A stretch of DNA of 64,000 nucleotides. Origin: Promethearchaeota archaeon (GTDB lineage: Archaea; Asgardarchaeota; Lokiarchaeia; Sigyniarchaeales; SOKP01). Made by a program: the position numbers and the translations under genes. This document shows positions 1-64,000 of the stretch, piece after piece. Where the stretch lies: positions 160,001 to 224,000 of the forward strand of contig JAEOUA010000006.1 of the NCBI GenBank assembly GCA_016839555.1, given 5' to 3'. How positions within the stretch are numbered: the stretch's first letter is position 1; the number at the start of each line of letters is the position of its first letter. The notes under the pieces were generated by a model. It ran no database searches, was not told the origin of the DNA, and saw nothing but the letters and a program-made list of their open reading frames with translations.

Positions 1-1
1 C

Positions 2-568
2 AATTATAAACTATTATTAGATACTTTAAATTTATGGACGGGAAATGGACAATTAACGGTATTGGGAAATAGACTTTACGAGATTTGTAAAAAATATGGG
101 TATAATTCAAATGAATTTAAAGATGCTTTTCATTATGTTGTTTTGACAGAGGGGGGATATTTAAAAATCTTAACTTTAATGGATAAAATACAAGGTATGG
201 AGGATTTTGATTTAAAAGGAACAACTAGAATATTGAATAGAAAAATAAATGAAATAAGAGAAGAATTAAAAATTGAAGGGAGAGATTATGAAGCAGAAAA
301 AGAAAAAGTTTTACCAATTTATGAAGAAAGGGTAAAAAATTATTGGTTTAAAATATTAGCCGTGAAACTTTTCAAAATGGGTTATGGAAAATCTCTAACC
401 CAACTAAATGAAGAATTAAGCCGACGTTTTGGTAATTATTTTCAGAAACAATTAGATACTAATTTCTATCTTAATGATCATTATATAAGAGGAAAAGGTT
501 ATGTTATAAATTGGGAAAGAATTTTAGATTTAATTGATAAAGGGGATAAAAATCTTGACATTTTTTAG
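2..568 (+). CDS. C-terminal part of a hypothetical protein (possible winged-helix region), truncated by the window edge
   Basis: The frame is open from base 2 (NYKLLLDTLNLWTGNGQLTVLGNRLYE...), so the TTG at 62 is probably not the true start. No family recognised. Confidence 0.6.
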   Translation, partial: NYKLLLDTLNLWTGNGQLTVLGNRLYEICKKYGYNSNEFKDAFHYVVLTEGGYLKILTLMDKIQGMEDFDLKGTTRILNRKINEIREELKIEGRDYEAEKEKVLPIYEERVKNYWFKILAVKLFKMGYGKSLTQLNEELSRRFGNYFQKQLDTNFYLNDHYIRGKGYVINWERILDLIDKGDKNLDIF

Positions 569-807
569 CTAAATTATTATTCCAAATAATATTAATTAAA
601 ATAATTACTTTTTAAATTAAATCCTATGGCTATATTTGACAGAATCTATTATTCCTAAAAACTGCAAAAAACTTATTTATTACTCTTAATAATACAAATA
701 AAATATACATATTCTTGACAAATAATTTTATCATATTACTTATCTAATAATCCACTCATATTACCTCCACTAATTAGCTCGCTATATATTTATTTTGCCA
801 ATCTTAT

Positions 808-1368
808 TTTTCCAAATCTTCCTTTAATTCATATTTTTTTTACATTTTTACTTTCAAAAAGAAATATCGGACAGAAATAATTTAGGATATGAGTTCTCCC
901 AAAAGAGCTAAAGCTCCTTGTTTCTTTCTTCTGAGTTTTTTAAACTTGAATTTCATTTCTGATATCTTCCAGATAATAAGGTGTAATATTGTATAAAGGG
1001 TTGATAATTTCCTCTAATAAACCTTCTGATTCATTTACAATAAATAAACCAAGCCCCGAGGATAATGCAATATCTTTTATCGCATCAATTTTATGGCTTA
1101 CACCACCGATATAGGACAGATTCATCCCCGACTTATAGGTGAGTGCCTGCCCAATCGCTTTTTTATACTCCTTTAAGCCTTTTATCTCCACCGCAAAAAT
1201 TTGGTTAAATTCATTTAAGCCGTAGATATCTGGTCGAGCATCACCGATTATTATACTATGCTTATTAAAGTTGAGATTACTGTAAATGGGATGGTCATCA
1301 ATCCAAAAATTCCATTGTTTTTGATATCAATGATCGCAAATTATAGAAACTACTTCTGCCTCTTCCAC
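808..1368 (-). pseudogene. Decayed PD-(D/E)xK restriction-endonuclease-like gene
   Basis: From GTG at 1368 the frame reads VEEAEVVSIICDH*YQKQWNFWIDDH...ARPDIYG...FAVEIKG...AIGQALTY. It has an in-frame TGA at 1327-1329 and a TAA at 940-942, followed by KTQKKETRSFSSFGRTHILNYF. PD...ExK and QxxxY motifs are present. The 3' end is approximate. Confidence 0.7.
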
Positions 1369-1405
1369 ATATTTAAATTATCTTACTTAAAATTTAATTC
1401 TAAAC

Positions 1406-2737
1406 TTAAGTTTTAATATTTTCATTAAAATGATCTTGATCTTCCCAATCTAATTTTGCTTTCTTTTTTAGGATTTTATCATTTATATTTTTCATTTGAT
1501 CTCGAAGTTGATTTATTTTTTTACTAAGAGTTTTATAATCATCTGAATCTTTTATTTCTTTGGGAAAGGCTTCCTTTAATTTCTCATATTCCTCTATAGC
1601 TTGTTTATTTAATTTTGAATATTTTTTTTGGCTATAAACTGTAGGATATTTCTTAAAATTTTTATGTTGATCAATCCACTTATCAATATCTTCAACAAGA
1701 TGCAAATACTCTTTTCTAATATAATTTTCTTTATGTTGATTTTTCCATTCATTATAGTTATTTTCAAAGTTTGGTTTTTCTTTTGACCATAATAAAATAT
1801 AATTTTTTCCATCATCTAACTCACTAAAAGGATTAATTTCAATTCCTTTTCTTCTGGAAATAAATATTTTTTTAAAAATTCTTCTGAGATCAGGCATAAA
1901 TCTTACTCCATACTCCCAATCTTCATCCCCACACAGTTCGCCCCATGTACAATATTTTAAGAGGTTAATGTTTAAATTAAATTTCTCTATTTTTTCTTGA
2001 AATTTTTTTTTCTCAGCTTTATTTTTAAATGAGTTCAATCTTTTATTCTTAGTTCTCTCCTTTTCTCTCTCCTTAATTATCAATTCTCGTAATTCATAAT
2101 AATCTTTTAATTTTTTTTCGCGATTGGGATCATTATCTTTTATCATAAAGAAGGATAAAAATTCTTCCCATAGAGGATTCTTGTCATCATATTCAATATG
2201 AAGATCAATATCTCCGATTTTTTCTTTTTCTCTGAAAAAGCTTCCATAGCCATATATAGCTTTAGGTTTAATGGGGAGATTTTCTAAATTCTTAAAGAGT
2301 TTTTTTAATTTTTCATAAACTTTTTTTTTATGATATTCTCTCGATTGAGGTATAATAGAATCAGTTTTGAACCTATGAAGTATTTGAATATTATCTGGTA
2401 AAAGATTAAAATAATTTTTTCTTTTACAATTAATTATGACAATTACTTTATATCCTTGTTGTTTATACTTTTTAATTCTTTCAAGCATAAATTCAAATTT
2501 CATCTTGCTTACCTTGTTGATTAGATATATAATAAACGACGCTTTTTCATTTAAATCTATAGCATCATATTCTAAATACCCAAAATGCGAGCTTATTTTA
2601 TTGAAGTCATCTAAACACCAATGGGGAGTTTCTAAATATTTAATTCCTAATTTCTTAAATCCCTCTTGGATTTGCTTAGGTATGTTAAAATATTCAAACC
2701 ATTCTTTAATTCTAAAAATTCTGTATCTTTCCTTCAT
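1406..2737 (-). CDS. Pol-beta superfamily nucleotidyltransferase-domain protein
   Basis: Motif IYGYGSFFREKEKIGDIDLHIE (GS...DxD), with long N- and C-terminal extensions. Confidence 0.7.
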   Translation of the reverse strand: MKERYRIFRIKEWFEYFNIPKQIQEGFKKLGIKYLETPHWCLDDFNKISSHFGYLEYDAIDLNEKASFIIYLINKVSKMKFEFMLERIKKYKQQGYKVIVIINCKRKNYFNLLPDNIQILHRFKTDSIIPQSREYHKKKVYEKLKKLFKNLENLPIKPKAIYGYGSFFREKEKIGDIDLHIEYDDKNPLWEEFLSFFMIKDNDPNREKKLKDYYELRELIIKEREKERTKNKRLNSFKNKAEKKKFQEKIEKFNLNINLLKYCTWGELCGDEDWEYGVRFMPDLRRIFKKIFISRRKGIEINPFSELDDGKNYILLWSKEKPNFENNYNEWKNQHKENYIRKEYLHLVEDIDKWIDQHKNFKKYPTVYSQKKYSKLNKQAIEEYEKLKEAFPKEIKDSDDYKTLSKKINQLRDQMKNINDKILKKKAKLDWEDQDHFNENIKT

Positions 2738-3060
2738 TTTTAAAAAGATCTATTAAAATTATAATCTAAAATAATTTTTTCTTAATTTATTTAATTATTT
2801 ATATAAATTGGGTTCTTTTAAGTATCCAAAACCATTTTATATTAATTTAATTTTACTGACTTTATCTTTATAATGTTAAATTTTTCATTTAAAATAAATA
2901 ATATAACTATTTTTTCTTTTTAAAGTGTTAAGTGATTATTAATAATAATAATTAATAGATTCAATATTTTATAGTAATATAATAAACAGAAAGTTCTAAG
3001 CCCTTTAGGTTTTAAATAATTTCATTGATTTTTGAAAAGTAAAAATAGCATCGGTATTAA

Positions 3061-3375
3061 ATGATAAGAAAAAACGATAACTTATTGATATTAATTCAAG
3101 ATATGGGAATAAGTGCGACGCATCCAATTATATTTAAAAGATCGGATAAAAAAATAGTTATATGTAGTGTTTCTAAGAAAAAAAGATATAATTATTCAAT
3201 CATCATCCCTAAAGACCAAATTGAAAATTGGGATTCAAATGATAAATTACATTTTTTAGAATGTATTAATGATACGTCTGTTTTTATAGATTCAGAAAAA
3301 GGTCATGAATTAGCCCAGAAGAATGGAATTGATAAAAAACTAATAGAAGAGGTAAAAAAGTATATAGAACAATAA
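3061..3375 (+). CDS. Hypothetical protein upstream of the MTase
   Basis: 104-aa ORF ending 12 nt before the MTase start, same strand. Confidence 0.55.
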   Translation: MIRKNDNLLILIQDMGISATHPIIFKRSDKKIVICSVSKKKRYNYSIIIPKDQIENWDSNDKLHFLECINDTSVFIDSEKGHELAQKNGIDKKLIEEVKKYIEQ

Positions 3376-3387
3376 GGTGTTCTTTCT

Positions 3388-4857
3388 ATGGTTGAAATTA
3401 ATGTTACTACTAAAGAGTATTTGACATTAAAAGAAGCAGCAGATCTATTTGAAAAATCTGTGTATAATATATCATATTTAGTTCAATATAGAAGAATTAA
3501 CAAATATTATAAAATAGAAGAAGGAGAAATATTAAAATCTACAAAAATTAAAGGTAAAAATATTAAAAAAAATGCTACACCAGTTGTATCTTTTAATGAA
3601 TTAAATTCATATTTTCAAAAAATCAAAGAGCGAGAAAAGGAGATAATAGAAAAAGTACCAAATTGTAATACAGATTTATTGTTTTTTGATTTATCCGAAA
3701 AGGAAAGGACGAAGCATGTCCATAGATTACATCCCTACCTAGGAAAATTTATTCCCCAACTCGTAGAATATTACCTTAATAGAAATTTTGAGAGAGGGGA
3801 TATTATTTTGGACCCCTTTATGGGTTCTGGAACAACCTTAGTAGAAGCGAATACAAAAAATATGAGATCTATAGGAATTGATGTCTCAAAATTCAATTGT
3901 AAGATTGCAGAAGCTAAAATGAAGAAATACGATTTAAAACTTCTTAAAAAGGAATTTACTGAGATCTTAGAAAAAACAACAATACAATCGTCAAAAAAAA
4001 GAGTAAATGGAGAGATCTTCATAAATGGTACAAAAGTTTTAACAAATTTCATTGATAAAGAATTTAGAGATTTTTCAAAAAAATATGAAACGGAAAATAA
4101 ATACATTAATAAATGGTTTGCCCGACAAACTAAAAAAGAGATGTTAATTTATAAATCTTTGATTCCTAATTATACATATCAAAATTTACTTACTGTGTTA
4201 TTAAGTAGAGCAATAAGATCCGCACGTTTGACTTTTCATTTTCAATTAACTCGCTTAAAAGAGCCAATATATGAACCTTATGTATGTTATAAACATAAGA
4301 ATAAAGTTTGTGTTCCAACTCAATCATTATTGGGCTTTCTCAATAGATATACTAAAGATACTTTAAGGAGAATAAAAGAATTCTCAAAGTTAAGAACCAA
4401 TCAAATACATGAAATAATAAACGATGATTCTCGAAAAGTGGATTTAACAGAGATTTTATCTAGTAATTTTAAAAATGAAAAAATTAATGGAATTATAACC
4501 TCTCCTCCTTATGTAGGTTTAATCAATTATCATAAACAGCATTCTTATGCATATGAACTTTTTGGAATAGAGCAAAATATAGAAAAAGAAATTGGAAGAA
4601 AAGATTTAGGAAAAAGTCAAACAGCAATGGAAGAATATAAAATATCTATTGCCGAAGTTTTTGAAAACATTAAAAGATTTCTAAAGGAGAATGCGAAAGT
4701 TTTTATTGTTGCTAACGATAAAAATGATTTATATCCTGAAATTGCTGAATTATCTGGTTATAAAATTATTGATCGCGATGAGAGACCTGTAACCAAAAAG
4801 GCTTCACGTGAGAGAGCTGTTTATACGGAATCAATATTTCATTTTAAACCAATTTAA
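3388..4857 (+). CDS. Amino-DNA methyltransferase (probably m4C) with N-terminal HTH
   Basis: LHPYLGKF, motif I DPFMGSGTT, then motif IV ITSPPY. The N-terminus YLTLKEAADLFEKS resembles an excisionase/MerR-like HTH. Confidence 0.9.
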   Translation: MVEINVTTKEYLTLKEAADLFEKSVYNISYLVQYRRINKYYKIEEGEILKSTKIKGKNIKKNATPVVSFNELNSYFQKIKEREKEIIEKVPNCNTDLLFFDLSEKERTKHVHRLHPYLGKFIPQLVEYYLNRNFERGDIILDPFMGSGTTLVEANTKNMRSIGIDVSKFNCKIAEAKMKKYDLKLLKKEFTEILEKTTIQSSKKRVNGEIFINGTKVLTNFIDKEFRDFSKKYETENKYINKWFARQTKKEMLIYKSLIPNYTYQNLLTVLLSRAIRSARLTFHFQLTRLKEPIYEPYVCYKHKNKVCVPTQSLLGFLNRYTKDTLRRIKEFSKLRTNQIHEIINDDSRKVDLTEILSSNFKNEKINGIITSPPYVGLINYHKQHSYAYELFGIEQNIEKEIGRKDLGKSQTAMEEYKISIAEVFENIKRFLKENAKVFIVANDKNDLYPEIAELSGYKIIDRDERPVTKKASRERAVYTESIFHFKPI

Positions 4858-4989
4858 ATAATTAAAATTTCAAGGTTTTCTTAAAATTTTATTTTTCTTT
4901 TCAATCTTATTAATTTCACACTTTATTCTAAACTTTCTTTCACTAAATTAGTTGGGTTTTTCTTTTCATTATAAAATAAATTTTCAAAT

Positions 4990-6141
4990 ATGAAAAGTAA
5001 TAATGTTAAGAATGGTTTTGTACCTATATCCGAGAATTTAACATTATTTGAAAAAGATCTATCAAAATTAGAAAAAATAAGATACTTAGATACTCCTAAT
5101 TCTTTTTATAAAGAAGCAGCTTACTCAAAAAAAATAGATGGTAAATATACTTATTATTATTTATTTTCTAAAATCAAATCAAGAGACTATATTGAAGGCT
5201 CAGGATATCTCACTCATGGTTTTGATTTTTATCAGGGGAGTTTTCATGCTCAGATGATAAGAGGTTTAATTAATTCTTGTAATCTCGAGGAAAATTCAAT
5301 AATTTTAGATCCATTTTGCGGATGTGGAACGACTTTAATAGAGAGTAAATTATTAAATTTTAATTCAATTGGTATAGATATAAATCCAATAGCTTGTCTT
5401 AATTCTAAAATCAAGACTGAATTATTGGATATAAACACAGAAATATTAAAAAATAATAATGAAAAATTTTTTGATCTTACTTATTATAGTTTTCTTAAAG
5501 AATTTGATAATTTTTTTGATATCTTAAACTTAGATATTCGAACTCTATTTTTTATTTTTCTTTATACTCGTGCTATTTCTGATCATTATTATATATTGAA
5601 AAACATGAATAAAGCATTTATTGATAATTATCATAACATTATAGCCACTCTTTTGAAATTTAATATTTTAAAAAAATCAATTGATTTACCGATGGGAAAA
5701 ACAAAGATTTATCATTCAGATAATTTGAAAAGGTTGCATCAATTTAAATCTAACTCTATTGACGCAATCATTACATCCCCCCCATATATAGATTTAATTG
5801 ACTATATTTCAAACGATCTAAATCAGATTAAGATTTTTCTGAATGAGTCTCAGATAAAATATCTTAGATTATTATCAATAGGTAATAAATTTTCGAAATT
5901 CTCTCAAACAGAGAAAATATATTGGTATAAAATGGAAAGAGTTTTTTATAAGATTTTTGATATTTTAAAACCTAATCATCATTTTATTTTAATTATCGGA
6001 GATTATAAAAATATGAAAGAGAAATTTCTTAAATTATCGAAAAAAATAGGATTCAAAACAGAGAGAGTTCTCTTAAGAAAAATTATTAATAAAAAAGATC
6101 GAATATCTTATGAGCATGTTCTATTTTTATTAAAAGTCTAA
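4990..6141 (+). CDS. Second amino-DNA methyltransferase (probably m4C)
   Basis: THGFDFYQGSF, DPFCGCGTT, ITSPPY. Confidence 0.85.
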   Translation: MKSNNVKNGFVPISENLTLFEKDLSKLEKIRYLDTPNSFYKEAAYSKKIDGKYTYYYLFSKIKSRDYIEGSGYLTHGFDFYQGSFHAQMIRGLINSCNLEENSIILDPFCGCGTTLIESKLLNFNSIGIDINPIACLNSKIKTELLDINTEILKNNNEKFFDLTYYSFLKEFDNFFDILNLDIRTLFFIFLYTRAISDHYYILKNMNKAFIDNYHNIIATLLKFNILKKSIDLPMGKTKIYHSDNLKRLHQFKSNSIDAIITSPPYIDLIDYISNDLNQIKIFLNESQIKYLRLLSIGNKFSKFSQTEKIYWYKMERVFYKIFDILKPNHHFILIIGDYKNMKEKFLKLSKKIGFKTERVLLRKIINKKDRISYEHVLFLLKV

Positions 6142-6149
6142 GAATAAAA

Positions 6150-6443
6150 TTACTTCATATCTAATTCCATATTCTCAAAATTAATAATTAGTTTTTTATT
6201 AATTAGAGAGTATTTTAATAGTTTATCTTGTTGGTCATAAGTTTTTTTAACAAGCTTTATCTCAACGAGATCTTCAATATAATTATAAGTAGTTTGTGGG
6301 TATTTTATTTTAAATTCTTTAAAAATAACAGAATGAATATCTTGTAGACTTAATTTTTTATCTACTAACAAATTTAATATCCTGATTTTCACCGGAGAAC
6401 TAATAATTTTTAAGATTTTAGAAATATTGTCAATCTTTTTCAT
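6150..6443 (-). CDS. ArsR-type winged-helix transcriptional regulator (possible R-M controller)
   Basis: SSPVKIRILNLL...TYNYIEDLVEIKLV; divergent from the endonuclease gene. Confidence 0.75.
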   Translation of the reverse strand: MKKIDNISKILKIISSPVKIRILNLLVDKKLSLQDIHSVIFKEFKIKYPQTTYNYIEDLVEIKLVKKTYDQQDKLLKYSLINKKLIINFENMELDMK

Positions 6444-6555
6444 ATTATATATAACGTAAAAATTAGTGAAAAATAAGTCTTTTTAGCCTTATTCGACTAT
6501 AATTATCCTAAGCCCGCTAATAAGCTATATAAATAATTTTGATTATGCTTTAATC

Positions 6556-7329
6556 ATGTTATTTAAAGACAATTGGCAGGGAGAAGTTTATAGAATATTT
6601 TATGATTTTTTAAAAAGTAAAAAAGAAAAGATTCAAGAAATCTTTAATTGGGAAAGATATAAAGAGGAAAATCCTTTTCATGCCACTTTAATCGATGATC
6701 CTAAATTCTGGAAAGCATGTAAGATAGAAAGAAGTTTTGTAACAACTTTAGGACAATCAGTTTATGAAGATGTAGCCTTAGCAATTTCGAAATATGTATA
6801 TAAAAATGCTGAAAAAGGTTATACTTATACAAGTTCTATTGATAATGAAGTCTATAAAAAAATTAATATGGTAATTAGAGAATTATACGAGGGAAAGAGA
6901 AAGCCGAATTGGGAAAGTGAAGTAAATTTCATTAAACAATTTAAAAATAATAAAAACTCTAAAATTAATCTAAAAATTACTATGGATTTATATATAAATC
7001 AATTTAAAGATGGTTTACCTTTTTATGCTGAGATAAAATCTCCAAAACCAAATAAGGATCAATGTATGGAAACTAAGCTTAAATTATTAAGAGTTTTTTT
7101 TAGTGATGATTGGAGAGGAAACAACATTTTCTTTGCTTTTCCTTTCAATCCTTATATAACTCGTGATAATTATGATCATCCCCATATAAAAGCAATATTT
7201 GAAATTCCAAGAAGTTCTCGTTTATTAATGGGTGAAGAATTCTGGGATTTATTAGGGGGGAAAGGAACATTTAAAAGGATTCTCGAATTGGCAGATAAAG
7301 CAAGTGATGAGGTTAATTTATTGGAATAG
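6556..7329 (+). CDS. Type II restriction endonuclease, TdeIII/MjaII family
   Basis: NPFHATL, ERSFVTTLGQSVYE, MDLY, EIKSPKPNKDQ, FPFNPY and LMGEEFWDLLGG match my recollection of this family; adjacent MTases. Confidence 0.8.
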   Translation: MLFKDNWQGEVYRIFYDFLKSKKEKIQEIFNWERYKEENPFHATLIDDPKFWKACKIERSFVTTLGQSVYEDVALAISKYVYKNAEKGYTYTSSIDNEVYKKINMVIRELYEGKRKPNWESEVNFIKQFKNNKNSKINLKITMDLYINQFKDGLPFYAEIKSPKPNKDQCMETKLKLLRVFFSDDWRGNNIFFAFPFNPYITRDNYDHPHIKAIFEIPRSSRLLMGEEFWDLLGGKGTFKRILELADKASDEVNLLE

Positions 7330-7582
7330 CTCTAATATAAAATTTTTAAATAATATTTTTTATAAATCCATAAAATCCTTGGTTTTTTCATTTAATTCTT
7401 TTCCTTCAATATTTTTTAATCGATTTATATGAAAATAAAGGATATTTTCAAATTAAGAAAAAGCATCATTTAACCCTCTTCTATTTGTATGTGAACAAAT
7501 CAGAAAATATAAATTATTAAATGTAGTTTGATATTTCTCTAACTTTTTATTAAGTAATTTAATACTTCCAGAAAGAGACATT

Positions 7583-10500
7583 TTAAAATGTATTCAATAA
7601 GTTTTCAGCTTTATCAATCCATTTTTTATCATTCACAGCTTCAGCTAGTTGTTTACCTTTTTCTATATTTTTCCGTGATTCTTCGAGAATCTTAAGTTCT
7701 TTATAGCACATACCCATTTTTATATAGGTCTCATACCTAAAATCTTCATCGAAGTAAAAAGTTGGGTCTTCTTCAATAAATTCTATGGCTTTTCCATATT
7801 GATGAATAGCCTTTTCAAATTCATTTGACCACATTAAAATTTCCCCAAAAGAATCATGATAAAATGCGTTTTTTGGGGTCTTATTTATCAAGCGTTTTAT
7901 TATTTTTAATGCTTCTTCTTTATTTTTCAATTTAGCTTTTATTCGCGCCTTATCCATTAAGTCTATATCTTTTTTATTTAATTCAATAGCTTTCTCAATG
8001 GCCTCAAGGGCTTCATCGTATCTTCCTAATTCAAACAAACAATCTTCCTTAATAATATAGGTATCATAATTATCTGGTAATAATTTATTTGATTTTTCAA
8101 TTGAATTCAAGGCTTCTTCATATCTTCCAAGGAATTTCAAGATATACGCTTTCATTATATAAGCATAGGGATCATCTGGTTCTAAATTAATTGCCTGATT
8201 CTCAATTTTTAATGCTTCTTCATATTTTTTCATTCTCCCATAAATTTCTGCCTTAATTTTATATGACAACGAAATACTTGGATTTAGATTAATAGAAATA
8301 TTAATTTCCTCCAATGCTTCTTGATATTTTTTTAAGCGTGCTAATGTTCTGCTTTTCATATTATGATAGTAATAAAAATTTGGTTCCGCATTAATCAAAT
8401 AATTTATTTCTTCCAAGGCGGCTACATTTTCTTCTATGATTTCAAAAGTTTCTGCTTTAATTTCATGTGAATAAAGTTCTTGACTATCTATTGAAATTGC
8501 TTCAACTATGATTTCTAATGATTCAGAAATTCTATCTAGCCATCGCAGGGCAATTGATTTCATTTGCAATCCATATATATAATTTTGATTTATTTCAAGC
8601 GCTTTTTCAGCATTTTCTAAGCTTTTTTCATATTCTTTTAATTCTATAAAAACTTGTGCTTTATATGCAAAAATATATTCATCATTTGGATGATCTTTAT
8701 TTATTTTTTCTAAATGCTGTTGAGCTTCATCAAAATATTTTTGTTCCATTAAAATATCTACATAGAATAATTGATAATCATAAGGTTCAGAACTTAAGTT
8801 AATTGCCTTCTTTATCAATTCTTTTGCTTTCTCTAACTCCCTCTTTTCATATAAAATGTAAGCTTTTTTAAGCAAAAATATTTCATTCCTTTTATCAAGT
8901 TCAATTGCTTTATCAATGGCTTCAAGAGCTTTATCTTTTTTGTCGATATTATTAAGGACCATTGCTTTATTTATGTATAATAATGGTTCTTTCTCATCAA
9001 TTTTTAATCCCTTCTCTACTGTTTTTAGCGCTATATCGTAATTATTCAGATTATCGCATAAAATCCTACTTTTATCAATATACAGACTTGTTTCTTTTGG
9101 ATTAATCTTAATTGCCTTATTAATAACTTGGATAGCACTATTGAATTTGCCTAGTTTCTCTAAATTTTCGTATTTTAAAGTAAGAATTAAATAATTTTCT
9201 GGATCTAGTTCTAATGCTTGATTTATAATTTTTAACGCGTCGCTAAAATTTCCCTTTTCAGTTAAAATATAGCTTTTCTTTAATAGGAGAAGAGAATTTT
9301 TATTATCTAATTTAATCGCTTGGTCTAAAGTTTCAATAGCTTTATTTAATTTATTTAAATTGAGTAAAATCATTGCTTTATTGATATAAAGAGCGATTTC
9401 ATTCTTATTTATATCAAGACCATTATTTACTGTAACCAAAGCTCGATCATAATCTTTGATGAAGTCGCATAACATTCTGCTTTTCATTACGTAATATTCT
9501 ATCTTATTTGGGTTTATATTAATAAATTCATTAATTTTATCAATATATTGTGTATATTTTCCTTTAGCTTCTAAGATTTCTAAAATATCATGATTTTGAT
9601 TCTCAATATTATTATATAAATTAATCTCTTCTCCAACTTTAAAAGATTGGCTCTCTTTTATTTTATTAATATCTCTTAATTTATTTGTAGGTATCTTTTT
9701 TACTTTCTTAAGAATTTCTTTCGATTGAACTGGACCTTTTTCCTTAACATTATTTCTCTCTTGAATAATTTTTTTTGACATATTCCAAATGTCAAAATTT
9801 CTACTATATTCTTTTCTGGTAAATTTTTCTTTTTCATAAATATCTCTATTTATATCCTTAATAATTATGTCTAATAGGTCATAGAGTGCCTCCTTTAAAT
9901 CTTTATGAAATAATTTATAATTTTGAATTAAGTCTGATAAAATATCTTTGTATAAATAGTCTAAACTTTCAGAATTTAACTCAATACAATCTAAATTATC
10001 AAGATAGTAATATCTTTTAAGATTTAATTTTAAAATATTAACAAAAAGATTTCCATATTCAGTATTTTCTCCAAAAAATAGGGGATTTTCTAATGTACTA
10101 GAATTAATTGTATAAACTCTTTTTTCATAGATTTTTTCTTTCAAAATTTTTTGTTTGAATAGTAACAAATCCGCCTCTGTTACATTATCTTCAATGCCTC
10201 TACCTTCTTCATGCATCTTTTTAATAAAATTTTCAACTGAAATAGTATATTTATTATAAAATTTTGGGTGATTATATACCAAATAAAGAAGAAGTTTATT
10301 AAATTTTCTCTCTGAAGGAAAGGTTTCTTGAAGTTTATCATGTGTTATTTTATTGACTAAATCTAAAAACTGCACTTTTATCTCCTCATCTTTAATTTTA
10401 AAATCATTAAAAAATTCTATTATTTTCTGAATATGTTGCTTTAATTTTTTCTGTTCTAATTTATTCAAGGAATTAAAATCTAAAGAATAGTTTTCTAGTC

Positions 10501-10783
10501 TTTTTAATAGTTCAGTCTCTCCTTTTGGTGTTATTTTATATTCACTATTTCTACCTACATAATAGCTAATGATTAAATCCTCTTTTAATAATTCCTTTGC
10601 ATATTTATGAAATGTATTTTTATTAATACGATTATTATTTTTTTTAGTAGTTATAAAGGTTTCACGTTTTAAAGGGCCAAAAACTGCGAGTGCATAAAGA
10701 ATCTCAACTTTATACCTATCACGATTAGTACTATTTCTAATCTTATTTGGAATCTTGTCTGGAATAATATTATTATTTTTCAT
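7583..10783 (-). CDS. Winged-helix DNA-binding protein with a long C-terminal TPR array
   Basis: N-terminal wHTH (NTFHKYAKELLKEDLI...YKITPKGE) and many 34-aa TPR units (e.g. KAYILKFLGRYEEALNSIEKSNKLLP) over the C-terminal ~650 aa. Confidence 0.85.
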   Translation of the reverse strand: MKNNNIIPDKIPNKIRNSTNRDRYKVEILYALAVFGPLKRETFITTKKNNNRINKNTFHKYAKELLKEDLIISYYVGRNSEYKITPKGETELLKRLENYSLDFNSLNKLEQKKLKQHIQKIIEFFNDFKIKDEEIKVQFLDLVNKITHDKLQETFPSERKFNKLLLYLVYNHPKFYNKYTISVENFIKKMHEEGRGIEDNVTEADLLLFKQKILKEKIYEKRVYTINSSTLENPLFFGENTEYGNLFVNILKLNLKRYYYLDNLDCIELNSESLDYLYKDILSDLIQNYKLFHKDLKEALYDLLDIIIKDINRDIYEKEKFTRKEYSRNFDIWNMSKKIIQERNNVKEKGPVQSKEILKKVKKIPTNKLRDINKIKESQSFKVGEEINLYNNIENQNHDILEILEAKGKYTQYIDKINEFININPNKIEYYVMKSRMLCDFIKDYDRALVTVNNGLDINKNEIALYINKAMILLNLNKLNKAIETLDQAIKLDNKNSLLLLKKSYILTEKGNFSDALKIINQALELDPENYLILTLKYENLEKLGKFNSAIQVINKAIKINPKETSLYIDKSRILCDNLNNYDIALKTVEKGLKIDEKEPLLYINKAMVLNNIDKKDKALEAIDKAIELDKRNEIFLLKKAYILYEKRELEKAKELIKKAINLSSEPYDYQLFYVDILMEQKYFDEAQQHLEKINKDHPNDEYIFAYKAQVFIELKEYEKSLENAEKALEINQNYIYGLQMKSIALRWLDRISESLEIIVEAISIDSQELYSHEIKAETFEIIEENVAALEEINYLINAEPNFYYYHNMKSRTLARLKKYQEALEEINISINLNPSISLSYKIKAEIYGRMKKYEEALKIENQAINLEPDDPYAYIMKAYILKFLGRYEEALNSIEKSNKLLPDNYDTYIIKEDCLFELGRYDEALEAIEKAIELNKKDIDLMDKARIKAKLKNKEEALKIIKRLINKTPKNAFYHDSFGEILMWSNEFEKAIHQYGKAIEFIEEDPTFYFDEDFRYETYIKMGMCYKELKILEESRKNIEKGKQLAEAVNDKKWIDKAENLLNTF

Positions 10784-10820
10784 TATTTTATAGTATGATT
10801 AATATAATAAATAGTTTGTC

Positions 10821-10842
10821 ATGCTAGGATATGTCCTAGCAT
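10821..10842. promoter_or_regulatory. Palindromic operator candidate in the divergent promoter
   Basis: ATGCTAGGA-TATG-TCCTAGCAT is a perfect 9-bp inverted repeat, GC-rich relative to the intergenic region between 10783(-) and 10934(+). Confidence 0.65.
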
Positions 10843-10933
10843 TTATATCAAGGTCCCTTAAGGTAAATATATTATCGATTAATTATTTTATATTATAAAA
10901 AAAATGATATATAGTCTAAAGTGAGGTTTAAAC

Positions 10934-12670
10934 ATGAATTATGCAAATTTTAGCAAATGGAAATATGAATCTTATTTAATTTCATTAGGATCAAAAAATA
11001 ATAAATTTGAAGAGCGAAAATTAAAATTAAGGTTTAGATTAATTGGAGTTCCTTCTAATCATGCTATTAAGGAATTTTTGGTTGAAACGAGTAACACTTT
11101 TGGTCAAATTAAGAGAAGTGTACAAAGAGAATATAGATTAAATCCCATAATTGATATTAATTTCATTTATAAAGGAAAAGTTTTACGAAATGATTTGAGA
11201 ATTTCTCAAATTGGTGATCCCAAAATAATAGATCCAATAACTATAATATGTATGAATTCAGGCGGAGCAAAAAGAGTTAGAGAAGATGAAGATGAAATTA
11301 AAAAATTAATTCACGTACTTAGTGAAAAAATAATACCATATCGGTTTCGGTGGATTTCGAGACGAGTAGAAAACAAATTTAAGGAACTTAGCGATAATAT
11401 TCCTCTTTTAAAACTAATATTTGCACATAAATTTGGAAGAGAATTAACATCTTTACTTGAAAATTTTTCTCATGGCCATAGATTTGACTTAAGTGATTTT
11501 CTCCATTATAATAATAAGTATGGAAATAATCCACATAAATTATTAGATCTTTTACTGGAGGATTTTATTAAGAATTACAATGAATATAATAGATATAGTG
11601 AATATAAAGATTTTAGGATTCTTATCTTTTCTACTTTACTAGAACTAATTCCATTAATTCCCATTAATGAGGAATCGGTTTTTTATGAAGCACTAAAACT
11701 TATAAATGACATTCAGATTGAAGAAAATGGAGAAATATTTCAAAAATTGTTAGAAATATTAAAAAATTCAAAAATTTCAATAGAAAAGAAGCTATTGACA
11801 TTTAATGTCATTGATAATAAAAATTTTGAAACATTACTTGATGATTTTAAATCATTTATATTAATGAATGATTTAGAATGTCCCTCAGAACTGAAGTTAG
11901 GTATTATAGACAGATTCGAAAGAGAAAATCCAAAATATTCTTCCATATTAGATAAAATAACTCCAAATCTGATTAAACTAATAGAACAAAATATTAATCC
12001 AGAATTAGAAAAAAAAATAAATAAAATTTTATTTAATCAGGGAATGATTTGCGGAAATTGTGGAAGAATTATCAATGAACATAAAAACTTTTCAGAAATT
12101 ACCTTTTGTGAAGTATGTAATAAAACTTTTTGTCAAGAGTGTATTGAAAATGAAGATCTTCTTAATGAATGTGAGTTTTGTAATAGATTTATCTGCAAAA
12201 CCCACGAGGAAGCATATAGCATAATTAATCTTGAAGAGAGAAATGTTGTTTTATGTGATATTTGTTTAGAAGAGAGGAAATATCAAAGTAATCAGATAAT
12301 ATGCAAATTATGCCAAAATAAAATCTTAAAATGCAGTAATGATGAATGTGAAATAAATATCTGTAGGAAACATCAAATTCGATGTGTTATTTGCGATAAA
12401 AGGTATTGTTCGAAATGTAAAGAAAAATTTATGAGAGCGTTTGATTTTGGATTAGCTTGTCATAAATGTGTTGAAACGGAAATTATAGAATGCGAAGAAT
12501 GCGGAATTGAAATAGTCAAAAATTATAATGCATATAGCTGTTCAGATTGTGGAAAATATTTATGCGAAGAACATATTTTCAGTGTACCTGATTGGGGCAA
12601 AAAATACTGTAAGGAATGTCTAGAAAATTGGAAGGAATATACATTTCGAATGCAAGCTTTTGGACATTAA
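10934..12670 (+). CDS. Ubiquitin-like domain (internal GG) fused to a helical region and a Cys/His-rich multi-zinc-finger domain
   Basis: aa ~28-111 is beta-grasp-like (LRFRLIGVP...TFGQIKRSVQREYRLNP..INFIYKGKVL...ITIICMNSGG). From aa 373 to the end there are about 16 CxxC/CxxH pairs. Confidence 0.75.
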   Translation: MNYANFSKWKYESYLISLGSKNNKFEERKLKLRFRLIGVPSNHAIKEFLVETSNTFGQIKRSVQREYRLNPIIDINFIYKGKVLRNDLRISQIGDPKIIDPITIICMNSGGAKRVREDEDEIKKLIHVLSEKIIPYRFRWISRRVENKFKELSDNIPLLKLIFAHKFGRELTSLLENFSHGHRFDLSDFLHYNNKYGNNPHKLLDLLLEDFIKNYNEYNRYSEYKDFRILIFSTLLELIPLIPINEESVFYEALKLINDIQIEENGEIFQKLLEILKNSKISIEKKLLTFNVIDNKNFETLLDDFKSFILMNDLECPSELKLGIIDRFERENPKYSSILDKITPNLIKLIEQNINPELEKKINKILFNQGMICGNCGRIINEHKNFSEITFCEVCNKTFCQECIENEDLLNECEFCNRFICKTHEEAYSIINLEERNVVLCDICLEERKYQSNQIICKLCQNKILKCSNDECEINICRKHQIRCVICDKRYCSKCKEKFMRAFDFGLACHKCVETEIIECEECGIEIVKNYNAYSCSDCGKYLCEEHIFSVPDWGKKYCKECLENWKEYTFRMQAFGH

Positions 12671-12714
12671 AATTTAAATTTATTAAAATTAATAAAAAAA
12701 AAGGTGAAATTATA

Positions 12715-13332
12715 ATGAATGAAGAAAAATATTCCGAGATTAAGGAGGATTTAAAAAATATAATTCATTCCTTAGTTGGATTGTGCCCTGCCTATAATTC
12801 AATAGTACGAATTCTGCGTGATGGTAATGAGAAATTTATAGGCTATGTAAAGGCGGCTTATCCTGAAATCCTAGATCGTGATATATTGTCTGTACTTCTT
12901 GGTTTGTTTGATGTTGAAACAGGAGAAACTTTATTGGTTAAGAGGAATGGAATAGGGGATAATCTAGTGGATTTAATCAATAAAATCGAGGAAAAACTTG
13001 ATAAGAAAGAAATAAGAGATTTAGTATCTGAATCGATGGGAGAGGGTGTTCCAAATCCTGTAAAGGATTATATTGAGGGATGCATTGATGTTCTTAAAAA
13101 GAATGATGAAATTGCTTTAAAATTAATAAAACTAATCGCGGCAGATGGTTGGTATAATTTAAATAATTTAATTGAAAAAGTAAATGAAACATATAAATTA
13201 AATTTTAATAATGAAGAAATTTTCAAACATTTGAAAAATCTAGAAGATTTAGGACTCCTTGAATCTCTGAATGAAAACAGAATCGAAATAATAAAGAAGT
13301 ATTGTGAGCATATTCTTAACCTAACAAAATAG
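12715..13332 (+). CDS. Hypothetical protein with C-terminal winged helix
   Basis: Likely start is ATG 12715 after AAGGTGA. The C-terminal EIFKHLKNLEDLGLLES is wHTH-like. Confidence 0.65.
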   Translation: MNEEKYSEIKEDLKNIIHSLVGLCPAYNSIVRILRDGNEKFIGYVKAAYPEILDRDILSVLLGLFDVETGETLLVKRNGIGDNLVDLINKIEEKLDKKEIRDLVSESMGEGVPNPVKDYIEGCIDVLKKNDEIALKLIKLIAADGWYNLNNLIEKVNETYKLNFNNEEIFKHLKNLEDLGLLESLNENRIEIIKKYCEHILNLTK

Positions 13333-13337
13333 AAGGT

Positions 13338-15314
13338 GTGAAAAAAATCCAAAATCTTAAAAAAAAGCCTATAATAAATAAAAGAAAAAAATTAAATAGA
13401 GAAAAAAGTAATAGATTACAAACTAAAGAGGATAATACAAGTTTAAATGAGGGAAATCAATTAGAAATTAAGCAATTAATACTAAAAAAGCAATCCCCTT
13501 TATTTAAACAGAATGAACATAATTTAATAGAGAAATCGAGAAAACTTAAATACAATAGTTTATCTAATGATAAAATATTTAAAAGGCTCAATAATGAAAA
13601 AAAAGTAGGAGAAGTTTTAAAACCGGTTAAAATTGAATCTGTAAAAAAATTTATTACTAATGATATTGAGGAAAGAAAAGAAGATTTTTTCTTTGAAAAG
13701 AAAAAACCAGAATTTAGAAAATTTAAAAAATCCAATACTAAAACATCTCTTTCAAGATTTATTCATCGAAATCACTTTAAATTTGAAAAATTAAATGAAA
13801 ATATAAATACCCAACTAATTAAATTCCATATGGGAAAAAAATTCTCTTTCAAACCAGAGTTAAAAGTGATAAAAAGAAGTAATATTAATTTAATACCTTC
13901 ATTTCAAGACAGTGAAAAAAATGATAAAAACATTTTAAGGAATAGAGGAATAAGTATGAATAGTGATGATAATACTGGAGTTAGAAAAGAATCAAAAAAG
14001 GAAATAAAAGAAAAATCTAGAAAAAAAGATAATATTAAGAAAAAATCTAATGAATTTGGTGATATCCAAGATAATGGAGAAGATGATTTATTTAATAAAA
14101 TATTTCATAGCAATATTCAAGGTTTTCCAAAAGTTTTGGATTCAGAAGGTCCCTATTTAATATTAGTTGGAGTTAGAAAAAATATTAAAGTCACAGACAC
14201 CCTTCAAATACTTTTAAAAAAGATATATCGAAATGTTGTTGGAGGGAAACCAGATCCAGAAAATATTGGAGATAAAGAGGATTTAAGGGATAATGGTGCC
14301 AAAGCAGGTAGAAATATAATTCTTCTAAATGAAGAATTATTCAAGCAAAAGACCTATGAAAATTATAAGGATCCTTTAAATATTAAAACGAATCTTTTAG
14401 ATGAAGAATGGATTCTAAAAAAATTAGATGAAAATTATAGCCAGAGTTTCGGATTTCTCATACTCGAAGTTCCATTTGATATTCTTGTAAAAGCATATAA
14501 AAGCTTAACCAAAAATATCCGAAAAATTAAACCTTCTCGGATAATATTATTAAGACCATTAAATAAATATACTCTGGAAGAATTGAATTTAACAACTAAC
14601 GAATTAGAAGGAAAAACAGATAAAAAAGATCCTATTACTAAAATAAGGAATTTTTCTAAAGCTCTTCATGGTTTTATTGTACCAAAAGAGGATAAAAAAT
14701 GGCAAAAGGGTAAAACATTTGATGACATTTTTCTAAGCTGTAGAAATGAAGAAGATCTCTTTAAGAAGAAGTTAAAGGAAAAATTTTCAATAAAAGTAAA
14801 TGGTAAAAATATTCCCATCGAAAGACTAGTTAAAATTTCACCAAGAGAGAAACTAAAAGATTTTAAAAAAGAAAGTGAATTACATTTTTTCTTAAAAACC
14901 ATTCTTGTTAGATATTATTATGAAATTAAATGTTTAGAACTTGATCAGGTAAAAACAGAATATGAAACGCCATTAGCAAATGATTCTGATAACGAGATAA
15001 TACCTGATATTGAAATTAAAGAAAAAAATAAAGTTATTGAAGTTGAAACATTATACGGAACGGTTAATCCTATAGGAAAAATCACAGAAACAATAGAAAA
15101 ATATAAAAAAAGAAAATTTTACAAAATAAATGTAATTTTAACCAATTATGACATGTTCTTCTATTACAAGTTCATAAAGAATATAAAGGAATTCTATAAT
15201 AAAGAGGGCTATAAAATTGATTTTATGACTTTCAATTTTTCAAAAAGAAAGATTGATTTAATAGGAATAAATGAATTTAAAAAGAAATTTAATAATGATA
15301 ATGAGTTAAAATAA
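13338..15314 (+). CDS. Large protein with low-complexity basic N-terminus and C-terminal PD-(D/E)xK-like nuclease domain
   Basis: ESELHFFLK...VKTEY...IIPDIEI...VIEVETL (E-x-E variant). GTG start after GAAGG, 5 nt after the upstream stop. Confidence 0.6.
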   Translation: MKKIQNLKKKPIINKRKKLNREKSNRLQTKEDNTSLNEGNQLEIKQLILKKQSPLFKQNEHNLIEKSRKLKYNSLSNDKIFKRLNNEKKVGEVLKPVKIESVKKFITNDIEERKEDFFFEKKKPEFRKFKKSNTKTSLSRFIHRNHFKFEKLNENINTQLIKFHMGKKFSFKPELKVIKRSNINLIPSFQDSEKNDKNILRNRGISMNSDDNTGVRKESKKEIKEKSRKKDNIKKKSNEFGDIQDNGEDDLFNKIFHSNIQGFPKVLDSEGPYLILVGVRKNIKVTDTLQILLKKIYRNVVGGKPDPENIGDKEDLRDNGAKAGRNIILLNEELFKQKTYENYKDPLNIKTNLLDEEWILKKLDENYSQSFGFLILEVPFDILVKAYKSLTKNIRKIKPSRIILLRPLNKYTLEELNLTTNELEGKTDKKDPITKIRNFSKALHGFIVPKEDKKWQKGKTFDDIFLSCRNEEDLFKKKLKEKFSIKVNGKNIPIERLVKISPREKLKDFKKESELHFFLKTILVRYYYEIKCLELDQVKTEYETPLANDSDNEIIPDIEIKEKNKVIEVETLYGTVNPIGKITETIEKYKKRKFYKINVILTNYDMFFYYKFIKNIKEFYNKEGYKIDFMTFNFSKRKIDLIGINEFKKKFNNDNELK

Positions 15315-15316
15315 AA

Positions 15317-16465
15317 GTGATTAGATTGTCTATTGGAAATAACATAGAAAAAATTTTAAATGATAAAGAAAGCGAAATTGTTGAATTTAAAGCATCATTT
15401 AAATGGGATATAGAGAAAAAAGAAATTAATAATAACCTTCTTGATGAAGTATCTGAAACGGTGGCAGCTTTCATGAATTCAAGAGGAGGTAATTTATTTA
15501 TTGGAATTAAGGATAATGGCGAAATCTATGGATTAGCAAATGATATAAAACATTGTTTTCAAAAAAGCGTTGATGTACTACAACAAAATGTCCCTCAATC
15601 AATAAAAGATAATTTAGGAGGAGCTGGTACGAATTATACAATGGATATTGAAAAATATGAAGGTAAAAAAATATGTATAATTAAGGTTAGTCCATCCGAT
15701 GAACCAATTTTTTTTCAAAACCGTGATTTCTATGTTAGAAGAGGAACATCAGACTATAAATTAAATTCTAAAGAAACATATGAATATATCAAAATTCGAT
15801 TTCTAGAATATAAAAAGTTGAGGTATGAGATCCCCAAAGTAATTAATCCTTTTGATGAAAGAATCGATATAATTCTGAAAATCATTAAAAATTATGTTAT
15901 AGAATATTATTTAAGCGGTCTTATAGGAAATTTTGATCGCTCAATTAATAAAGAAATTTTTAATTTAACAAAAATTATAAATAAATTTGATTCTTCTTAT
16001 TTACCAGAATTTATCAGATTACCAAATAATAAACCTAATTATCAATATCTTTCAAATCTTTTTTTTAATTGTAGTGCTAATGATTTAAAGTTAATGTTAA
16101 GTAATAAAGAAATTGAAAAAGACAAAATTAAAAGAAGTATTTATTTACTCTCTGGAGATTTAGCATATATGATTTTTGAAAATTATAAAAAACATTTGGA
16201 AAAGACTGTATTTTCTCTAAAAAAAATACATCGTCTCTTTGTTTTTGAAACAGAAAATAATGAATATTTTAAAGAAAGAATTAGTCTAATTAAATTTAAA
16301 GAAGCTTTAAAAATCCTCAAAGAATATGGATTAATAAGTCTTTATGGTGAGGAATATAAAGGAAATAGCTCAGAAACGGAATTACATATATTAGATAAGT
16401 TAAGATTAAAGGATTATGTACGGCAGAGTTCGATTTCTTTCCTAATTAACAAAAAGCGAGATTAA
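15317..16465 (+). CDS. Schlafen/AlbA_2-domain protein with C-terminal extension
   Basis: ESEIVEFKAS, VAAFMNSRGGNLFIGIKDNG, FYVRRGTS; starts 2 nt after the upstream stop. Confidence 0.85.
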   Translation: MIRLSIGNNIEKILNDKESEIVEFKASFKWDIEKKEINNNLLDEVSETVAAFMNSRGGNLFIGIKDNGEIYGLANDIKHCFQKSVDVLQQNVPQSIKDNLGGAGTNYTMDIEKYEGKKICIIKVSPSDEPIFFQNRDFYVRRGTSDYKLNSKETYEYIKIRFLEYKKLRYEIPKVINPFDERIDIILKIIKNYVIEYYLSGLIGNFDRSINKEIFNLTKIINKFDSSYLPEFIRLPNNKPNYQYLSNLFFNCSANDLKLMLSNKEIEKDKIKRSIYLLSGDLAYMIFENYKKHLEKTVFSLKKIHRLFVFETENNEYFKERISLIKFKEALKILKEYGLISLYGEEYKGNSSETELHILDKLRLKDYVRQSSISFLINKKRD

Positions 16466-16569
16466 AATTAATTAATTTCAAGACATTATTACTGATAAAA
16501 TTTTAAAAATATCTAAATAATTTTTTCCATTTGAGAATAGATATCATTGCATTTCGGATTCAGATATTT

Positions 16570-19500
16570 TTAAGTATGGTATCGAAATTTTATCCTTAAT
16601 TTATCTTTATTCATATAAAAATTCAATTCTTTCTCATTATTGCAATAATCAAGCGCAAATCGCCGAATTTTTGCCGCCGTTTGCATTAATTCTTTATCAT
16701 TGGGAATGTAAGTCAAGAAATTCTTGCTACAAATCAGAATGAATTTCGCCCGCGCCCGTGAGCTCAGCACATTGAACCGATTCAAATTGTAAATGAACTC
16801 CTCCTCGCTTAAAAGTTGATCTTGAGCGGAAATGCCAATAGAAGTGATAATGAAATCCCGAGCGGAGCCTTGAAATTTTTCCACCGAGTAAATAGTCTTT
16901 TTCAGCAATTCCATTAATTCTCGTTCCCCAAGCGCGTTGAGGTCATAATCATTCAAAATTTGATGAAGTTGTCTGATAATTAAGCGTCCTTGAGCATTAT
17001 GAGGCGCCACCACACCGAGTTTCTCCGTCCAAAACATTCGCTGAATATTCCTTAATTCTTTTTCAAAAGCTTTCGATTTTTCCGGTATATTCATTAAATA
17101 ATACCCCAAAACCAGTTGAATAACGATATAAGCCTCGAGAGGACTAACTGCAGTTTCATATTTGTTCTGATGGATAATAGATTCCACAGCAATTCCCTTA
17201 TCCAATACATCAAGCACCCAGCTCTCTATTTTGGGCTCTTTCCCAGCAGCGATCCAATCTTGAAGGCGGTGAAAATCGCCCTCAATCGTTTTATCTTTAT
17301 TCGTTAATGGCGCAATATCGCGTTCATATATGTCCATATAATTTGTAAAGTCCACGATGTCTTGATGGCTTCTATAGTTGATTTGTAATTGGTCGTTAGG
17401 GATGCGATGATTATCCGCATAAAAACCAAAGAGATTATCCAGAATGGGCTCAAGTTTTTTCGGCGGAAGGACTTGCTGTACAGGAGGTAATTGATTTTGG
17501 TCGCCCACAATTACTAATTTAGTTAACTCATCAACATCGGGGCTTCTTTTAGTTTCTTTAGAGACTAAATATAATTCATTTAATTTCTCGATATCAGAAA
17601 TTTGTTGACCAGAGGCCGCCGATAAATCTTTAGACATAATTTCGACACCGAAATTTTTAACATATAGAAGTGCAGACATAATCTGATTAACTGGCACTTG
17701 CGAGCTTTCATCTACAACAATAAGGTCAAATGCAAATCCCAAATTAATAAAGCTTAGTTTACCATATCTCTTCTTTTTTAAATCAAACAATTGATGCGCA
17801 TTGGTAAAAAGGATGAGATTTTCATTATGTGGCGCTAAGATATCATAAGATTTTTTATCGCTTTCATGAGTAATTTCCGCGAATACCTTAGCTCCAGCAC
17901 CATTTATTTGTCTCATCTCTAGAGTTTTTTTATCTTTAAAATACGCATCATAAAGCGTTTTTGAACCGTGTAAGGAGGGTGGTTCTTGATCTCTGGAGTG
18001 AAGAAAGACGAGTTGAGCCTTCGCAGCTTCGGTTAAATTTCCCGTATTGTCTAAACTATTAAAAATCGTTTCAAAGACTACCCGAAGAGCTGCATAAGAA
18101 AACGCCATAACCAGCACTTTCACGGGCCCTCTATTTTTTTCCTTTTGTCTATGAATATATTCATCGATAAGCATAGCAATGGTTTGGGTTTTTCCGGTTC
18201 CGGGAGGCCCTTGAATCCCATAGATGGTATACTTCATTGCGTTAAGGATGGCTTGTTCTTGGGAGGCATCGGGAGGTGGAGAAATCGGTGTTAATAATTT
18301 TTTAGGAGTATAAGAATAGGAGGGTAGCAGATTCGGGGCATAGAGATAGACCTCGGGCAGCCTTCCTTCGTAGGGGAACGGATCTGGGTACTCCAAGGCA
18401 GTCTTTTGAGTCATATTCCATTTAAACGCCAATATTTTTCCCAGCCAAGATTCTCCAAAATTTTCTCTTAATAGCAATTTTTCTAATCTTTGAGCCCACG
18501 GATTTGATTCATAAGAATACAAATAAAAAGTATCATCAATAAGAATTCGCTCCCCAAGTTGTACTAAAGCTTGCCTTTTGTTTCGAAGATCTATTATTTT
18601 TTGAGAAATTTTATTAACTAAGGAGTAATCTTGAAGATAAGGCGACTGTTCCTCGAGCTCCTGGATATAATTATCCAACAAATCAGTACTCCAGGTTTGA
18701 GTTCTAACCTGCCAGTGATTATTATCCCAATTCAAATCTTCAATCACAATTCTCCATTTATAATTTTTATAGCTGGGAGCATCTCGTAACATTTCTGGTA
18801 CGCAGATTACCCATGCTCCCTCATCAATTTTCACATTTGAAGACATTCCACCAAGTTCAAACTCATAAAAATACCCATTATATCCCCCGTAGCTACCACT
18901 TCCACTTGTCTCAGGAATCTGCCAGATACCATTGATTTTGGCCGATTTTAATTTTCCTACACCATAAGTGGGATACATACATCGAATGTTATCAAGTTCA
19001 AACTCATTATAGGCAGTCGTATAATGTTCAAATAAATACCAAATTTGCGCAATATTGTGATATGATTCAGGTAATTCATAATCGAAAAAATCTTCCATCG
19101 CCCGTGGCTTATTATATCCCAAAAGATAAGATTTCCCATGCTGTTGAAAAACTTGCCTTAACTTATCAAGCGTTCGCACTTTTTTTATCATCTGTTTCTT
19201 TAATTCGCTGAGAAGTGTTGCCTTTTTTTGGCCGTCATTATATAAGTAGCGATACCATTGCTGGAAATCAATAAAATTGAAATGGCGGTTCCAGAAAACC
19301 TCGTAGAAGATTTGCTCTTTATACCCAAATATGGGTTGATATTTTGGTATTTTAGATAGATATTTCGCCAGTTCATGCCAAGTATAATTAATAATCAAAG
19401 GAAAACTCATGGTGGTTTCGGCAAATGCTCTGAGATTAAAGAACTTCTTATGATGATAAGGATGCTTTACGTTCGATTCCGAGGGATTGAACCATCGAAG

Positions 19501-21387
19501 GATATATAATGTCTTTCTGCGTAGCGCAGGACTATCATTTAAGTAATCCAAATTTCGCTCCAGAAATTCTTCTAAATATTCTATTTGTTCTTGAGACCAA
19601 TAATAAATGGCACAATTGAGAGATTTCCCGTCCACTTCGGTGAACCATTCCAAATTTTGGATAAAGATCAGTATTGCATATAAGAGCGAAATTACTTCTT
19701 CTGAGAATTTATTCTCATCCTCTTGAGTAAGTCCTGTATTGACAAGAGAAAAATCTAGTTCAAGAGTACTATAATGCATTTTTCCGCCACTAGAAGCCTT
19801 TTTCAACTGTAGCCAGGGACGATCCTTATTTTTATGCATTTTAAATAGAAATGTCAGAGCAGAAGCAAATCTATTGAGTGAATGTATGACCCGCTTTTCT
19901 ACATTATCCTCTTCAATCCCATCGATGTTGAATTGAGTTAATATCTGATTCTGTATATAGTCCAAGTTATTCGTATCTTCAAAAAATTTATTCCATAGAG
20001 TCCACCATCTCACGAATTTATCATATTGGTTCAAATAATCTGAAACAAAACAGTTTAAATTAAAGGATACCGCGCAGACAACATCGTGGATGGGATCCGT
20101 TTCAAAGTCGAGGATTAAAGAGATCGGGCTATATTTTGGGATGGATATAGAATAAATTTCTCCAATCTTTGGGCTGAGAGGTTTATTTTCTAAGAGCGCC
20201 TGTGCTCGTTGTTTTAGAAAAGGTTTTTCCGCATAGAGAGGGGTGGGAACAATATTTTTTGGGTGTGCATCGATTTTATCAGCCACATCTTTAATAGTCT
20301 CATATATAGGGGCTTGACAATCTTTTAATTGTTCTGAAATAGTTTTTGAAGTATAAGGGATCAGTTGGAGGTCCCATTGGTCTCGAGGATAACAGTCATC
20401 GCATTTCAGCGTTTTTTTACAATCTTCTAAATAGGGGCATCTGGCGCAGATTGATTGGAGATTAAGCGGAATCTCCTCTATACTGCACGGAATTTCCTCT
20501 TTAAATTCCCGGAGTTTATTGGAAAGCGACTCATACAGAATAATGGTGTCTTTAAACGGCATCTTCACGATTTTTCGGCGGATCTCAGAGATACCGAGTT
20601 TCATTTGCTTAACTTTAGTATATCGGGGAAAAATGCCATTTTCATCAACGCGTACGAAAAATTTATCATCTAACCCGTGAATGTGTAAGAAATGATTGAA
20701 GGCCATAAAATAAAAGAGAATTTCGAAAAAATACTTCTTTCCGATACTATCCGGCCGAGACAGCTTGACATCGATGATTGATATGCCGACTCTTGTATCC
20801 AACTCTTTTTCTGGTACTTCTCTGATGGTACCGTCAGCCAATAACTCTCTAATTTGTTCTTTTTCCTTGAACTTTACCTTCGAAAATCTGGTTGCTTCTA
20901 CTTTTTTATTTCCTATTAATAAAAGGTCTGGTCGAAGCGTTTCCGAATAATCAGTAGGTATTTCTTCGCCAGGAGAAAGTTGAAAAAATTCCCAGATAAA
21001 TTGCTCGGGTGTCTCAAAATCATATTCAATAAGACATAATTCTTGGTCTGTGCCATCAACTATTATTTTTTCATATAGCTTTATAAAGAAATCAGGTGTT
21101 AACTGTGGCCCTTTTAAAACATCCCAAGGAGCTTTCTGGAGCACTTTATTCTTATTATTTGGAAAGATAGTATCATAAACTTCATTCTCGTAATTTCTAC
21201 CTAGTTTGATAATGAGTGCGCCTATTTTTTCACGCTCCAAAGGTTCAACTTCGCGATATGGGTGAATCCAAGAGCTATCATTCTTTCCAAGATTCAGAAA
21301 GAGCTGCCGTTCGCAGTTAGATTCCAAATAATCTCCGAGATTTTGCTTATTCAAATGATTTTTAGTCATCTGATATGATAATATCAA
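16570..21387 (-). CDS. Fe-S RecB/Cas4-like nuclease + RNase H-like domain + SF1B (Dna2/UPF1-like) helicase
   Basis: SNCERQL plus CARCPYLEDC (4-Cys staple); RPDLL, IDVKL, EILFY; ILDFETDP; QGPPGTGKT, DESSQ, VGDQNQLPP, NYRSH, VAPHNAQ, SVEKFQG, RFNVLSSRAR. The start may be ATG 21369. Confidence 0.88.
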   Translation of the reverse strand: MILSYQMTKNHLNKQNLGDYLESNCERQLFLNLGKNDSSWIHPYREVEPLEREKIGALIIKLGRNYENEVYDTIFPNNKNKVLQKAPWDVLKGPQLTPDFFIKLYEKIIVDGTDQELCLIEYDFETPEQFIWEFFQLSPGEEIPTDYSETLRPDLLLIGNKKVEATRFSKVKFKEKEQIRELLADGTIREVPEKELDTRVGISIIDVKLSRPDSIGKKYFFEILFYFMAFNHFLHIHGLDDKFFVRVDENGIFPRYTKVKQMKLGISEIRRKIVKMPFKDTIILYESLSNKLREFKEEIPCSIEEIPLNLQSICARCPYLEDCKKTLKCDDCYPRDQWDLQLIPYTSKTISEQLKDCQAPIYETIKDVADKIDAHPKNIVPTPLYAEKPFLKQRAQALLENKPLSPKIGEIYSISIPKYSPISLILDFETDPIHDVVCAVSFNLNCFVSDYLNQYDKFVRWWTLWNKFFEDTNNLDYIQNQILTQFNIDGIEEDNVEKRVIHSLNRFASALTFLFKMHKNKDRPWLQLKKASSGGKMHYSTLELDFSLVNTGLTQEDENKFSEEVISLLYAILIFIQNLEWFTEVDGKSLNCAIYYWSQEQIEYLEEFLERNLDYLNDSPALRRKTLYILRWFNPSESNVKHPYHHKKFFNLRAFAETTMSFPLIINYTWHELAKYLSKIPKYQPIFGYKEQIFYEVFWNRHFNFIDFQQWYRYLYNDGQKKATLLSELKKQMIKKVRTLDKLRQVFQQHGKSYLLGYNKPRAMEDFFDYELPESYHNIAQIWYLFEHYTTAYNEFELDNIRCMYPTYGVGKLKSAKINGIWQIPETSGSGSYGGYNGYFYEFELGGMSSNVKIDEGAWVICVPEMLRDAPSYKNYKWRIVIEDLNWDNNHWQVRTQTWSTDLLDNYIQELEEQSPYLQDYSLVNKISQKIIDLRNKRQALVQLGERILIDDTFYLYSYESNPWAQRLEKLLLRENFGESWLGKILAFKWNMTQKTALEYPDPFPYEGRLPEVYLYAPNLLPSYSYTPKKLLTPISPPPDASQEQAILNAMKYTIYGIQGPPGTGKTQTIAMLIDEYIHRQKEKNRGPVKVLVMAFSYAALRVVFETIFNSLDNTGNLTEAAKAQLVFLHSRDQEPPSLHGSKTLYDAYFKDKKTLEMRQINGAGAKVFAEITHESDKKSYDILAPHNENLILFTNAHQLFDLKKKRYGKLSFINLGFAFDLIVVDESSQVPVNQIMSALLYVKNFGVEIMSKDLSAASGQQISDIEKLNELYLVSKETKRSPDVDELTKLVIVGDQNQLPPVQQVLPPKKLEPILDNLFGFYADNHRIPNDQLQINYRSHQDIVDFTNYMDIYERDIAPLTNKDKTIEGDFHRLQDWIAAGKEPKIESWVLDVLDKGIAVESIIHQNKYETAVSPLEAYIVIQLVLGYYLMNIPEKSKAFEKELRNIQRMFWTEKLGVVAPHNAQGRLIIRQLHQILNDYDLNALGERELMELLKKTIYSVEKFQGSARDFIITSIGISAQDQLLSEEEFIYNLNRFNVLSSRARAKFILICSKNFLTYIPNDKELMQTAAKIRRFALDYCNNEKELNFYMNKDKLRIKFRYHT

Positions 21388-21704
21388 TTAAAATTATTAA
21401 ATTAAGTGGTTTAACCATTAAAGTGAAATCTTACTAAAATTATTAAATAGATAATATGAATATAATATTTAAGTTAAAGGAATTTCAGCTCTTTTAGATA
21501 AAATTAATTTTTGTATATGACCAAACTTTATTATATTTTTTAAAATATTTTAAGAATCTCTCTTAGATTTATTTTTTTTTGAAATAAACTATTTCTCCTC
21601 CTCGAATAATTACGACAAAATTCAGAAAACCTTCACTCTACATAATTTTAAACCTTGAATCAAATAATTCTTTAAAGAAAAAAAACATAGAAAAAAGTGA
21701 TTTT

Positions 21705-24440
21705 TTGAAGAAATATAAAATTGCTGACAAAAGATGTAATATATGTGGAGGTCTTATTTCATGGGATGATTACCCAAATCCAAAATTGCCTATTCATGTT
21801 GATAATAAAGGATATAAAATTGGAGATGGAGATTGCCATTATTATCTAAAAGAGGATTATAATCATTTTTCAACCCAAAAATTTCATAGATTTGGAAGTA
21901 ATGGTAAATTAAATCTTTTTGAGTCATATATACCTCATATAACACGATTTTTAATTGGAAAAATAGATAAGAAAATTAATGTTATAACATATTTAATCAA
22001 AATTCCAGATAAGACTGAAAAAGATGAATTATATAGAAATATAAACAAAATAACAAGATTATTATTCGATAATAATGAAATAATTTCATTTTTTAAAATA
22101 ATTCCTGAGATTTCAGAAGAAGAAAAAAAGAAATTTGTTACCATTAATATTTTAAATAATTTATCCATAAATAATGAGGAACTTCAAAAAATTATTAATA
22201 CCCACTTAAATTCTAACTTAAAAATAGTCAATAGCTCAGAAGAAATAATAAATTTAGAGGATAATCTCGATGAATTAAAAACTTTTTTCGATTCAATTTT
22301 TTATGAACTTAGATTTAAATTTAAGAAAGATAATATTGAACCTTATGTTCGTTATTTCTATGATATTACTGAAGAAAAAATCTTGTTTTATGTAGATATA
22401 GACGTTGGTTATCCTTTAGAAAGTTCAAAGCCAATTTCTAAGGATGAAATAGGAAAAAGAGTCTTAGGAAAAAGTCGGTTTAATATTAATAAAAAATACA
22501 TATTAAGAGAAATTACTACAACTTCTATTTCAGAACACTTAAATTCTGAAGAGTATAGAAATTCTTTTATACCATTTATTCAGAATACATTCTTTAAAGC
22601 AGGAAAACCTAAGAAGCGGAAAGATGGAAAAAATTGGACTATATACGACTTATGGACAGAAATAAATGAAATTAAGCTAGATAGAAATGATAATATAGCA
22701 ATAGTCTCAGTAGGAACAGATTTTCGAGCAAAGAAATTCTTTTTTCCCAAATCAAGATTATTTATTCCTAAACCATACATTCCAGAAAAGACTGAGAGAG
22801 CAAACGATATCCAAAAAGTAAAAGAAGAATTATATAAAATGTTAAAGCAGAGACAAGAGATTTTGGAAAAATTAAAAACTTCACTAAAAATTATTCTTCT
22901 TGAAGAAGTAATTCCCAGATATTATGATCTTATGAAGTTTCCCTTCGAAATTGAGTTTAAAAATAAAATTTTTAATTTACAAAGAAAAGAAGATGACAAA
23001 TATTATTTAAATTATATACCTCAAGAACTATTAAAGTCTGATTATTTACCTCTTGCGGGAAAATTTGAGTTTGCTATTTTGTCAATACTACCCAAAAATC
23101 TTACTAAAAAGGAACAAAACTATTTCGAAAGTTTTGAAGCAAGCCTTAAAGAAGAATTAATTAATTATAATTTAGCTAGTAATGTAAAGATTGAAAATCC
23201 AATTAAATATACATTTAATTCTGAAAGTATCATTAATAATGAAAGAAATGTTTGGGCAGATAATTTTAATAAAGAAATAGCTCCTAAACTAATAAGATAT
23301 AATGAGGAAATTAAAGACTCCTCTAAAATTGTGATCTTATTATTAGGTTTAAAAGAGCTGCATACTGCTTCGAAAATTTTCAAAAGAGAAATGGAGAATT
23401 ATTTTTATAATTTATTAAAATCCAAGTTAAGTTCTTTACACTTCAGTGTCGTTCAAGGAATAAAATATGATAAAAAGAGTCCAAAAACAAAGTCACAAAA
23501 GGCAACTATGTTTTATAGAAATTGCCTCCAAAATATAGCAGCTAATAATCCAAAAAGTGATATAGCTAAAAAAATAAGGAAAGGACTTATTTTTACAAAA
23601 AAGAGACCTTTTGGAACTTTAGAAATGGAAAAAATTGAAGAATCTGTGGATATGATCGCTGGATTCGATGCCTCAAAAGCTGAGCATGCAGAATTTTCTA
23701 CTCCAAGAGGAGCCACTATTACTATGATAGATCCTTACGGAAGGCAAATAAAAACAGGTTATATTGAAAATGCTCTTACTAATGCGGGAGTGATAAGTGA
23801 AAAAGCTGTACGAGATATAATTATTGATACTTTAAATATTCAGAAAAATTTACTAAGGGAGAGTTATGAGAGTTCAAATAAAAATGTTAAAAAAAATACA
23901 TTAGATTATTTTATTTATAAAAATCCAGATATTCAAAAAAAGATTTTATTTGTTTATGACGGAAAATTCTACCAAAAACAAATTTCCTCTTTTATTACGA
24001 TTTATAGAGAATTGAAAAAGAAATATTCAATAATGCCTGAAATTTATTTATTTGAAATTTTAAAATCTCATCCGATTAGAAATTATTTATACAAAGATAA
24101 TAAGGTTGAAAATATTCCATTCGGAACTTTAGCTATTTTGAATGAAAAAGAAATACTTCTAACTAGCCATATTTTACCTAATAAAAAATATATGGTTAAT
24201 TCTTGCCTTTATAGATTTAAAATGTTACTTACTAATAAAGAACAAACCGATGTAGTTTATCAGATTACAGAAAAAGAGCTTTTAAAGGTTGGAATAAAAT
24301 TATTTCAAACCTCCTTATTCAACACAGGAAAAAGTGGTAGGCCTCTCAAAGAAACAAAAGTAATACATGAAAGTCATAAATTGTCTAAAGAATATTCTGA
24401 AAAACCCGATTCTATTGGAATTTTACATTACAAGGATTAA
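21705..24440 (+). CDS. ago: Long prokaryotic (Asgard-type) Argonaute, N-PAZ-MID-PIWI, with N-terminal Zn-binding extension
   Basis: PIWI: IAGFDAS (D655), ILFVYDGKF (D752), LFEILKSHP, IPFGTL, RPLKETKVIHESHKL (H891). MID: Y568/K572/Q584. PAZ-like region ending FFFPKSRL. Length 911 aa. Confidence 0.85.
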   Translation: MKKYKIADKRCNICGGLISWDDYPNPKLPIHVDNKGYKIGDGDCHYYLKEDYNHFSTQKFHRFGSNGKLNLFESYIPHITRFLIGKIDKKINVITYLIKIPDKTEKDELYRNINKITRLLFDNNEIISFFKIIPEISEEEKKKFVTINILNNLSINNEELQKIINTHLNSNLKIVNSSEEIINLEDNLDELKTFFDSIFYELRFKFKKDNIEPYVRYFYDITEEKILFYVDIDVGYPLESSKPISKDEIGKRVLGKSRFNINKKYILREITTTSISEHLNSEEYRNSFIPFIQNTFFKAGKPKKRKDGKNWTIYDLWTEINEIKLDRNDNIAIVSVGTDFRAKKFFFPKSRLFIPKPYIPEKTERANDIQKVKEELYKMLKQRQEILEKLKTSLKIILLEEVIPRYYDLMKFPFEIEFKNKIFNLQRKEDDKYYLNYIPQELLKSDYLPLAGKFEFAILSILPKNLTKKEQNYFESFEASLKEELINYNLASNVKIENPIKYTFNSESIINNERNVWADNFNKEIAPKLIRYNEEIKDSSKIVILLLGLKELHTASKIFKREMENYFYNLLKSKLSSLHFSVVQGIKYDKKSPKTKSQKATMFYRNCLQNIAANNPKSDIAKKIRKGLIFTKKRPFGTLEMEKIEESVDMIAGFDASKAEHAEFSTPRGATITMIDPYGRQIKTGYIENALTNAGVISEKAVRDIIIDTLNIQKNLLRESYESSNKNVKKNTLDYFIYKNPDIQKKILFVYDGKFYQKQISSFITIYRELKKKYSIMPEIYLFEILKSHPIRNYLYKDNKVENIPFGTLAILNEKEILLTSHILPNKKYMVNSCLYRFKMLLTNKEQTDVVYQITEKELLKVGIKLFQTSLFNTGKSGRPLKETKVIHESHKLSKEYSEKPDSIGILHYKD

Positions 24441-24470
24441 GCGTCTTTTAAAAAACAAATTTAGAGATAA

Positions 24471-24740
24471 ATGGAACGAAAAGATTTTGAAAAGAGAAAA
24501 AGGATAGTAATTAAGAATGGTTTGAGTAATATAAAAGCTTTAAAGGAAACTTTTGAAAAATTAAGAGAAATAAACTGGTATGAAAATTGGGAATATCCCA
24601 ATGAATATAGAAAGGTTAATGGTACTAAACTTGATCCAATAGACATAGATCATTTATTTGATAAAATAGAATTAATAATATTCGAACTCACAAAATTTCC
24701 ACGAAAACTTAGATTATTATGGGAAGTAGGATTAAAATAA
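24471..24740 (+). CDS. Small hypothetical protein downstream of Argonaute
   Basis: 89-aa ORF 30 nt after the Ago stop, same strand. Confidence 0.55.
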   Translation: MERKDFEKRKRIVIKNGLSNIKALKETFEKLREINWYENWEYPNEYRKVNGTKLDPIDIDHLFDKIELIIFELTKFPRKLRLLWEVGLK

Positions 24741-24827
24741 GTATAATATTAATCTCCTTTATCTATTACCTTTAGAGAATAATTTTTAAAATAGTTGAGT
24801 CTGATCTAAACCAATTTTTTAATATTA

Positions 24828-25082
24828 TTAAAAATCAGTAATTTTTTTTCCAATTTTAAAATATGAGATAAGCCACCCCAGATTATAAGATACACGTTGA
24901 AGGATATGTAAAATAATAAATGTAATTCTTTTTTTTAATGAAAACTCATTAGAGCTATAAAGGCACCAATGATATTTGAGATTTTTTGTAATTTCTCTAA
25001 GCCTTAAAGGTGGTCTTAGAGATTCATAATTCAAATTATTATAATTAGTTTCTGATGGATTATTAAAATTGAAAAATGTCAT
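24828..25082 (-). CDS. Small hypothetical protein resembling the C-terminal membrane-associated tail of GT2 enzymes
   Basis: Hydrophobic segment FIILHILQRVSYNLGW; co-directional with the GT2 gene. Confidence 0.4.
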   Translation of the reverse strand: MTFFNFNNPSETNYNNLNYESLRPPLRLREITKNLKYHWCLYSSNEFSLKKRITFIILHILQRVSYNLGWLISYFKIGKKITDF

Positions 25083-25149
25083 TAATTCAACAAATTGTAT
25101 TTTTAAATTCTAGTTTTAACCAATTTTTTATTTTAATATTTTAATTACT

Positions 25150-25854
25150 TTAAGATTGAATATATTTAAAAACTACTTCATAGCATCCTTTTCCATATCT
25201 ATAGAAAGTTTAGATAAAATCTTGAATTGTTGTTCTATAATTATGTTTAATAATCATATTTTCCTCAAAACCAAAAGAATATCCCAACTTAGCTAATTTA
25301 AAACTGAGACCGTTATCTTCTCCACCTGGATAAATATGAGTTTTATCAAAACCATTCACTCTTATTAATAAGTTTCTCCTATAGCAAGCATTCGCAGTAA
25401 CTAAGTATTGAAGCTGGACTGGAGGTTCTAAAATCCTATGGAAGGTATAATATTGACTTATTTTCCCATTTTTAACTGGAAGTACCTTTCCACCTATTCC
25501 TGCTATACTATTATTAATCCAGTAATTAGAATTTCTTATTGAATGAATCCAATTAGGATCAACTATACAATCATCATCAGTAAAAGCGATGTAATCGCTA
25601 TTTGATAATTTTATTCCGATATTTCGCGAAGCCCCTGGACCTATAGGGAAAGGATTTTCACATACAATTGGAACGAATTCATGGCGCTTTCTCCTCCATA
25701 GATTTAGAATCCTGCTTGTATTATTGCTTGATCCATCATTAATAACAATAATTTCATTTGGTTGTTCCTTTAAATTTTTAAATGATTTTAAGAGATTAAC
25801 TAATTTTTTGACTCTGTTATGAGTTGGAACAACAATTGATATTGATGTAATCAT
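25150..25854 (-). pseudogene. Family 2 glycosyltransferase with a premature stop near the C-terminus
   Basis: ISIVVPTHNR, INDGS, FTDDDC, GGEDNGL. The TAA at 25210-25212 is followed in frame by TFYRYGKGCYEVV (a typical GT2 YG.G motif) up to TAA 25150. Confidence 0.75.
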
Positions 25855-25894
25855 TCTAAATTCCCTCCATCTACATATTAGAAATTAACATTTA

Positions 25895-27139
25895 TTAATC
25901 CTTAAGCATAATTTTATTTTCATCAACTTTTTTTAGAAATTCTATCAAAATTCTATAGCAATTCCAGAGGTTTTGAAAATCCAATTTATCGATGGTATCA
26001 TCTGTGGTGTGATAGTGTGTCGCAAATCCTTCTTTTGGCGACCCTACGAGTGAGCAACACGTAATATTATTTCGCGAATATGCCATAGAATCTGTGTAGC
26101 CCGAAACATTACCTATTGTATGTGAAACATCTAAATCTGTCGCGATTTTGGACAGTTCTTCGCCGAGGGTTCGGGAAAGAGGAACTAATGAGTATAATTC
26201 TCTAATATCTATTTTCTGAGTAGAATCCCTGCCACCGACCATATCAATATTAACCACAAGTGCATCTTTCAATTCAGCAAAATGTTTTTTGGAAAAGCGT
26301 TTACTCCCTCGATCTCCAATCTCCTCACAGCCATGTGAAACTAGCCAAACTTCTGTAGTTTCTAATCCTCCTAAGGTGTTCAAGTGCTTCGCAAGTTCAA
26401 AAATAATAGCGATAGATGTTAAATTGTCATCTGCGCCCATAACCGGTGTATGTGAAACGCATTTAATTATTGTATAAATGAGGAGAGGGATTAGAGCCGT
26501 CAAAATTAAAAGGAGACTTAAATCAACTGCGGGGACAAATAGGAACGAAATTTCAAATACATATAGTATTATTTTCAAGATGTAAATTCCAAGCAAAAGA
26601 AAGCTCAACATAACTGGGATTCCCATTATTGTAGTGAAACGCTTCGGCCACCGTTTTAGAATTGGAAATTCCCAATTAGAATCATGATGCCCTCCGATTA
26701 AAACGGTGTGTTTAACTGCTTTTTTTGGTGTAAATCTCCCATATACATTAGTGGATTCTTTTGTTTTAAAAAGCGGATCGATGAATTCGATATTGCGCAA
26801 TAGATTTGTTTGAATAACGATGAATGAGATCACCATCAATATCAATGAAAATAATAGAGGGATGAGATTAGGATAAAAAAAGTAAATCCAATATAAGACG
26901 GTAGTAAGTATTATATTTACCATTGAAATACGATATGTAGCTCGATAGGAGCCTGGATGGCAATAAAAATGTTCTATAGTTGCATCATCAGTATACTTTT
27001 TAAAGGTTTCTAAGATAAATGTGGCGCATTCTGCTTCTTGGATACTACATGGCGGTCTGGGACCAATCGTATCACATATGATTTGGATTGTGTTTTGCAT
27101 TGAATCTTTAATCTCTTCTTTTCCATTCAAAAGATACAT
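25895..27139 (-). CDS. M28-family membrane metallopeptidase (copy 1)
   Basis: GGHHDS, GADDN, GCEEIG, NIDMVG, YHTTDD; four TM segments. The true start is probably TTG 27130 after GGAGG. Confidence 0.85.
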   Translation of the reverse strand: MYLLNGKEEIKDSMQNTIQIICDTIGPRPPCSIQEAECATFILETFKKYTDDATIEHFYCHPGSYRATYRISMVNIILTTVLYWIYFFYPNLIPLLFSLILMVISFIVIQTNLLRNIEFIDPLFKTKESTNVYGRFTPKKAVKHTVLIGGHHDSNWEFPILKRWPKRFTTIMGIPVMLSFLLLGIYILKIILYVFEISFLFVPAVDLSLLLILTALIPLLIYTIIKCVSHTPVMGADDNLTSIAIIFELAKHLNTLGGLETTEVWLVSHGCEEIGDRGSKRFSKKHFAELKDALVVNIDMVGGRDSTQKIDIRELYSLVPLSRTLGEELSKIATDLDVSHTIGNVSGYTDSMAYSRNNITCCSLVGSPKEGFATHYHTTDDTIDKLDFQNLWNCYRILIEFLKKVDENKIMLKD

Positions 27140-27301
27140 CCTCCAGTTTAAATTAATTAAAAAATGACATATAATCTAGTAAATTTTAAACGATAAAATT
27201 ATTATATTTCTTAGATTTGTTAAAGAAATTAGTACTGAAAAAAATTAATTATTTAATTAATTTAATTATTAAATTTATATCAAATAATTTAGGTTATTAA
27301 A

Positions 27302-28099
27302 TTGAAAAAAATTCAATCGAATACTTTAATTTCCCCAGAAAAGATAAGAAAAATTGCTCTCTTAGTAAGTGGAGAAGATCCTGATTTAGTTTTACATATT
27401 TTAAATAAGGAATTAGAATTAGAGGAGATTTCAAAATCAAGGGGATTTCATACTTATGATTGCAATTTTAGAGATAAAGATACTCCATTTACTTTAATGA
27501 TCACTGGAATAGGACCATCATGTACTGAAATTGCATTTACCGAATTAGCAATTTGTGGAACAAGAATTTTTTTGAGAGCCGGCACAAGCGGAGGGTTATT
27601 AGATATTATTGAAGTCGGGAATATTGTTATAACTTCAGAAGCATTATGTTATGATGGTGTTAGCAATTTATATCTGAAGAATAAGAAGAAAGTAATTGCC
27701 GACAAGGAAGTAGTAAAAAAAATAGTTAAATCGGCTAAGAATTTAGGTATAAAATATTTAAAGGGGACAACCCTTACGACTTCGGCGTTTTATGCTATGG
27801 GAGCAAAAAAGCAGAATGGAGAAATATTATATGCAGGATACTCTTCTGCTCCTAAGAAATTTACACCTAATGGATTTGAGAAATTAAAGGAAATATTAGA
27901 AAATAAGGAAATTATTAATATAGATATGGAAACTGCAACATTATTAATGCTTTCTGAAATCTATGGAATGAAAGCAGGATCCATAACGGGAATTTCAAAT
28001 AAAATACCCTGGAAAGAGAATGAACAAATTAAATTCACAAATCTGAGTTTAAAAAATTCCTTAATTGTTGCAATAAATACAATTAATTATTTTTATTAA
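27302..28099 (+). CDS. Nucleoside phosphorylase (uridine/purine phosphorylase family)
   Basis: TGIGPSCTEIAFTEL, LRAGTSGGL, TTSAFY, IDMETA. Confidence 0.85.
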   Translation: MKKIQSNTLISPEKIRKIALLVSGEDPDLVLHILNKELELEEISKSRGFHTYDCNFRDKDTPFTLMITGIGPSCTEIAFTELAICGTRIFLRAGTSGGLLDIIEVGNIVITSEALCYDGVSNLYLKNKKKVIADKEVVKKIVKSAKNLGIKYLKGTTLTTSAFYAMGAKKQNGEILYAGYSSAPKKFTPNGFEKLKEILENKEIINIDMETATLLMLSEIYGMKAGSITGISNKIPWKENEQIKFTNLSLKNSLIVAINTINYFY

Positions 28100-28149
28100 A
28101 AATTCATTATAAAATAAGAAGGTGAATAAAAATTTCAAATGAAATTGAA

Positions 28150-29484
28150 GTGAATCTAACAAAATTCACATTTCTTAAACCTTATATAGACAAATGTTTA
28201 AACTATTTAAAAGATAATTGGAGGAAAAATGGTGATTGGGGTTGTCCTGGAGATAATCCAGATTCTGAGAGTAATACTTGGAGTACAGCAAGTATTCTCT
28301 ATTTATTTTTAACCATGGAAACGGTTGGAAAGGAATTTGCTACAAATGCAATAAAATGGCTTTTAAATTGTCAAAATGATAACGGTAGTTTTCCAGTTCT
28401 TAAGAAAAATAAAAATAAAGATAAAGAATTCATAATACCCTCTTCATTTGCTATGTTAACATATTATGTATATCTAAGAAAAAATCCCAATGATGAATTA
28501 AATAAAGAAATCGAGTCAGGTTTTAATAAAGTTCTTAATTATATTCTTGATAACAAAGAAGTAATTAAAACAGAATTGGGTTATGAAATGTATTCATGGC
28601 GTTTTCAAAATATAGAAAAAAAAAGCGGTACTATTGAGACTGCTATTGTTTTAATGCATCTTCATAAAATTTTGGATTATGAATTTAAAGAGGAAAAGAA
28701 AAAAGAAATTATAAAAGTTATAGAAGGGGGAATAAATTGGTTTTTAAATGCATTTAACTCTAAATGGGGTAGAGATCCTAATGATAATAAAAGAAAAGAG
28801 TGTCCAACGGCGTATGTGCTTATGGTTTTAAATGAATGTAATATAAATTCAAATGAAATTAGTGAGGCAATAAATTTCCTTAAAAGTAGACAAAAGAATG
28901 ATGGTTCTTGGGGCCCATATTTTGAATATAAGAAGCAGACAGGAATGGGATTAGGAACTGAAGTAGTAGCATTTTATTTTTCTACTCCTATTATAATTAA
29001 AGCATTATTTTCTAATGATAAGAAAAAATTAGATAACACAAAAATTAAATCTATTGTTTGGTTAATAGAAAACATGAAAAAAGGGTATGTTACTCATGAT
29101 GTAAATCCAGAGATTTTAATATGGACAACTAGAGATTCCATTTTTTCTGCAAGAGTAGTCCAAAGAATTTCAAATATTTCATGGTTAAATAAAATAGCAG
29201 ATAATTATTCTAATTTAGAATATAACAATAAAGAATTAAAAGAAGAAAATGAAAGATATAAAAAGAGGATGATTAATCTTGTAAATGAAGGAATCAAGAA
29301 TAAATATAATCCCCTAATAAATTCCATAATTTTTATCACAACAGTAATGGGATTATTAATAATAACTTTTATAGTTCTAGTATTTCATGAAATGTTTCCA
29401 GCTCAATCAATTCCTTTGTGTTATACAATAGGTATAGCGATAATCTCAATAATTAATAAAATATTATGGGATAAAAAAATATAA
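28150..29484 (+). CDS. Prenyltransferase/squalene-cyclase repeat (QW-motif alpha/alpha barrel) protein with C-terminal coiled coil and two TM helices
   Basis: WLLNCQNDNGSF, FLKSRQKNDGSW, WRKNGDWG; hydrophobic C-terminus. Confidence 0.7.
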   Translation: MNLTKFTFLKPYIDKCLNYLKDNWRKNGDWGCPGDNPDSESNTWSTASILYLFLTMETVGKEFATNAIKWLLNCQNDNGSFPVLKKNKNKDKEFIIPSSFAMLTYYVYLRKNPNDELNKEIESGFNKVLNYILDNKEVIKTELGYEMYSWRFQNIEKKSGTIETAIVLMHLHKILDYEFKEEKKKEIIKVIEGGINWFLNAFNSKWGRDPNDNKRKECPTAYVLMVLNECNINSNEISEAINFLKSRQKNDGSWGPYFEYKKQTGMGLGTEVVAFYFSTPIIIKALFSNDKKKLDNTKIKSIVWLIENMKKGYVTHDVNPEILIWTTRDSIFSARVVQRISNISWLNKIADNYSNLEYNNKELKEENERYKKRMINLVNEGIKNKYNPLINSIIFITTVMGLLIITFIVLVFHEMFPAQSIPLCYTIGIAIISIINKILWDKKI

Positions 29485-29822
29485 TAGAATTAAATAAAAA
29501 ATACTATTTTACATTAGATTTAGAAAGTTGGATAAATATATATCATTTTAATAACTACCGATAAATTTAGATCTAAATTATCTTCATAGTCTTTTTAATC
29601 TTTCTTTTTTAATAAAAAATCTATTTCTAAAAAGGTTAAAACCATTTATTGTGAAAGGGAGTGAAATAAGAACAAAAAAGATATAAAATTTTAGATTATA
29701 GTTTAGCGAGCCAATCTTTCAAATTTATAAAAAAAAAGTTATTTTATTTAAGATTCATTAATTTTGAAATGAACTAGGTGACTTAAAAATACAATCAGAA
29801 AATGTATTTTGCTATTAATTCA

Positions 29823-31337
29823 TTATGGAATAGGATTCTCAGCCTCAGGGAGTAAAATGATGAAATTACATCCTTTTGTATGATCTCCCTTTACCCTGTC
29901 TTCCAACCATATTTTACCTTTAAAGAGATCAATAATTCTTTTCACGAGTGACAGCCCTAAGCCCATTCCGTCAAGACTTCTCTTAAAGGAAAAGTCTCCC
30001 TGAAATAAGGTTTCTTTTCTGCTATCCTCAATACCTATCCCGTTATCTATGAATTCCATTTTTATGTAGTGTGTATTTTTTATGTGTTCTCGAGTAATCT
30101 TTATAAGGATCTCTAATGGCATATCTTCATTATGTTTAATTGCATTGAATAAGAGGTTCTCAAACACTTCTCCTAAAAGATCATTAGCATAGGCATACAT
30201 ATATTCCTTTGTAGATTCAATTTTGATGGATAAGTCTCTGTTTTGATAAAGTTTCTTTACTTGTGCGACTTTTTTTTCTAAAAGAGGGTTAATTTCAAAT
30301 TTTTCAGTTATTATTTCTTTATCCTCGAGTTTCGAAAATTTTATTACATTTGAGATCAGTTTTGAACCATTTATAACTTGATTTTCAATTATTTGGAGAG
30401 ATTCCTTGAGTTCCTTAAGTTTATCTGGGGAATTAATAAATCTCTGGCAACTATTAACTCCAATTAAAATGACTTGCAGTATATTATTAATATCGTGGGC
30501 AATTAAATCCATAAGAAAATCAGCTCGATTGTAGGCTTCCTCAAATTTGTTCTTTGATAAGTTGAGTTTTCTAAATAAAAGCTGGACGGGATTTTTAAGA
30601 CCAATCTGAATGATTGCTTTATAAAGAAAATAAAATGCAATGATTTTAAAGATATGACCGATTAAATTGGGGAGTTCATATGCACTTAAATATAAGGTAA
30701 AAGAAAACTCAGATATTATTAAGGCTACGAGAAAGGCATTGATTAAAAAATAAATACTTTTTTTAAACTGTTTTCTGAAATTATGGATTAGAAAAATTGA
30801 AATTATTATGATTACTATTATAATATATTCGCTAATAATTTTAAATGGGGTTAACCCTGCTCCTTCGATAAAAGTATCGGGAAAGACACCAAAGAATATC
30901 ATGCTTATCAAGGCGCTTGTTATTAAAGTATAAATTGCTATTAATATTTTTGGTTTTTGTTTTTTACTGATTGCCCAGATACCTCCCAGTATTGAAAATA
31001 CTTGCAGAAATCTAGCAGCAATCCAAAATTGAGATGCAAGATTAGTATCAGACCCTGCGATAAGGATCATTCCTGGAAAAACTAGTGTATGAATAAAATC
31101 AATGATCGCTACATATATCGAAGAAATACCCAGCACTAAAAAAAAGGAATTATCAATTTCTTTTCGTGTTGTCCAAGCAATCACAAAGATTACGCAAGCT
31201 ATGATTATAGAATAGAACTCGGCGATTGTATGAAAAAGAAGATAATTATGAAGCCGTGTTAAAATAACTCCCATTAGAATTAAACTGACAAGAGCAATCT
31301 CTAAGAAAGCTTTCTTATAAGTGGCAATTTTTCTCAT
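29823..31337 (-). CDS. MASE3-domain membrane sensor histidine kinase
   Basis: YLLFHTIAEFYSIIIA (MASE3-like), H-box LIAHDINN, NLLFNAIKH, DNGIGI, GMGLGL. Confidence 0.88.
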   Translation of the reverse strand: MRKIATYKKAFLEIALVSLILMGVILTRLHNYLLFHTIAEFYSIIIACVIFVIAWTTRKEIDNSFFLVLGISSIYVAIIDFIHTLVFPGMILIAGSDTNLASQFWIAARFLQVFSILGGIWAISKKQKPKILIAIYTLITSALISMIFFGVFPDTFIEGAGLTPFKIISEYIIIVIIIISIFLIHNFRKQFKKSIYFLINAFLVALIISEFSFTLYLSAYELPNLIGHIFKIIAFYFLYKAIIQIGLKNPVQLLFRKLNLSKNKFEEAYNRADFLMDLIAHDINNILQVILIGVNSCQRFINSPDKLKELKESLQIIENQVINGSKLISNVIKFSKLEDKEIITEKFEINPLLEKKVAQVKKLYQNRDLSIKIESTKEYMYAYANDLLGEVFENLLFNAIKHNEDMPLEILIKITREHIKNTHYIKMEFIDNGIGIEDSRKETLFQGDFSFKRSLDGMGLGLSLVKRIIDLFKGKIWLEDRVKGDHTKGCNFIILLPEAENPIP

Positions 31338-31385
31338 TTAAATATTTCTATAAAATGAAAGATAGATTTAATATAGCTCTTTATT

Positions 31386-31554
31386 ATTAAAATTATTAAA
31401 ATATTAAAGTATTATCATATGAAAGTATAATTAAACGGTAGAATCAAGGATGGACAAAAAGGACATAAATAAAATCGAAAAAATAATAAAAGATCGAGAA
31501 AGCGGTAATAAATTCTTTATCTAAATAAGTTTAAATGTATATAGAGCCTTTTTG
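31386..31554 (+). pseudogene. Decayed duplicate of the promoter and 5' end of the CMD gene at 42130
   Basis: Near-identical to 42001-42073 and 42074-42234. ATG 31450 gives MDKKDINKIEKIIKDRESGNKFFI*. Confidence 0.85.
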
Positions 31555-31740
31555 CCTGTTTTATATTATCAATTTTTTTCTAATTTTCATATTTATTAAA
31601 TTTAACATAAGGAATTTAATTGAGTTTTAACCATATTAAGCAACTTTATATTAAACAAATCTTATGGAGACTAAGAGAAGTAAAAAGATTTGTTTCACTG
31701 TTTATTAATATACTTCACTTGTTAGCAGGGGATACTATAA

Positions 31741-32556
31741 TTATAATAACAGCTCAGCTTTGGATATAGGTTCAGCTTCCTGCCAATAATATTCAAAAAT
31801 TGCTTTTGACCACTCCGTAATATTGGTATCATTTTCAGCGAGCAAGCATTCAGAATAATCAATCTTTTTAGAATCAGAGAAAAACATTAGGACTCTGGAT
31901 TCTGTGATGAGTAGAACTATTTTGAGATCATTCAATTTACGGATGGTTTCAGGAATTCCTGCTTTACTACTTAATTTCTGAAAAACCTCTGGTTTTGGAC
32001 CTTCAATGTAATTTTCCCATTCCTCCGTTTGAACATATTTTTTGATTAACTTATCATGCATTATACTTCGAATAGCAATTTTCTTATTATTTATTTTTTC
32101 TTGGATAACTGGCAGATCAGTATCCAGCGCTTGTTCTGTAACGGACCAAATATATTCTTCGGCATCTCGTATAATTTGAGACCATAATTCAATATTCTCC
32201 ATTGTTTGGGTTTTTATTTTACAATTTTTCAAAATCCCCATATCTAATAAAAGATGTTTTGGAATAGCATTAATTTCATGAGAATTTATAAAATCTCGAA
32301 ATCTAATATTTACTTCAAAATAATCTAAAGCCTTATTGATCAAGTATCCAAAATTTGTCCGATAATAAGATTTATCTTGATTTTTCCTTATTAATTTATT
32401 TTTTAAAAGCCGTTTTACATGTCTGGTAATTTCTGGACCAGGAACTTCCATTTTTTTTTCAAGATCAGAGTGTCTATAAGTTTGATTGCATGTTTCTCTA
32501 AATATATTGTATCTTACTTCATGAGATAACTCAAAAAAAAGGTCATTAATTTTCAT
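31741..32556 (-). CDS. Archaeal wHTH transcriptional regulator (ArsR + DUF1724-like)
   Basis: LFFELSHEVRYNI...EITRHVKRLLKNKLI; C-terminal WSKAIFEYYWQEA. Confidence 0.75.
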   Translation of the reverse strand: MKINDLFFELSHEVRYNIFRETCNQTYRHSDLEKKMEVPGPEITRHVKRLLKNKLIRKNQDKSYYRTNFGYLINKALDYFEVNIRFRDFINSHEINAIPKHLLLDMGILKNCKIKTQTMENIELWSQIIRDAEEYIWSVTEQALDTDLPVIQEKINNKKIAIRSIMHDKLIKKYVQTEEWENYIEGPKPEVFQKLSSKAGIPETIRKLNDLKIVLLITESRVLMFFSDSKKIDYSECLLAENDTNITEWSKAIFEYYWQEAEPISKAELLL

Positions 32557-32831
32557 TTTAAATCATTTTGTAATTTTAATTTGATTCCAAATAACTATTA
32601 ACCCTTTAAACTATTTTAATCTTTTTTATCTTTTTAAAACAATTCTTGTAATTTATAATATTAACACCTAATCCTGTTTAGTTTATAACTTTGAGATGAT
32701 TCGGGTTTTTTTTAATGAATTCAATATTAATTAATTTTTAATGGAGAATTTATAAAAAAAGATCAATAATTATGTTTTTAAACGAAACTGAGATGTAAAT
32801 AAGGAAAAGAGTAAAAGATAAAAAAAAGGTA

Positions 32832-34067
32832 TTAATCTTTAAGGTGAATTTTATTTTGATTAACTTTTTCTAAAAATTCTATCAGAATTCTATAACAATC
32901 CCAGAGATTTTGAAAATCCAATTTATCGATAGTATCTTCTACTGTATGATAATGTGTTGCAAATCCTTTTTTTGGTGCCCCTATGATTGAGCAACAAGTA
33001 ATATTATTTTTAGAATATGCCATGGAATCTGTAAAAGCCGTTAGATTACCTATTGTATGTGAAATGTCTAAATCTGTCGCGATTTTAGACAATTCTTCGC
33101 CGAGATCTCTAGAAAGATGAACTAATGAGCGTAATTCCATAATATCTATTTTCAAATTAGAATCCTTGCCCCCAACCATATCAATATTAACCACAAGGGC
33201 ATCTTTCAATTCAGTAAAATGTTGTTTAGAAAAGCGTTTACTTCCTCGATCTCCAATTTCCTCACACCCATGTGAAACAAGCCAAACTTCAGTATTTTCT
33301 AATCCTCCTAAGGTGTTTAAGTACTTCGCAATTTCAAAAATAATAGCAGTAGACGTTAAATTGTCATTTGCTCCCATAACTGGTGTATATGAAACACATT
33401 TAATTATGGTATAAATTAGTAAAGGGATTAGGGTCGTCTGAATTATAATTAAACTTAAATCAACGGCGGGGATAAATATGAACGGAATTTCAAGTACGTA
33501 AAGTATTATTTTCAAGATGTAAATTCCAAGCAAAAGAAAGCTTAATATAACTGGTATTCCCATAATTTTAGTGAAATATTTTGGCCATCTTTTTAAAATT
33601 GGAAATTCCCAATTAGAATCATGATGACCTCCAATTAAAATGGTATGTTTAACTTCTTTTTTTGGTTTGAATTTCCCATATACATTAGTGGATTCTTTTG
33701 TTTTAAAAAGAGGATCTATTAATTCAATATTGCGCATTAGATTTGTTTGAATAATTATTACTGAGATCACCATCAATATTAATAAAATCAATAGAGCTAT
33801 GAGATTAGGATAAAAAAAGTAAATCCAATATATGACAGTAGCAAGTATTATATTTATCATGGGAATACGAAATGCCGCTCGATAGGAACCTGGATGACAA
33901 TAAAACTTTTCTATTACTGCATCATCAGTATACTTTTTAAAGGTTTCTAAGATAAATGTGGCGCATTCTGCTTCTTGTGTACTACATGGCGCTCTAGGAC
34001 CAATAGTATCACATACGGTTTGGATTGTTCTCTGCATTGAGTTTTTAATCTCTTCTTTTCCATTCAA
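32832..34067 (-). CDS. M28-family membrane metallopeptidase (copy 2)
   Basis: Close paralogue of 25895-27139 with the same motifs; TTG start after GGAGG. Confidence 0.85.
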   Translation of the reverse strand: MNGKEEIKNSMQRTIQTVCDTIGPRAPCSTQEAECATFILETFKKYTDDAVIEKFYCHPGSYRAAFRIPMINIILATVIYWIYFFYPNLIALLILLILMVISVIIIQTNLMRNIELIDPLFKTKESTNVYGKFKPKKEVKHTILIGGHHDSNWEFPILKRWPKYFTKIMGIPVILSFLLLGIYILKIILYVLEIPFIFIPAVDLSLIIIQTTLIPLLIYTIIKCVSYTPVMGANDNLTSTAIIFEIAKYLNTLGGLENTEVWLVSHGCEEIGDRGSKRFSKQHFTELKDALVVNIDMVGGKDSNLKIDIMELRSLVHLSRDLGEELSKIATDLDISHTIGNLTAFTDSMAYSKNNITCCSIIGAPKKGFATHYHTVEDTIDKLDFQNLWDCYRILIEFLEKVNQNKIHLKD

Positions 34068-34145
34068 GTATAAAATACCTCCAGTTTAAATTACTTTAAA
34101 AAAGAATAGAACTTAAAAAAAATTAAAAAAATGAAATTTTTAATT

Positions 34146-34583
34146 TTATCCCCAATAACCTAATTCTTTCATTATTTCCATCGCAAACTCAAAATAGTCT
34201 CCAAAAGCCATGGTATCTTCAGTATTACCCTCTATTTTCATCGATCCCCCCATATATGCTGCTGTCCCATCGACCTCTCCCACCATAACTCCTGATAAAG
34301 TTTTCCAATCTGATTCCATTGAAAATGTAGCATTTTCATTTTCTCCTTCACCATAATCAAATTTACCATCTCCAAGTGAAATCCACCAAGTAAAATCTTT
34401 ATCATTTAATTTCATTTGCGCTGTAACTCCCTCTAGAAAATTTAATTCTTCAACTAAATCTTCATTTTCTAATGAGACTTGTTTTATAAGTTCCATTAAT
34501 TTCAGCATATTTCTTGGTTCCTCAGACATTTTACCACTTTCTTTCATTTCTTTTAATTCTTTCGCTAAATTTTCATCAATCAT
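34146..34583 (-). CDS. SCP2 sterol/lipid-binding domain protein
   Basis: GEVDGTAAYMGGSMKIEGN. Confidence 0.8.
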   Translation of the reverse strand: MIDENLAKELKEMKESGKMSEEPRNMLKLMELIKQVSLENEDLVEELNFLEGVTAQMKLNDKDFTWWISLGDGKFDYGEGENENATFSMESDWKTLSGVMVGEVDGTAAYMGGSMKIEGNTEDTMAFGDYFEFAMEIMKELGYWG

Positions 34584-35165
34584 CTTTTTCTCCTTTTTTT
34601 CTGTTTTAATAACTTATTATTTTATTAAATATTTTTTTTCTTATTTATTCTATTTTCCATATTACAATTTTTTTCCTGTGAAGGAAAAGATTTGCTATTT
34701 TAGCTTTATTGTAATAATTGGAACCTAGTAATGAAATGAATTTTCTTTTATTCATGTAAATTCGAATATCTATTATTTAAATTGATGAGATTAAAATATA
34801 AAAAGATATCGTTAAAAATGGTTTTAATACAGAATTTAAATATATATTTAAAATTTTAAAGATTTCGTGAATAATTTCTAAGTTGCCCGTTCTTATTAAA
34901 TTATCAGAATATAGGAGATTTTATTTTATTAAAATTATTTTAAATTATTCAGTTCTATTTTAATTTTTTCTGAAAATCAAAATGAAAGGAGAAAAAGCAA
35001 AATCTGTTTGTTTATTAGTTTAATTAGTATTTTATGTTTTATTTAAAGATGGTTAAGTGATATATACTTAGTATTGATCTTAAGAAAACATTTAATAACT
35101 CAAGTAATATAATTTTATATATAATCATTTTACGAAATAAATAAAACGGATCAAAGGTTAAATCA

Positions 35166-35945
35166 ATGAAACTTGATGGTAAGATATTTATAATAACTGG
35201 AGCTGCTGAGGGAATAGGGGCTGCTATTTCAAGATTATTATCAGAGAATAATGCTAAATTGGTTTTAGCAGATTTAGAGAAACCAGATCTTCAGTTGGAT
35301 AATTCAATATCAATTCAATATGATCCATTATCATTAAAAGAAGTACAAGCTGTGGTTTTAGAAGCAGTAAATCATTTTGGGCCTAAAATTGATGGTATCA
35401 TCAATACCATTAGCACATGTCTCGTACGACCAGTATCAAAATCAGAAGTAAATAATTGGGATTATCAAATGGATTTTAATTTTAAAAGTGTTTTTTTCTT
35501 AAACCAAGCATTAGCTAGACAAATGATTGAAAATGGGAATGGAGGAGTATTTCTAAACTTGGCAACGACCGCAGCCTTATCGGGAGCTAGTAATATAGCG
35601 GCATATTCAGCAAGCCAAGCTGCGATTATGAATCTATCTAACACTATGGCATTAGAATTAAGGGAATATAATATCCGTTCTAATTGTCTTATTATTCCTT
35701 ATATAGAAGCCACCGCAATTAAATATGGCGAATTATTTTATGGCAAAGATCCAGAAAGAATACGTCCTATGGCCTATACATTTTCGCCGATGATGGAATT
35801 AATTGAACCATCTGAAGTTGCAAAGATCGTTCTATTTTTAGTCTCAGAGGATTCACAAGTAATGAATGGGCAGACTATTGGAATTTTAGATGACGAATTA
35901 ACAAACATAAGAAATATATTAAACAGAATAAGATTAAAAGGGTGA
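35166..35945 (+). CDS. Short-chain dehydrogenase/reductase with atypical catalytic motif
   Basis: TGAAEGIG; YSASQ in place of YxxxK. Confidence 0.85.
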   Translation: MKLDGKIFIITGAAEGIGAAISRLLSENNAKLVLADLEKPDLQLDNSISIQYDPLSLKEVQAVVLEAVNHFGPKIDGIINTISTCLVRPVSKSEVNNWDYQMDFNFKSVFFLNQALARQMIENGNGGVFLNLATTAALSGASNIAAYSASQAAIMNLSNTMALELREYNIRSNCLIIPYIEATAIKYGELFYGKDPERIRPMAYTFSPMMELIEPSEVAKIVLFLVSEDSQVMNGQTIGILDDELTNIRNILNRIRLKG

Positions 35946-36727
35946 AATATATGAGATTAGAGGATAAAATTATAATAGTAACAGGAGCAGGTTCTGGGAT
36001 TGGAAAGGGAATAAGCATAAAACTTGCTCAAGAAGGAGCACATATTATTGTTGCTGATATTAATGAAGATGCCGCTAATGAAACAGCTGAAGAAATAAAA
36101 AAAATCGGACGGGAAGCTCTTGTAATTAAAATAGATGTTTCAGATAAAGATAGTGTTAAAACCTTGGTTGATAAAACTATAGAGAAATTTAATAGAATTG
36201 ATATAGCTGTTAGTAATGCAGGAGTCTCTAGGATGGCTAAATTTGTAGATATTACGGAAAAAGATTATGATTTCAATTTAGATATTAATGCGAAAGGAGG
36301 ATTTCTTGTTTCCAAATATGTTTCCGAAGTAATGAAAAAACAAGAATCAGGGAAGATTATTTTCACGATTAGCATGGCTGGAAAATGTGGAAGTCCTTTA
36401 TATGCCCATTATAATAGTTCCAAAGCAGCTCTTCTTTCTTACATGCAAGCATTGGCAATGGAATTAGCTCCCAATATTACGGTGAATGGTGTGTGTCCCG
36501 GATTAGTTCAGACTTCGATGCAAGAAAGAGAAATAAAATGGAGTGCTGAACTCCAGGGAATAAGTGAGGATTTGGTTAAATCTCAATATCTTTCCGGAGT
36601 ACCTCTTCAAAAGCTTGAGACAGCTAATGATGTTGCTAACTTAGTAACATTTCTAGCTTCAGAAGAAGGAGATTATATAACTGGACAAGCTATTAATGTT
36701 ACCGGTGGAATGATTTTAAGAAGATAA
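35942..36727 (+). CDS. Short-chain dehydrogenase/reductase (polyol/sugar dehydrogenase-like)
   Basis: TGAGSGIG, SNAG, YNSSK, ITGQAINVTGG. Confidence 0.9.
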   Translation: MKYMRLEDKIIIVTGAGSGIGKGISIKLAQEGAHIIVADINEDAANETAEEIKKIGREALVIKIDVSDKDSVKTLVDKTIEKFNRIDIAVSNAGVSRMAKFVDITEKDYDFNLDINAKGGFLVSKYVSEVMKKQESGKIIFTISMAGKCGSPLYAHYNSSKAALLSYMQALAMELAPNITVNGVCPGLVQTSMQEREIKWSAELQGISEDLVKSQYLSGVPLQKLETANDVANLVTFLASEEGDYITGQAINVTGGMILRR

Positions 36728-36765
36728 AATAAATATAAAAATTTAAAAAATAAAGTGAAAAAAAA

Positions 36766-37566
36766 ATGTTTGATATTTCAAATAAGAAAATAGTTGATTT
36801 ATCTCGGATGATGGATCCAACAGATCCTCTCCATGCCAGAGAAACACAATGGAGGAAGCAAAGAGGGAATATCCCTCCAGCATATATCCCAGAAGAGGAG
36901 ATTAAAGTAGAACCCTATATTTTTATGGCTGATAGATGTATGTGTGAATGGTTAACAATGTGGAGTCATGCAGGAACACATCTTGAGGTTTCAATTCATT
37001 GTTATGTTCATGGAGCAACAGAAATTCCTAACAAAATGATGTATAGTATTGGTGAAGTTCCTTTAGATGATCTCTGTGGTGAGGGATATGCTGTGGACCT
37101 TACATTTGTAGGAGAGGAAAAAAGAGCAACTGATCCGAATGTCATAACGGATCGATTAGAACGACTTAGTGTATGTGGTCCTCAAGTTCTTCCTGAAGAT
37201 ATTGAAGAATGGGAGGAGAGGAACAATACTCATATTGAAAAAGGTGATATCGTTTTTCTTCATACTCAACTTGAAATTCCTGATATTCCTATTATTCCTA
37301 AAGAAACTTGTAGCTATTTAGTCCGAAGAAGAAAAATAAAAATGATAGGAACAGATGACCACACGATTATTTATGGGGGATTAGGGCATATGTTCCTACA
37401 TGAACGTCGAATGCCAGTCGTTGAGATGTTAACTAATTTAGATAAGATTGGCAATCAAAGAGCTTATTTTGTTGTTTCACCATTGCCTATAAAGGGAATT
37501 GGAGGCTCTCCCTCTCGAGTATTTGCTTATGTGGACGAAATCATAGAAAAAGAAGAAGCAGAATAA
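36766..37566 (+). CDS. Cyclase/kynurenine formamidase-family metallohydrolase
   Basis: HAGTHLEVSIH, IGTD, VEMLTNL, PLPIKGIGGSPSRVFA. Confidence 0.8.
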   Translation: MFDISNKKIVDLSRMMDPTDPLHARETQWRKQRGNIPPAYIPEEEIKVEPYIFMADRCMCEWLTMWSHAGTHLEVSIHCYVHGATEIPNKMMYSIGEVPLDDLCGEGYAVDLTFVGEEKRATDPNVITDRLERLSVCGPQVLPEDIEEWEERNNTHIEKGDIVFLHTQLEIPDIPIIPKETCSYLVRRRKIKMIGTDDHTIIYGGLGHMFLHERRMPVVEMLTNLDKIGNQRAYFVVSPLPIKGIGGSPSRVFAYVDEIIEKEEAE

Positions 37567-37650
37567 AATCTATTTTTTTTTTTTTTTAATTTTAATATAA
37601 GTTTTACTAAAAATATATATAAGAATAATAATAAAAATATGTGATTTGAA

Positions 37651-38322
37651 ATGACGGAATTCATTTTCATGTTAACATATGATGATGTTACCAGAAAAGA
37701 TGCGATTGAAATTTATGAGGGAATTAGAAATATTGAGGATTTAAAATTCGTTGGCTTCAAGAATATTGGTTTGAAAATGGGTGAATATGAGAGATTAGTT
37801 AATATGATGAAAGAGGATGGAAAAACAATTTTTTTAGAAGTGGTTTCTGATTCTGAAGAAGAATCCATAAAATCTGCCAAAGTTGGATTGGAATTTGGAG
37901 TAGATTGCTTAATAGGTACTATGAAACCCTATATTGATGCCTCTCTTAAATACATTAAAGGAAAACCAATAAAATTTATGCCTTATATCGGAGATGTGGT
38001 GGATCATCCTTGTATCTTAAAAGGAACAATTGAAGAAATGCAAGAGGATGCTAAAGAAGTAGAGGTTAAGGGAGTAGATGGAATCAATCTTTTAGCTTAT
38101 CGGCATCAAACGATCGACGTGGAAGAATTAATTAAAAGAGTAATGGATGTAATGAGGACTGAGCTGATTGTCGCAGGAAGTATCAAAACTCCCGAACAAA
38201 TAAAAAAAATGGATGAATTAAATGTCTGGGCCTTCACTATTGGAACGGCAATCTTTGATAAGAAATTCGTTCCCGAAGGATCCTATGCGGATAACATCAA
38301 AAAAGTATTAAGTTTTATTTAA
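37651..38322 (+). CDS. Ribulose-phosphate-binding TIM-barrel protein, function unknown
   Basis: FIFMLT, VGFKNIG, FLEVVS, GINLLAYR, IVAGSI, FTIGTAIF. Confidence 0.65.
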   Translation: MTEFIFMLTYDDVTRKDAIEIYEGIRNIEDLKFVGFKNIGLKMGEYERLVNMMKEDGKTIFLEVVSDSEEESIKSAKVGLEFGVDCLIGTMKPYIDASLKYIKGKPIKFMPYIGDVVDHPCILKGTIEEMQEDAKEVEVKGVDGINLLAYRHQTIDVEELIKRVMDVMRTELIVAGSIKTPEQIKKMDELNVWAFTIGTAIFDKKFVPEGSYADNIKKVLSFI

Positions 38323-38346
38323 TAATTACAAGGAGAAGATTTAAAC

Positions 38347-39726
38347 ATGTCAGAAAAATCTCAAAAAAAATTAACAAAATTGGCATATGGTATAGGCTCC
38401 ATCGCAGATACTGGATCATATTCAATTATAAGTACATTTTTACTTTTCTTTTTAACTGATGTGGTCTATCTTAACGCATGGCTTTCGGCATTAATTTATA
38501 TGTTATCATATGGCGTCTGGAATGCTATAAATGATCCCATCGTAGGCGTTTTATCCGATCGCACACATACACGATGGGGGCGCAGAAAACCATGGATAAT
38601 GGTTGGCGCTCCACTATGTTTATTATTTTATATTTTAATATGGGGACCGCCTGTGGGCATTGGTTCTATAGGTATTTTCTTTTTCATGTTAATTGTTGTT
38701 GCGGGTTATGAATTTGCATATAGCATGGCTGCGGTCACTTGGTTTGCGGTTTTTCCAGAGGTATGGGTCACCGTAGAGCAGAGAAGTGAAATTGTCATAT
38801 ATAGACAAGTCTTTGCTATTATAGGGGGTGCTCTAGCCGTAGGGCTCTTTCCTGTCATTCAAGTAACATTTTCTGAATCTTACGGGGAATTAAGTGGGTG
38901 GACTTGGGCTGGAACTATTCTTGGAATAATATTTACCATCTGTTTTTTAATTTCATTATTAGGAATTAAGGAGAGAAAAGAATATTCATTAGATAAACAA
39001 ATGTCATTATTTAAATCCATCAAAACATCCTTAAAAAATAAATCTCTCCTCACCTACATGGTCATCGATCTTATGACATGGAGTATGTTTGGTTGGATGG
39101 GGGCTATAGCACCATTCTTTATTACCCACTCACTTGGTTTAGGTTTAGAAATAGTTTCTCTCATCATGATTCCAAATATGCTTGCTACAATCATCTTTTT
39201 TGCTCCATGGAGAAAAATTTATATTCGATATGGGCCCAAGAAAACGTTAGCCGTAAGTTGTATAGCTCAAATATTAGTATATTTGATGGTTTTTGTTATA
39301 AATGATATATTAGGGCTAGTTTTATGGGGTTTTTTCTTAGGATTGAGTACCGCAGGAATTTTAATAGCTCGTGAGGTTATGATGGGAGATGTTGTAGATG
39401 AAGATGAGATTAAGACCGGCATTAGAAGGGAAGGATCATATTTTGGATTCATGATAATGGTTGAAAAATTTTCGTTAGTATTGATTGGCCTATTCACGGC
39501 AATACTATTGGATGTGATTATAGGATATGATCCAAAGCTACCAGATCCTCCAATGATGGACCTCTATATTCGAATAGGAATGGTAATAATGATTGGAATT
39601 TTTACTATAATACTCATAGTCTTTTTGAAATTATATCCTTTAAACAAGGATAAAGTTGCTGGCATTCATGAAAAAGTTGAGATATTGCATAAAGAGAAAA
39701 AGGAACGATTAAAGAGTATTAATTAA
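38347..39726 (+). CDS. GPH (MelB-like) MFS sugar transporter
   Basis: WNAINDPIVGVLSDRTHTRWGRRKPW; DEDEIKTGIRREG; about 12 TM segments. Confidence 0.9.
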   Translation: MSEKSQKKLTKLAYGIGSIADTGSYSIISTFLLFFLTDVVYLNAWLSALIYMLSYGVWNAINDPIVGVLSDRTHTRWGRRKPWIMVGAPLCLLFYILIWGPPVGIGSIGIFFFMLIVVAGYEFAYSMAAVTWFAVFPEVWVTVEQRSEIVIYRQVFAIIGGALAVGLFPVIQVTFSESYGELSGWTWAGTILGIIFTICFLISLLGIKERKEYSLDKQMSLFKSIKTSLKNKSLLTYMVIDLMTWSMFGWMGAIAPFFITHSLGLGLEIVSLIMIPNMLATIIFFAPWRKIYIRYGPKKTLAVSCIAQILVYLMVFVINDILGLVLWGFFLGLSTAGILIAREVMMGDVVDEDEIKTGIRREGSYFGFMIMVEKFSLVLIGLFTAILLDVIIGYDPKLPDPPMMDLYIRIGMVIMIGIFTIILIVFLKLYPLNKDKVAGIHEKVEILHKEKKERLKSIN

Positions 39727-39751
39727 AAAAAATAATTGAGGTGTAATTATT

Positions 39752-40084
39752 TTGGGTGAAATTAAAATCATTCGAAAAGAAGAAGCTAAGGATTGGTATG
39801 AAGATGATGAGTTGTGCCGTCTTTACCGCGAAGATGAAGATATGGTATTTGGAACTTCTTATTTAGGACCAAATGAAATAGGTGCGGTTGATCCAGGCCA
39901 TGAAAATGGAAGAGAAGTTTTTTTCTGTGCCACGGGAAAAGTAATCGTTGAATTTTCTAAAGATAAGACCGAATTAAGCGCAGGAGATGCTGTAATTATT
40001 CCGAAGAGGGAGCCTCATAAGTTAATCAATAAATTCAATGAGCCAACTCTAATCGTATGGTCATTGGCTCCACCAGATAAATAA
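39752..40084 (+). CDS. Cupin-domain protein
   Basis: H...EVFFCATG...GDAVIIP...H. Confidence 0.8.
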   Translation: MGEIKIIRKEEAKDWYEDDELCRLYREDEDMVFGTSYLGPNEIGAVDPGHENGREVFFCATGKVIVEFSKDKTELSAGDAVIIPKREPHKLINKFNEPTLIVWSLAPPDK

Positions 40085-40096
40085 GGGATGAGATGA

Positions 40097-41635
40097 ATGG
40101 GAGAATATATACTTACTTTAGACGCGGGTACTACGGCTTCAAAAATTTCATTATTTGATACACAAGGAAACTTAAAAAGCATTTCTACTCATGAATATGA
40201 ATTATTGACGCCAACAGCTCTTTCTGTAGAACTTCCAGCTGAGAAATTTTGGGAAGCTTTCAAGTTGGGAACCCAAGATGTTCTAAAAAACTCAAGGATT
40301 AATCCAGCAGATATTAAAGCTTTCAGCTTATCTGCGCAAGGAGAAACTCTAATTTTAATTGACAAAGAAGGAAAGCCCTTGCGTAATGCTATTTCATGGA
40401 TGGATAATCGTGCTCAAAAACAAGCTGAGACTCTTTCTCAAGAATTTTCAAATGAGGAAGTATACAAAATCACAGGACAGGTATCGATAGTTCCCACTTG
40501 GCCTGCATCAAAACTTCTTTGGATAAAACAAAATGAGCCTCAAATTTTCGAAAAAATACATAAAGTCTTATTAGTGGAAGATTATTTGATTTGGAAGTTA
40601 ACCGGACAATTTGCTTGTGAAGGTTCCTTAATTTGTTCCACGGTTTATTGGAATATTTCGAAAGAAAACTGGTGGAATGAAATGTTAGAGTATTTAGGTC
40701 TTTCTTATGGGCAATTACCAGAAATAAAATATTCTGGAGAATCAGTAGGAACCATAACAGCAAGTGCCGCCAAAGAACTAGGTCTAAGTAATAATGTAAT
40801 TGTTTCTATGGGTGCTCTTGATCAGGCTTGTGGAACTATCGGGGTTGGGAATGTTAAGCCAGGAATATTTACGGAAAACACGGGTGCAGCATTAGCAATT
40901 TGCGCAACTCAAGACAAAAACACACCTACTTTCGATACTAAAAGAAGAATGCCAGTACATTATCATGGATTACCGAAAAGATACATGTTTCATACTTTTA
41001 CCACTGGCGGGATGGTTCTTCGTTGGTATAGGGACAAATTTTGTCAAGAGGAGATAAAAATTGCCAAAGAAAAATATGTTGATCCGTATGATTTAATTGG
41101 AGAAATGGTTGCTGAGGTACCCGCAGGTTGCGATGGGTTAGTGATGCTCCCCCATTTACAAGGTGCTATGGCTCCAGAGGATAATCCAAAGGCAAGAGGT
41201 GTTTTTTATGGATTTACTTTAAAACATGGAAGAGCTCATTTTTCCAGAGCAATAATGGAAGCAATTGCGTTTATCGTACGGAGAAATTTAGATATTATAC
41301 AAGATCTAAATATCTCAGTAAATGAAATCCGTGTTTTAGGAGGAGGTGCTCGAAGTGATGTATGGAATCAAATTAAGGCAGATGTTACCGGAAAAACTTT
41401 GGCAAGGACCGTTAATGAAGAGGCTGCATGTCTTGGAGCAGCCATCTTTGCTGGAAAAGGTGCTGGTATTTATTCCAGCATCGAGGATGCAGCTAACCAA
41501 ATGGTTTCTATAAAACAGAGATATGAACCAAACCAAGCAAACAGAGAAATTTATGATGAAGCTTATAAGAAATATATTAAATTATACGAAGATTTGATAG
41601 ATATGTTTTCTTTAGAAAAAGAGTTAAAGGAATAA
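40097..41635 (+). CDS. FGGY-family carbohydrate kinase (xylulokinase-like)
   Basis: LDAGTTASK, WMDNRA, GALDQAC, GGGARSDVWNQIKAD. Confidence 0.9.
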   Translation: MGEYILTLDAGTTASKISLFDTQGNLKSISTHEYELLTPTALSVELPAEKFWEAFKLGTQDVLKNSRINPADIKAFSLSAQGETLILIDKEGKPLRNAISWMDNRAQKQAETLSQEFSNEEVYKITGQVSIVPTWPASKLLWIKQNEPQIFEKIHKVLLVEDYLIWKLTGQFACEGSLICSTVYWNISKENWWNEMLEYLGLSYGQLPEIKYSGESVGTITASAAKELGLSNNVIVSMGALDQACGTIGVGNVKPGIFTENTGAALAICATQDKNTPTFDTKRRMPVHYHGLPKRYMFHTFTTGGMVLRWYRDKFCQEEIKIAKEKYVDPYDLIGEMVAEVPAGCDGLVMLPHLQGAMAPEDNPKARGVFYGFTLKHGRAHFSRAIMEAIAFIVRRNLDIIQDLNISVNEIRVLGGGARSDVWNQIKADVTGKTLARTVNEEAACLGAAIFAGKGAGIYSSIEDAANQMVSIKQRYEPNQANREIYDEAYKKYIKLYEDLIDMFSLEKELKE

Positions 41636-41816
41636 TCAAAATTTTTAATTATTTTTTTTTATCTTTTATTTTATTCTGTTGCGAATTATATATAATGAGT
41701 ATATTTATATCTGGTATATAATATCTCTTCTTTATTCCAAGAACCAAATTAAATGATTAACCAAACCAGACATTAAGTTAATTTTTTGAAAATTGAGAAA
41801 TAAAAAAAAAGATTTA

Positions 41817-42002
41817 TTAGTATAAATCATTAATTACAAATTCTAAATCAAGATCTTGGAGCGTATTTTCTAATGGATATCCATTTTTAGGATTCCATCC
41901 AAATTTTTCACACAGTTTTTTATAATTTTCCTTATACTCTACAGTAATTCCTTCATTTGGACCACTAGTTTGCGGAGGATCACCGATAGATCTCCCAGGC
42001 AT
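41817..42002 (-). pseudogene. Orphan C-terminal fragment of an aldehyde:ferredoxin oxidoreductase
   Basis: PGRSIGDPPQTSGPNEG...FGWNPKNGYPLENTLQDLDL resembles an AOR C-terminus. The 5' part is missing, cut where the repeat starts at 42001. Confidence 0.7.
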
Positions 42003-42008
42003 TAAAAT

Positions 42009-42139
42009 TATTAAAATATTAAAGTATTATCATATGAAAGTATATTAAAAGGTAGAATCAAGGATGGACAAAATATTAAAATATTAAAGTATTATCATAT
42101 GAAAGTATAATTAAAAGGTAGAATTAAGGATGGACAAAA
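42009..42139 (+). repeat. Tandem duplication (65 + 66 bp) of the CMD promoter/start region
   Basis: TATTAAAATATTAAAGTATTATCATATGAAAGTAT(A)ATTAAAAGGTAGAAT(C/T)AAGGATGGACAAAA at 42009-42073 and 42074-42139. Confidence 0.9.
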
Positions 42140-42486
42140 CGGACATAAATAAAATCGAAAAAATAATAAAGGATCGGGATAGCGCCAATAAATTTTTTAA
42201 CTCGATAAATTCAGAGGTGTATAGAGCCTTTTTGGATATGGAAAGCGCTACATATCGCACGGGAGTGTTAGAAAAGAAGTACAAGGAAATGATAGCCCTC
42301 GGAATTTCGGTAGTGATTAATTGTGAATCGTGTATGGAATGGCATACAAAGGAAGCATTAAGAGCCGGAGCGTCAAAAGAACAAATTATTGAAGCAATTG
42401 AAGTTGCAATCGAGATGGGAGGGGGTCCAGCTACGGTTGCCAGTAGGTTTGCTCTTAAGACGCTTGATTATCATACTAATAAATAA
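42130..42486 (+). CDS. Carboxymuconolactone decarboxylase/AhpD-family protein
   Basis: KYKEMIALGIS..NCESCMEWH...A..AGAS..EAIEVAIEMGGGPA. Confidence 0.88.
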   Translation: MDKTDINKIEKIIKDRDSANKFFNSINSEVYRAFLDMESATYRTGVLEKKYKEMIALGISVVINCESCMEWHTKEALRAGASKEQIIEAIEVAIEMGGGPATVASRFALKTLDYHTNK

Positions 42487-42582
42487 AAATAAAAAGTCGA
42501 ATATTCAAGTATTTTATTAATTTTTAATAAAAAAACTTTTAAATTTTGTATTTTCAATATTAAATGGAGTGAGATAAAAGAT

Positions 42583-43590
42583 ATGGAAAGTAATTTGACG
42601 GAAGGAGAATTTATCTGGGCAATTGGCGGCAAAATTGAGAATAAGTGCACGGTTGGTGATACCACTGTATATAATATCGATGCCGATGAATGGTATAGTA
42701 GCGAAAACGGGCAATTAGCACCGATGCCTCACCCCGTCCAAGGCGCTGGCTGGACCTTTTTTCAAGACAAAATTTTTTGTTTCGGGGGAAAAACCGAACC
42801 TCATAAGGGCTGCTGTGATTATGTTCAGGTCTACAGTTTGGAGGAGGATAAATGGGTGCTCTATGAGAAAATGCCGAAGGCGCGCAGTAAATTGGGGAAA
42901 TTTTATCCGGTGGTAGACGATCATTATATCTATCTTTTTGGAGGGGATGATGAGAAGGGGCCAGCGAGTCGCGTGAATTGGAATTGGAAATATAATCTAT
43001 TGAATGATGATTGGAATACTGAGGTGGCGGATGCTCCATATTCGCAGTCATTTCCTGTGCCCACCTACCATAATGGTTGGCTCTATTATTCTACAGGGAA
43101 CACGGGAAATGAACCAGAGCAAAATACTTACGCTGGGGCATTAAATCAGCGCTATAACATACAGACAGATCAATGGGAAATAATGGATCCATGTCCCATT
43201 CCCACCACTGACGGCTCTGGAGATAAATGGTGCGATGAAATGCATTATATTGGTGGATGGAACACGAATGAAGAATTTTATAACCCAGACAGAGAAAATT
43301 ATAAAGGTCCTGTTAAAAGGCAACATTTAATCTATAATTATGATTCTAATACCTGGCGATTTGAGGCAGAATTACCGGGAAATTGGCATCATGGGGGCAC
43401 CCGCGGCAGCAAGAATTTTCTCTGGCGATTTTTAGGCACTATTGATGAAGATATCGATATAAGGGATCACAATCCTCACTCAAATAAAATCCATCGATGG
43501 AATGGAAAAAAATGGACTGAAATGAAGGAGGCTCCAGTTCGGAAAATGAATTTTGGAACAATTTATACTACAATCGGGCCAAAGATTTAA
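42583..43590 (+). CDS. Kelch-repeat beta-propeller protein
   Basis: Repeated GG...Y...W units (IWAIGG, IFCFGG, IYLFGG, MHYIGG). Confidence 0.8.
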   Translation: MESNLTEGEFIWAIGGKIENKCTVGDTTVYNIDADEWYSSENGQLAPMPHPVQGAGWTFFQDKIFCFGGKTEPHKGCCDYVQVYSLEEDKWVLYEKMPKARSKLGKFYPVVDDHYIYLFGGDDEKGPASRVNWNWKYNLLNDDWNTEVADAPYSQSFPVPTYHNGWLYYSTGNTGNEPEQNTYAGALNQRYNIQTDQWEIMDPCPIPTTDGSGDKWCDEMHYIGGWNTNEEFYNPDRENYKGPVKRQHLIYNYDSNTWRFEAELPGNWHHGGTRGSKNFLWRFLGTIDEDIDIRDHNPHSNKIHRWNGKKWTEMKEAPVRKMNFGTIYTTIGPKI

Positions 43591-43591
43591 T

Positions 43592-45075
43592 TTATTTTTT
43601 TCTCTTTTGTACTCGTTTTGATTGTTTTTTGAGAACTCTATAAGTTAAATAGAGAGAAGGGATTAACAAAATATCTCGAATTCCGATAGTTGTGGAAAAA
43701 TTTGAGAGAGAATTTTTCAATTCGATAATAAATTCTCTAAATAATTGTCTACTTTTAATATCTCCTGTTTCTTCAATTGTTAATAGGAAATAAATTGAAA
43801 TTAAAGCAATAATAATAGATATAAAGAATAAAATGAATACCCCATTGAATGTAAAGGAGAATGGAATATAATTAAAGTTAAGATCAAATTCTGAGGGGTT
43901 TAGATAATCGAATATCACACCTCCAATGATTGGAGAAATCCCTAGCGATATAGAGGTAATTATAGTGGTAATAGCTAAATAGGAAGTTCCTTCTTCTTTT
44001 GGTGTCAATTTTAGGCTTATATTTCCTGTGGAAAGAATGATGCCTGATGTTGCTACACCTATGAATAGATATGTTACTACTAATAGTGATATTAAAATTA
44101 TACTATTATTTAAGATTGTTGTAAATGAGAATAGGAAAGTACAAAGTATAAATAGAGGACAGCATATTTTAAGCATAGTTTTATTACTATATTTGTCAGT
44201 AAGTCGACCAAATATCCTAAAGAAAATTATATTAGAAACTTGGCTGAGAATGGTTAAAGCCATTACAAAGGTTAACGGAAATTTCAAATTCATTAAAAGA
44301 TATACCGTAAAAAAAGGAGTAATTAAATTAAATCCAAAGCTCCAAAAAATTAAAAAAGTAAGAAGGCGTTTATAATTTTTATCTTTAAAGGGAGTTATTA
44401 CTATTTTTGAAAATCTCAATTTATTTTCACGTAGTTTCATAACAGGTTCAGGAACTTTAGATATAAAAAAGATACTTATCATTCCAAACATGAACGCGAT
44501 AAGAAATAAAAAAGAATAAGAGAAAAGTTCATGTTCAAGAAAGTTACTTTTCCAAAATTCAATAAAGTTAGCAGCGATTAAGCTTGTAAAGAGAATAAAT
44601 ATGGAAGAGATAAATTGTCGTTTGCCGAAAAACCTTCCCAATTCATTTTTCGGAACTAAATCATTCATCCAAGAAGTCCACGCCGTTTGACCTAGTGAAG
44701 AAAACAAATATCGTAGAATGAGAAATACCATAAAAAAAAAGAGAAGTAACTCTGATTGGAAAAAAAAAGGAATTAAAGCTATTAATAAAAGAGAGATTCT
44801 ATAAAAGAGGAGAAAAGAAATGGTGATTAATTTTCTTTTTCGAACTTTTTCAACCAAAAATACGGCAAAAATTTGACTTAATTGACAGAATGCAGGAATA
44901 GCAGCGATAAGCCCTGTAATTATAGGAGATGCTCCCATACTTAAGGCAAAAGCAATTAAAAAGTACCTGAAGTCAAGTTTACCATTATTTGGGAGGTAAA
45001 GCCATCGTTTAAAACATATTTAAGACCTTTTCGTACATCTTCTTGGGTTAAGGTTTCTTTTAGCAAGAATTTCAT
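43592..45075 (-). pseudogene. MFS transporter with a frameshift near the N-terminus
   Basis: From ATG 45075 the frame reads MKFLLKETLTQEDVRKGLKYVLNDGFTSQIMVNLTSGTF*. Adding one base to the A5 run at 44958-44962 restores ...GTFLIAFALSMGASP into ORF 43592-44938. Confidence 0.75.
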
Positions 45076-45370
45076 TGTATTATGAATTAAATTTCTTTTT
45101 ATTTTATACTTAAAAAAATGGTTGAAGTTCTTTTTAATATCTATCTAATTATTTAACTTATTCTTTATTATAATAAATAGATTTTAATATAATAAGATTT
45201 AAATAACAATTTTTACTTAATGAATATGGGTAAGAAAATGAGGTTTAAAAAAACATTTACACAAAATTATTCCAAAAAGCTCAATTTTATGGATTTTTAC
45301 CCACAAATTCAACGAGAGTAAATGTTATAATATAAACTTCCAGAAATAACTTTTCTGAGGTGTTATTATT

Positions 45371-47101
45371 TTGAATATAAATAAATTAAAATTCAAAAAA
45401 GAGAAAATTATACTTACAACGTGCATTGGTCAATGTGTTCATGTTGCTGGAACGCAAAATTTCATTAATATCGCAGAAAAATTAGGGTTTAAATGTGTTT
45501 TTTTAGGTCCAGCTAGACCTATTTCAGAAGTGATAGAAGCTATTAAATTGTACAATCCTGAAATAATTGGATTAAGTTATCGATTAACGGCTTCTACAGT
45601 AAAACCACTACTCGAGGAATTTTTTAAAAAGATTGAAAGATTAGACCAACCCCCTGGTAAATTAATTTTTGCTGGAACTCCAGAAGTAGTGGAAATTGCT
45701 AAAAAATTTAAGAGGTTTGATCATTATTTTGTTGGAGGAGAACCACGGTATGAAATTATTTCTGTTTTAAAAAATTCTGAAACTAATGCTGAGGGATTAT
45801 TGGAGATTCCTTCGAATCTTATATCTCGGATAGAATGGAAAAAACCATTTCCCTTGTTCAGAGCCCATTTTGGTCTTCCCAGTTTAGAAAAAACAATTGA
45901 TGGGATTAAAAAAATAGCACGGGCAAAAGTATTAGATGTAATTTCTATAGCGCCCGATCAAAACACACAAGAGAATTTTTTTCATCCAGAGGACCAGAAT
46001 AAAGAATCATCTGGAGCAGGAGGGGTTCCTTTAAGAAGTTCTGAAGATTTTAAGAAATTAGACAAGGCTCGGTTATGTGGCAACAAACCATTATTACGAA
46101 TTTATGCCGGAACACGAGATTTCATAAAATTAGCAGAACTCTATCAAAAAACGATAAAAAACGCATGGGCTGCGATACCAATTTTTTGGTTTAATCAAAT
46201 GGATGGAAGGGGGCCTTTAACTTTAAAGGAATCCATTAAACAACATTTAGAAGCAATTAAATGGCATGGAGATCATTCTATTCCTGTTGAAATGAATGAT
46301 CCGCATCAATGGAGTCTTAGAAATGCACCAGATGCGATCGCCGTCGCGGATATGTATTTATGTGGAATAATTGCGAAAAAATTAGGAGTAAAACATTTTG
46401 TTGCTCAATATATGTTTAATACCCCGCCGAATCTCTCTTTTGACATGGATTTAGCCAAAATGTTAGCTAAAAATGAGCTATTACTGTCTCTTCAGGATGA
46501 TTCCTTTCGAATTATAAAACAAGTCAGAACAGGGTTAGCAAGTTTTCCATTAAACTTGAATAAGGCGAAAGGACAGTTAGCAGCAGCTACTTTGATCCAA
46601 TTACTATTAAAGCCTGATATAATACATATTGTTAGTTTTTCAGAAGCATCACATGCGGCATTACCAGAAGATATTATTGAGAGTTGCGATATTGTAGATC
46701 AAGTTGTCCATCGAATGTATTCAAGTAATATAACCTTTCATAATAAGCAAATCGAAAAAAGAAAACAATCTTTAATCCAACAAGCACAATGGATTATAAA
46801 TCTAATTCCAAATTTAGCCAAAGATCCTGAAGAACAACGGAATCCGTGGACAAACCCTAATGTCTTGACTCATTTAGTCAAATATGGAATCTTTGATGCG
46901 CCACATTTGATAAATAATCTATTCGCTAAGGGAGAAATCAAAACAGACCTAATAGATGGGGCATGTTGTTCTATTGATAATTGCCTTCAAGAACCCATTA
47001 ATGAAATAGAAAGAATTACAAAAATTTTAAGTAATTTGAAAGAATTTAATTTTAATAATCTTATAATTAAGGAGTTATCTAAACAGGAGGTGATAAATTG
47101 A
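45371..47101 (+). CDS. Cobalamin-binding domain protein with a large C-terminal putative catalytic domain
   Basis: N-terminal B12-binding motif CVHVAG...FLGP...IIGLSYRLT. Confidence 0.75.
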   Translation: MNINKLKFKKEKIILTTCIGQCVHVAGTQNFINIAEKLGFKCVFLGPARPISEVIEAIKLYNPEIIGLSYRLTASTVKPLLEEFFKKIERLDQPPGKLIFAGTPEVVEIAKKFKRFDHYFVGGEPRYEIISVLKNSETNAEGLLEIPSNLISRIEWKKPFPLFRAHFGLPSLEKTIDGIKKIARAKVLDVISIAPDQNTQENFFHPEDQNKESSGAGGVPLRSSEDFKKLDKARLCGNKPLLRIYAGTRDFIKLAELYQKTIKNAWAAIPIFWFNQMDGRGPLTLKESIKQHLEAIKWHGDHSIPVEMNDPHQWSLRNAPDAIAVADMYLCGIIAKKLGVKHFVAQYMFNTPPNLSFDMDLAKMLAKNELLLSLQDDSFRIIKQVRTGLASFPLNLNKAKGQLAAATLIQLLLKPDIIHIVSFSEASHAALPEDIIESCDIVDQVVHRMYSSNITFHNKQIEKRKQSLIQQAQWIINLIPNLAKDPEEQRNPWTNPNVLTHLVKYGIFDAPHLINNLFAKGEIKTDLIDGACCSIDNCLQEPINEIERITKILSNLKEFNFNNLIIKELSKQEVIN

Positions 47102-48210
47102 TGAAATTTTGTGTAATTGGAGCAGGTTCAGGAGGAAGAGCTTTTGCTGCGTATTTGGCATCGAAAGGATGTCATGTGCATCTTTATAATCGCTCTTTTT
47201 CAAGAATCGAACATATAAAAAAGAAAGGTGGTATTAAAGCAAAAGGGGCCGTAAAGGGTTTTTTTCCACTTAAAAAAATTACAATTAATTTGGAGTCCGC
47301 AGTAAAAGATGTAGATATTATAATGATTGCAATTCCCGCTTCAGGACATAGAGATATAGCAAAAAAACTAGTGCCTTATTTGTCACAAGACCAAATAGTA
47401 ATACTTAATCCTGGTAGAACATTTGGCGCTGTTGAATTTAAAAGAGTGATTGAAAAAAGACGGAGCGGATTAAATATTTTTATTGCCGAAACGCAAACTC
47501 TTTTATTTACAACTAGGGCATTGAAGAGGCATGGAGTTAGAATATTCAAGATAAAAGAATCTATTAAATTTTCTACTTTTCCTGAAAGATATAATTTTTT
47601 CATCGAAGATACATTAAAAGACATCTTTCCACAATTCCAATCTGTTGATAACTATTTTGAACTTACCTTAAATAATGTGGGGATGCTACTACATCCAACA
47701 ATAACGTTATTAAATTCAGGAGCTATTGAAACCGGCAAGGAATTTAAATATTACAGGGAGGGGGCAACAAAAAGCATTTGTAAAATCCTTGAATCAATAC
47801 AATTTGAAATTAATCAAATTCTCATGAAAATAGGTTTAAAAAGATTTGATTTTTGTTGTTGGGCCACTCAAGTATATGGAGTTTCTGGAAAAACGATTTA
47901 TGATACGATCCAAAAAATTGAGGCATATAAAGAAATTGAATCTCCTTCAAAATTAAAAACGAGATATTTTACTGAAGATGTACCCACCGGTCTTGTCCCT
48001 TTGGCCTCTTTGGGTAAGTTTTTAGATGTTGATACCCCCACAATTGATTCAATAATTCATTTATCAAGTATTTTATGTGGTGTTGATTTTTGGGAAGAAG
48101 GACGAGATATTGAAACATTAAACCTTATCGCTTTATTGAAAGATGAATTAACCCAAAAAGATGTAATAACAAAAGTATATAATAAAAAAGAAATATCTTA
48201 TATAATATAA
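47098..48210 (+). CDS. NAD(P)-dependent opine (octopine/nopaline) dehydrogenase family
   Basis: GAGSGG, LNPGRTFG, LNNVGMLLHP, RYFTEDVPTGL; overlaps the upstream stop codon. Confidence 0.85.
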   Translation: MMKFCVIGAGSGGRAFAAYLASKGCHVHLYNRSFSRIEHIKKKGGIKAKGAVKGFFPLKKITINLESAVKDVDIIMIAIPASGHRDIAKKLVPYLSQDQIVILNPGRTFGAVEFKRVIEKRRSGLNIFIAETQTLLFTTRALKRHGVRIFKIKESIKFSTFPERYNFFIEDTLKDIFPQFQSVDNYFELTLNNVGMLLHPTITLLNSGAIETGKEFKYYREGATKSICKILESIQFEINQILMKIGLKRFDFCCWATQVYGVSGKTIYDTIQKIEAYKEIESPSKLKTRYFTEDVPTGLVPLASLGKFLDVDTPTIDSIIHLSSILCGVDFWEEGRDIETLNLIALLKDELTQKDVITKVYNKKEISYII

Positions 48211-48294
48211 TTTTTTTTTTAAGAAGCAACTCATTTTTTTATTAGAGTAAAAATCTAACAGGTAACAAAACAGAATGAAACATTAATCATAAAT

Positions 48295-49059
48295 TTAATA
48301 ATAGCCTGCCATTTTAAAGCATATAATTCCACCAAATTGGTCGATACGCTTCCCAGCGGGACTTTCCCCGAAAATAACTTTAGTTATAATTCCTTTATTC
48401 TCTGCAATTTGTTTAAGCCGATAAATTCGGTTTTTATTTTCATGATTTTCGAGAAATTCATCCGTTAAAAGAAGGTAATCGACTTTTTCTGCAATTGAAT
48501 TATCTTTTTTCCCGCCTTCATAAATTAGATTCTCTATCTCTTTTAATCCATACACAACTAATATATTCGGATTATTTGCGTTGATGGATTTTTCAAGTTC
48601 TTTAATTAAAAAATAAGCTTCTTCTGAAGTTATACGTTTAATTATTTTCTGGGTTTTTTCTTGCTCTATGAGATAACGTACTCCACTTAATTCATTAGCA
48701 TTTCCAGCAATCTGCCCAAATACTACTTGTTTACTTCCTTTTGAATCTATGAGCCAGCGATGATGTTTTTGTATATGCTCCAAAAATTTAGTTGTGCAAT
48801 TGGATCCCTGAGGTTCTGCCAGAAGGACGCTTTTTAAACCCGAATCCATCAAAAATCTTAAGAGATCGATTAAATCTTCATAAAAGTGATACATATCCTT
48901 TTCACTGGTATGCTTCCATTTTCTAGGTAATTTCATAGTCTTATATTTTCTCACCGTTTCACTAAAGACCTTCCATATATGAATTGCTTGCTCATCACAT
49001 CCCACTAAAATGCAGACCGCAAATCCGCGTTTTTTATTTTTCTTTTTCCTTTTACCCAT
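48295..49059 (-). CDS. Pelota/eRF1 domain 2-3 protein lacking the N-terminal domain
   Basis: VVYGLKE, LLLTDEF, ESPAGKRIDQFGGI. Likely start is ATG 49059. Confidence 0.6.
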   Translation of the reverse strand: MGKRKKKNKKRGFAVCILVGCDEQAIHIWKVFSETVRKYKTMKLPRKWKHTSEKDMYHFYEDLIDLLRFLMDSGLKSVLLAEPQGSNCTTKFLEHIQKHHRWLIDSKGSKQVVFGQIAGNANELSGVRYLIEQEKTQKIIKRITSEEAYFLIKELEKSINANNPNILVVYGLKEIENLIYEGGKKDNSIAEKVDYLLLTDEFLENHENKNRIYRLKQIAENKGIITKVIFGESPAGKRIDQFGGIICFKMAGYY

Positions 49060-49251
49060 TGTAATTATCAAAGAGTAATAAGTCAAAAACATTTTGGCTT
49101 ATATTTTAAGAAGATTATAGTTTAACGGTAATGAATAATTGCGGTAATTTTTTTTTTGATTCTTTAAAATTTTATCAAATTATTTAGTAGATAATATTAT
49201 AGATTTTTTTTCTAAACTCTCAGGTAGTTCTCTTTTATTAGAAAATAAGAA

Positions 49252-49277
49252 GATATAAATATGTGTATGTGTATGTG
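49252..49277 (+). promoter_or_regulatory. TATA box followed by a 3x TATGTG direct repeat (candidate VapBC operator)
   Basis: GATATAAAT, then TATGTG-TATGTG-TATGTG at 49260-49277, 6 nt before ATG 49284. Confidence 0.45.
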
Positions 49278-49283
49278 CAATAT

Positions 49284-49517
49284 ATGGGATCAAAAAATAT
49301 TAGTATTACAGAGGATGTTTATAATAAATTAATAAAAATAAAGAAGGAAGATGAAAGTTTCTCTGAATTATTTTTAAGATTACTCAATTCGCAAAAAAGT
49401 AATATAGAGGATGCATTTGGAGCTTGGAATCTCACAGAAGAAGAGAAAAGGGATATTTGGGATGATATAACGAAAAGAGAAGGAAGAAAATGGCAAAAAT
49501 CTAGCTTCGAGGAGTAA
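49284..49517 (+). CDS. vapB: Antitoxin VapB (DUF217-like)
   Basis: MGSKNISITEDVYNKLIKIKKEDESFSELFLRLL; directly upstream of a PIN toxin. Confidence 0.85.
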   Translation: MGSKNISITEDVYNKLIKIKKEDESFSELFLRLLNSQKSNIEDAFGAWNLTEEEKRDIWDDITKREGRKWQKSSFEE

Positions 49518-49519
49518 AA

Positions 49520-49927
49520 ATGATTGTTTTGGATACAGTTGCCTGTATTGATTATTTAAATGGAGATGGAGACTTAAAAAGTCTTTTAGGCAAACAGGAG
49601 GACTTTTTGCTAATAACCGCAATTACTATATATGAAATAAATATTGGTTTAGAGAAGACAAGAAGAAAAATATCAGAAGAACGTTATAGAAAACTTAATA
49701 ATAAATGGATTAAGTTCATATCCGGGATGCAAATTTTAGCTCTTGGATTCAAAGAGGCAAAGAAATCAGCTGAGATATATGATGAATTAGTTTCTAAAGG
49801 ACAAATAATTGATGATAATGATATTTTAATAGCAGGTATTATGCTAGCTAATGGAATCATTAAAATCATTACAAGGAATATAGACCATTTTAATAGAATA
49901 GCATCTTTGGACGTATTATCTTATTAA
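49520..49927 (+). CDS. vapC: PIN-domain toxin VapC
   Basis: IVLDTV, TIYEI, DILIAG, ITRNIDHF. Confidence 0.9.
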   Translation: MIVLDTVACIDYLNGDGDLKSLLGKQEDFLLITAITIYEINIGLEKTRRKISEERYRKLNNKWIKFISGMQILALGFKEAKKSAEIYDELVSKGQIIDDNDILIAGIMLANGIIKIITRNIDHFNRIASLDVLSY

Positions 49928-49965
49928 ACTAAATTTATATTTTTGATTGTCTCCTTTTAGGTTTT

Positions 49966-51230
49966 TTAAAAAACTGTGATTAGATAATATACCCGGATGA
50001 TTAGGATTACAGTGAATAATACTGATTGTATGATAAATTTTGGTACAAGAGAGAAGAAGATAATAAGAAGAATTTTCAGCGAAAAGGCTAAGCTAATAAC
50101 GATGAGAGCCCTTACTTGGACTTTTTTCGAGTGGCTTTCTTTATATAAATTTTCTCCACAAATTACCAGAGCAATCCCGAAAATAGTATTATATATATTA
50201 ACATTTCATAGTCCGGACTGCCCGTTATAAATCCCATATAAGCTAATAAATATAAAAGATATCCCAATCCTAAGCCTCTAATCATAACTACCGTAAGATA
50301 GTCGAATTTTTCAACAGTATTCATGGCTTCAAACCTTATTTTTGAAGTAAAGAATATATAAAAAGTAAATAAATTCATTACGATTACAATAATCATTAAA
50401 ATATTGATATATAATTTGCCTTGGGCGACGCCCCACATCATTAATATGAAATAGGTAATAGAATTCAAAAATGTAATGGTAGCAGAAGTAATAATTACCG
50501 ATGTTTCAAGCGTTAAATTATATTTAGATAGTTTCATAAGCTTATGAGAACGTACCAGAAAAAGAAAGGCAAAAATTAATGCCGTTACTAAAATTTCAAT
50601 CGCTGGAGCTAATTCTAACCTTAATGCTAGTAACCCTATAATTACGTGGAATATACCTGCAAGAAAGAAAATTTTCGAGGCTATACTTATTTTTTTAGTA
50701 TTTTTTTTGATAAAGGAGTGCTTTTGCTCGATAATAGATACTGATTCTGAATCATCATCGAAAAAGGAAAATAATTTACGGAGAATTTTTATACTTAAAA
50801 TCCCAGAGAGATTAATTTTTCCAGAAAATAATTTTTTCATCAGATCACGTCGATCAAGCGTCCCTTCTGAAAGTCTCTTAAAGATTGAGAGGGGTGCTAT
50901 TAATTTTTGGTCCCATCCTATTTGCTTTTTCTTTAAGGAGTCTGAATCTTTCTCGACTAAGCTTTCTATATTAATAGTTCCTTTCTCAATTATGAGTAAA
51001 ACGGCACCATGTCCATCGGATGTATGTAAGAGAATTTTAAAATTAAGATCTTGGGCAAATATCTTGAATTTTTCATTTGAATTTAATGGATATAGTATTT
51101 TCTTTAGGAATACTGCGAATTTATTTGCTGCAGTCTCTAAGGATTGTCCCTCACTTGGATTTTCCTCAAAATTTTTTCTAATATCCATTTCCCATTCCTT
51201 GAGTGTGTATATTTCTTTTACTTCTTTCAT
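49966..51230 (-). pseudogene. SCP2-like domain plus multi-TM protein, frameshifted near the 3' end
   Basis: SCP2-like KKLFSGKINLSG followed by TM helices. After a shift at ~50190 another frame continues IFGIALVICGENLY...IRVYYLITVF to TAA 49966. Confidence 0.55.
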
Positions 51231-52500
51231 TTTTAATGGATTTGATTCTTGATTTGATCTGCTTGGCGCCATTATTTAAAATATTACGCACTATGAATGA
51301 GGGTTCTTGTATTGCTTTTTCTTTTAAAATCTTATTTTTTAGGATTAACGTATCGAGATATAACTCCTCATCAATTAATCTATGGCCTTTTATAAGAATA
51401 TCAAGGATATATAGAGCTAATTGATATTTATTATTATCTAGGAGCATCTTAGCATGATTATAATACTTATGAGCATTATTCAATTTTAAAAATTCTATTG
51501 CTATTTCCTCTGATTTTGCGGGAAAGAGGTCGGAGGGGTTTCCAGAATCATACCAACCATGATATAATCGATATACAGCATGAATAGCGAATCTATAATC
51601 TCCATAAAGCGGTTTAAGATAGTCATGAGCTTTAAATTTCTCAGGATATATTTCCAGCATTTCATGGAAAATTTGCTCAAACCATTTTCCTTCATTTAAT
51701 CGCTGTACTACCTCATCATGAACAAAATGCATCGCTTCCGCAGTAATTTCTAATACATCTCTTACTTTTTCTTTTCCCTCAATGAGCGGTCCATGCCCTG
51801 GAATTATATACTTCGCGTCTTTTTGCAAAATATGTTCCATGGCGAGCGCCCAGTGTTTTGGATATCTTTGCACCTTATAGGGATTTCCCACATTGGGATA
51901 AGAAGATATCATAAGATCTCCTGAGCATACCAATTCTTTTTCAGAGACCCATAACCATAGGGAATCATCAGTCTCTCCCTTATCATGATTTAATTCAAAT
52001 TCAAGTCCCCCTAATTCAAATCGATAAGGTGTTTTCCCATCAAGGATAATAGTTGGTTCTAAGACATCATGAGGAGATACTACTTCATCTTGACTTCCCG
52101 CAACTGACGCGAATTGTTGAGCGTTCAGCCACTTATGATACTCATCCAGCATTTGATATTTTGCAAATCGATTTAGGCAATTTTCATGTGCAATAATCTG
52201 GGGCATTTCCCATCCATTTTCCTTGATTTCTGAAATAAAGGGTTCAAACCCATAGCAATGGTCGAAATGCCCATGACTGTAGATTAAATATTTGATTGGT
52301 TTCTGAGTAATATCTCTAACAGCCTGAAAGTTTCGAGGACCATATTGTTTTAATGCGATATCAAACACCACCAACCCTTCATCAGTTTCAATAATGCCCA
52401 TATTTCCGAATGAGGGAATTAAATGGCATGTATTATCATTAAAGCTCTTCTGGGGAAACATTCCGACAAAAAATTTTATATCATTTTGAGAATAACTCAT
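51178..52500 (-). CDS. Alkyl-sulfatase-like metallo-beta-lactamase fold hydrolase
   Basis: YSHGHFDH, KGETDD, PNVGNPYKVQRY, IPGHG, YHGWYDSGNPSDL. Confidence 0.85.
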   Translation of the reverse strand: MSYSQNDIKFFVGMFPQKSFNDNTCHLIPSFGNMGIIETDEGLVVFDIALKQYGPRNFQAVRDITQKPIKYLIYSHGHFDHCYGFEPFISEIKENGWEMPQIIAHENCLNRFAKYQMLDEYHKWLNAQQFASVAGSQDEVVSPHDVLEPTIILDGKTPYRFELGGLEFELNHDKGETDDSLWLWVSEKELVCSGDLMISSYPNVGNPYKVQRYPKHWALAMEHILQKDAKYIIPGHGPLIEGKEKVRDVLEITAEAMHFVHDEVVQRLNEGKWFEQIFHEMLEIYPEKFKAHDYLKPLYGDYRFAIHAVYRLYHGWYDSGNPSDLFPAKSEEIAIEFLKLNNAHKYYNHAKMLLDNNKYQLALYILDILIKGHRLIDEELYLDTLILKNKILKEKAIQEPSFIVRNILNNGAKQIKSRIKSIKNERSKRNIHTQGMGNGY

Positions 52501-52665
52501 ATATTATCCTCTCATATTCTTTCTATTTCTTTTTTTAATTTTATTTCTTATTTCATATTTCTTTTCTTTTATTTTATAATGGTGCTTATTTTTGTTATTA
52601 TATTTATTTTAGGGATTTAGTTAAATAAAGCTAAATTATTATATTATTTAATTATCGAAAAATAA

Positions 52666-53838
52666 TCATTCAGGTATTTTTATTGGGTATTGTCCATATT
52701 TACGCTTAACATTCTGCATTGCTTCAAATCTATCAACTGTTACCGCTGGATTAATGGAATGCCCTGAACTGAAGATATATCCCCCACCTGGTGCTAATTC
52801 ACGGATTAACTTTTTAGAATACGCTCTTATTTCATTAATTTCTCCTATTGCGAGCATTATAGGGCTTACATTTCCAACAAAAGTAATCTTATCTCCATAC
52901 TTCGCATGCAACTTAAAGATGTTATAATCGGGATTAGCTGTCGTTGGTTCAATAGGGTTAATTGCATCAATTCCGCAATTGACAATATCATCGAAAATTT
53001 CCATTAAATCCCCATCAGAATGTAATAATATCTTACAATTGCGTTTATGGGCCGCATCACATATCCTTGTTAACCAAGGAAAAATGTATTTTCGATATAA
53101 TGCGGGTCGCATAAATAAACCATTCTTAAAGCCGTAGTCATCCCAAAGTATTACTAATTTCGCATCATTTTCTGCCAATATCTTCACCAATTCCAGCGTG
53201 AACTCTCCCCTATCATCAAAAATCTTTTTTGCGTGTTTATGTTTTCCGAGAATCCTTGAAAACGTTTCCAATCCAAATCCTTCCCATGTACACTCCATTA
53301 AGGCCCCGGTTGCGGGAACTGAAAAAATTTCATTGTTTAACTCCTCTTGTACTTCTCTACCAGCATAAAATGAATTTAGACGTGCTTCTGAATGGGGATC
53401 AGGTAGTTCATAACTTTCATAATCCTCAAAACTGTTAAAATGGCCCCCATAATACCCTAATATTGGTGTCCCGTCTTTTTCATAATATTCAAATTTCATA
53501 ATTCTTCCATACTCATCGATAAATCCTTTTCCTCCCTTTAAGATTACTCTTGGGAATAATGATGAAGCAGTTATTTGAATATCAAGGTCCATGCGTCGGA
53601 ATAATTCATGCGAATAGCGGTATTCCGCTTTTATAATATTCTTTTTTTTCATAAAGTATCGTAAAATACGATTCTTAAAGGGGAGATATTTCAAAATAGA
53701 TAATCCATAATCCCCTTTAGTTGGTTCTAACCCGTACTGCTTAGTTATAGTATTATTAGTGAACGCACTTTCCCATGCGGGGACTTTATCTGGTTCTTCA
53801 TGCTCAATTGTCGTTAATACTCTAGTTTGTGCATCCAT
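52666..53838 (-). CDS. Uroporphyrinogen decarboxylase-family (MtaA/CmuA-like) protein
   Basis: EPDKVP, WDDYG, LHSDG, GGGYIFSSGHSI. Confidence 0.85.
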   Translation of the reverse strand: MDAQTRVLTTIEHEEPDKVPAWESAFTNNTITKQYGLEPTKGDYGLSILKYLPFKNRILRYFMKKKNIIKAEYRYSHELFRRMDLDIQITASSLFPRVILKGGKGFIDEYGRIMKFEYYEKDGTPILGYYGGHFNSFEDYESYELPDPHSEARLNSFYAGREVQEELNNEIFSVPATGALMECTWEGFGLETFSRILGKHKHAKKIFDDRGEFTLELVKILAENDAKLVILWDDYGFKNGLFMRPALYRKYIFPWLTRICDAAHKRNCKILLHSDGDLMEIFDDIVNCGIDAINPIEPTTANPDYNIFKLHAKYGDKITFVGNVSPIMLAIGEINEIRAYSKKLIRELAPGGGYIFSSGHSINPAVTVDRFEAMQNVKRKYGQYPIKIPE

Positions 53839-54037
53839 TTTTATTCATTTTAAAAAAATATTCTTAATTAAAAACCTTGCTTAATTTAAAACGTTTTCTT
53901 TATTATAATTAGGAATGACTATATAGACCAATTATAATATTAAAGCTATAATGAGAGTAAGATAAATATTCCAGTTTTTAAAAAAATATAAGTCAGAAAA
54001 AAATGGAAAAAAAAGAAAATATAAATTTAATTATTAT

Positions 54038-54829
54038 TTAAAATTCATAACCGCAATTGCGGCATAGGTGTTTCTTACCATACATAGGTGTTTGGCCGAG
54101 GTAGCTGATTACTTTCGATTTATCTTCGACTGTTCGAATATCCTTCCCGACAGCACCACATTTTGGGCACGAAATCCGTTCTCTTCCTCCAGTTACTTTT
54201 TCTACTTCGGGAGGTTCGTAAAATTGTAATTTTTTCTGAGCCTCTTTCAAATTTTCTTTGGTATTTTCAAGAGTGGTTGTTAATTCTGAAATTTTTTTAT
54301 CTCTTTGATCTATTGTAGTAGTGGCTTGCTGTAATTGTTGTTTTATATCAGATAAATCCTCAGCCTTTTGAGTTCCTTTCTGTAGTTTTTGTTTAACTTC
54401 TGACAATTCTCCTTGAAGAGTTGAGATATTTTCTTTAGAACTATCTAATGAGGTGGTCAATCTACTTTTCTCATTTTCAAGACTTCCAACTTGGCTTGTG
54501 AGTGCCTCTACTTTGGGAGTTAAATTCTCTACTTTCGAATTTAATTCTGCATTTTGAGAACGCAAATCCTCTAGTTTGGAGGTTAAATCACTATTTTGGG
54601 TATTTAATTCATTAATTTTTTGATCTTTTTCGGTGCCTTTTTGCCTAGATTCTTCAAGATTTTGAGTGGTCGTCGCTAACTTTTCTTTAGTCTCAGCTAA
54701 ATCACTTTTTAATTTGGAAAGGTCTCTCTCAAGGTCATTAAGTTTTTTACGTAAATCTAATAACATTTTACCCTCAACCTTTTGAGGCTTATCGGGTCTT
54801 TCTTCCACCTTTTGCCAATCTATAGACAT
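54038..54829 (-). CDS. Coiled-coil protein with C-terminal Zn ribbon (paralogue 1)
   Basis: MSIDWQ head, heptad-rich rod, CPKCG...CRNCGYEF. Confidence 0.8.
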   Translation of the reverse strand: MSIDWQKVEERPDKPQKVEGKMLLDLRKKLNDLERDLSKLKSDLAETKEKLATTTQNLEESRQKGTEKDQKINELNTQNSDLTSKLEDLRSQNAELNSKVENLTPKVEALTSQVGSLENEKSRLTTSLDSSKENISTLQGELSEVKQKLQKGTQKAEDLSDIKQQLQQATTTIDQRDKKISELTTTLENTKENLKEAQKKLQFYEPPEVEKVTGGRERISCPKCGAVGKDIRTVEDKSKVISYLGQTPMYGKKHLCRNCGYEF

Positions 54830-55012
54830 AATTGATTCACACTTGGTTTATGATATATTAAGATTTATGTTATATAATAATTTCGATACTCATTTAATTT
54901 CGTAGTAATATTATAATTAATAAATCAAGAATTAATATATCTTTTTTTTTTAAATTATTATTGTAATTCTTCTCTTCTAATATAAATTATTCTCATTTAC
55001 CTATTTCTTAAG

Positions 55013-55903
55013 CTAGAATTCTGTCCCACATTTTTTACACACGCGCTTCTTCGCATAAATTCTCGATTGTCCCATATAACTTATCACTTTTGTTCGATCT
55101 TCCATCGTTTTAATATCTTTCCCAACGGCTCCGCACTTGGGACATGCAATACGTTCTTTTATTGGTTCTTCTTCTTTCCTTGCTGAGGGTCTTCTAAAGG
55201 TTGTTTGTTCTTTTAGGACTGGTTTTTCTTTAATAGCTCCTGTTTGTTGAACTGGTATCGTTCCTTTCAAAAGATCCTTGGTTCCTTCAAATTTTGAGTT
55301 TAATTCTGAAATTTTTGTCTTTTTTTGATTAATCTGATTAATTGCTCGCTCTAATTGTTCTTTTATTCTTGTTAATTCAAGGTTTTCGGATGATTTTTCT
55401 TTAGCCATTTCCGAGAGCTGCGTAGATAGTGTTTGTGTTTTTGTAGTTAATTCTCGGATCGATTCGTTTGAATTCTGTAATCTGAGGTTAAATTCTGAAA
55501 TCTGAGCATCTTTTAGTTTAATCTTTGCATTCGCATCTTCTAAGTTTAGTTTATATTGGGCTACTTCTTCCTCTAACTTTTCTGACGACATAGTAGCTTG
55601 AGTAAGTTGCATTTCAAGATCCTTTACTTTAGTTGTATAGAGTTTAAGTCTCTGATTTAATTCGTTAACTTGTTGATTTAAATCTTCAACTATTTTTTCC
55701 TTCACTTGTAAACTTCGCTGTGTTTGTTCGAGTTCTTTTGTAATGGAAATTAATTTTTTTTCAGTTTCAAATTGTTGGTTCTGAGTCTGAGCAAGTTGTT
55801 TTTCTAGCCTCTCGTTTTCATTTCGAATGTTTAATAAGGTTTGACCCTCAATTTTTAATTTCTTATTTGGGTTTTCTTCCGCCTTTTGCCAATCAATACT
55901 CAT
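55013..55903 (-). CDS. Coiled-coil protein with C-terminal Zn ribbon (paralogue 2)
   Basis: MSIDWQ head, coiled coil, CPKCG...CKKCGTEF. Confidence 0.8.
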   Translation of the reverse strand: MSIDWQKAEENPNKKLKIEGQTLLNIRNENERLEKQLAQTQNQQFETEKKLISITKELEQTQRSLQVKEKIVEDLNQQVNELNQRLKLYTTKVKDLEMQLTQATMSSEKLEEEVAQYKLNLEDANAKIKLKDAQISEFNLRLQNSNESIRELTTKTQTLSTQLSEMAKEKSSENLELTRIKEQLERAINQINQKKTKISELNSKFEGTKDLLKGTIPVQQTGAIKEKPVLKEQTTFRRPSARKEEEPIKERIACPKCGAVGKDIKTMEDRTKVISYMGQSRIYAKKRVCKKCGTEF

Positions 55904-56073
55904 AAATTATCTCACAATTATTCTAATAAGATGATTGTCTTAATATATCTTTTTTTTTTTGTATCTTATAAATTTTATTTCTAAGATGAAAAATCTATTT
56001 TTTTATACAAAAAGATGATTTCACCTTTGCGGTTTACAAATGATGTGTTAAATAACCTTTGATCCTTATGTAA

Positions 56074-56898
56074 TTAAAATTCTGTACCACATTTTTTACA
56101 CACACGTTTCTTTGCGTAGATACGCATTTGACCTTGATATCTGAGAACTTTTGATCGATCCTCCATTGTTTTAAGATCTCTTCCAAAAGCACCACATTTG
56201 GGACAACGGACTCTCTCATCTATTGCTGTGGGTTCCTCAATCTCTACTTCAGGTGGAGGATTATATAACTCATCAATTGGATGATCAGATTTTTCCATTT
56301 TTAAGATAAGATTTTTCAAAGCGGTCGATTTTCCTTCAAGTTGCGATGTCAATTCTGAAATTTCCGAGTCTTTTTCCTGAAGTTGTAATGATAACTCCGA
56401 AATCTTCTGATCCTTTTGGTCAGTTTTTGGCACGATCATTTTTTTTTCTTCTAATTGAGCGGATAATGCCGAAATACGTCCTTCTTGTTTATTAATAGTT
56501 TGATGAGCTTCTTTTAATTTTTGATTGGAATGGTCTAACTTTAACTTAAGATTTGCTATTTCTTCGTTATAATCATATGAAATAGAAGATAATTTATCTA
56601 AACTGATTTCAAGATCTTTAATTTGAGTGGCATATGATTCTAAGGTTTGATTTAATTCTAGTATTTGCGAGACCAAATCTTCATTAGCTTTTTCTTTTTC
56701 TGCAGCTTTTCTTTCGCTCTCCTCTAAATCTCTAGAAATCTGTTCTAAAATTTCTTTCGTATGAGATAATTCATCTTTTGTTTCAATAAGCTCTCTTTCA
56801 AGGTTGTTTGTTAACTCTCGTAAACCTATTAATTCTTTCCCGTCTATTTTTTGTTTTTTATCAGGCTTTTCTTCTGCCTCTTGCCAATTTATAGACAT
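56074..56898 (-). CDS. Coiled-coil protein with C-terminal Zn ribbon (paralogue 3)
   Basis: MSINWQ head, coiled coil, CPKCG...CKKCGTEF. Confidence 0.8.
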   Translation of the reverse strand: MSINWQEAEEKPDKKQKIDGKELIGLRELTNNLERELIETKDELSHTKEILEQISRDLEESERKAAEKEKANEDLVSQILELNQTLESYATQIKDLEISLDKLSSISYDYNEEIANLKLKLDHSNQKLKEAHQTINKQEGRISALSAQLEEKKMIVPKTDQKDQKISELSLQLQEKDSEISELTSQLEGKSTALKNLILKMEKSDHPIDELYNPPPEVEIEEPTAIDERVRCPKCGAFGRDLKTMEDRSKVLRYQGQMRIYAKKRVCKKCGTEF

Positions 56899-57173
56899 AA
56901 CTAAGTCATAAATAATAAGAGCAATTTATTTATATAAATTTTGTCCTCTTAAATCAAAAAATTATTTGAATAAAAATTCAATATTTTAGATAATAACATC
57001 TGCAGGATATATGAAAAAATATAGCTGGTAAACGATTTAATTGTGTCTTTTTTATTATTTTGAGATAAGAACTCAATAATTAATCTATTTATATGGAAAT
57101 TTATCTAGATCAAATTTTAAGTAGCATTGCTTTAAAGTTTATTAAACTTCAGCAAAATTATATTTTACTACTT

Positions 57174-58394
57174 TTATTTTAAATAATTAAGAGCTGTTAA
57201 GGCATATATTTTGGTTAAATTAATCAAATCTTTAACATAAACAAATTCATCCTCCGCATGCACCTTATTTTCTGGTCGGATTGAGCCAATGAGAATGGTT
57301 TCAATGCCTTTTTCTTGGAACCAATGTGCATCTGTTGTAGGAATAAAAGTTGCAACTTTTCGGGGTTCTCCATATACACTTCTAATAGAGTGCTGAACGG
57401 CAGTTGCAAATTCTGAGTTTTCATCAATTAAGCCGGGATCGAATACGATGGGCATCTGAACAGTGATGTCTAAAAGCGGATCCTCTTCTTTCATACGTTC
57501 CACATATTCTAGAATTCGTTCTTTGATAGGCATAACATTTTGTTCCGGAATTGTATTAATACTGCAATGTAGAAAACACTTCCCCGGCACAATAGAAATC
57601 TTATTTCCTCCATGTATTTCGGCCAAATTTAGATCGCTTATTTTTGAAGGTAATCCTGGAGGCATGGGATATTTAGTCTCATTTTTATTCAATTCTTCCT
57701 TAAGCTCAATAAGAAAATTCATTAATTTAACCATTCGCTGGATGGCGTTAATTCCAGAATATTCATTACGGTATGGTTCTGGGACATCTGGAGCATTCAT
57801 TCCATGTGCTTGTTTTCCATTGATGGTAAAAGTCGCAAAAATAGCTCCACCTGTATATCCAATCGGATTTTCTGCGGGAGCATCTCCTAATAAGCATGAA
57901 TCGCCTTGAATGATATTTTTATCAAGTAAATATTCTATACCCCGAAGTCCACCCGTTTCTTCATCTATCACTGCAGCTATAGTTAATTTTCCATGAAGTT
58001 CTACTCCTGCTTGTTGTAAAGCTTTTGCGGCAAAAAGTTCAGCGGTAACACAAGATTTATCATCAGAAGATCCTCGACCATAAATTTTATCATTAATATG
58101 TTCACCACCGAATGGATTCTTCGTCCAACCTTTGAATGTTTCTACTGTATCCATATGTCCGTAAAAAATAAGAGATTTGCCATCTTCCCCTCCAAGCTCT
58201 CCAATGACATTGTTCCTTTTAAGCTTTGGATTTAATCCTAGTTCTTGCATCTTTGCTTTTGTAAACTTGGCTATCTCTTTATATTGAGAAGGGGGATTTT
58301 CTGAGGGAATTTGGACAATTTTTTGATGAAATTGAATGATTTCATCCTTCATTTTATCTATTATTTCCAAAACATTCTTTTCTTGTTCATTCAT
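57174..58394 (-). CDS. M20 ArgE/DapE-family deacylase
   Basis: YGHMDTV, GRGSSDDK, DEETGG, GKQAHG, VHAEDE. Confidence 0.9.
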   Translation of the reverse strand: MNEQEKNVLEIIDKMKDEIIQFHQKIVQIPSENPPSQYKEIAKFTKAKMQELGLNPKLKRNNVIGELGGEDGKSLIFYGHMDTVETFKGWTKNPFGGEHINDKIYGRGSSDDKSCVTAELFAAKALQQAGVELHGKLTIAAVIDEETGGLRGIEYLLDKNIIQGDSCLLGDAPAENPIGYTGGAIFATFTINGKQAHGMNAPDVPEPYRNEYSGINAIQRMVKLMNFLIELKEELNKNETKYPMPPGLPSKISDLNLAEIHGGNKISIVPGKCFLHCSINTIPEQNVMPIKERILEYVERMKEEDPLLDITVQMPIVFDPGLIDENSEFATAVQHSIRSVYGEPRKVATFIPTTDAHWFQEKGIETILIGSIRPENKVHAEDEFVYVKDLINLTKIYALTALNYLK

Positions 58395-58499
58395 AAGAGG
58401 TCTTTAATATAGGTTTAATCAGATTAAATAATTATATATGAGTGTTATGAATTTATAAACTTTTAAATCCTTATGAAAATAAAATAAAAGGATTTAGCA

Positions 58500-59387
58500 T
58501 CAAAAATCTTTTCCATAAATCTCTTTAAGATATTTTTCGATAAGCGGCTTATATTCATTGGGATCATGTTTTTGAATTTTATTTAATAAAGACTTTGCTT
58601 TAGCATTTTTCGCGTCCAATTTTAATAGAAAATTACACGCATCATATGCCGTATCATATATTTTCATTTGGTAAGAGACTAAGGCTAGATTATACCAATT
58701 AATTAGATCCTTTGGAGCCACATCAAATCCAATATGGAAGTAATCGTTCAGCTTTATACAACCTTCAATATATTTGGAAACTTCTTCTGAGGGGCGAATC
58801 ACATTCATATGACCATCACATAAGATATCCACATCTAATTTTGATAATTCTAGCAAAGATTTCTCAAACTCATCATGATTTCCCCCTATTGATTCGATTC
58901 CTCCCCCACAAATATCTCCCGAAAACAAAACTTTATCCTTATTGATTGACATCAAAAATGCCATTCCGCCGGAGGAATGTCCAGGGATGTGATATGCCTT
59001 AATAGAATACGGTCCAAATTTTAAGCTACTAGTTTTATCCGTGAATAGATCCGTTATCTTGAAATTTAGATCTTGATCCTTATTAATATAAGATTGGATC
59101 ATTTTAGAATCCTTTATATGCGCATAAAAACGCATTATGGGATTTAACTTAATTAATTCTTTACATCCCTCCACGTGATCATAGTGTCCATGTGTAATTA
59201 AACAGTGTTTCACATTCTTGGGGTTTAATCCAATCTTTGCTAGTTCCTTTTCAAAATCAAATCCAATGCCGGTATCGATAAGGACTAACTCCTCCACACT
59301 ATTGGTATTTAAAAGATAGATTGTACTTGAGGGTTCCCCTATCGTGCATTCTTTAAGAATATAAAGATTGTTTAGTATTTGTCGCAA
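58500..59387 (-). CDS. MBL-fold metallohydrolase with C-terminal TPR
   Basis: THGHYDH, PGHS, FSGD, DGH; TPR-like WYNLALVSYQMK. Confidence 0.8.
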   Translation of the reverse strand: MRQILNNLYILKECTIGEPSSTIYLLNTNSVEELVLIDTGIGFDFEKELAKIGLNPKNVKHCLITHGHYDHVEGCKELIKLNPIMRFYAHIKDSKMIQSYINKDQDLNFKITDLFTDKTSSLKFGPYSIKAYHIPGHSSGGMAFLMSINKDKVLFSGDICGGGIESIGGNHDEFEKSLLELSKLDVDILCDGHMNVIRPSEEVSKYIEGCIKLNDYFHIGFDVAPKDLINWYNLALVSYQMKIYDTAYDACNFLLKLDAKNAKAKSLLNKIQKHDPNEYKPLIEKYLKEIYGKDF

Positions 59388-59575
59388 ATTGAAATAAACC
59401 TGAACATTAGATTAAAAAAATATATAATATATCTTTATTAATTAATTATTTTTTTTATTGTTTAAGAAAAAATTAATTTCTTTTCTGATGAACAATGGAT
59501 ACATTTTTCATCTTCATCCAAAAAAATATATAGTAATAAGTAAATTATAAAAATAAGAAAAAAGGTGTTGAAAGG

Positions 59576-60388
59576 ATGGAATACTTTATCCCCACAGAAG
59601 AGAAAAAATTAAAAGATTATGACCCTGAGATCGTTGCATGGGAGAGGGAAGAATTGGGAGATCTTCAAACTCCGTTAACGTATAAATTTCCCTCTTATGG
59701 TGAAAATATTAAAGAAAAAAAATTTTTCACTGTAAAAGATTATGAAACGGCTTTATTTTATAATAAGGGTGAATTAATTGGCGTGCTTAAAGGTGGAATG
59801 TATGAACTAAAAGAAGAAGGGAAAGTAAAAGGGACGGAAATAGTATGGGTCGATACTTCCCTTCTCAATATCCCTTGGACCATCCCAAATAAGACCGGTA
59901 TCCCTACAAGAGAGGGCTATATGATTGGACTCGAAGGGGATCTTAAACTTAGGATAAATGATGCAAAAATTTTTTATAATGATATTGTTGCGGGAAAAAA
60001 AATGTGGACGGTTCAAGACCTCAGGGATTGGATTATGAGCACTTTAATCACTTCCTTAAGGGATATTTTCAAAGATTATACCATGAGAAATATATTTCTG
60101 GAAAAACGCGATAGAGTAATTAATTTAGTTATTTCAAAAATTACAGAAGAATTTGCCCAGTTTGGATTAGAACTTATTACATTCAATATCTTAAATATTG
60201 ATACACCAAAAGATATGGAAGAAATCTTATATTCTAATAGACCTTTTGGTCAAAGAATCGTTAGGCGATTTATTGATAGATGGAACGAATTTTCTGCAAG
60301 AGTTAGAAATTTTTCCAAAAGAGTTGATGATTGGTTTAATGAAAGTAGAGAGGACATATTAAACAGTAAAAAAAAGGAACCAGATTAA
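59576..60388 (+). CDS. SPFH/band-7 domain protein
   Basis: VKDYETALFYNKG..GVLKGGMY; FAQFGLELITFNILNID. Confidence 0.7.
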   Translation: MEYFIPTEEKKLKDYDPEIVAWEREELGDLQTPLTYKFPSYGENIKEKKFFTVKDYETALFYNKGELIGVLKGGMYELKEEGKVKGTEIVWVDTSLLNIPWTIPNKTGIPTREGYMIGLEGDLKLRINDAKIFYNDIVAGKKMWTVQDLRDWIMSTLITSLRDIFKDYTMRNIFLEKRDRVINLVISKITEEFAQFGLELITFNILNIDTPKDMEEILYSNRPFGQRIVRRFIDRWNEFSARVRNFSKRVDDWFNESREDILNSKKKEPD

Positions 60389-60488
60389 ATTATTAAAAAA
60401 ATTATAATCATAAATCCCTTAAGCTTTTTATTTTATATTGAATGCTCACCATTAATCACTAATAAAATAATAATTAGAGAGCTATACG

Positions 60489-60992
60489 ATGAAAAAATCA
60501 TTCAGCATAGTCTTAATAGGAATGCCTGGATCGGGAAAGAGCACTATAGGTCAATTATTAGCGAATAAATTGGATTTTGAATTTATAGAACCTGACAAAT
60601 ACATAGAGGAAAAAGAACAAATGAATTTACAGGAAATCTTAGATAGGAAAGGTATTAATGAATTTATTAAAATTGAGCAAGAAAGAATTTTAGAATTACT
60701 TCCACTTAAAAATTACATTATTGCCCCCGGGGGAAGTGTTATTTATTCTAATAAAGTGATGGAGACTGTCCAAAAATCCTCCATTATAATATTTTTAGAT
60801 GTACCTTTAAAAATTCTTCACGCACGATTAAAGAATAAGGAAACGAGAGGTATTGTAGGATTAAAAAATGTTTCTATAAAAAATCTTTATGAAGAAAGAG
60901 TACCCTTATATAAGAAGTATGCTGATATTGTAATTTCTTGTGCTGGGAAGAATCCACTGGAAATTGTCGATGAAATCATTCAGAAATTATAA
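60489..60992 (+). CDS. aroK: Shikimate kinase (bacterial-type P-loop)
   Basis: LIGMPGSGKST, IIAPGGS, ERVPLYKKYAD. Confidence 0.85.
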   Translation: MKKSFSIVLIGMPGSGKSTIGQLLANKLDFEFIEPDKYIEEKEQMNLQEILDRKGINEFIKIEQERILELLPLKNYIIAPGGSVIYSNKVMETVQKSSIIIFLDVPLKILHARLKNKETRGIVGLKNVSIKNLYEERVPLYKKYADIVISCAGKNPLEIVDEIIQKL

Positions 60993-61071
60993 ATTTTTTA
61001 TAGGAGCATAATCCAATTTCATTAGAGTACTTAATAATATACAAAAACTATTAACAATTAATAAAGATAGA

Positions 61072-61794
61072 ATGATGAAGAAAAAAGCATCTTGCGTTGT
61101 TATTTTTAGCGGAGGGCAAGACTCTACAACTTGTCTTGTATGGGCGTTAAAAAAATTCGATAAAGTATCTGTTATTAGCTTTAATTATGGGCAAAGACAT
61201 AAAATCGAATTAGAGTGTGCTAAAAATATTATTGATATTTTGAAATCGAGAGAAAAACACCAGATTGAATGGCTCGGAGGGAATCAAATTGTTGAATATA
61301 AAATCGTAGATATATCATTTGTGTCTGATTTATTACAAACGGCTATGATTCAGGAAGAAGAAATCACTTATGATGAAGAAACAGGGCTTCCAACTACTTT
61401 TGTCCCCGGAAGAAATATTCTATTCATAACCGTTGCAGCAGCCTATTCATACCAAAAAGAGATAAAGCATTTAGTAGCCGGAGTTTGCCAAACCGATTAT
61501 TCAGGATATCCAGACTGTAGAGATGCTACTATAAAATCCCTACAAGCCACTCTGAAATTAGGGTTGGATTATGACATCATTATTCATACTCCGCTTATGT
61601 GGAAAACTAAGGCAGACACCATTAAATTAATGGAAAAATTAGGGGGATTAGAATTATATAAATATACTCATACTTGTTATAGGGGAGAACGGCCAGCTTG
61701 TGGCAAATGTTTTGCATGCCAGCTTAGATTAATGGGCTTTAAAGAGGCAGGATTAGAAGATCCATTAGAATATAAAAGTAGAGAAATTATTTAA
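61072..61794 (+). CDS. queC: 7-cyano-7-deazaguanine synthase
   Basis: FSGGQDSTT, YGQRH, TFVPGRN, DYSGYPDCR, TCY...CGKCFACQLR. Confidence 0.95.
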   Translation: MMKKKASCVVIFSGGQDSTTCLVWALKKFDKVSVISFNYGQRHKIELECAKNIIDILKSREKHQIEWLGGNQIVEYKIVDISFVSDLLQTAMIQEEEITYDEETGLPTTFVPGRNILFITVAAAYSYQKEIKHLVAGVCQTDYSGYPDCRDATIKSLQATLKLGLDYDIIIHTPLMWKTKADTIKLMEKLGGLELYKYTHTCYRGERPACGKCFACQLRLMGFKEAGLEDPLEYKSREII

Positions 61795-61808
61795 AATAAT
61801 CTAAGAAA

Positions 61809-62264
61809 TTATTCATGATATATAGCCATACTGCTTTTAGATTCTCCCACTTTTACGATAATTTCTTTGTTTGAATAAATCTCCTTCAATTTATCATGAA
61901 TATATTTCGCTAATAGCTCACTGGTGGTGGCAGGTAATGGTAATAAAGAAACATCAGATTTAGGAAACACATATCTTTTTTTAGGGGTTTTGACCTCAAT
62001 AGAATCACCGTCTTCTTTAATTTTTATATCAACAGCTTGAGTCGGGACGAGAATATAGTGATCTAAGGGTTCTACAATGGCCTTTAATTCTTTCTTAAGT
62101 TCCATAAAATCAATGACAAAATAATTTTCATCCAATTTACCGCCGACTTCCACAGAGACGTAATAATTATGACCGTGTAATCTTGAGCATTTGGGATGTT
62201 CTTTAAGAAAATGACACGCGCTAAATTTAACCTTTGATTCATTTACAATTATTTTATAACTCAT
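61809..62264 (-). CDS. queD: 6-carboxy-5,6,7,8-tetrahydropterin synthase
   Basis: FSACH, CSRLHGHNY, LDH, TTSELLA. Confidence 0.9.
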   Translation of the reverse strand: MSYKIIVNESKVKFSACHFLKEHPKCSRLHGHNYYVSVEVGGKLDENYFVIDFMELKKELKAIVEPLDHYILVPTQAVDIKIKEDGDSIEVKTPKKRYVFPKSDVSLLPLPATTSELLAKYIHDKLKEIYSNKEIIVKVGESKSSMAIYHE

Positions 62265-62372
62265 TTTATTATCCTGTAGGTTTGAATAATTTACTCTAAT
62301 TAAATTTTTTCACAGATTTTTATTTAATGGTATTTTTGTTAAGTAATATAATTTTTAATTGACTTAATAATT

Positions 62373-63227
62373 TTATAATAAATTAAGAAATTTATGAGCC
62401 TGAATTGATAAAGAGATATTTTCTGGTGGCAAATATTTTGCTGCCCTATAAAATATTTGGTTTAATTTCTCATTTGAAATTGAAAATTTCTTTTTTAATT
62501 CTTTTTGTTCTAAATAGACGGGTTGGATTGCCAAGCCTATATGGTTACCATCTTGATATCTAATATTCGAAAGCTCGTGAGCAATCCAATCAATATCTTT
62601 AATTTTTGTGTGAGAAGTAACAATAATTTTGGTAAAGGTGAGTACATTCACAGATGTCATAGTTCTTATGAATTCTAATTCTTTTCTTACAAGTTTTTCC
62701 CATAGATTAAATTCGGCTGCTTGTGAGCTTCTATCTTTAATATCACAGCAGCAATAATTAAAGAGTTCTTTAATTTGAGCTAATTCTACTTTATTTGGTA
62801 GTACTGTAGCATTAGTTTCTAAATATAAGGGAAAATTAATACCATTTTTTTTCAATGATATTCCTATTTCTAAAAGGAACTCAAGTTGGCACATAGGTTC
62901 TCCTCCAGTAAAGCTCATGGAATGCAGATCATTCGTTATAAGGTTTTTAATAATTTTAATTAGCTCTTGGATCTTGATAGGATTATTTGCAATGGTAAAA
63001 TCTTGAGAAGAGGGTTTTTTTTCATACTGATAATGTTTCAGTTTAAAATCTTGAGAGTTGGGTGTATCACAGAAAAAGCAGCCAGAAGTGCCAAATTCCT
63101 TATTGGCAACATTACAGCCCGCAAATCTTAAAAATATCTGTTTTTTGCCAAAACAACTTCCTGGAACTGTTCCGCCTTCTCCTTGAAATGATGAGAATAT
63201 TTCCGAAAGATAGCCTTGCTTTTCCAT
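62373..63227 (-). CDS. queE: 7-carboxy-7-deazaguanine synthase (radical SAM)
   Basis: EIFSSFQGEG, FLRFAGCN...CFFCDT, FTGGEP, LETN, IQAHK. Confidence 0.88.
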   Translation of the reverse strand: MEKQGYLSEIFSSFQGEGGTVPGSCFGKKQIFLRFAGCNVANKEFGTSGCFFCDTPNSQDFKLKHYQYEKKPSSQDFTIANNPIKIQELIKIIKNLITNDLHSMSFTGGEPMCQLEFLLEIGISLKKNGINFPLYLETNATVLPNKVELAQIKELFNYCCCDIKDRSSQAAEFNLWEKLVRKELEFIRTMTSVNVLTFTKIIVTSHTKIKDIDWIAHELSNIRYQDGNHIGLAIQPVYLEQKELKKKFSISNEKLNQIFYRAAKYLPPENISLSIQAHKFLNLL

Positions 63228-63416
63228 CTTAGTAATTTTTTATTATCAAACTATTTTCTAATCTGCTTAAGGTAGTATTATTTATTAATGCAAATATTAT
63301 TTTAGAGAGGAAAAAAGGTGATTTTATTAATAGGTAAGTATTGAAAATGAATTAATTGAAAAATAAAAAAAAATTCAAATAAATTGAAGCAATTATAGAA
63401 AAAATGAGTTTATAGT

Positions 63417-63947
63417 TTAGGTAAATCGTTCATCTAATAAGACTCCACAATTTGGGCAAAATTTCTTTTTTCTCTCAAACGGTTCAATCGTACCATATTT
63501 TTCTAATTGTTCCCTTAGATATTTATATATATCATGAAACATCTCATCTTCAATTGAGATTAATTCTAAGTTACCTTCTTCATATAATTTTATTTTTTCT
63601 TTCTTTCGTTCGAGATATTCCTTCCCAAAATAGCCCCAATATTCAATATATACATCAAAATCAGGTAAATACCAATCATATTTTATAATATGACCATTTA
63701 CTCTAATTTCGCCCTCGTAGATATGTTTAATCTTTAATCGGTAAAGGTAATTATCAATAATTAGTTCTCCTCGAGATTTTACAATATGCCCATCTAGGCA
63801 CTTCAATTGTTCTGGATATTCTGAAGTATCTCCTTCTTTGGAGTCCTTTAATGATTTTCCAATAAAATAATGGATTGTAGTAAATAGAAGTGTTAAAACC
63901 ACTCCACCAAAAAAGAAAAATAAAAATATTTTTCCCGTGAAATACAC
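63417..63947 (-). CDS. Membrane-anchored restriction-like nuclease domain with C-terminal Zn ribbon
   Basis: N-terminal TM; DGHIVKSRGELIIDNYL..YE..YDWYLP..YIEYWG; CPNCG. Confidence 0.6.
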   Translation of the reverse strand: MYFTGKIFLFFFFGGVVLTLLFTTIHYFIGKSLKDSKEGDTSEYPEQLKCLDGHIVKSRGELIIDNYLYRLKIKHIYEGEIRVNGHIIKYDWYLPDFDVYIEYWGYFGKEYLERKKEKIKLYEEGNLELISIEDEMFHDIYKYLREQLEKYGTIEPFERKKKFCPNCGVLLDERFT

Positions 63948-64000
63948 CCCAAGAGATATATATAAATCAGAGTATATAAATATAATAGGACTTTTGGATT

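Follow-up and report, generated by a model that had tools for sequence, protein, structure and literature searches.

What does a ubiquitin-like (Ubl) domain ending in Gly-Gly do at the front of a zinc-finger protein in a Lokiarchaeial genome: is it a leader to be cut off, or an integral part of the protein? We analysed the open reading frame that raises this question, at positions 10934–12670 (forward strand, as are all its parts) of a 64,000-nucleotide stretch of DNA (the window), preceded by a ribosome-binding site, GTGAGGT, at 10921–10927. Sequence, structural model and homologues concur on a protein of 578 amino acids consisting of a Ubl, a helical solenoid and an eight-zinc array. An N-terminal extension of low model confidence (aa 1–28, 10934–11017), similar to the 20–30-aa extensions of other island-type Ubl paralogues, precedes a ubiquitin-like β-grasp domain (aa 29–111, 11018–11266) that ends in Gly110-Gly111 (11261–11266), with a putative cleavage point after Gly111. 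A flexible linker (aa 112–115, 11267–11278) leads into an all-helical, HEAT/ARM-like α-solenoid (aa 116–368, 11279–12037), which is followed by sixteen Cys/His pairs for about eight zinc ions (aa 373–562, 12050–12619) and by a C-terminal helix with a WKxY motif (12620–12667), conserved in the homologues and present in the model. This confirms the observation, made in an earlier note on this DNA, of a single frame with a Ubl, a Gly-Gly and about 16 Cys/His pairs. The fusion is real, rare and apparently undescribed; literature searches, of incomplete coverage, found no paper on a Ubl-solenoid-zinc fusion, and neither PADLOC nor PHROG matched the protein.

The predicted fold of the Ubl is the ubiquitin β-grasp, as the note had proposed, and the domain is a paralogue of a free Ubl whose family is found in 141 of the 161 genomes of the class. 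PF00240 was matched by 43 of 47 family members (E 0.05). The fused Ubl scored 21.7 bits, below the Pfam cut-off of 25.4; the genome's free paralogues, at 41.4 and 37.0 bits, were above it. The top profile and fold matches of the fused Ubl include Get5 and Rad23, tied with ubiquitin itself, while an identity as Ufm1 was rejected, as none of the 47 members matched a Ufm1 profile at E 0.05. Free members carry an invariant TQAGG near the C-terminus, and 18 of 23 sampled free orthologues have one or two variable residues after the Gly-Gly, which implies a processing protease if the free Ubl is conjugated. The host genome encodes two free Ubls of this family, one ending GG-Val and the other GG. Aligned with them, as the note had suggested, the fused Ubl is 48% identical to the GG-Val copy and 40% to the GG copy, whereas free copies are 72–84% identical to one another, and the tail VMATQAGG has become ICMNSGG. 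Fused Ubls retain the hydrophobic core. Between the protein studied here (P0001) and its homologue P0002, identity is 55% in the Ubl, 45% in the solenoid and 57% in the zinc array.

Ubls of the same family also occur within very large proteins and ahead of variable C-terminal parts, as in polymorphic toxins (P0014, P0033, P0049 and P0053; loci L033:4202-16864, L038:1-4779, L031, L032, L034, L035, L036, L037 and L039). Some of these parts gave weak LAGLIDADG and RNase-like Pfam rows, others look nuclease-like by eye, and the junctions read GG, GS, GA, GN, GR or AA. At L041:1083-1745 a Ubl of this family is fused through Ala-Gly to a roadblock/LC7 domain.

The Gly-Gly of the fusion stands in register with G75-G76 of ubiquitin at the end of the fold, which bears out the claim made for it. 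In the model it lies in a low-confidence linker (pLDDT <50 at residues 110–114) ahead of a helix, suggesting that the junction is flexible. The residue that follows the junction is small (Ala, Thr, Ala) in all three Ubl-bearing homologues (P0001, P0002 and P0057). The conservation that the note had proposed to check among fusion homologues held only in part: the first glycine is retained in all three and the pair in two, but P0057 has Gly-Cys, two further homologues have no Ubl, and the pair is not retained in excess across 29 fusions of the Ubl. In these sequences, which are not independent of one another, glycine persists at the two positions in 69% and 48%, respectively, and positions invariant in the free copies are kept in 59% on average, so that retention of the Gly-Gly is not higher. 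Gly or Ala occupies the first junction position of 26 of the 29, a pattern that would fit either a protease site or a linker. Several island Ubls are frameshifted or have no Gly-Gly.

Machinery potentially able to cut the fusion is present, since the HxH-x7-SxxD motif is intact in six JAMM proteins encoded by the genome. There is no E1, E2 or JAB on this contig, in agreement with the note's view that the protein would rely on machinery encoded elsewhere. The E1-E2-JAB operon of the genome lies on another contig and carries its own, different Ubl, ending Ala-Gly-Lys, so that the six JAMM proteins are at most candidate proteases for the fused Ubl; a complex prediction for the Ubl (aa 25–122) with the operon JAMM scored 0.00 and gave no answer. 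The archaeal CsRpn11 cleaves linear ubiquitin fusions after Gly-Gly, tolerates a Gly78Ala change and works better with a short linker (PMC6043591). As Gly78Ala is accepted, even a Gly-Cys junction may be cut; the enzyme is, however, specific for the ubiquitin of its own organism. The flexible junction, the small residues after it and the six intact JAMM proteins support the plausibility of cleavage. Locus L045:1100-5458 (G000 C6:156599-160957) holds an operon of Ubl, E1, E2 and JAMM genes and, after it, the gene of a membrane protein that weakly matches RING. At L046 (G000 C6:214884-222456) three MPN/JAMM genes are clustered; one of them has no catalytic motif, which recalls an active/inactive pair.

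The remainder of the protein, the solenoid and zinc array (the core), is known from five loci, and its nearest homologues carry names from Lokiarchaeota and Promethearchaeia, which points to a Loki-type Asgard host. At the P0003 and P0004 loci it occurs without a Ubl, and is thus able to stand alone. The Ubl is a facultative add-on to the core, a feature that the earlier note had missed. P0002 has an insertion of about 220 aa, a ParB-HTH module, between the Gly-Gly and the core, which leaves the Ubl-GG as a leader. Pattern scans for the core in genome, metagenome and viral contigs gave no further relatives, and a search among longer proteins returned P0002 only. Elsewhere the core genes neighbour NYN, SNF2, NTPase or type I restriction domains.

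No family could be assigned to the solenoid in searches, and none of the Pfam zinc-finger families matches P0001. From its sequence, the array may be read as interleaved treble-clef fingers. The B-box/LIM-like spacing previously attributed to it did not hold up: the strict B-box1, B-box2 and LIM consensus patterns are absent, Pfam gave no match, and the B-box lead, at 0.82, was under the noise mark. FYVE ligand spacing was found in two modules (aa 373–416 and 520–562; EEA1 FYVE, E 0.003), and the basic R(R/K)HHC lipid-binding motif of FYVE is absent. Atlas searches returned sub-threshold rows only.

The gene lies within a stretch of about 50 kb that is mostly 22–25% GC, against 29–30% for the contigs, and that encodes BrxC-, PglZ- and BrxL-like proteins, methylases, a TdeIII-type endonuclease, a Schlafen protein and a superfamily-1 helicase. 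This setting, also missed earlier, is a defence island; with no tRNA found in or near it, it is delimited by GC content and by the genes present. Upstream and divergent is a TPR gene (7583–10783, reverse strand), 46%-identical homologues of which adjoin island Ubl genes in other loci. On the forward strand downstream follow d1 (12616–13332, start probably at 12715), with a weak winged-helix match and a weak resemblance to genes after P0002 (pairwise E 0.003); d2 (13338–15314), whose C-terminus looks PD-(D/E)xK nuclease-like by eye and which has a homologue downstream of P0002; and a Schlafen/AlbA_2 gene (15317–16465), the last of the co-oriented run. The P0002 locus has the same order of divergent TPR gene, fusion, weak d1 homologues and d2 homologue. 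Diverged Ubl paralogues recur beside homologues of the TPR gene (46%, 46% and 34% identity) or beside an NYN gene, as a free Ubl with GGG at its end, as a frameshifted copy, with a tail after GA, or joined to other cargo. This recurrence suggests that the fusion arose when an island-borne Ubl gene joined its downstream neighbour. Orthology between the TPR gene and the winged-helix gene that adjoins the housekeeping Ubl was considered and rejected. No copy of the NYN cassette gene turned up in the 161 class genomes at E 1e-20. A sigma-70 promoter scan, a model ill-suited to archaea, gave hits at chance level.

Several other features of such islands were noted. A recurrent island head consists of a divergent TPR gene, a small ORF, an NYN gene, a Ubl and a variable gene (HerA-like, SNF2, or methylase with ResIII), some parts being absent from some loci (L055:2470-7319, L058, L063:2003-12327, L057 and L024). 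Two methylase genes and a TdeIII-family endonuclease (3388–7329, +) form a type II restriction-modification system. A 1605-aa superfamily-1 helicase (16570–21387, −; Mokosh MkoA, E 1e-24), with an N-terminus that looks nuclease-like by eye, has a GC content above that of its neighbours and a 35%-identical paralogue on C1. A 911-aa ORF (21705–24440, +) shows PIWI-like acidic motifs by eye, and an Argonaute identity was not confirmed by Pfam, PADLOC or PDB searches. Two closely similar membrane peptidase-like genes (25895–27139 and 32832–34067, −) are an apparent local duplication. Upstream of the window, L052 and L053 (G000 C5:134000-161500) extend the island with BREX-like genes (BrxC, PglZ and BrxL), a radical-SAM gene with a viperin-profile match, a TGT-like gene (by eye) and methylases. 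In a relative, at L054:2944-13811, the d2 homologue forms the end of a 1388-aa protein, which is flanked by a Piwi gene on one side and by NurA-, HerA- and Mre11-like genes on the other.

The reading we favour, tentatively and at somewhat short of an even chance, is that the protein serves a Lokiarchaeial defence island as an accessory scaffold and carries a host-cleaved Ubl leader. Its working unit would be the solenoid and zinc array, a non-enzymatic binding surface, to the front of which an island-borne paralogue of the host's GG-ending ubiquitin would have been fused in frame. The fusion would act as a ubiquitin precursor: the host JAMM that matures the free Ubl for conjugation would recognise the diverged copy and cut after Gly111, yielding a free Ubl-GG and a core with a new N-terminus that may act in defence. 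For cleavage count the register of the Gly-Gly, the flexibility, the small following residues, the ParB placement, the leaderless core, the maintenance of the Ubl between P0001 and P0002, the extra residues of the free orthologues and the six intact JAMM proteins; against it count the drift from the free Ubl, the changed tail, the specificity of CsRpn11, the Gly-Cys homologue, the average Gly-Gly retention, the island Ubls that are frameshifted or have lost the Gly-Gly, and the different Ubl of the E1-E2-JAB operon. The lack of any defence-library match to the protein itself also weighs against the favoured reading. It is also possible, though we find it doubtful, that the Ubl is an integral, uncleaved handle for a proteasome ATPase, Cdc48, JAMM or E1, as in Rad23, Get5 and Cuz1/ZFAND1, with solenoid and zinc array perhaps binding a client for the Ubl to deliver and the Gly-Gly inherited and tolerated as a linker. 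A domain kept 55% identical between homologues while diverging from the free modifier would fit such a handle, as would the Gly-Cys of P0057, glycine retention without excess, and matches to Get5 and Rad23, although these are tied with ubiquitin. Eukaryotic integral UBLs, however, usually lose the Gly-Gly, of which the first glycine is kept here in all three homologues and the pair in two, and the absence of the Ubl from two homologues would be odd for an essential handle.

In an improbable alternative the Ubl is only a passenger. The leading gene of a mobile island, encoding an accessory Ubl, would have lost its stop codon and fused to the downstream gene, with at most a benefit for folding or expression. 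The same neighbourhood (divergent TPR and/or NYN, then Ubl) indeed holds free, frameshifted or unrelated-cargo-fused Ubls, and the core exists without one. Repeated fusion is possible, since the three fused Ubls did not resolve as a single clade (p-AU 0.23) in a tree too weak to tell one fusion event from several. Against a mere passenger, the Ubl is as conserved between P0001 and P0002 as the rest of the protein, and its hydrophobic core is kept across a deep divergence. The earlier suggestion of a decoy for viral proteases gained no support. A junction serving as a tripwire, at which a viral protease or deubiquitinase would free the core to activate the nuclease-like and Schlafen products, would suit the island setting with its co-oriented putative effectors and the presence of d2 and, weakly, d1 after the gene in two loci; the neighbours differ at the three other loci, and a host with six intact JAMM proteins and a GG-ending modifier would risk setting it off; we consider this reading very unlikely. 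The comparison with Parkin and ZFAND4, and a RING-type or Parkin-like E3 ligase with an N-terminal Ubl, fared no better. The Ubl and many zinc fingers would suit a ligase, one homologue matches IBR weakly (E 0.011, short of the cut-off), and Foldseek gave weak rows for RBR ligases (E >0.03). Yet four homologues contain no compact RING and no IBR/RING2 pattern in scans for RING and RING1-IBR-RING2 spacing, the sole RING regex match stretches over 99 residues, passing over other ligands, the AN1 pattern is absent (a Cuz1 row reached E 2.2 only), and no E2 lies nearby; we give a ligase hardly any credence.

Eukaryotic Ub-eL40, Ub-eS31 and FUBI-eS30 likewise join an N-terminal β-grasp domain through an in-register Gly-Gly to a cargo also found without it. 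FUBI, although a diverged Ubl, is still cut off. Here, in contrast, the cargo is a rare island protein rather than a housekeeping one, cleavage is putative and one homologue has Gly-Cys. Eukaryotes make ubiquitin as GG-linked fusions (PMC11354881); if cut, the present fusion works in the same manner, and its membership of this class is putative. Archaeal GG-ending ubiquitins with C-terminal extensions are known from Caldiarchaeum subterraneum, where CsRpn11 cuts the precursor and artificial linear fusions (PMC6043591), and from Helarchaeia as pro-ubiquitin (10.1101/2023.07.25.550441). Their natural extensions are 4–9 residues long and the ubiquitin is encoded with E1/E2/E3 genes, whereas in the present protein 467 residues follow the Gly-Gly and the genes of the Ubl family are not linked to the E1-E2-JAB operon. 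Cuz1/ZFAND1, ZFAND4 and Parkin also combine a Ubl with zinc fingers, but the present protein has no AN1, RING or RBR, has an α-solenoid in between and retains the Gly-Gly, and homology is confined to the Ubl fold. Bacterial Bil (ISG15-like) operons likewise place a Ubl in a defence context (PMC11354881), but encode E1, E2 and JAB beside it; this locus encodes none of them and gave no match in PADLOC. Since defining features are missing, the protein cannot be placed in the E3, ZFAND or Bil families.

The core is rare (five loci), which limits its general importance. The same Ubl, however, precedes unrelated cargo in about 29 sequences, and Lokiarchaeia might, as we suggest with considerable reserve, put their GG-ending ubiquitin in front of island and toxin-like proteins quite generally, as a leader to be removed by JAMM proteases of the cell in which these proteins act. 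In the literature, searched with incomplete coverage, we found no description of natural long ubiquitin fusions in Asgard archaea, the described archaeal precursors being short-tailed. As a natural substrate, the fusion offers a way to find out what several uncharacterised Loki JAMM proteases do, and a probe for a Ubl found in nearly 90% of class genomes yet unlinked to the E1-E2 operon. If the junction is not cut, the protein illustrates a modifier turning into an integral Ubl domain. If it is cut, the archaeal sisters of eukaryotes possess linear ubiquitin fusions together with their processing and employ them in conflict systems; and should the general-leader reading be true, this would be a prokaryotic counterpart of the eukaryotic linear ubiquitin fusions, with the present gene as one case among many.

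Follow-up and report, generated by a model that had tools for sequence, protein, structure and literature searches.

Four closely packed genes of an Asgard archaeon look like three separate modules, one of them a conserved archaeal pair of a partner gene and a predicted nuclease gene

Four closely packed genes at positions 10934-16465 of the window (the whole 64,000-nucleotide stretch of Promethearchaeota archaeon DNA analyzed here) look like three separate modules in a defense island and not like one four-gene system. With a probability of about 60%, we regard this segment as part of a defense island of a low-GC Asgard archaeon, in which three separately inherited units, namely gene 1, genes 2 and 3 together, and gene 4, became packed head to tail by chance. 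Going by sequence comparison, the only part of this cluster that is conserved as a unit is the pair of genes 2 and 3. A preliminary description had put the four genes forward as a candidate defense system; the defense context and the presence of two nuclease-type effectors held up, whereas the unity of the four genes did not.

All four ORFs are oriented in the same direction on the forward strand and are separated by gaps of 44, 5 and 2 nt, in agreement with the coordinates given at the outset. The GC content is 24-29% across the four genes. Gene 1 (10934..12670) encodes a protein of 578 aa with a ubiquitin-like domain, a helical region and a Cys-rich array, gene 2 (12715..13332) a partner protein of 205 aa, gene 3 (13338..15314, GTG start) a putative nuclease of 658 aa and gene 4 (15317..16465, GTG start) a predicted prokaryotic Schlafen protein of 382 aa with an unannotated C-terminal domain. 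The intergenic region 10784..10933 is common to gene 1 and a divergently oriented TPR gene. At 10821-10842 it contains an inverted repeat whose 9-bp arms match perfectly around a 4-nt spacer, and the motif GAGGT sits 9 nt ahead of the gene 1 ATG. Co-transcription of the four genes is possible in this Promethearchaeota archaeon, and so is their functional coupling because gaps of 2-5 nt and a common orientation suit a single transcript. Pfam scans of the neighborhood took in 17 ORFs between 1.4 and 32.6 kb, and the defense genes of the window include those for a TdeIII restriction enzyme, methylases and an MkoA-like helicase. In a DNA-level synteny comparison with six congeners, divergence between the genomes was too great for the borders of the island to be defined.

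A gene of the partner family was present directly upstream and on the same strand for 32 of the 33 non-fused gene 3 homologs (486-667 aa) with an upstream gene present, a ratio that overstates the independent support because many of these loci come from the same hot-spring and brine metagenomes and nearly duplicate one another. Most gaps between partner and gene 3 homologs fall between -35 and +6 nt, values of 56 and 196 nt being outliers, and at the lone exceptional locus a 90-aa ORF lies between the two. The pair is present in Asgard, halophilic, methanogen-related and hot-spring archaea and its spread is patchy, with occurrence in eight of 400 Asgard genomes and in none of six congeners. 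The check for co-occurrence of the four families that had been proposed divides the operon: genes 2 and 3 are nearly always paired elsewhere, whereas no homolog of gene 1 or gene 4 was found beside gene 3 relatives in about 57 related loci. Likewise, no homologs of genes 1-3 lie beside gene 4 relatives in the gene 4 loci. As had been predicted, PADLOC and NCBIfam gave no full match to a known system, and the gene 2-3 pair itself is not covered by Pfam, NCBIfam or, going by the window copy, PADLOC.

Neighbors of the pair in related archaea include genes for HamA/HamB (Hachiman), a CBASS cyclase, GmrSD, NurA/HerA and mad8-like ATPases. In two haloarchaeal BREX loci, those of Haloarcula argentinensis and Halorubrum persicum, the pair is located between brxC and pglX, and in being embedded there it resembles the auxiliary PD-(D/E)xK effectors of BREX loci (PMC12839542). 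In contrast to those effectors, most copies of the pair reside outside BREX, and no BREX genes were found among the ORFs scanned in the window. The gene 2-3 family is not named in the searched portion of the text of PMC12839542. The possibility that genes 2 and 3 are diverged versions of BrxA and BrxB was dismissed for the haloarchaeal loci; bona fide BrxA and BrxB are encoded elsewhere in the same clusters.

For gene 2, the homologs favor the start at 12715 over an ATG at 12616. The core of the protein is conserved with the motifs P-x-x-N and AYPE[LI] and matches the C-terminal half of a 400-aa form of the partner (hhalign probability 96.5%, E 1e-9), which shows the long and the short form of the partner to be homologs. 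The winged helix-turn-helix originally ascribed to gene 2 was only weakly borne out, with the family profile reaching E values of about 0.1 against the winged helices of RosR, PadR and FadR. When PADLOC was applied, the only match for gene 2 was a weak one to PDC-S47 (E 0.002), and there was none for genes 1, 3 and 4 of the window, gene 3 being represented by its window copy. A protein-language-model search of the ESM Atlas with gene 2 yielded sub-threshold leads only.

Word-based homology searches with gene 3 returned only self or weak matches because of low-complexity saturation, and the relatives were collected by an exhaustive HMMER search. The fold predicted from the single sequence was unusable (pLDDT 37) and an alignment-based AlphaFold model with a pLDDT of 86.6 was used instead. 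Residues 1-240 (13338..14057, forward strand) form a lysine-rich region of low complexity (22% K, pI 10.3) that is probably disordered, lies outside the folded part and aligns no more than loosely with the homolog P0157. It is followed by an alpha/beta domain (residues about 250-412, 14085..14573) with a predicted P-loop/AAA-like fold that lacks Walker A and in which the conserved positions are chiefly Gly and Pro. This domain matched the Sir3 AAA+-like domain, MutS, dynein AAA modules and Avs5 with middling VIA Z scores of 5-6.3. The C-terminal domain (residues about 484-650, 14787..15287) gave middling Z scores with XisH (6.3), YaeQ (6.2), BstEII (5.7), Can2 (5.6) and Card1 (5.3) over 105-124 residues, and NucS was also among the matches (Z 5-6.3 for the whole set). 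Residues H516, K520, E541, D557, E568 and E570 show little or no variation across 40-99 homologs; D557 and E568-x-E570 are invariant, and the lysine is placed away from the canonical ExK position. The fold matches of the model and the conserved acidic and lysine residues agree with the PD-(D/E)xK-like domain suspected earlier and support a restriction-endonuclease-like fold of the PD-(D/E)xK superfamily for gene 3.

No Pfam match was obtained for gene 3 and no Pfam families were detected in 40 of its relatives, fused forms of 1000-1400 aa included. Foldseek retrieved nothing from the PDB at E <= 0.001, and look-alikes in the ESM Atlas were confined to unnamed archaeal clusters. The succession of an alpha/beta domain and a restriction-endonuclease-fold domain (Z 5.3-5.6) is reminiscent of Card1 and Can2, which combine CARF and PD-(D/E)xK domains in type III CRISPR systems. 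Unlike these, gene 3 has an N-domain that best matches P-loop/AAA proteins and not CARF, comes with an obligatory separate partner gene and is devoid of sequence similarity to them, and no cas genes were present among the scanned neighbors in the window.

The Schlafen AlbA_2 domain of gene 4 (residues 18-150, 15368..15766, forward strand) was readily recognized by PF04326 with 76.1 bits compared to a curated cut-off of 25.3 (E 4e-21). Its motif ESEIVEFK is intact, as originally claimed, and the Ex4ExK residues E18, E23 and K25 line up with PES-QSI-EFK of human SLFN11, in which E209, E214 and K216 are essential (PMC9482658). By these sequence features gene 4 is a member of the prokaryotic Schlafen (pSlfn) family, for which the motif was defined as Ex4(E/D)xK and whose members were described as effector-sensor fusions (PMC13056530). 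Two single-gene pSlfn constructs guarded E. coli against phages in the 2026 tests (PMC13056530). With the pSlfn proteins RorSlfn5 and EcoSlfn7 (PMC13056530), gene 4 shares PF04326, Ex4ExK, a fused extra domain and a defense-island site. It differs from them in being archaeal, in having an activity that is predicted, and in a C-terminal domain that is common to Asgard TIR and LRR proteins. This domain (residues about 166-382, 15812..16462) had no Pfam match and its profile gave nothing significant against PDB sequences; in other Asgard genomes the module is attached to various N-terminal domains, TIR and LRR among them. Gene 4 lies within 10 kb of defense genes, with the TdeIII restriction endonuclease gene 8 kb upstream and a gene for an MkoA/Hhe-like helicase 0.1 kb downstream. 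The full-length gene 4 homolog, in G211, stands alone and is flanked by genes on the opposite strand.

In gene 1, a ubiquitin-family domain (residues 29-111, 11018..11266, forward strand) ends with G110-G111 and is followed by an in-frame continuation. PF00240 scored a sub-threshold 18 bits with gene 1 itself. Stand-alone Asgard ubiquitin-family proteins of 83-86 aa, which pass the PF00240 cut-off (41.5 bits) and stop at the same Gly-Gly, share 42-52% identity with the domain. The zinc-finger array (residues 370-578, 12041..12667) contains 12 CxxC motifs and 29 cysteines; all of the latter are kept in the one full-length homolog (P0003), which also retains the Gly-Gly. On these sequence grounds gene 1 encodes a true ubiquitin-family domain that continues in frame into a helical region and a CxxC array, in line with the combination of ubiquitin-like domain and zinc fingers noted before. 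The single homolog of gene 1 is MBD3215847.1, encoded on a 46.6-kb contig, and a search of genome and viral collections with the gene 1 alignment gave no match and did not recover this known homolog either. In the eukaryotic ubiquitin-eL40 and ubiquitin-eS31 precursors, a GG-terminated ubiquitin is followed in frame by a zinc-binding protein. Gene 1 has the same arrangement of a GG-ending ubiquitin in frame with a zinc-binding part, but here the fused part of 467 aa is non-ribosomal with about six Zn sites, and cleavage is hypothetical. With the Bil system (Ubl-E1-E2-DUB) gene 1 has in common a ubiquitin-like domain with Gly-Gly in a defense neighborhood; however, its domain is an N-terminal fusion, and the analogy to Bil and ISG15 that had been drawn fails because Pfam scans of the 17 ORFs between 1.4 and 32.6 kb revealed no gene for an E1, an E2 or a JAB deubiquitinase.

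The gene order, the domain assignments, the conserved pairing of genes 2 and 3 and the defense neighborhoods are observed, while the activities described next for genes 1-4, and any regulation, are inferred. Gene 2 would be a small partner, translationally coupled to gene 3, with an AYPEL-motif core and a C-terminus that probably binds DNA. The gene 3 nuclease would combine a disordered, basic tail with a P-loop-like domain that lacks Walker A and probably has a regulatory or assembly role, and with a PD-(D/E)xK catalytic domain. The partner may hold or target this nuclease, whose DNA cleavage would be set free by an infection signal or by invading DNA. Gene 4 is probably a self-contained Schlafen protein in which the C-terminal domain would sense a cue and the Ex4ExK site would then cut tRNA, by analogy to the tRNA cleavage shown for bacterial Schlafen relatives. 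Gene 1 encodes a ubiquitin-GG fusion protein with one known relative.

It is unlikely that the pair, instead of being an antiviral device, is a selfish cassette of mobile elements of the addiction or restriction-like type, with a toxin nuclease and a DNA-binding antitoxin or controller. The overlap of a small upstream gene of DNA-binding type with the nuclease gene, the integrase genes that adjoin some copies and the patchy spread would fit such a role, but a search of 2.9 million viral contigs with the family pattern did not detect a single member, and the pair was encountered repeatedly within BREX loci and other defense neighborhoods. Selfish and antiviral roles of the pair are not mutually exclusive. 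We consider it quite unlikely that genes 1-3 make up a system of their own, with gene 1 as the replacement of a 400-aa 'A' protein and with gene 4 independent. In two relatives (L039, L101) the genes do overlap and run A, partner, nuclease, and gene 1 occupies the position of A, 44 nt upstream of gene 2; however, gene 1 is unlike the A family (hhalign probability 0.2%, HMM E 1.8), was rejected as a homolog of A on these values, and no second example of such an arrangement is known.

A lineage-specific system comprising all four genes, with the Ubl-zinc-finger protein as sensor or regulator, gene 2 as adaptor and a DNase and a Schlafen RNase as dual effectors, appears distinctly improbable. It would be consistent with the narrow gaps, single orientation and similar GC content, with the palindrome in the sole upstream intergenic region and with the multi-effector defense loci known from PMC12839542. 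Yet genes 1 and 4 never accompany the pair in its relatives, the gene 4 homolog is alone in its locus and pSlfn proteins function as single genes (PMC13056530). It would be a long shot to regard gene 1 as a swapped-in front end of the partner-nuclease system, in which the Asgard ubiquitin, freed or exposed at its Gly-Gly, couples ubiquitin-type signaling to a nuclease immune effector; if true, antiviral immunity under ubiquitin control would have a forerunner in archaea.

Within the preferred reading of three separate modules, genes 2 and 3 make up a two-gene cassette that is widespread in archaea, with very strong synteny and repeated defense and BREX contexts, which makes it a concrete candidate for a new archaeal defense family, and the invariant residues of gene 3 permit the design of point mutants. 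Gene 4 carries the newly established Schlafen defense family into Asgard archaea, and the occurrence of its C-terminal module in TIR and LRR proteins is relevant to how the domain combinations of eukaryotic immunity arose. The ubiquitin-GG fusion of gene 1 is a rare archaeal parallel of eukaryotic ubiquitin precursor genes.

All four of the co-directional open reading frames named in the preliminary description were found on the plus strand: gene 1 (10934-12670), gene 2 (12715-13332), gene 3 (13338-15314) and gene 4 (15317-16465). An alternative longer frame of gene 2, starting at 12616, would run into gene 1. The start position in homologues matches the ATG at 12715, and the intergenic gaps are therefore 44, 5 and 2 nt, as had been proposed. 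Shine-Dalgarno-like motifs (GGTG or GAGGT) lie 5' of genes 1, 2 and 3. The 150-bp region separating gene 1 from a divergent TPR gene holds a perfect 9-bp inverted repeat at 10821-10842 (ATGCTAGGA, a 4-nt spacer and TCCTAGCAT), a possible operator.

The surroundings are a defence island, which encodes two DNA methylases, a TdeIII restriction enzyme, a 1066-aa TPR protein and a 1605-aa SF1 helicase matching the MkoA, Hhe and ProA models. AT content is very high across the window; the helicase gene, downstream and on the opposite strand, has a GC content of 37% compared with 24-29% for each of the four genes. This helicase-nuclease gene (16570-21387) is the sole large stretch of positions 1-38 kb that matches a congener at the DNA level (genome G001, 67-68% identity). 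Gene 3, gene 4 and the body of gene 1 are absent from all six same-genus genomes examined. The closest homologues bear the names Lokiarchaeota, Promethearchaeota and Helarchaeota.

The conserved unit is the pair of genes 2 and 3. Fifty-seven loci with gene 3 relatives were gathered from Asgard genomes, metagenomes and species-representative genomes, and the ORFs called in them were searched with purpose-built HMMs. A partner-family gene is located directly upstream on the same strand in 32 of 33 non-fused gene 3 homologues (486-667 aa, with an upstream gene in the locus), a proportion that overstates independence because the same hot-spring or brine samples contributed many near-duplicate loci. 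In the single exception a 90-aa ORF intervenes. Spacing between partner and nuclease genes falls mostly between -35 and +6 nt; outlying values are 56 and 196 nt. The partner has two forms, one of about 210 aa resembling gene 2 and one of about 400 aa whose C-terminal half shares homology with gene 2 (hhalign probability 96.5%, E 1e-9); two loci (L039 and L101) carry both, in the order long form (termed A), partner, nuclease. Ten fused gene 3 forms, around 1400 aa long, lack an upstream partner. Downstream of a fused form of 1388 aa (genome G197, locus L033, 7517-14706) come NurA-domain and probable HerA genes. As for the winged helix ascribed to gene 2, its C-terminal 70 residues resemble winged-helix regulators only at an E of about 0.1.

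The pair ranges over Asgard archaea, Methanobacteriota, four haloarchaeal genera, Altiarchaeota, Methanohalarchaeum and one bacterial MAG; just 8 of the 400 Asgard genomes contain the gene 3 family, and a search of viral contigs found no member. A plain listing of matches among 125 neighbouring proteins included HamA and HamB (Hachiman), a CBASS-type cyclase, GmrSD, two NurA/HerA pairs, five to seven AAA_5/mad8-like ATPases, a staphylococcal-type nuclease and integrases. In the BREX locus of Haloarcula argentinensis (L107, 1028-16089) the gene order is BrxB, a BrxC-sized gene, two small genes, partner, nuclease, PglX and PglZ, and the BREX locus of Halorubrum persicum (L105, 2343-13183) has the same arrangement. 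The L107 partner gene is broken into two ORFs of 135 and 91 aa. Auxiliary PD-(D/E)xK effectors have recently been described within BREX loci (PMC12839542), and the position of the haloarchaeal pair is consistent with these. In six hot-spring metagenome loci (L063, L066, L067, L073, L076 and L079) the partner-nuclease pair is present twice in tandem, and genes for an AAA_5/mad8-like ATPase of about 356 aa and a 283-aa product come next; this arrangement may represent a larger version of the system.

Residues 1-240 of gene 3 are of low complexity with 22% lysine. Exhaustive HMMER searching with residues 241-658 yielded 164 relatives, and no Pfam domain was detected in the 40 scanned. An AlphaFold model built from a 99-sequence alignment was confident (pLDDT 86.6, pTM 0.88), and an unfiltered structural search divided it into two domains. 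The N-terminal alpha/beta domain resembled P-loop/AAA modules (Sir3 AAA+-like, MutS, dynein and Avs5; Z 5-6.3), and the family consensus lacks a Walker A sequence there. The C-terminal domain matched the restriction-endonuclease-fold proteins XisH, YaeQ, BstEII, Can2, Card1, NucS and NucC (Z 4.7-6.3) and contains all of the invariant residues H516, K520, E541, D557, E568 and E570. The resulting D...ExE layout, with the lysine supplied by the preceding helix, is unusual; BamHI provides a precedent. Because Z-scores of this size are middling, assignment as a nuclease rests jointly on fold, motif and family conservation, which together support the PD-(D/E)xK-like domain suggested beforehand. The closest Asgard homologue (L037, 4224-6065) is a 613-codon open frame whose first 268 codons include no ATG, GTG or TTG and which opens 16 nt ahead of the partner gene's stop; its start may be non-canonical, or it may be coupled to the partner gene.

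In gene 1, residues 29-111 form a ubiquitin-family domain. Its direct Pfam score is sub-threshold (18 bits), and it shares 42-52% identity with stand-alone Asgard proteins of 83-86 aa, present in 136 of 400 genomes, which clear the Pfam cut-off (41.5 bits). These terminate at the equivalent Gly-Gly or one residue past it; the gene 1 chain runs on beyond G110-G111 into a helical region without a Pfam match and then a 209-residue array with 12 CxxC motifs. Among 5.8 billion proteins the one full-length relative is MBD3215847.1 from a Lokiarchaeota MAG (49% identity), which retains the ubiquitin-family domain, the GG and all cysteines, and differs in carrying an insertion of ParB_N and ParB HTH domains between the ubiquitin-family domain and the helical region.

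Gene 4 fits the definition published for prokaryotic Schlafen proteins, with PF04326 well over the cut-off and the Ex4ExK motif present, in agreement with the earlier assignment. The counterparts of these motif residues in SLFN11 (E209, E214 and K216) are essential (PMC9482658). A 2026 study found putative sensor domains fused to 97% of prokaryotic Schlafen proteins and demonstrated protection of E. coli by two single-gene systems, in one case through phage-triggered tRNA cleavage (PMC13056530). Asgard Schlafen domains, present in 36 of 400 genomes, come in many architectures. Gene 4 has one full-length homologue (genome G211, 40% identity), flanked by opposite-strand genes. At L094 (1989-3377, annotated as Odinarchaeota) the full-length homologue carries an extra C-terminal tail, a Cys-rich zinc ribbon of about 70 residues. 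The 215-residue C-terminal domain of gene 4 had no sequence match in Pfam or PDB. In other Asgard genomes it is fused to TIR, an LRR array, a weakly nucleoside-deoxyribosyltransferase-like domain and a NikA-like domain (L095, 6297-7787; L099, 4591-7995; L097, 6827-7972; L098, 6564-7337). By virtue of this recurrence it behaves as an exchangeable module, an unnamed one common to immune-type proteins.

The preliminary description treated the four genes as one candidate defence system. This holds only in part: genes 2 and 3 co-occur elsewhere, but HMM searches of the 57 gene 3 loci found no homologue of gene 1 or gene 4, nor did gene 4 loci contain homologues of genes 1, 2 or 3. Gene 1 was also considered as a relative of A and proved unrelated. 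In contrast to Bil systems, no E1, E2 or JAB gene was found near the four genes among the 17 ORFs scanned between 1.4 and 32.6 kb, and the proposed analogy with Bil therefore fails. A lineage-specific functional link among the four genes is possible because they are so tightly spaced. Given the lack of shared loci, the unrelatedness of gene 1 to A and the missing Bil genes, the cluster is best read, from these sequence comparisons, as three modules packed together: gene 1, the partner-nuclease pair and gene 4.

Follow-up and report, generated by a model that had tools for sequence, protein, structure and literature searches.

A divergent Lokiarchaeial Argonaute family encoded beside Dna2-like nuclease-helicases and other DNA end-resection genes

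The window, as we call the whole stretch of 64,000 nucleotides of Lokiarchaeial DNA that was analysed, contains a long Argonaute (Ago) gene and a nuclease-helicase gene in head-to-head orientation (Table 1). The original prediction, made from the sequence alone, had described a 911-aa Argonaute, a 1605-aa helicase, a small ORF trailing the Ago gene and a 317-bp AT-rich spacer, all of which are present. The helicase frame opens at a TTG codon; the downstream ATG is the start used in the gene call of the collection and in the homologues. The small ORF lies 30 bp 3' of the Ago gene and was rejected as part of a conserved module, since no homologue occurs at any fetched locus. The names carried by homologues indicate a host in Lokiarchaeia/Promethearchaeota. 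TATA-like hexamers in the spacer are as expected at 19% GC. Metagenomic contigs of two sediment samples, both belonging to a single study, cover the helicase, spacer and Ago with zero differences (17367-23726 and 17903-24028); one of the samples may be the source sample. Because these contigs cross the junction without a difference, it is not an assembly join, and misassembly at this point is ruled out.

Table 1 Features of the Argonaute and nuclease-helicase locus (positions within the window)
Feature	Position	Strand	Remarks
Dna2/Bad-like nuclease-helicase, clade W	16570..21387	-	1605 aa from TTG; likely 1599 aa from ATG 21369
SF1B (UPF1/Dna2-like) helicase core	16723..18270	-	Pfam AAA_11/AAA_12; intact Walker A K1060, Walker B D1220-E1221
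DnaQ/RNase H-like 3'-5' exonuclease fold, residues about 411-795	18985..20139	-	Z 10.8 to polymerase B exonuclease domains
Cas4/RecB-type PD-(D/E)xK nuclease	20380..21369	-	Z 9.3 to Cas4 7mi4; RecB motifs and cysteines
Spacer between divergent helicase and Ago genes	21388..21704	.	317 bp, 18.6% GC; junction bridged by contigs from two samples
Divergent long Argonaute, 911 aa	21705..24440	+	Fold and putative tetrad D655-E699-D752-H891; MID pocket candidates Y568, K572, Q584
N-terminal CxxC-H-C module on Ago	21735..21836	+	Present in every full-length operon-clade Ago and in L092; lacking in L080, L079, L078, L070
89-aa orphan ORF	24471..24740	+	No homologue at fetched loci or elsewhere in genome; no family or Atlas match

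The two genes differ sharply in composition. GC is 0.368 in the helicase and 0.254 in the Ago, and GC3 is 0.349 and 0.171, which places them at the 98th and 4th percentiles of the genome, respectively; a GC3 jump of this size occurs in 0.5% of the genome's 619 adjacent gene pairs. The caveat attached to the prediction, that the difference in GC might mean chance adjacency, gains weight from this step and from the position of the window helicase outside the operon clade described below. No transposon-marking repeats were found around the window helicase.

The expected setting among defence genes is also present, with two type II methyltransferases, a TdeIII-type restriction endonuclease and a Schlafen AlbA_2 gene nearby. 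The methyltransferases and the endonuclease form a type II restriction-modification cluster at 3388-7329. The Schlafen gene is the last of four close-set plus-strand genes (10934-16465), preceded by a ubiquitin-like/zinc-finger protein, a winged-helix protein and a 658-aa protein of no assigned family; this run is divergent from a gene for a TPR protein at 7583-10783. Further out lie a 443-aa protein with a DUF6932/nucleotidyltransferase-like domain (1406-2737) and, 6937 bp apart, a pair of paralogues (25895-27139 and 32832-34067) that are ~84% alike over the aligned stretch and appear by eye to be of the peptidase M28 type.

Pfam Piwi, PADLOC, NCBIfam and PDB sequence searches with the window Ago returned no match. 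Its language-model features point to Piwi clusters, and a structure model built on 20 relatives (pLDDT 70.8) matches CpAgo in Foldseek with an E value of 8e-23 over 895 columns. VIA-align scored this model over residues 64-909 at a Z of about 16-17 against PIWI, CtAgo, HrAgo1 and CbAgo alike. The N-PAZ-MID-PIWI fold is thus present over the whole length of the predicted model, and the fold match together with the D-E-D-H tetrad bears out the identity originally proposed for this gene. The DEDX tetrad was assigned by motif position and alignment, and its residues are kept across the family, the last being D in L078. Candidate residues occupy three positions of the MID 5'-phosphate pocket, and the fourth is apparently N614, not the canonical K. 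Judged by these residues, the family is predicted to consist of catalytically intact long Argonautes. The N-terminal CxxC-H-C module precedes the N domain and has free-standing copies in other Lokiarchaeial proteins.

The Ago family is rare. Among 400 Asgard genomes, one has a full-length copy; beyond this, a fragment and a distant split copy were found. Word-based protein searches, even with a profile, recovered a single relative, and the family was found by a full HMM scan and pattern scans. Many metagenomic copies are interrupted or shortened by an internal stop, a frameshift or loss of the N-terminal half (L077, L079, L082, L085, L096, L099, and L101), which suggests frequent loss. A distant member, P0135, is the only one that matches a Piwi or PADLOC pAgo profile. 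Profile comparison shows no similarity between the window Ago and the canonical Ago in genome G044, and no Ago or helicase loci were found in the genome-contig and viral-contig collections scanned.

The 1599/1605-aa protein is predicted from its motifs and modelled folds to have a Dna2/Bad design, with a Cas4 nuclease, a DnaQ-like fold and an SF1B helicase in one chain. Residues 1-330 fold as Cas4 in VIA-align; the 1+3 iron-staple cysteines (C19, C308, C311, and C317 in the 1599-aa numbering) span this domain, and they and the putative catalytic residues (E115, D148, D200, and K202) are invariant or nearly so among 70 helicase homologues. Foldseek on the N-terminal half gave no match at E 0.001, and the folds were obtained with VIA-align. 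The best PDB match of the helicase core is DNA2 (E 9e-21), with UPF1 close (E 1e-18). Folds, motifs, and Pfam matches therefore confirm the domains of the original prediction, namely a putative Fe-S nuclease, an RNase H-like fold and a UPF1-type helicase. The further proposal that one polypeptide unwinds, cuts and trims is only partly upheld: the motor and nuclease motifs are intact, but the acidic motif of the presumed trimming domain (D421-x-E423-x-D425) is complete only in clade W, to which the window helicase belongs. Trimming by this domain would not be general, because its first Asp is lost in the Ago-operon clade.

Several known families were considered for this protein. It is not a eukaryote-type Dna2 orthologue, as the Pfam Dna2 domain is absent at E 0.1 and a DnaQ-like insert of about 380 aa is present. 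A PADLOC match to Mokosh MkoA (E 1e-24) covers the helicase core only, no MkoB-like partner adjoins, and this assignment was rejected. The TM0106-family RecB-like nucleases, which we take to have a domain order similar to that of the Asgard family, are represented by TIGR03491, which does not match P0003 or P0042 at E 0.1. The helicase family is common in Lokiarchaeia and occurs in 50 of the 400 Asgard genomes.

At seven other loci (L077, L081, L091, L093, L094, L095, and L106) the helicase gene lies immediately 5' of an Ago gene on the same strand, with stop-to-start overlaps or gaps of at most 16 nt. These loci represent five lineages, with Agos 55-67% identical, and the Dna2-like helicase is the commonest partner of the Ago family (five of about nine informative lineages). 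Pairwise identities of helicase and Ago co-vary (Mantel r=0.96, the best of 120 permutations) and the GC of each operon helicase agrees with that of its Ago to within 0.03, indicating that the unit is inherited whole. In the tree, the operon helicases group as a single clade (SH-aLRT 100) that lies within the Mre11-Rad50-linked helicases, suggesting that the Ago took over its enzyme from an Mre11-Rad50 operon. A blind look-up from helicase P0042 found a 915-aa Ago 16 nt downstream; one from helicase P0043 found no Ago, and the same locus type in G244 also has none. Operon-clade helicases L105 and L137 are without an Ago, and Agos L078 and L092 are without such a helicase in the flank covered. 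A functional link between the two families is very probable. The Ago-helicase link of the original prediction thus stands for the families, which are associated beyond chance by the seven-locus tandem operon and its co-divergence, but the window helicase itself falls outside the operon clade. Viewed from the helicase side, most loci have no Ago.

All 27 other Lokiarchaeial helicase loci with flanking sequence, outside two special clades, have an adjoining Mre11-like gene, and a Rad50-like gene adjoins as well wherever the contig reaches. The genes are directly tandem at 24 of these loci, separated by an intervening gene at two and head-to-head at one. At L067:3-8073, the helicase and Mre11-Rad50 are arranged head-to-head around an AT-rich gap of about 330 bases, as the two genes of the window pair are. 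NurA-HerA-Mre11-Rad50 operons are headed by two further Agos, L080 (the sister of the window Ago, 50%) and L070 (20% identical). With the Dna2-like operon and these NurA-HerA-Mre11-Rad50 operons, the Ago family repeatedly keeps company with DNA end-resection machines, and the two machines are unrelated to each other.

Lokiarchaeia have a conserved operon in which the gene of the Dna2-like helicase stands with Mre11-like and Rad50-like genes (G000:C1:158302-169933 (L065), L046-L068, and L138-L143); it is trailed by a second Rad50-like gene in the window's genome and three relatives. In the window's genome, the helicase of this helicase-Mre11-Rad50-Rad50 operon on C1 is sister to the operon clade. 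In the same genome, a 580-aa gene precedes a NurA-Mre11-Rad50 cluster (G000:C11:21017-27373), and a second NurA gene lies at C11:56606-57883. The Ago-headed NurA-HerA-Mre11-Rad50 operons are located at L080:10001-21909, where UvrD is also present, and at L070:2054-11826. L080, L070, and L078 have in common a divergent P-loop/HTH gene (about 360 aa), and at L096:11520-14571 NurA-like and HerA-like genes are convergent to a truncated Ago.

The window's own pair has a different history. Its helicase is 36-38% identical to those of the operon clade, and the AU test rejects a tree that unites every Ago-linked helicase in a single clade (p=0.0008), which rules out co-inheritance of the pair from the tandem operon. 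It belongs instead to the distinct clade W, whose genes are solo and share no neighbours with one another. None of six clade-W sisters (48-64%) is accompanied by an Ago within the flank covered, which at one of them is only 293 bp upstream, and no neighbour of theirs recurs in the window. The separate helicase clade and the GC3 contrast suggest that the pair was formed by a separate event, which was probably recent. The two window genes are divergent and hence not co-transcribed. Complex prediction with Ago residues 400-911 and helicase residues 1-410 gave a score of 0.00, which counts neither for nor against pairing.

As an explanation of the whole, we lean towards an Ago that works with an adjoining DNA end-resection machine, the window representing a second, recent joining. 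A rare and mobile family of Lokiarchaeial long Agos would work with whichever such machine is encoded alongside, in the main arrangement a Dna2/Bad-like enzyme taken from the helicase-Mre11-Rad50 operon. The enzyme would load onto a broken or free end of invading DNA, its SF1B motor would travel 5'-3', and the Fe-S Cas4 domain would cleave the strand being threaded, yielding ssDNA fragments with 5' phosphates. Loaded with these as guides, the Ago would slice matching DNA and create new ends. The Dna2-like enzyme would thus fill the role that RecBCD/AddAB has for bacterial pAgos, and in the window the same two families would have been joined head-to-head by the second event. Studied systems offer precedents: CbAgo guides depend on RecBCD-processed ends (10.1101/2020.03.01.971358), ACE1, a Cas4-family nuclease, produces and trims the guides of its partner pAgo (PMC12094033), and Bad combines an Fe-S ssDNA endonuclease with a 5'-3' helicase (PMC7430649). 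We consider guide supply the likelier main role of the helicase for the Ago. The neighbourhood data fit guide-making and target unwinding alike. More tentatively, and with some doubt on our part, the Ago family may have been coupled three times to end-resection machines (NurA-HerA-Mre11-Rad50, the Mre11-Rad50-derived Dna2-like enzyme, and clade W), with the Dna2-like enzyme as a dedicated guide factory. This would be the first defined guide-biogenesis route for an archaeal DNA-guided Ago, derived from the Asgard counterpart of MRN-Dna2.

For the window itself, since its helicase lies outside the operon clade, the pairing may be a recent re-pairing or due to chance. A mobile solo clade-W helicase could have landed in a defence island at a place where related Agos have a divergent regulator-like gene, leaving the family operon real and the window Ago working alone or fed from afar by other resection genes of the genome. 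This is a serious possibility, though not the one we prefer. It is consistent with the different helicase clade, the Ago-free surroundings of the six sisters, the sharp GC step and the divergent layout, and the operon on C1 and the NurA-Mre11-Rad50 cluster on C11 are available as other feeders. However, it requires that the neighbour happen to be the commonest partner of the Ago family, in a genome with just two copies of the helicase among some thousands of genes, and a head-to-head partner layout is also found in L067. A coincidental neighbour that is exactly the family's usual partner is unlikely, and we incline to the view that the window's own pair is functional.

Three other readings concern what the enzyme does. 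It could act after targeting in a Cas3-like manner, opening dsDNA for the Ago or degrading the invader processively from the Ago cut. The same family linkage fits this role, tight operon coupling would suit a stoichiometric pair, and according to PMC9071414 mesophilic pAgos cut dsDNA poorly and are helped by a helicase. We nevertheless regard it as rather unlikely, as the Ago retains its own tetrad and its alternative partner, NurA-HerA-Mre11-Rad50, is an end-processing machine; this role and guide supply are not mutually exclusive. Chromosome maintenance (break repair, or fork or terminus processing) in place of immunity appears improbable for a family that is full length in 1 of 400 Asgard genomes, often broken (L077, L079, L082, L085, L096, and L099) and found beside restriction-modification genes as defence genes are, even though the default partners of the helicase family are Mre11-Rad50 and, according to PMC10269773, some pAgos aid completion of replication. 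The original prediction had gone further and suggested an archaeal counterpart of the MOV10/Armitage/SDE3 partnership, which as an RNA pathway would have the helicase feed RNA precursors to the Ago, as with PIWI and MOV10L1/Armitage. The motor does belong to the UPF1-like family (UPF1 E 1e-18 vs DNA2 9e-21), the structural scores of the window Ago do not separate PIWI from pAgo, and the RNA-guided HrAgo1 exists in Lokiarchaeia (PMC11217426). Yet an Fe-S Cas4 nuclease is fused ahead of the motor, the Ago lacks profile similarity to the canonical Ago of G044, and a non-exhaustive look at these loci revealed neither RNase III nor a Zucchini-like gene. Every recurring partner is a DNA-end enzyme, which makes this the least supported of the rivals and a very improbable one; the Dna2/Bad design and the Mre11-Rad50 and NurA-HerA-Mre11-Rad50 partners point to DNA ends.

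The Asgard pair resembles APACE1 and RecBCD-fed pAgos in its presumed working and is a member of neither. As in APACE1, a cyanobacterial long-A pAgo with ACE1 (PMC12094033), an intact long pAgo is co-encoded with an Fe-S Cas4-family nuclease that is the proposed guide maker or trimmer. ACE1, however, is small and has no helicase. In the Asgard protein, which is about 1500-1600 aa long, the Cas4 domain is instead joined in one chain with a DnaQ-like domain and an SF1B motor; the host also differs in being an Asgard archaeon, and the Ago has diverged beyond the reach of Piwi profiles. Membership was rejected because the nuclease is not stand-alone and the window genes are divergent rather than in an operon. 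CbAgo with RecBCD/AddAB (10.1101/2020.03.01.971358) likewise has a resection helicase-nuclease at DNA ends as inferred guide source, but there the enzyme is unlinked and housekeeping, while here it is a dedicated, co-inherited single chain in the Ago operon. The window helicase fits the definition of DNA2-like enzymes in PMC7430649. In it, as in Bad and eukaryotic DNA2, an iron-staple nuclease of the RecB family is fused with an SF1B helicase that forms the C-terminal part, and Bad also has a central extra domain; DNA2 differs in being without the central DnaQ-like fold, and Bad in adjoining a methyltransferase rather than an Ago or Mre11-Rad50. The rnc-ago-helicase locus of HrAgo1 (PMC11217426) also places a Lokiarchaeial long Ago beside a helicase with proposed guide supply, although that helicase is a DExD/H (SF2) enzyme found with RNase III and HrAgo1 is RNA-guided and PIWI-like; NurA, Mre11, Rad50, and Dna2 go unmentioned in that paper. 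Operons of pAgos with unspecified helicases and nucleases have been listed earlier (10.1101/366930). Our literature search, which had incomplete coverage, turned up no description of an Ago operon that includes either a Dna2-like enzyme or NurA-HerA. The association of MOV10L1, Armitage, and SDE3 with PIWI/AGO is comparable in having a UPF1-like SF1B motor (the shared core only), and differs from the DNA-resection context of the Asgard loci. These three are RNA helicases and are not known to carry a Cas4 nuclease.

The source of guides for pAgos in cells without RecBCD/AddAB has been stated as open (PMC12094033), and this covers archaea. The helicase-Ago operon suggests how archaeal Agos may obtain their putative DNA guides, and its significance is carried more by the family-level operon than by the window locus. 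Because the operon consists of two genes with intact active sites, the guide question can be addressed by direct experiment, either in vitro or in E. coli. Since the family is invisible to Pfam, PADLOC, and NCBIfam-type profiles, Asgard Ago surveys based on these would miss it. Such a system would link immunity in Asgard archaea, the closest relatives of eukaryotes, to a repair machine made up of Dna2-like and Mre11-Rad50 components, and a self-feeding Ago with its own motor could aid programmable dsDNA cutting.

The genes flanking the operons also recur. A divergent HFX_2341-like gene precedes the helicase-Ago operon at L091:3931-5396, L106:1486-2906, L093:1-753, and L094:1-477, and may regulate it; in L091 and L106 it is followed by an NT5C 5'-nucleotidase gene. 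Restriction-modification genes of the Eco57I/MmeI type recur beside the Ago at L081, L094, L095, L106, L080, and L077, those of L095 and L077 being assigned by position and size only.
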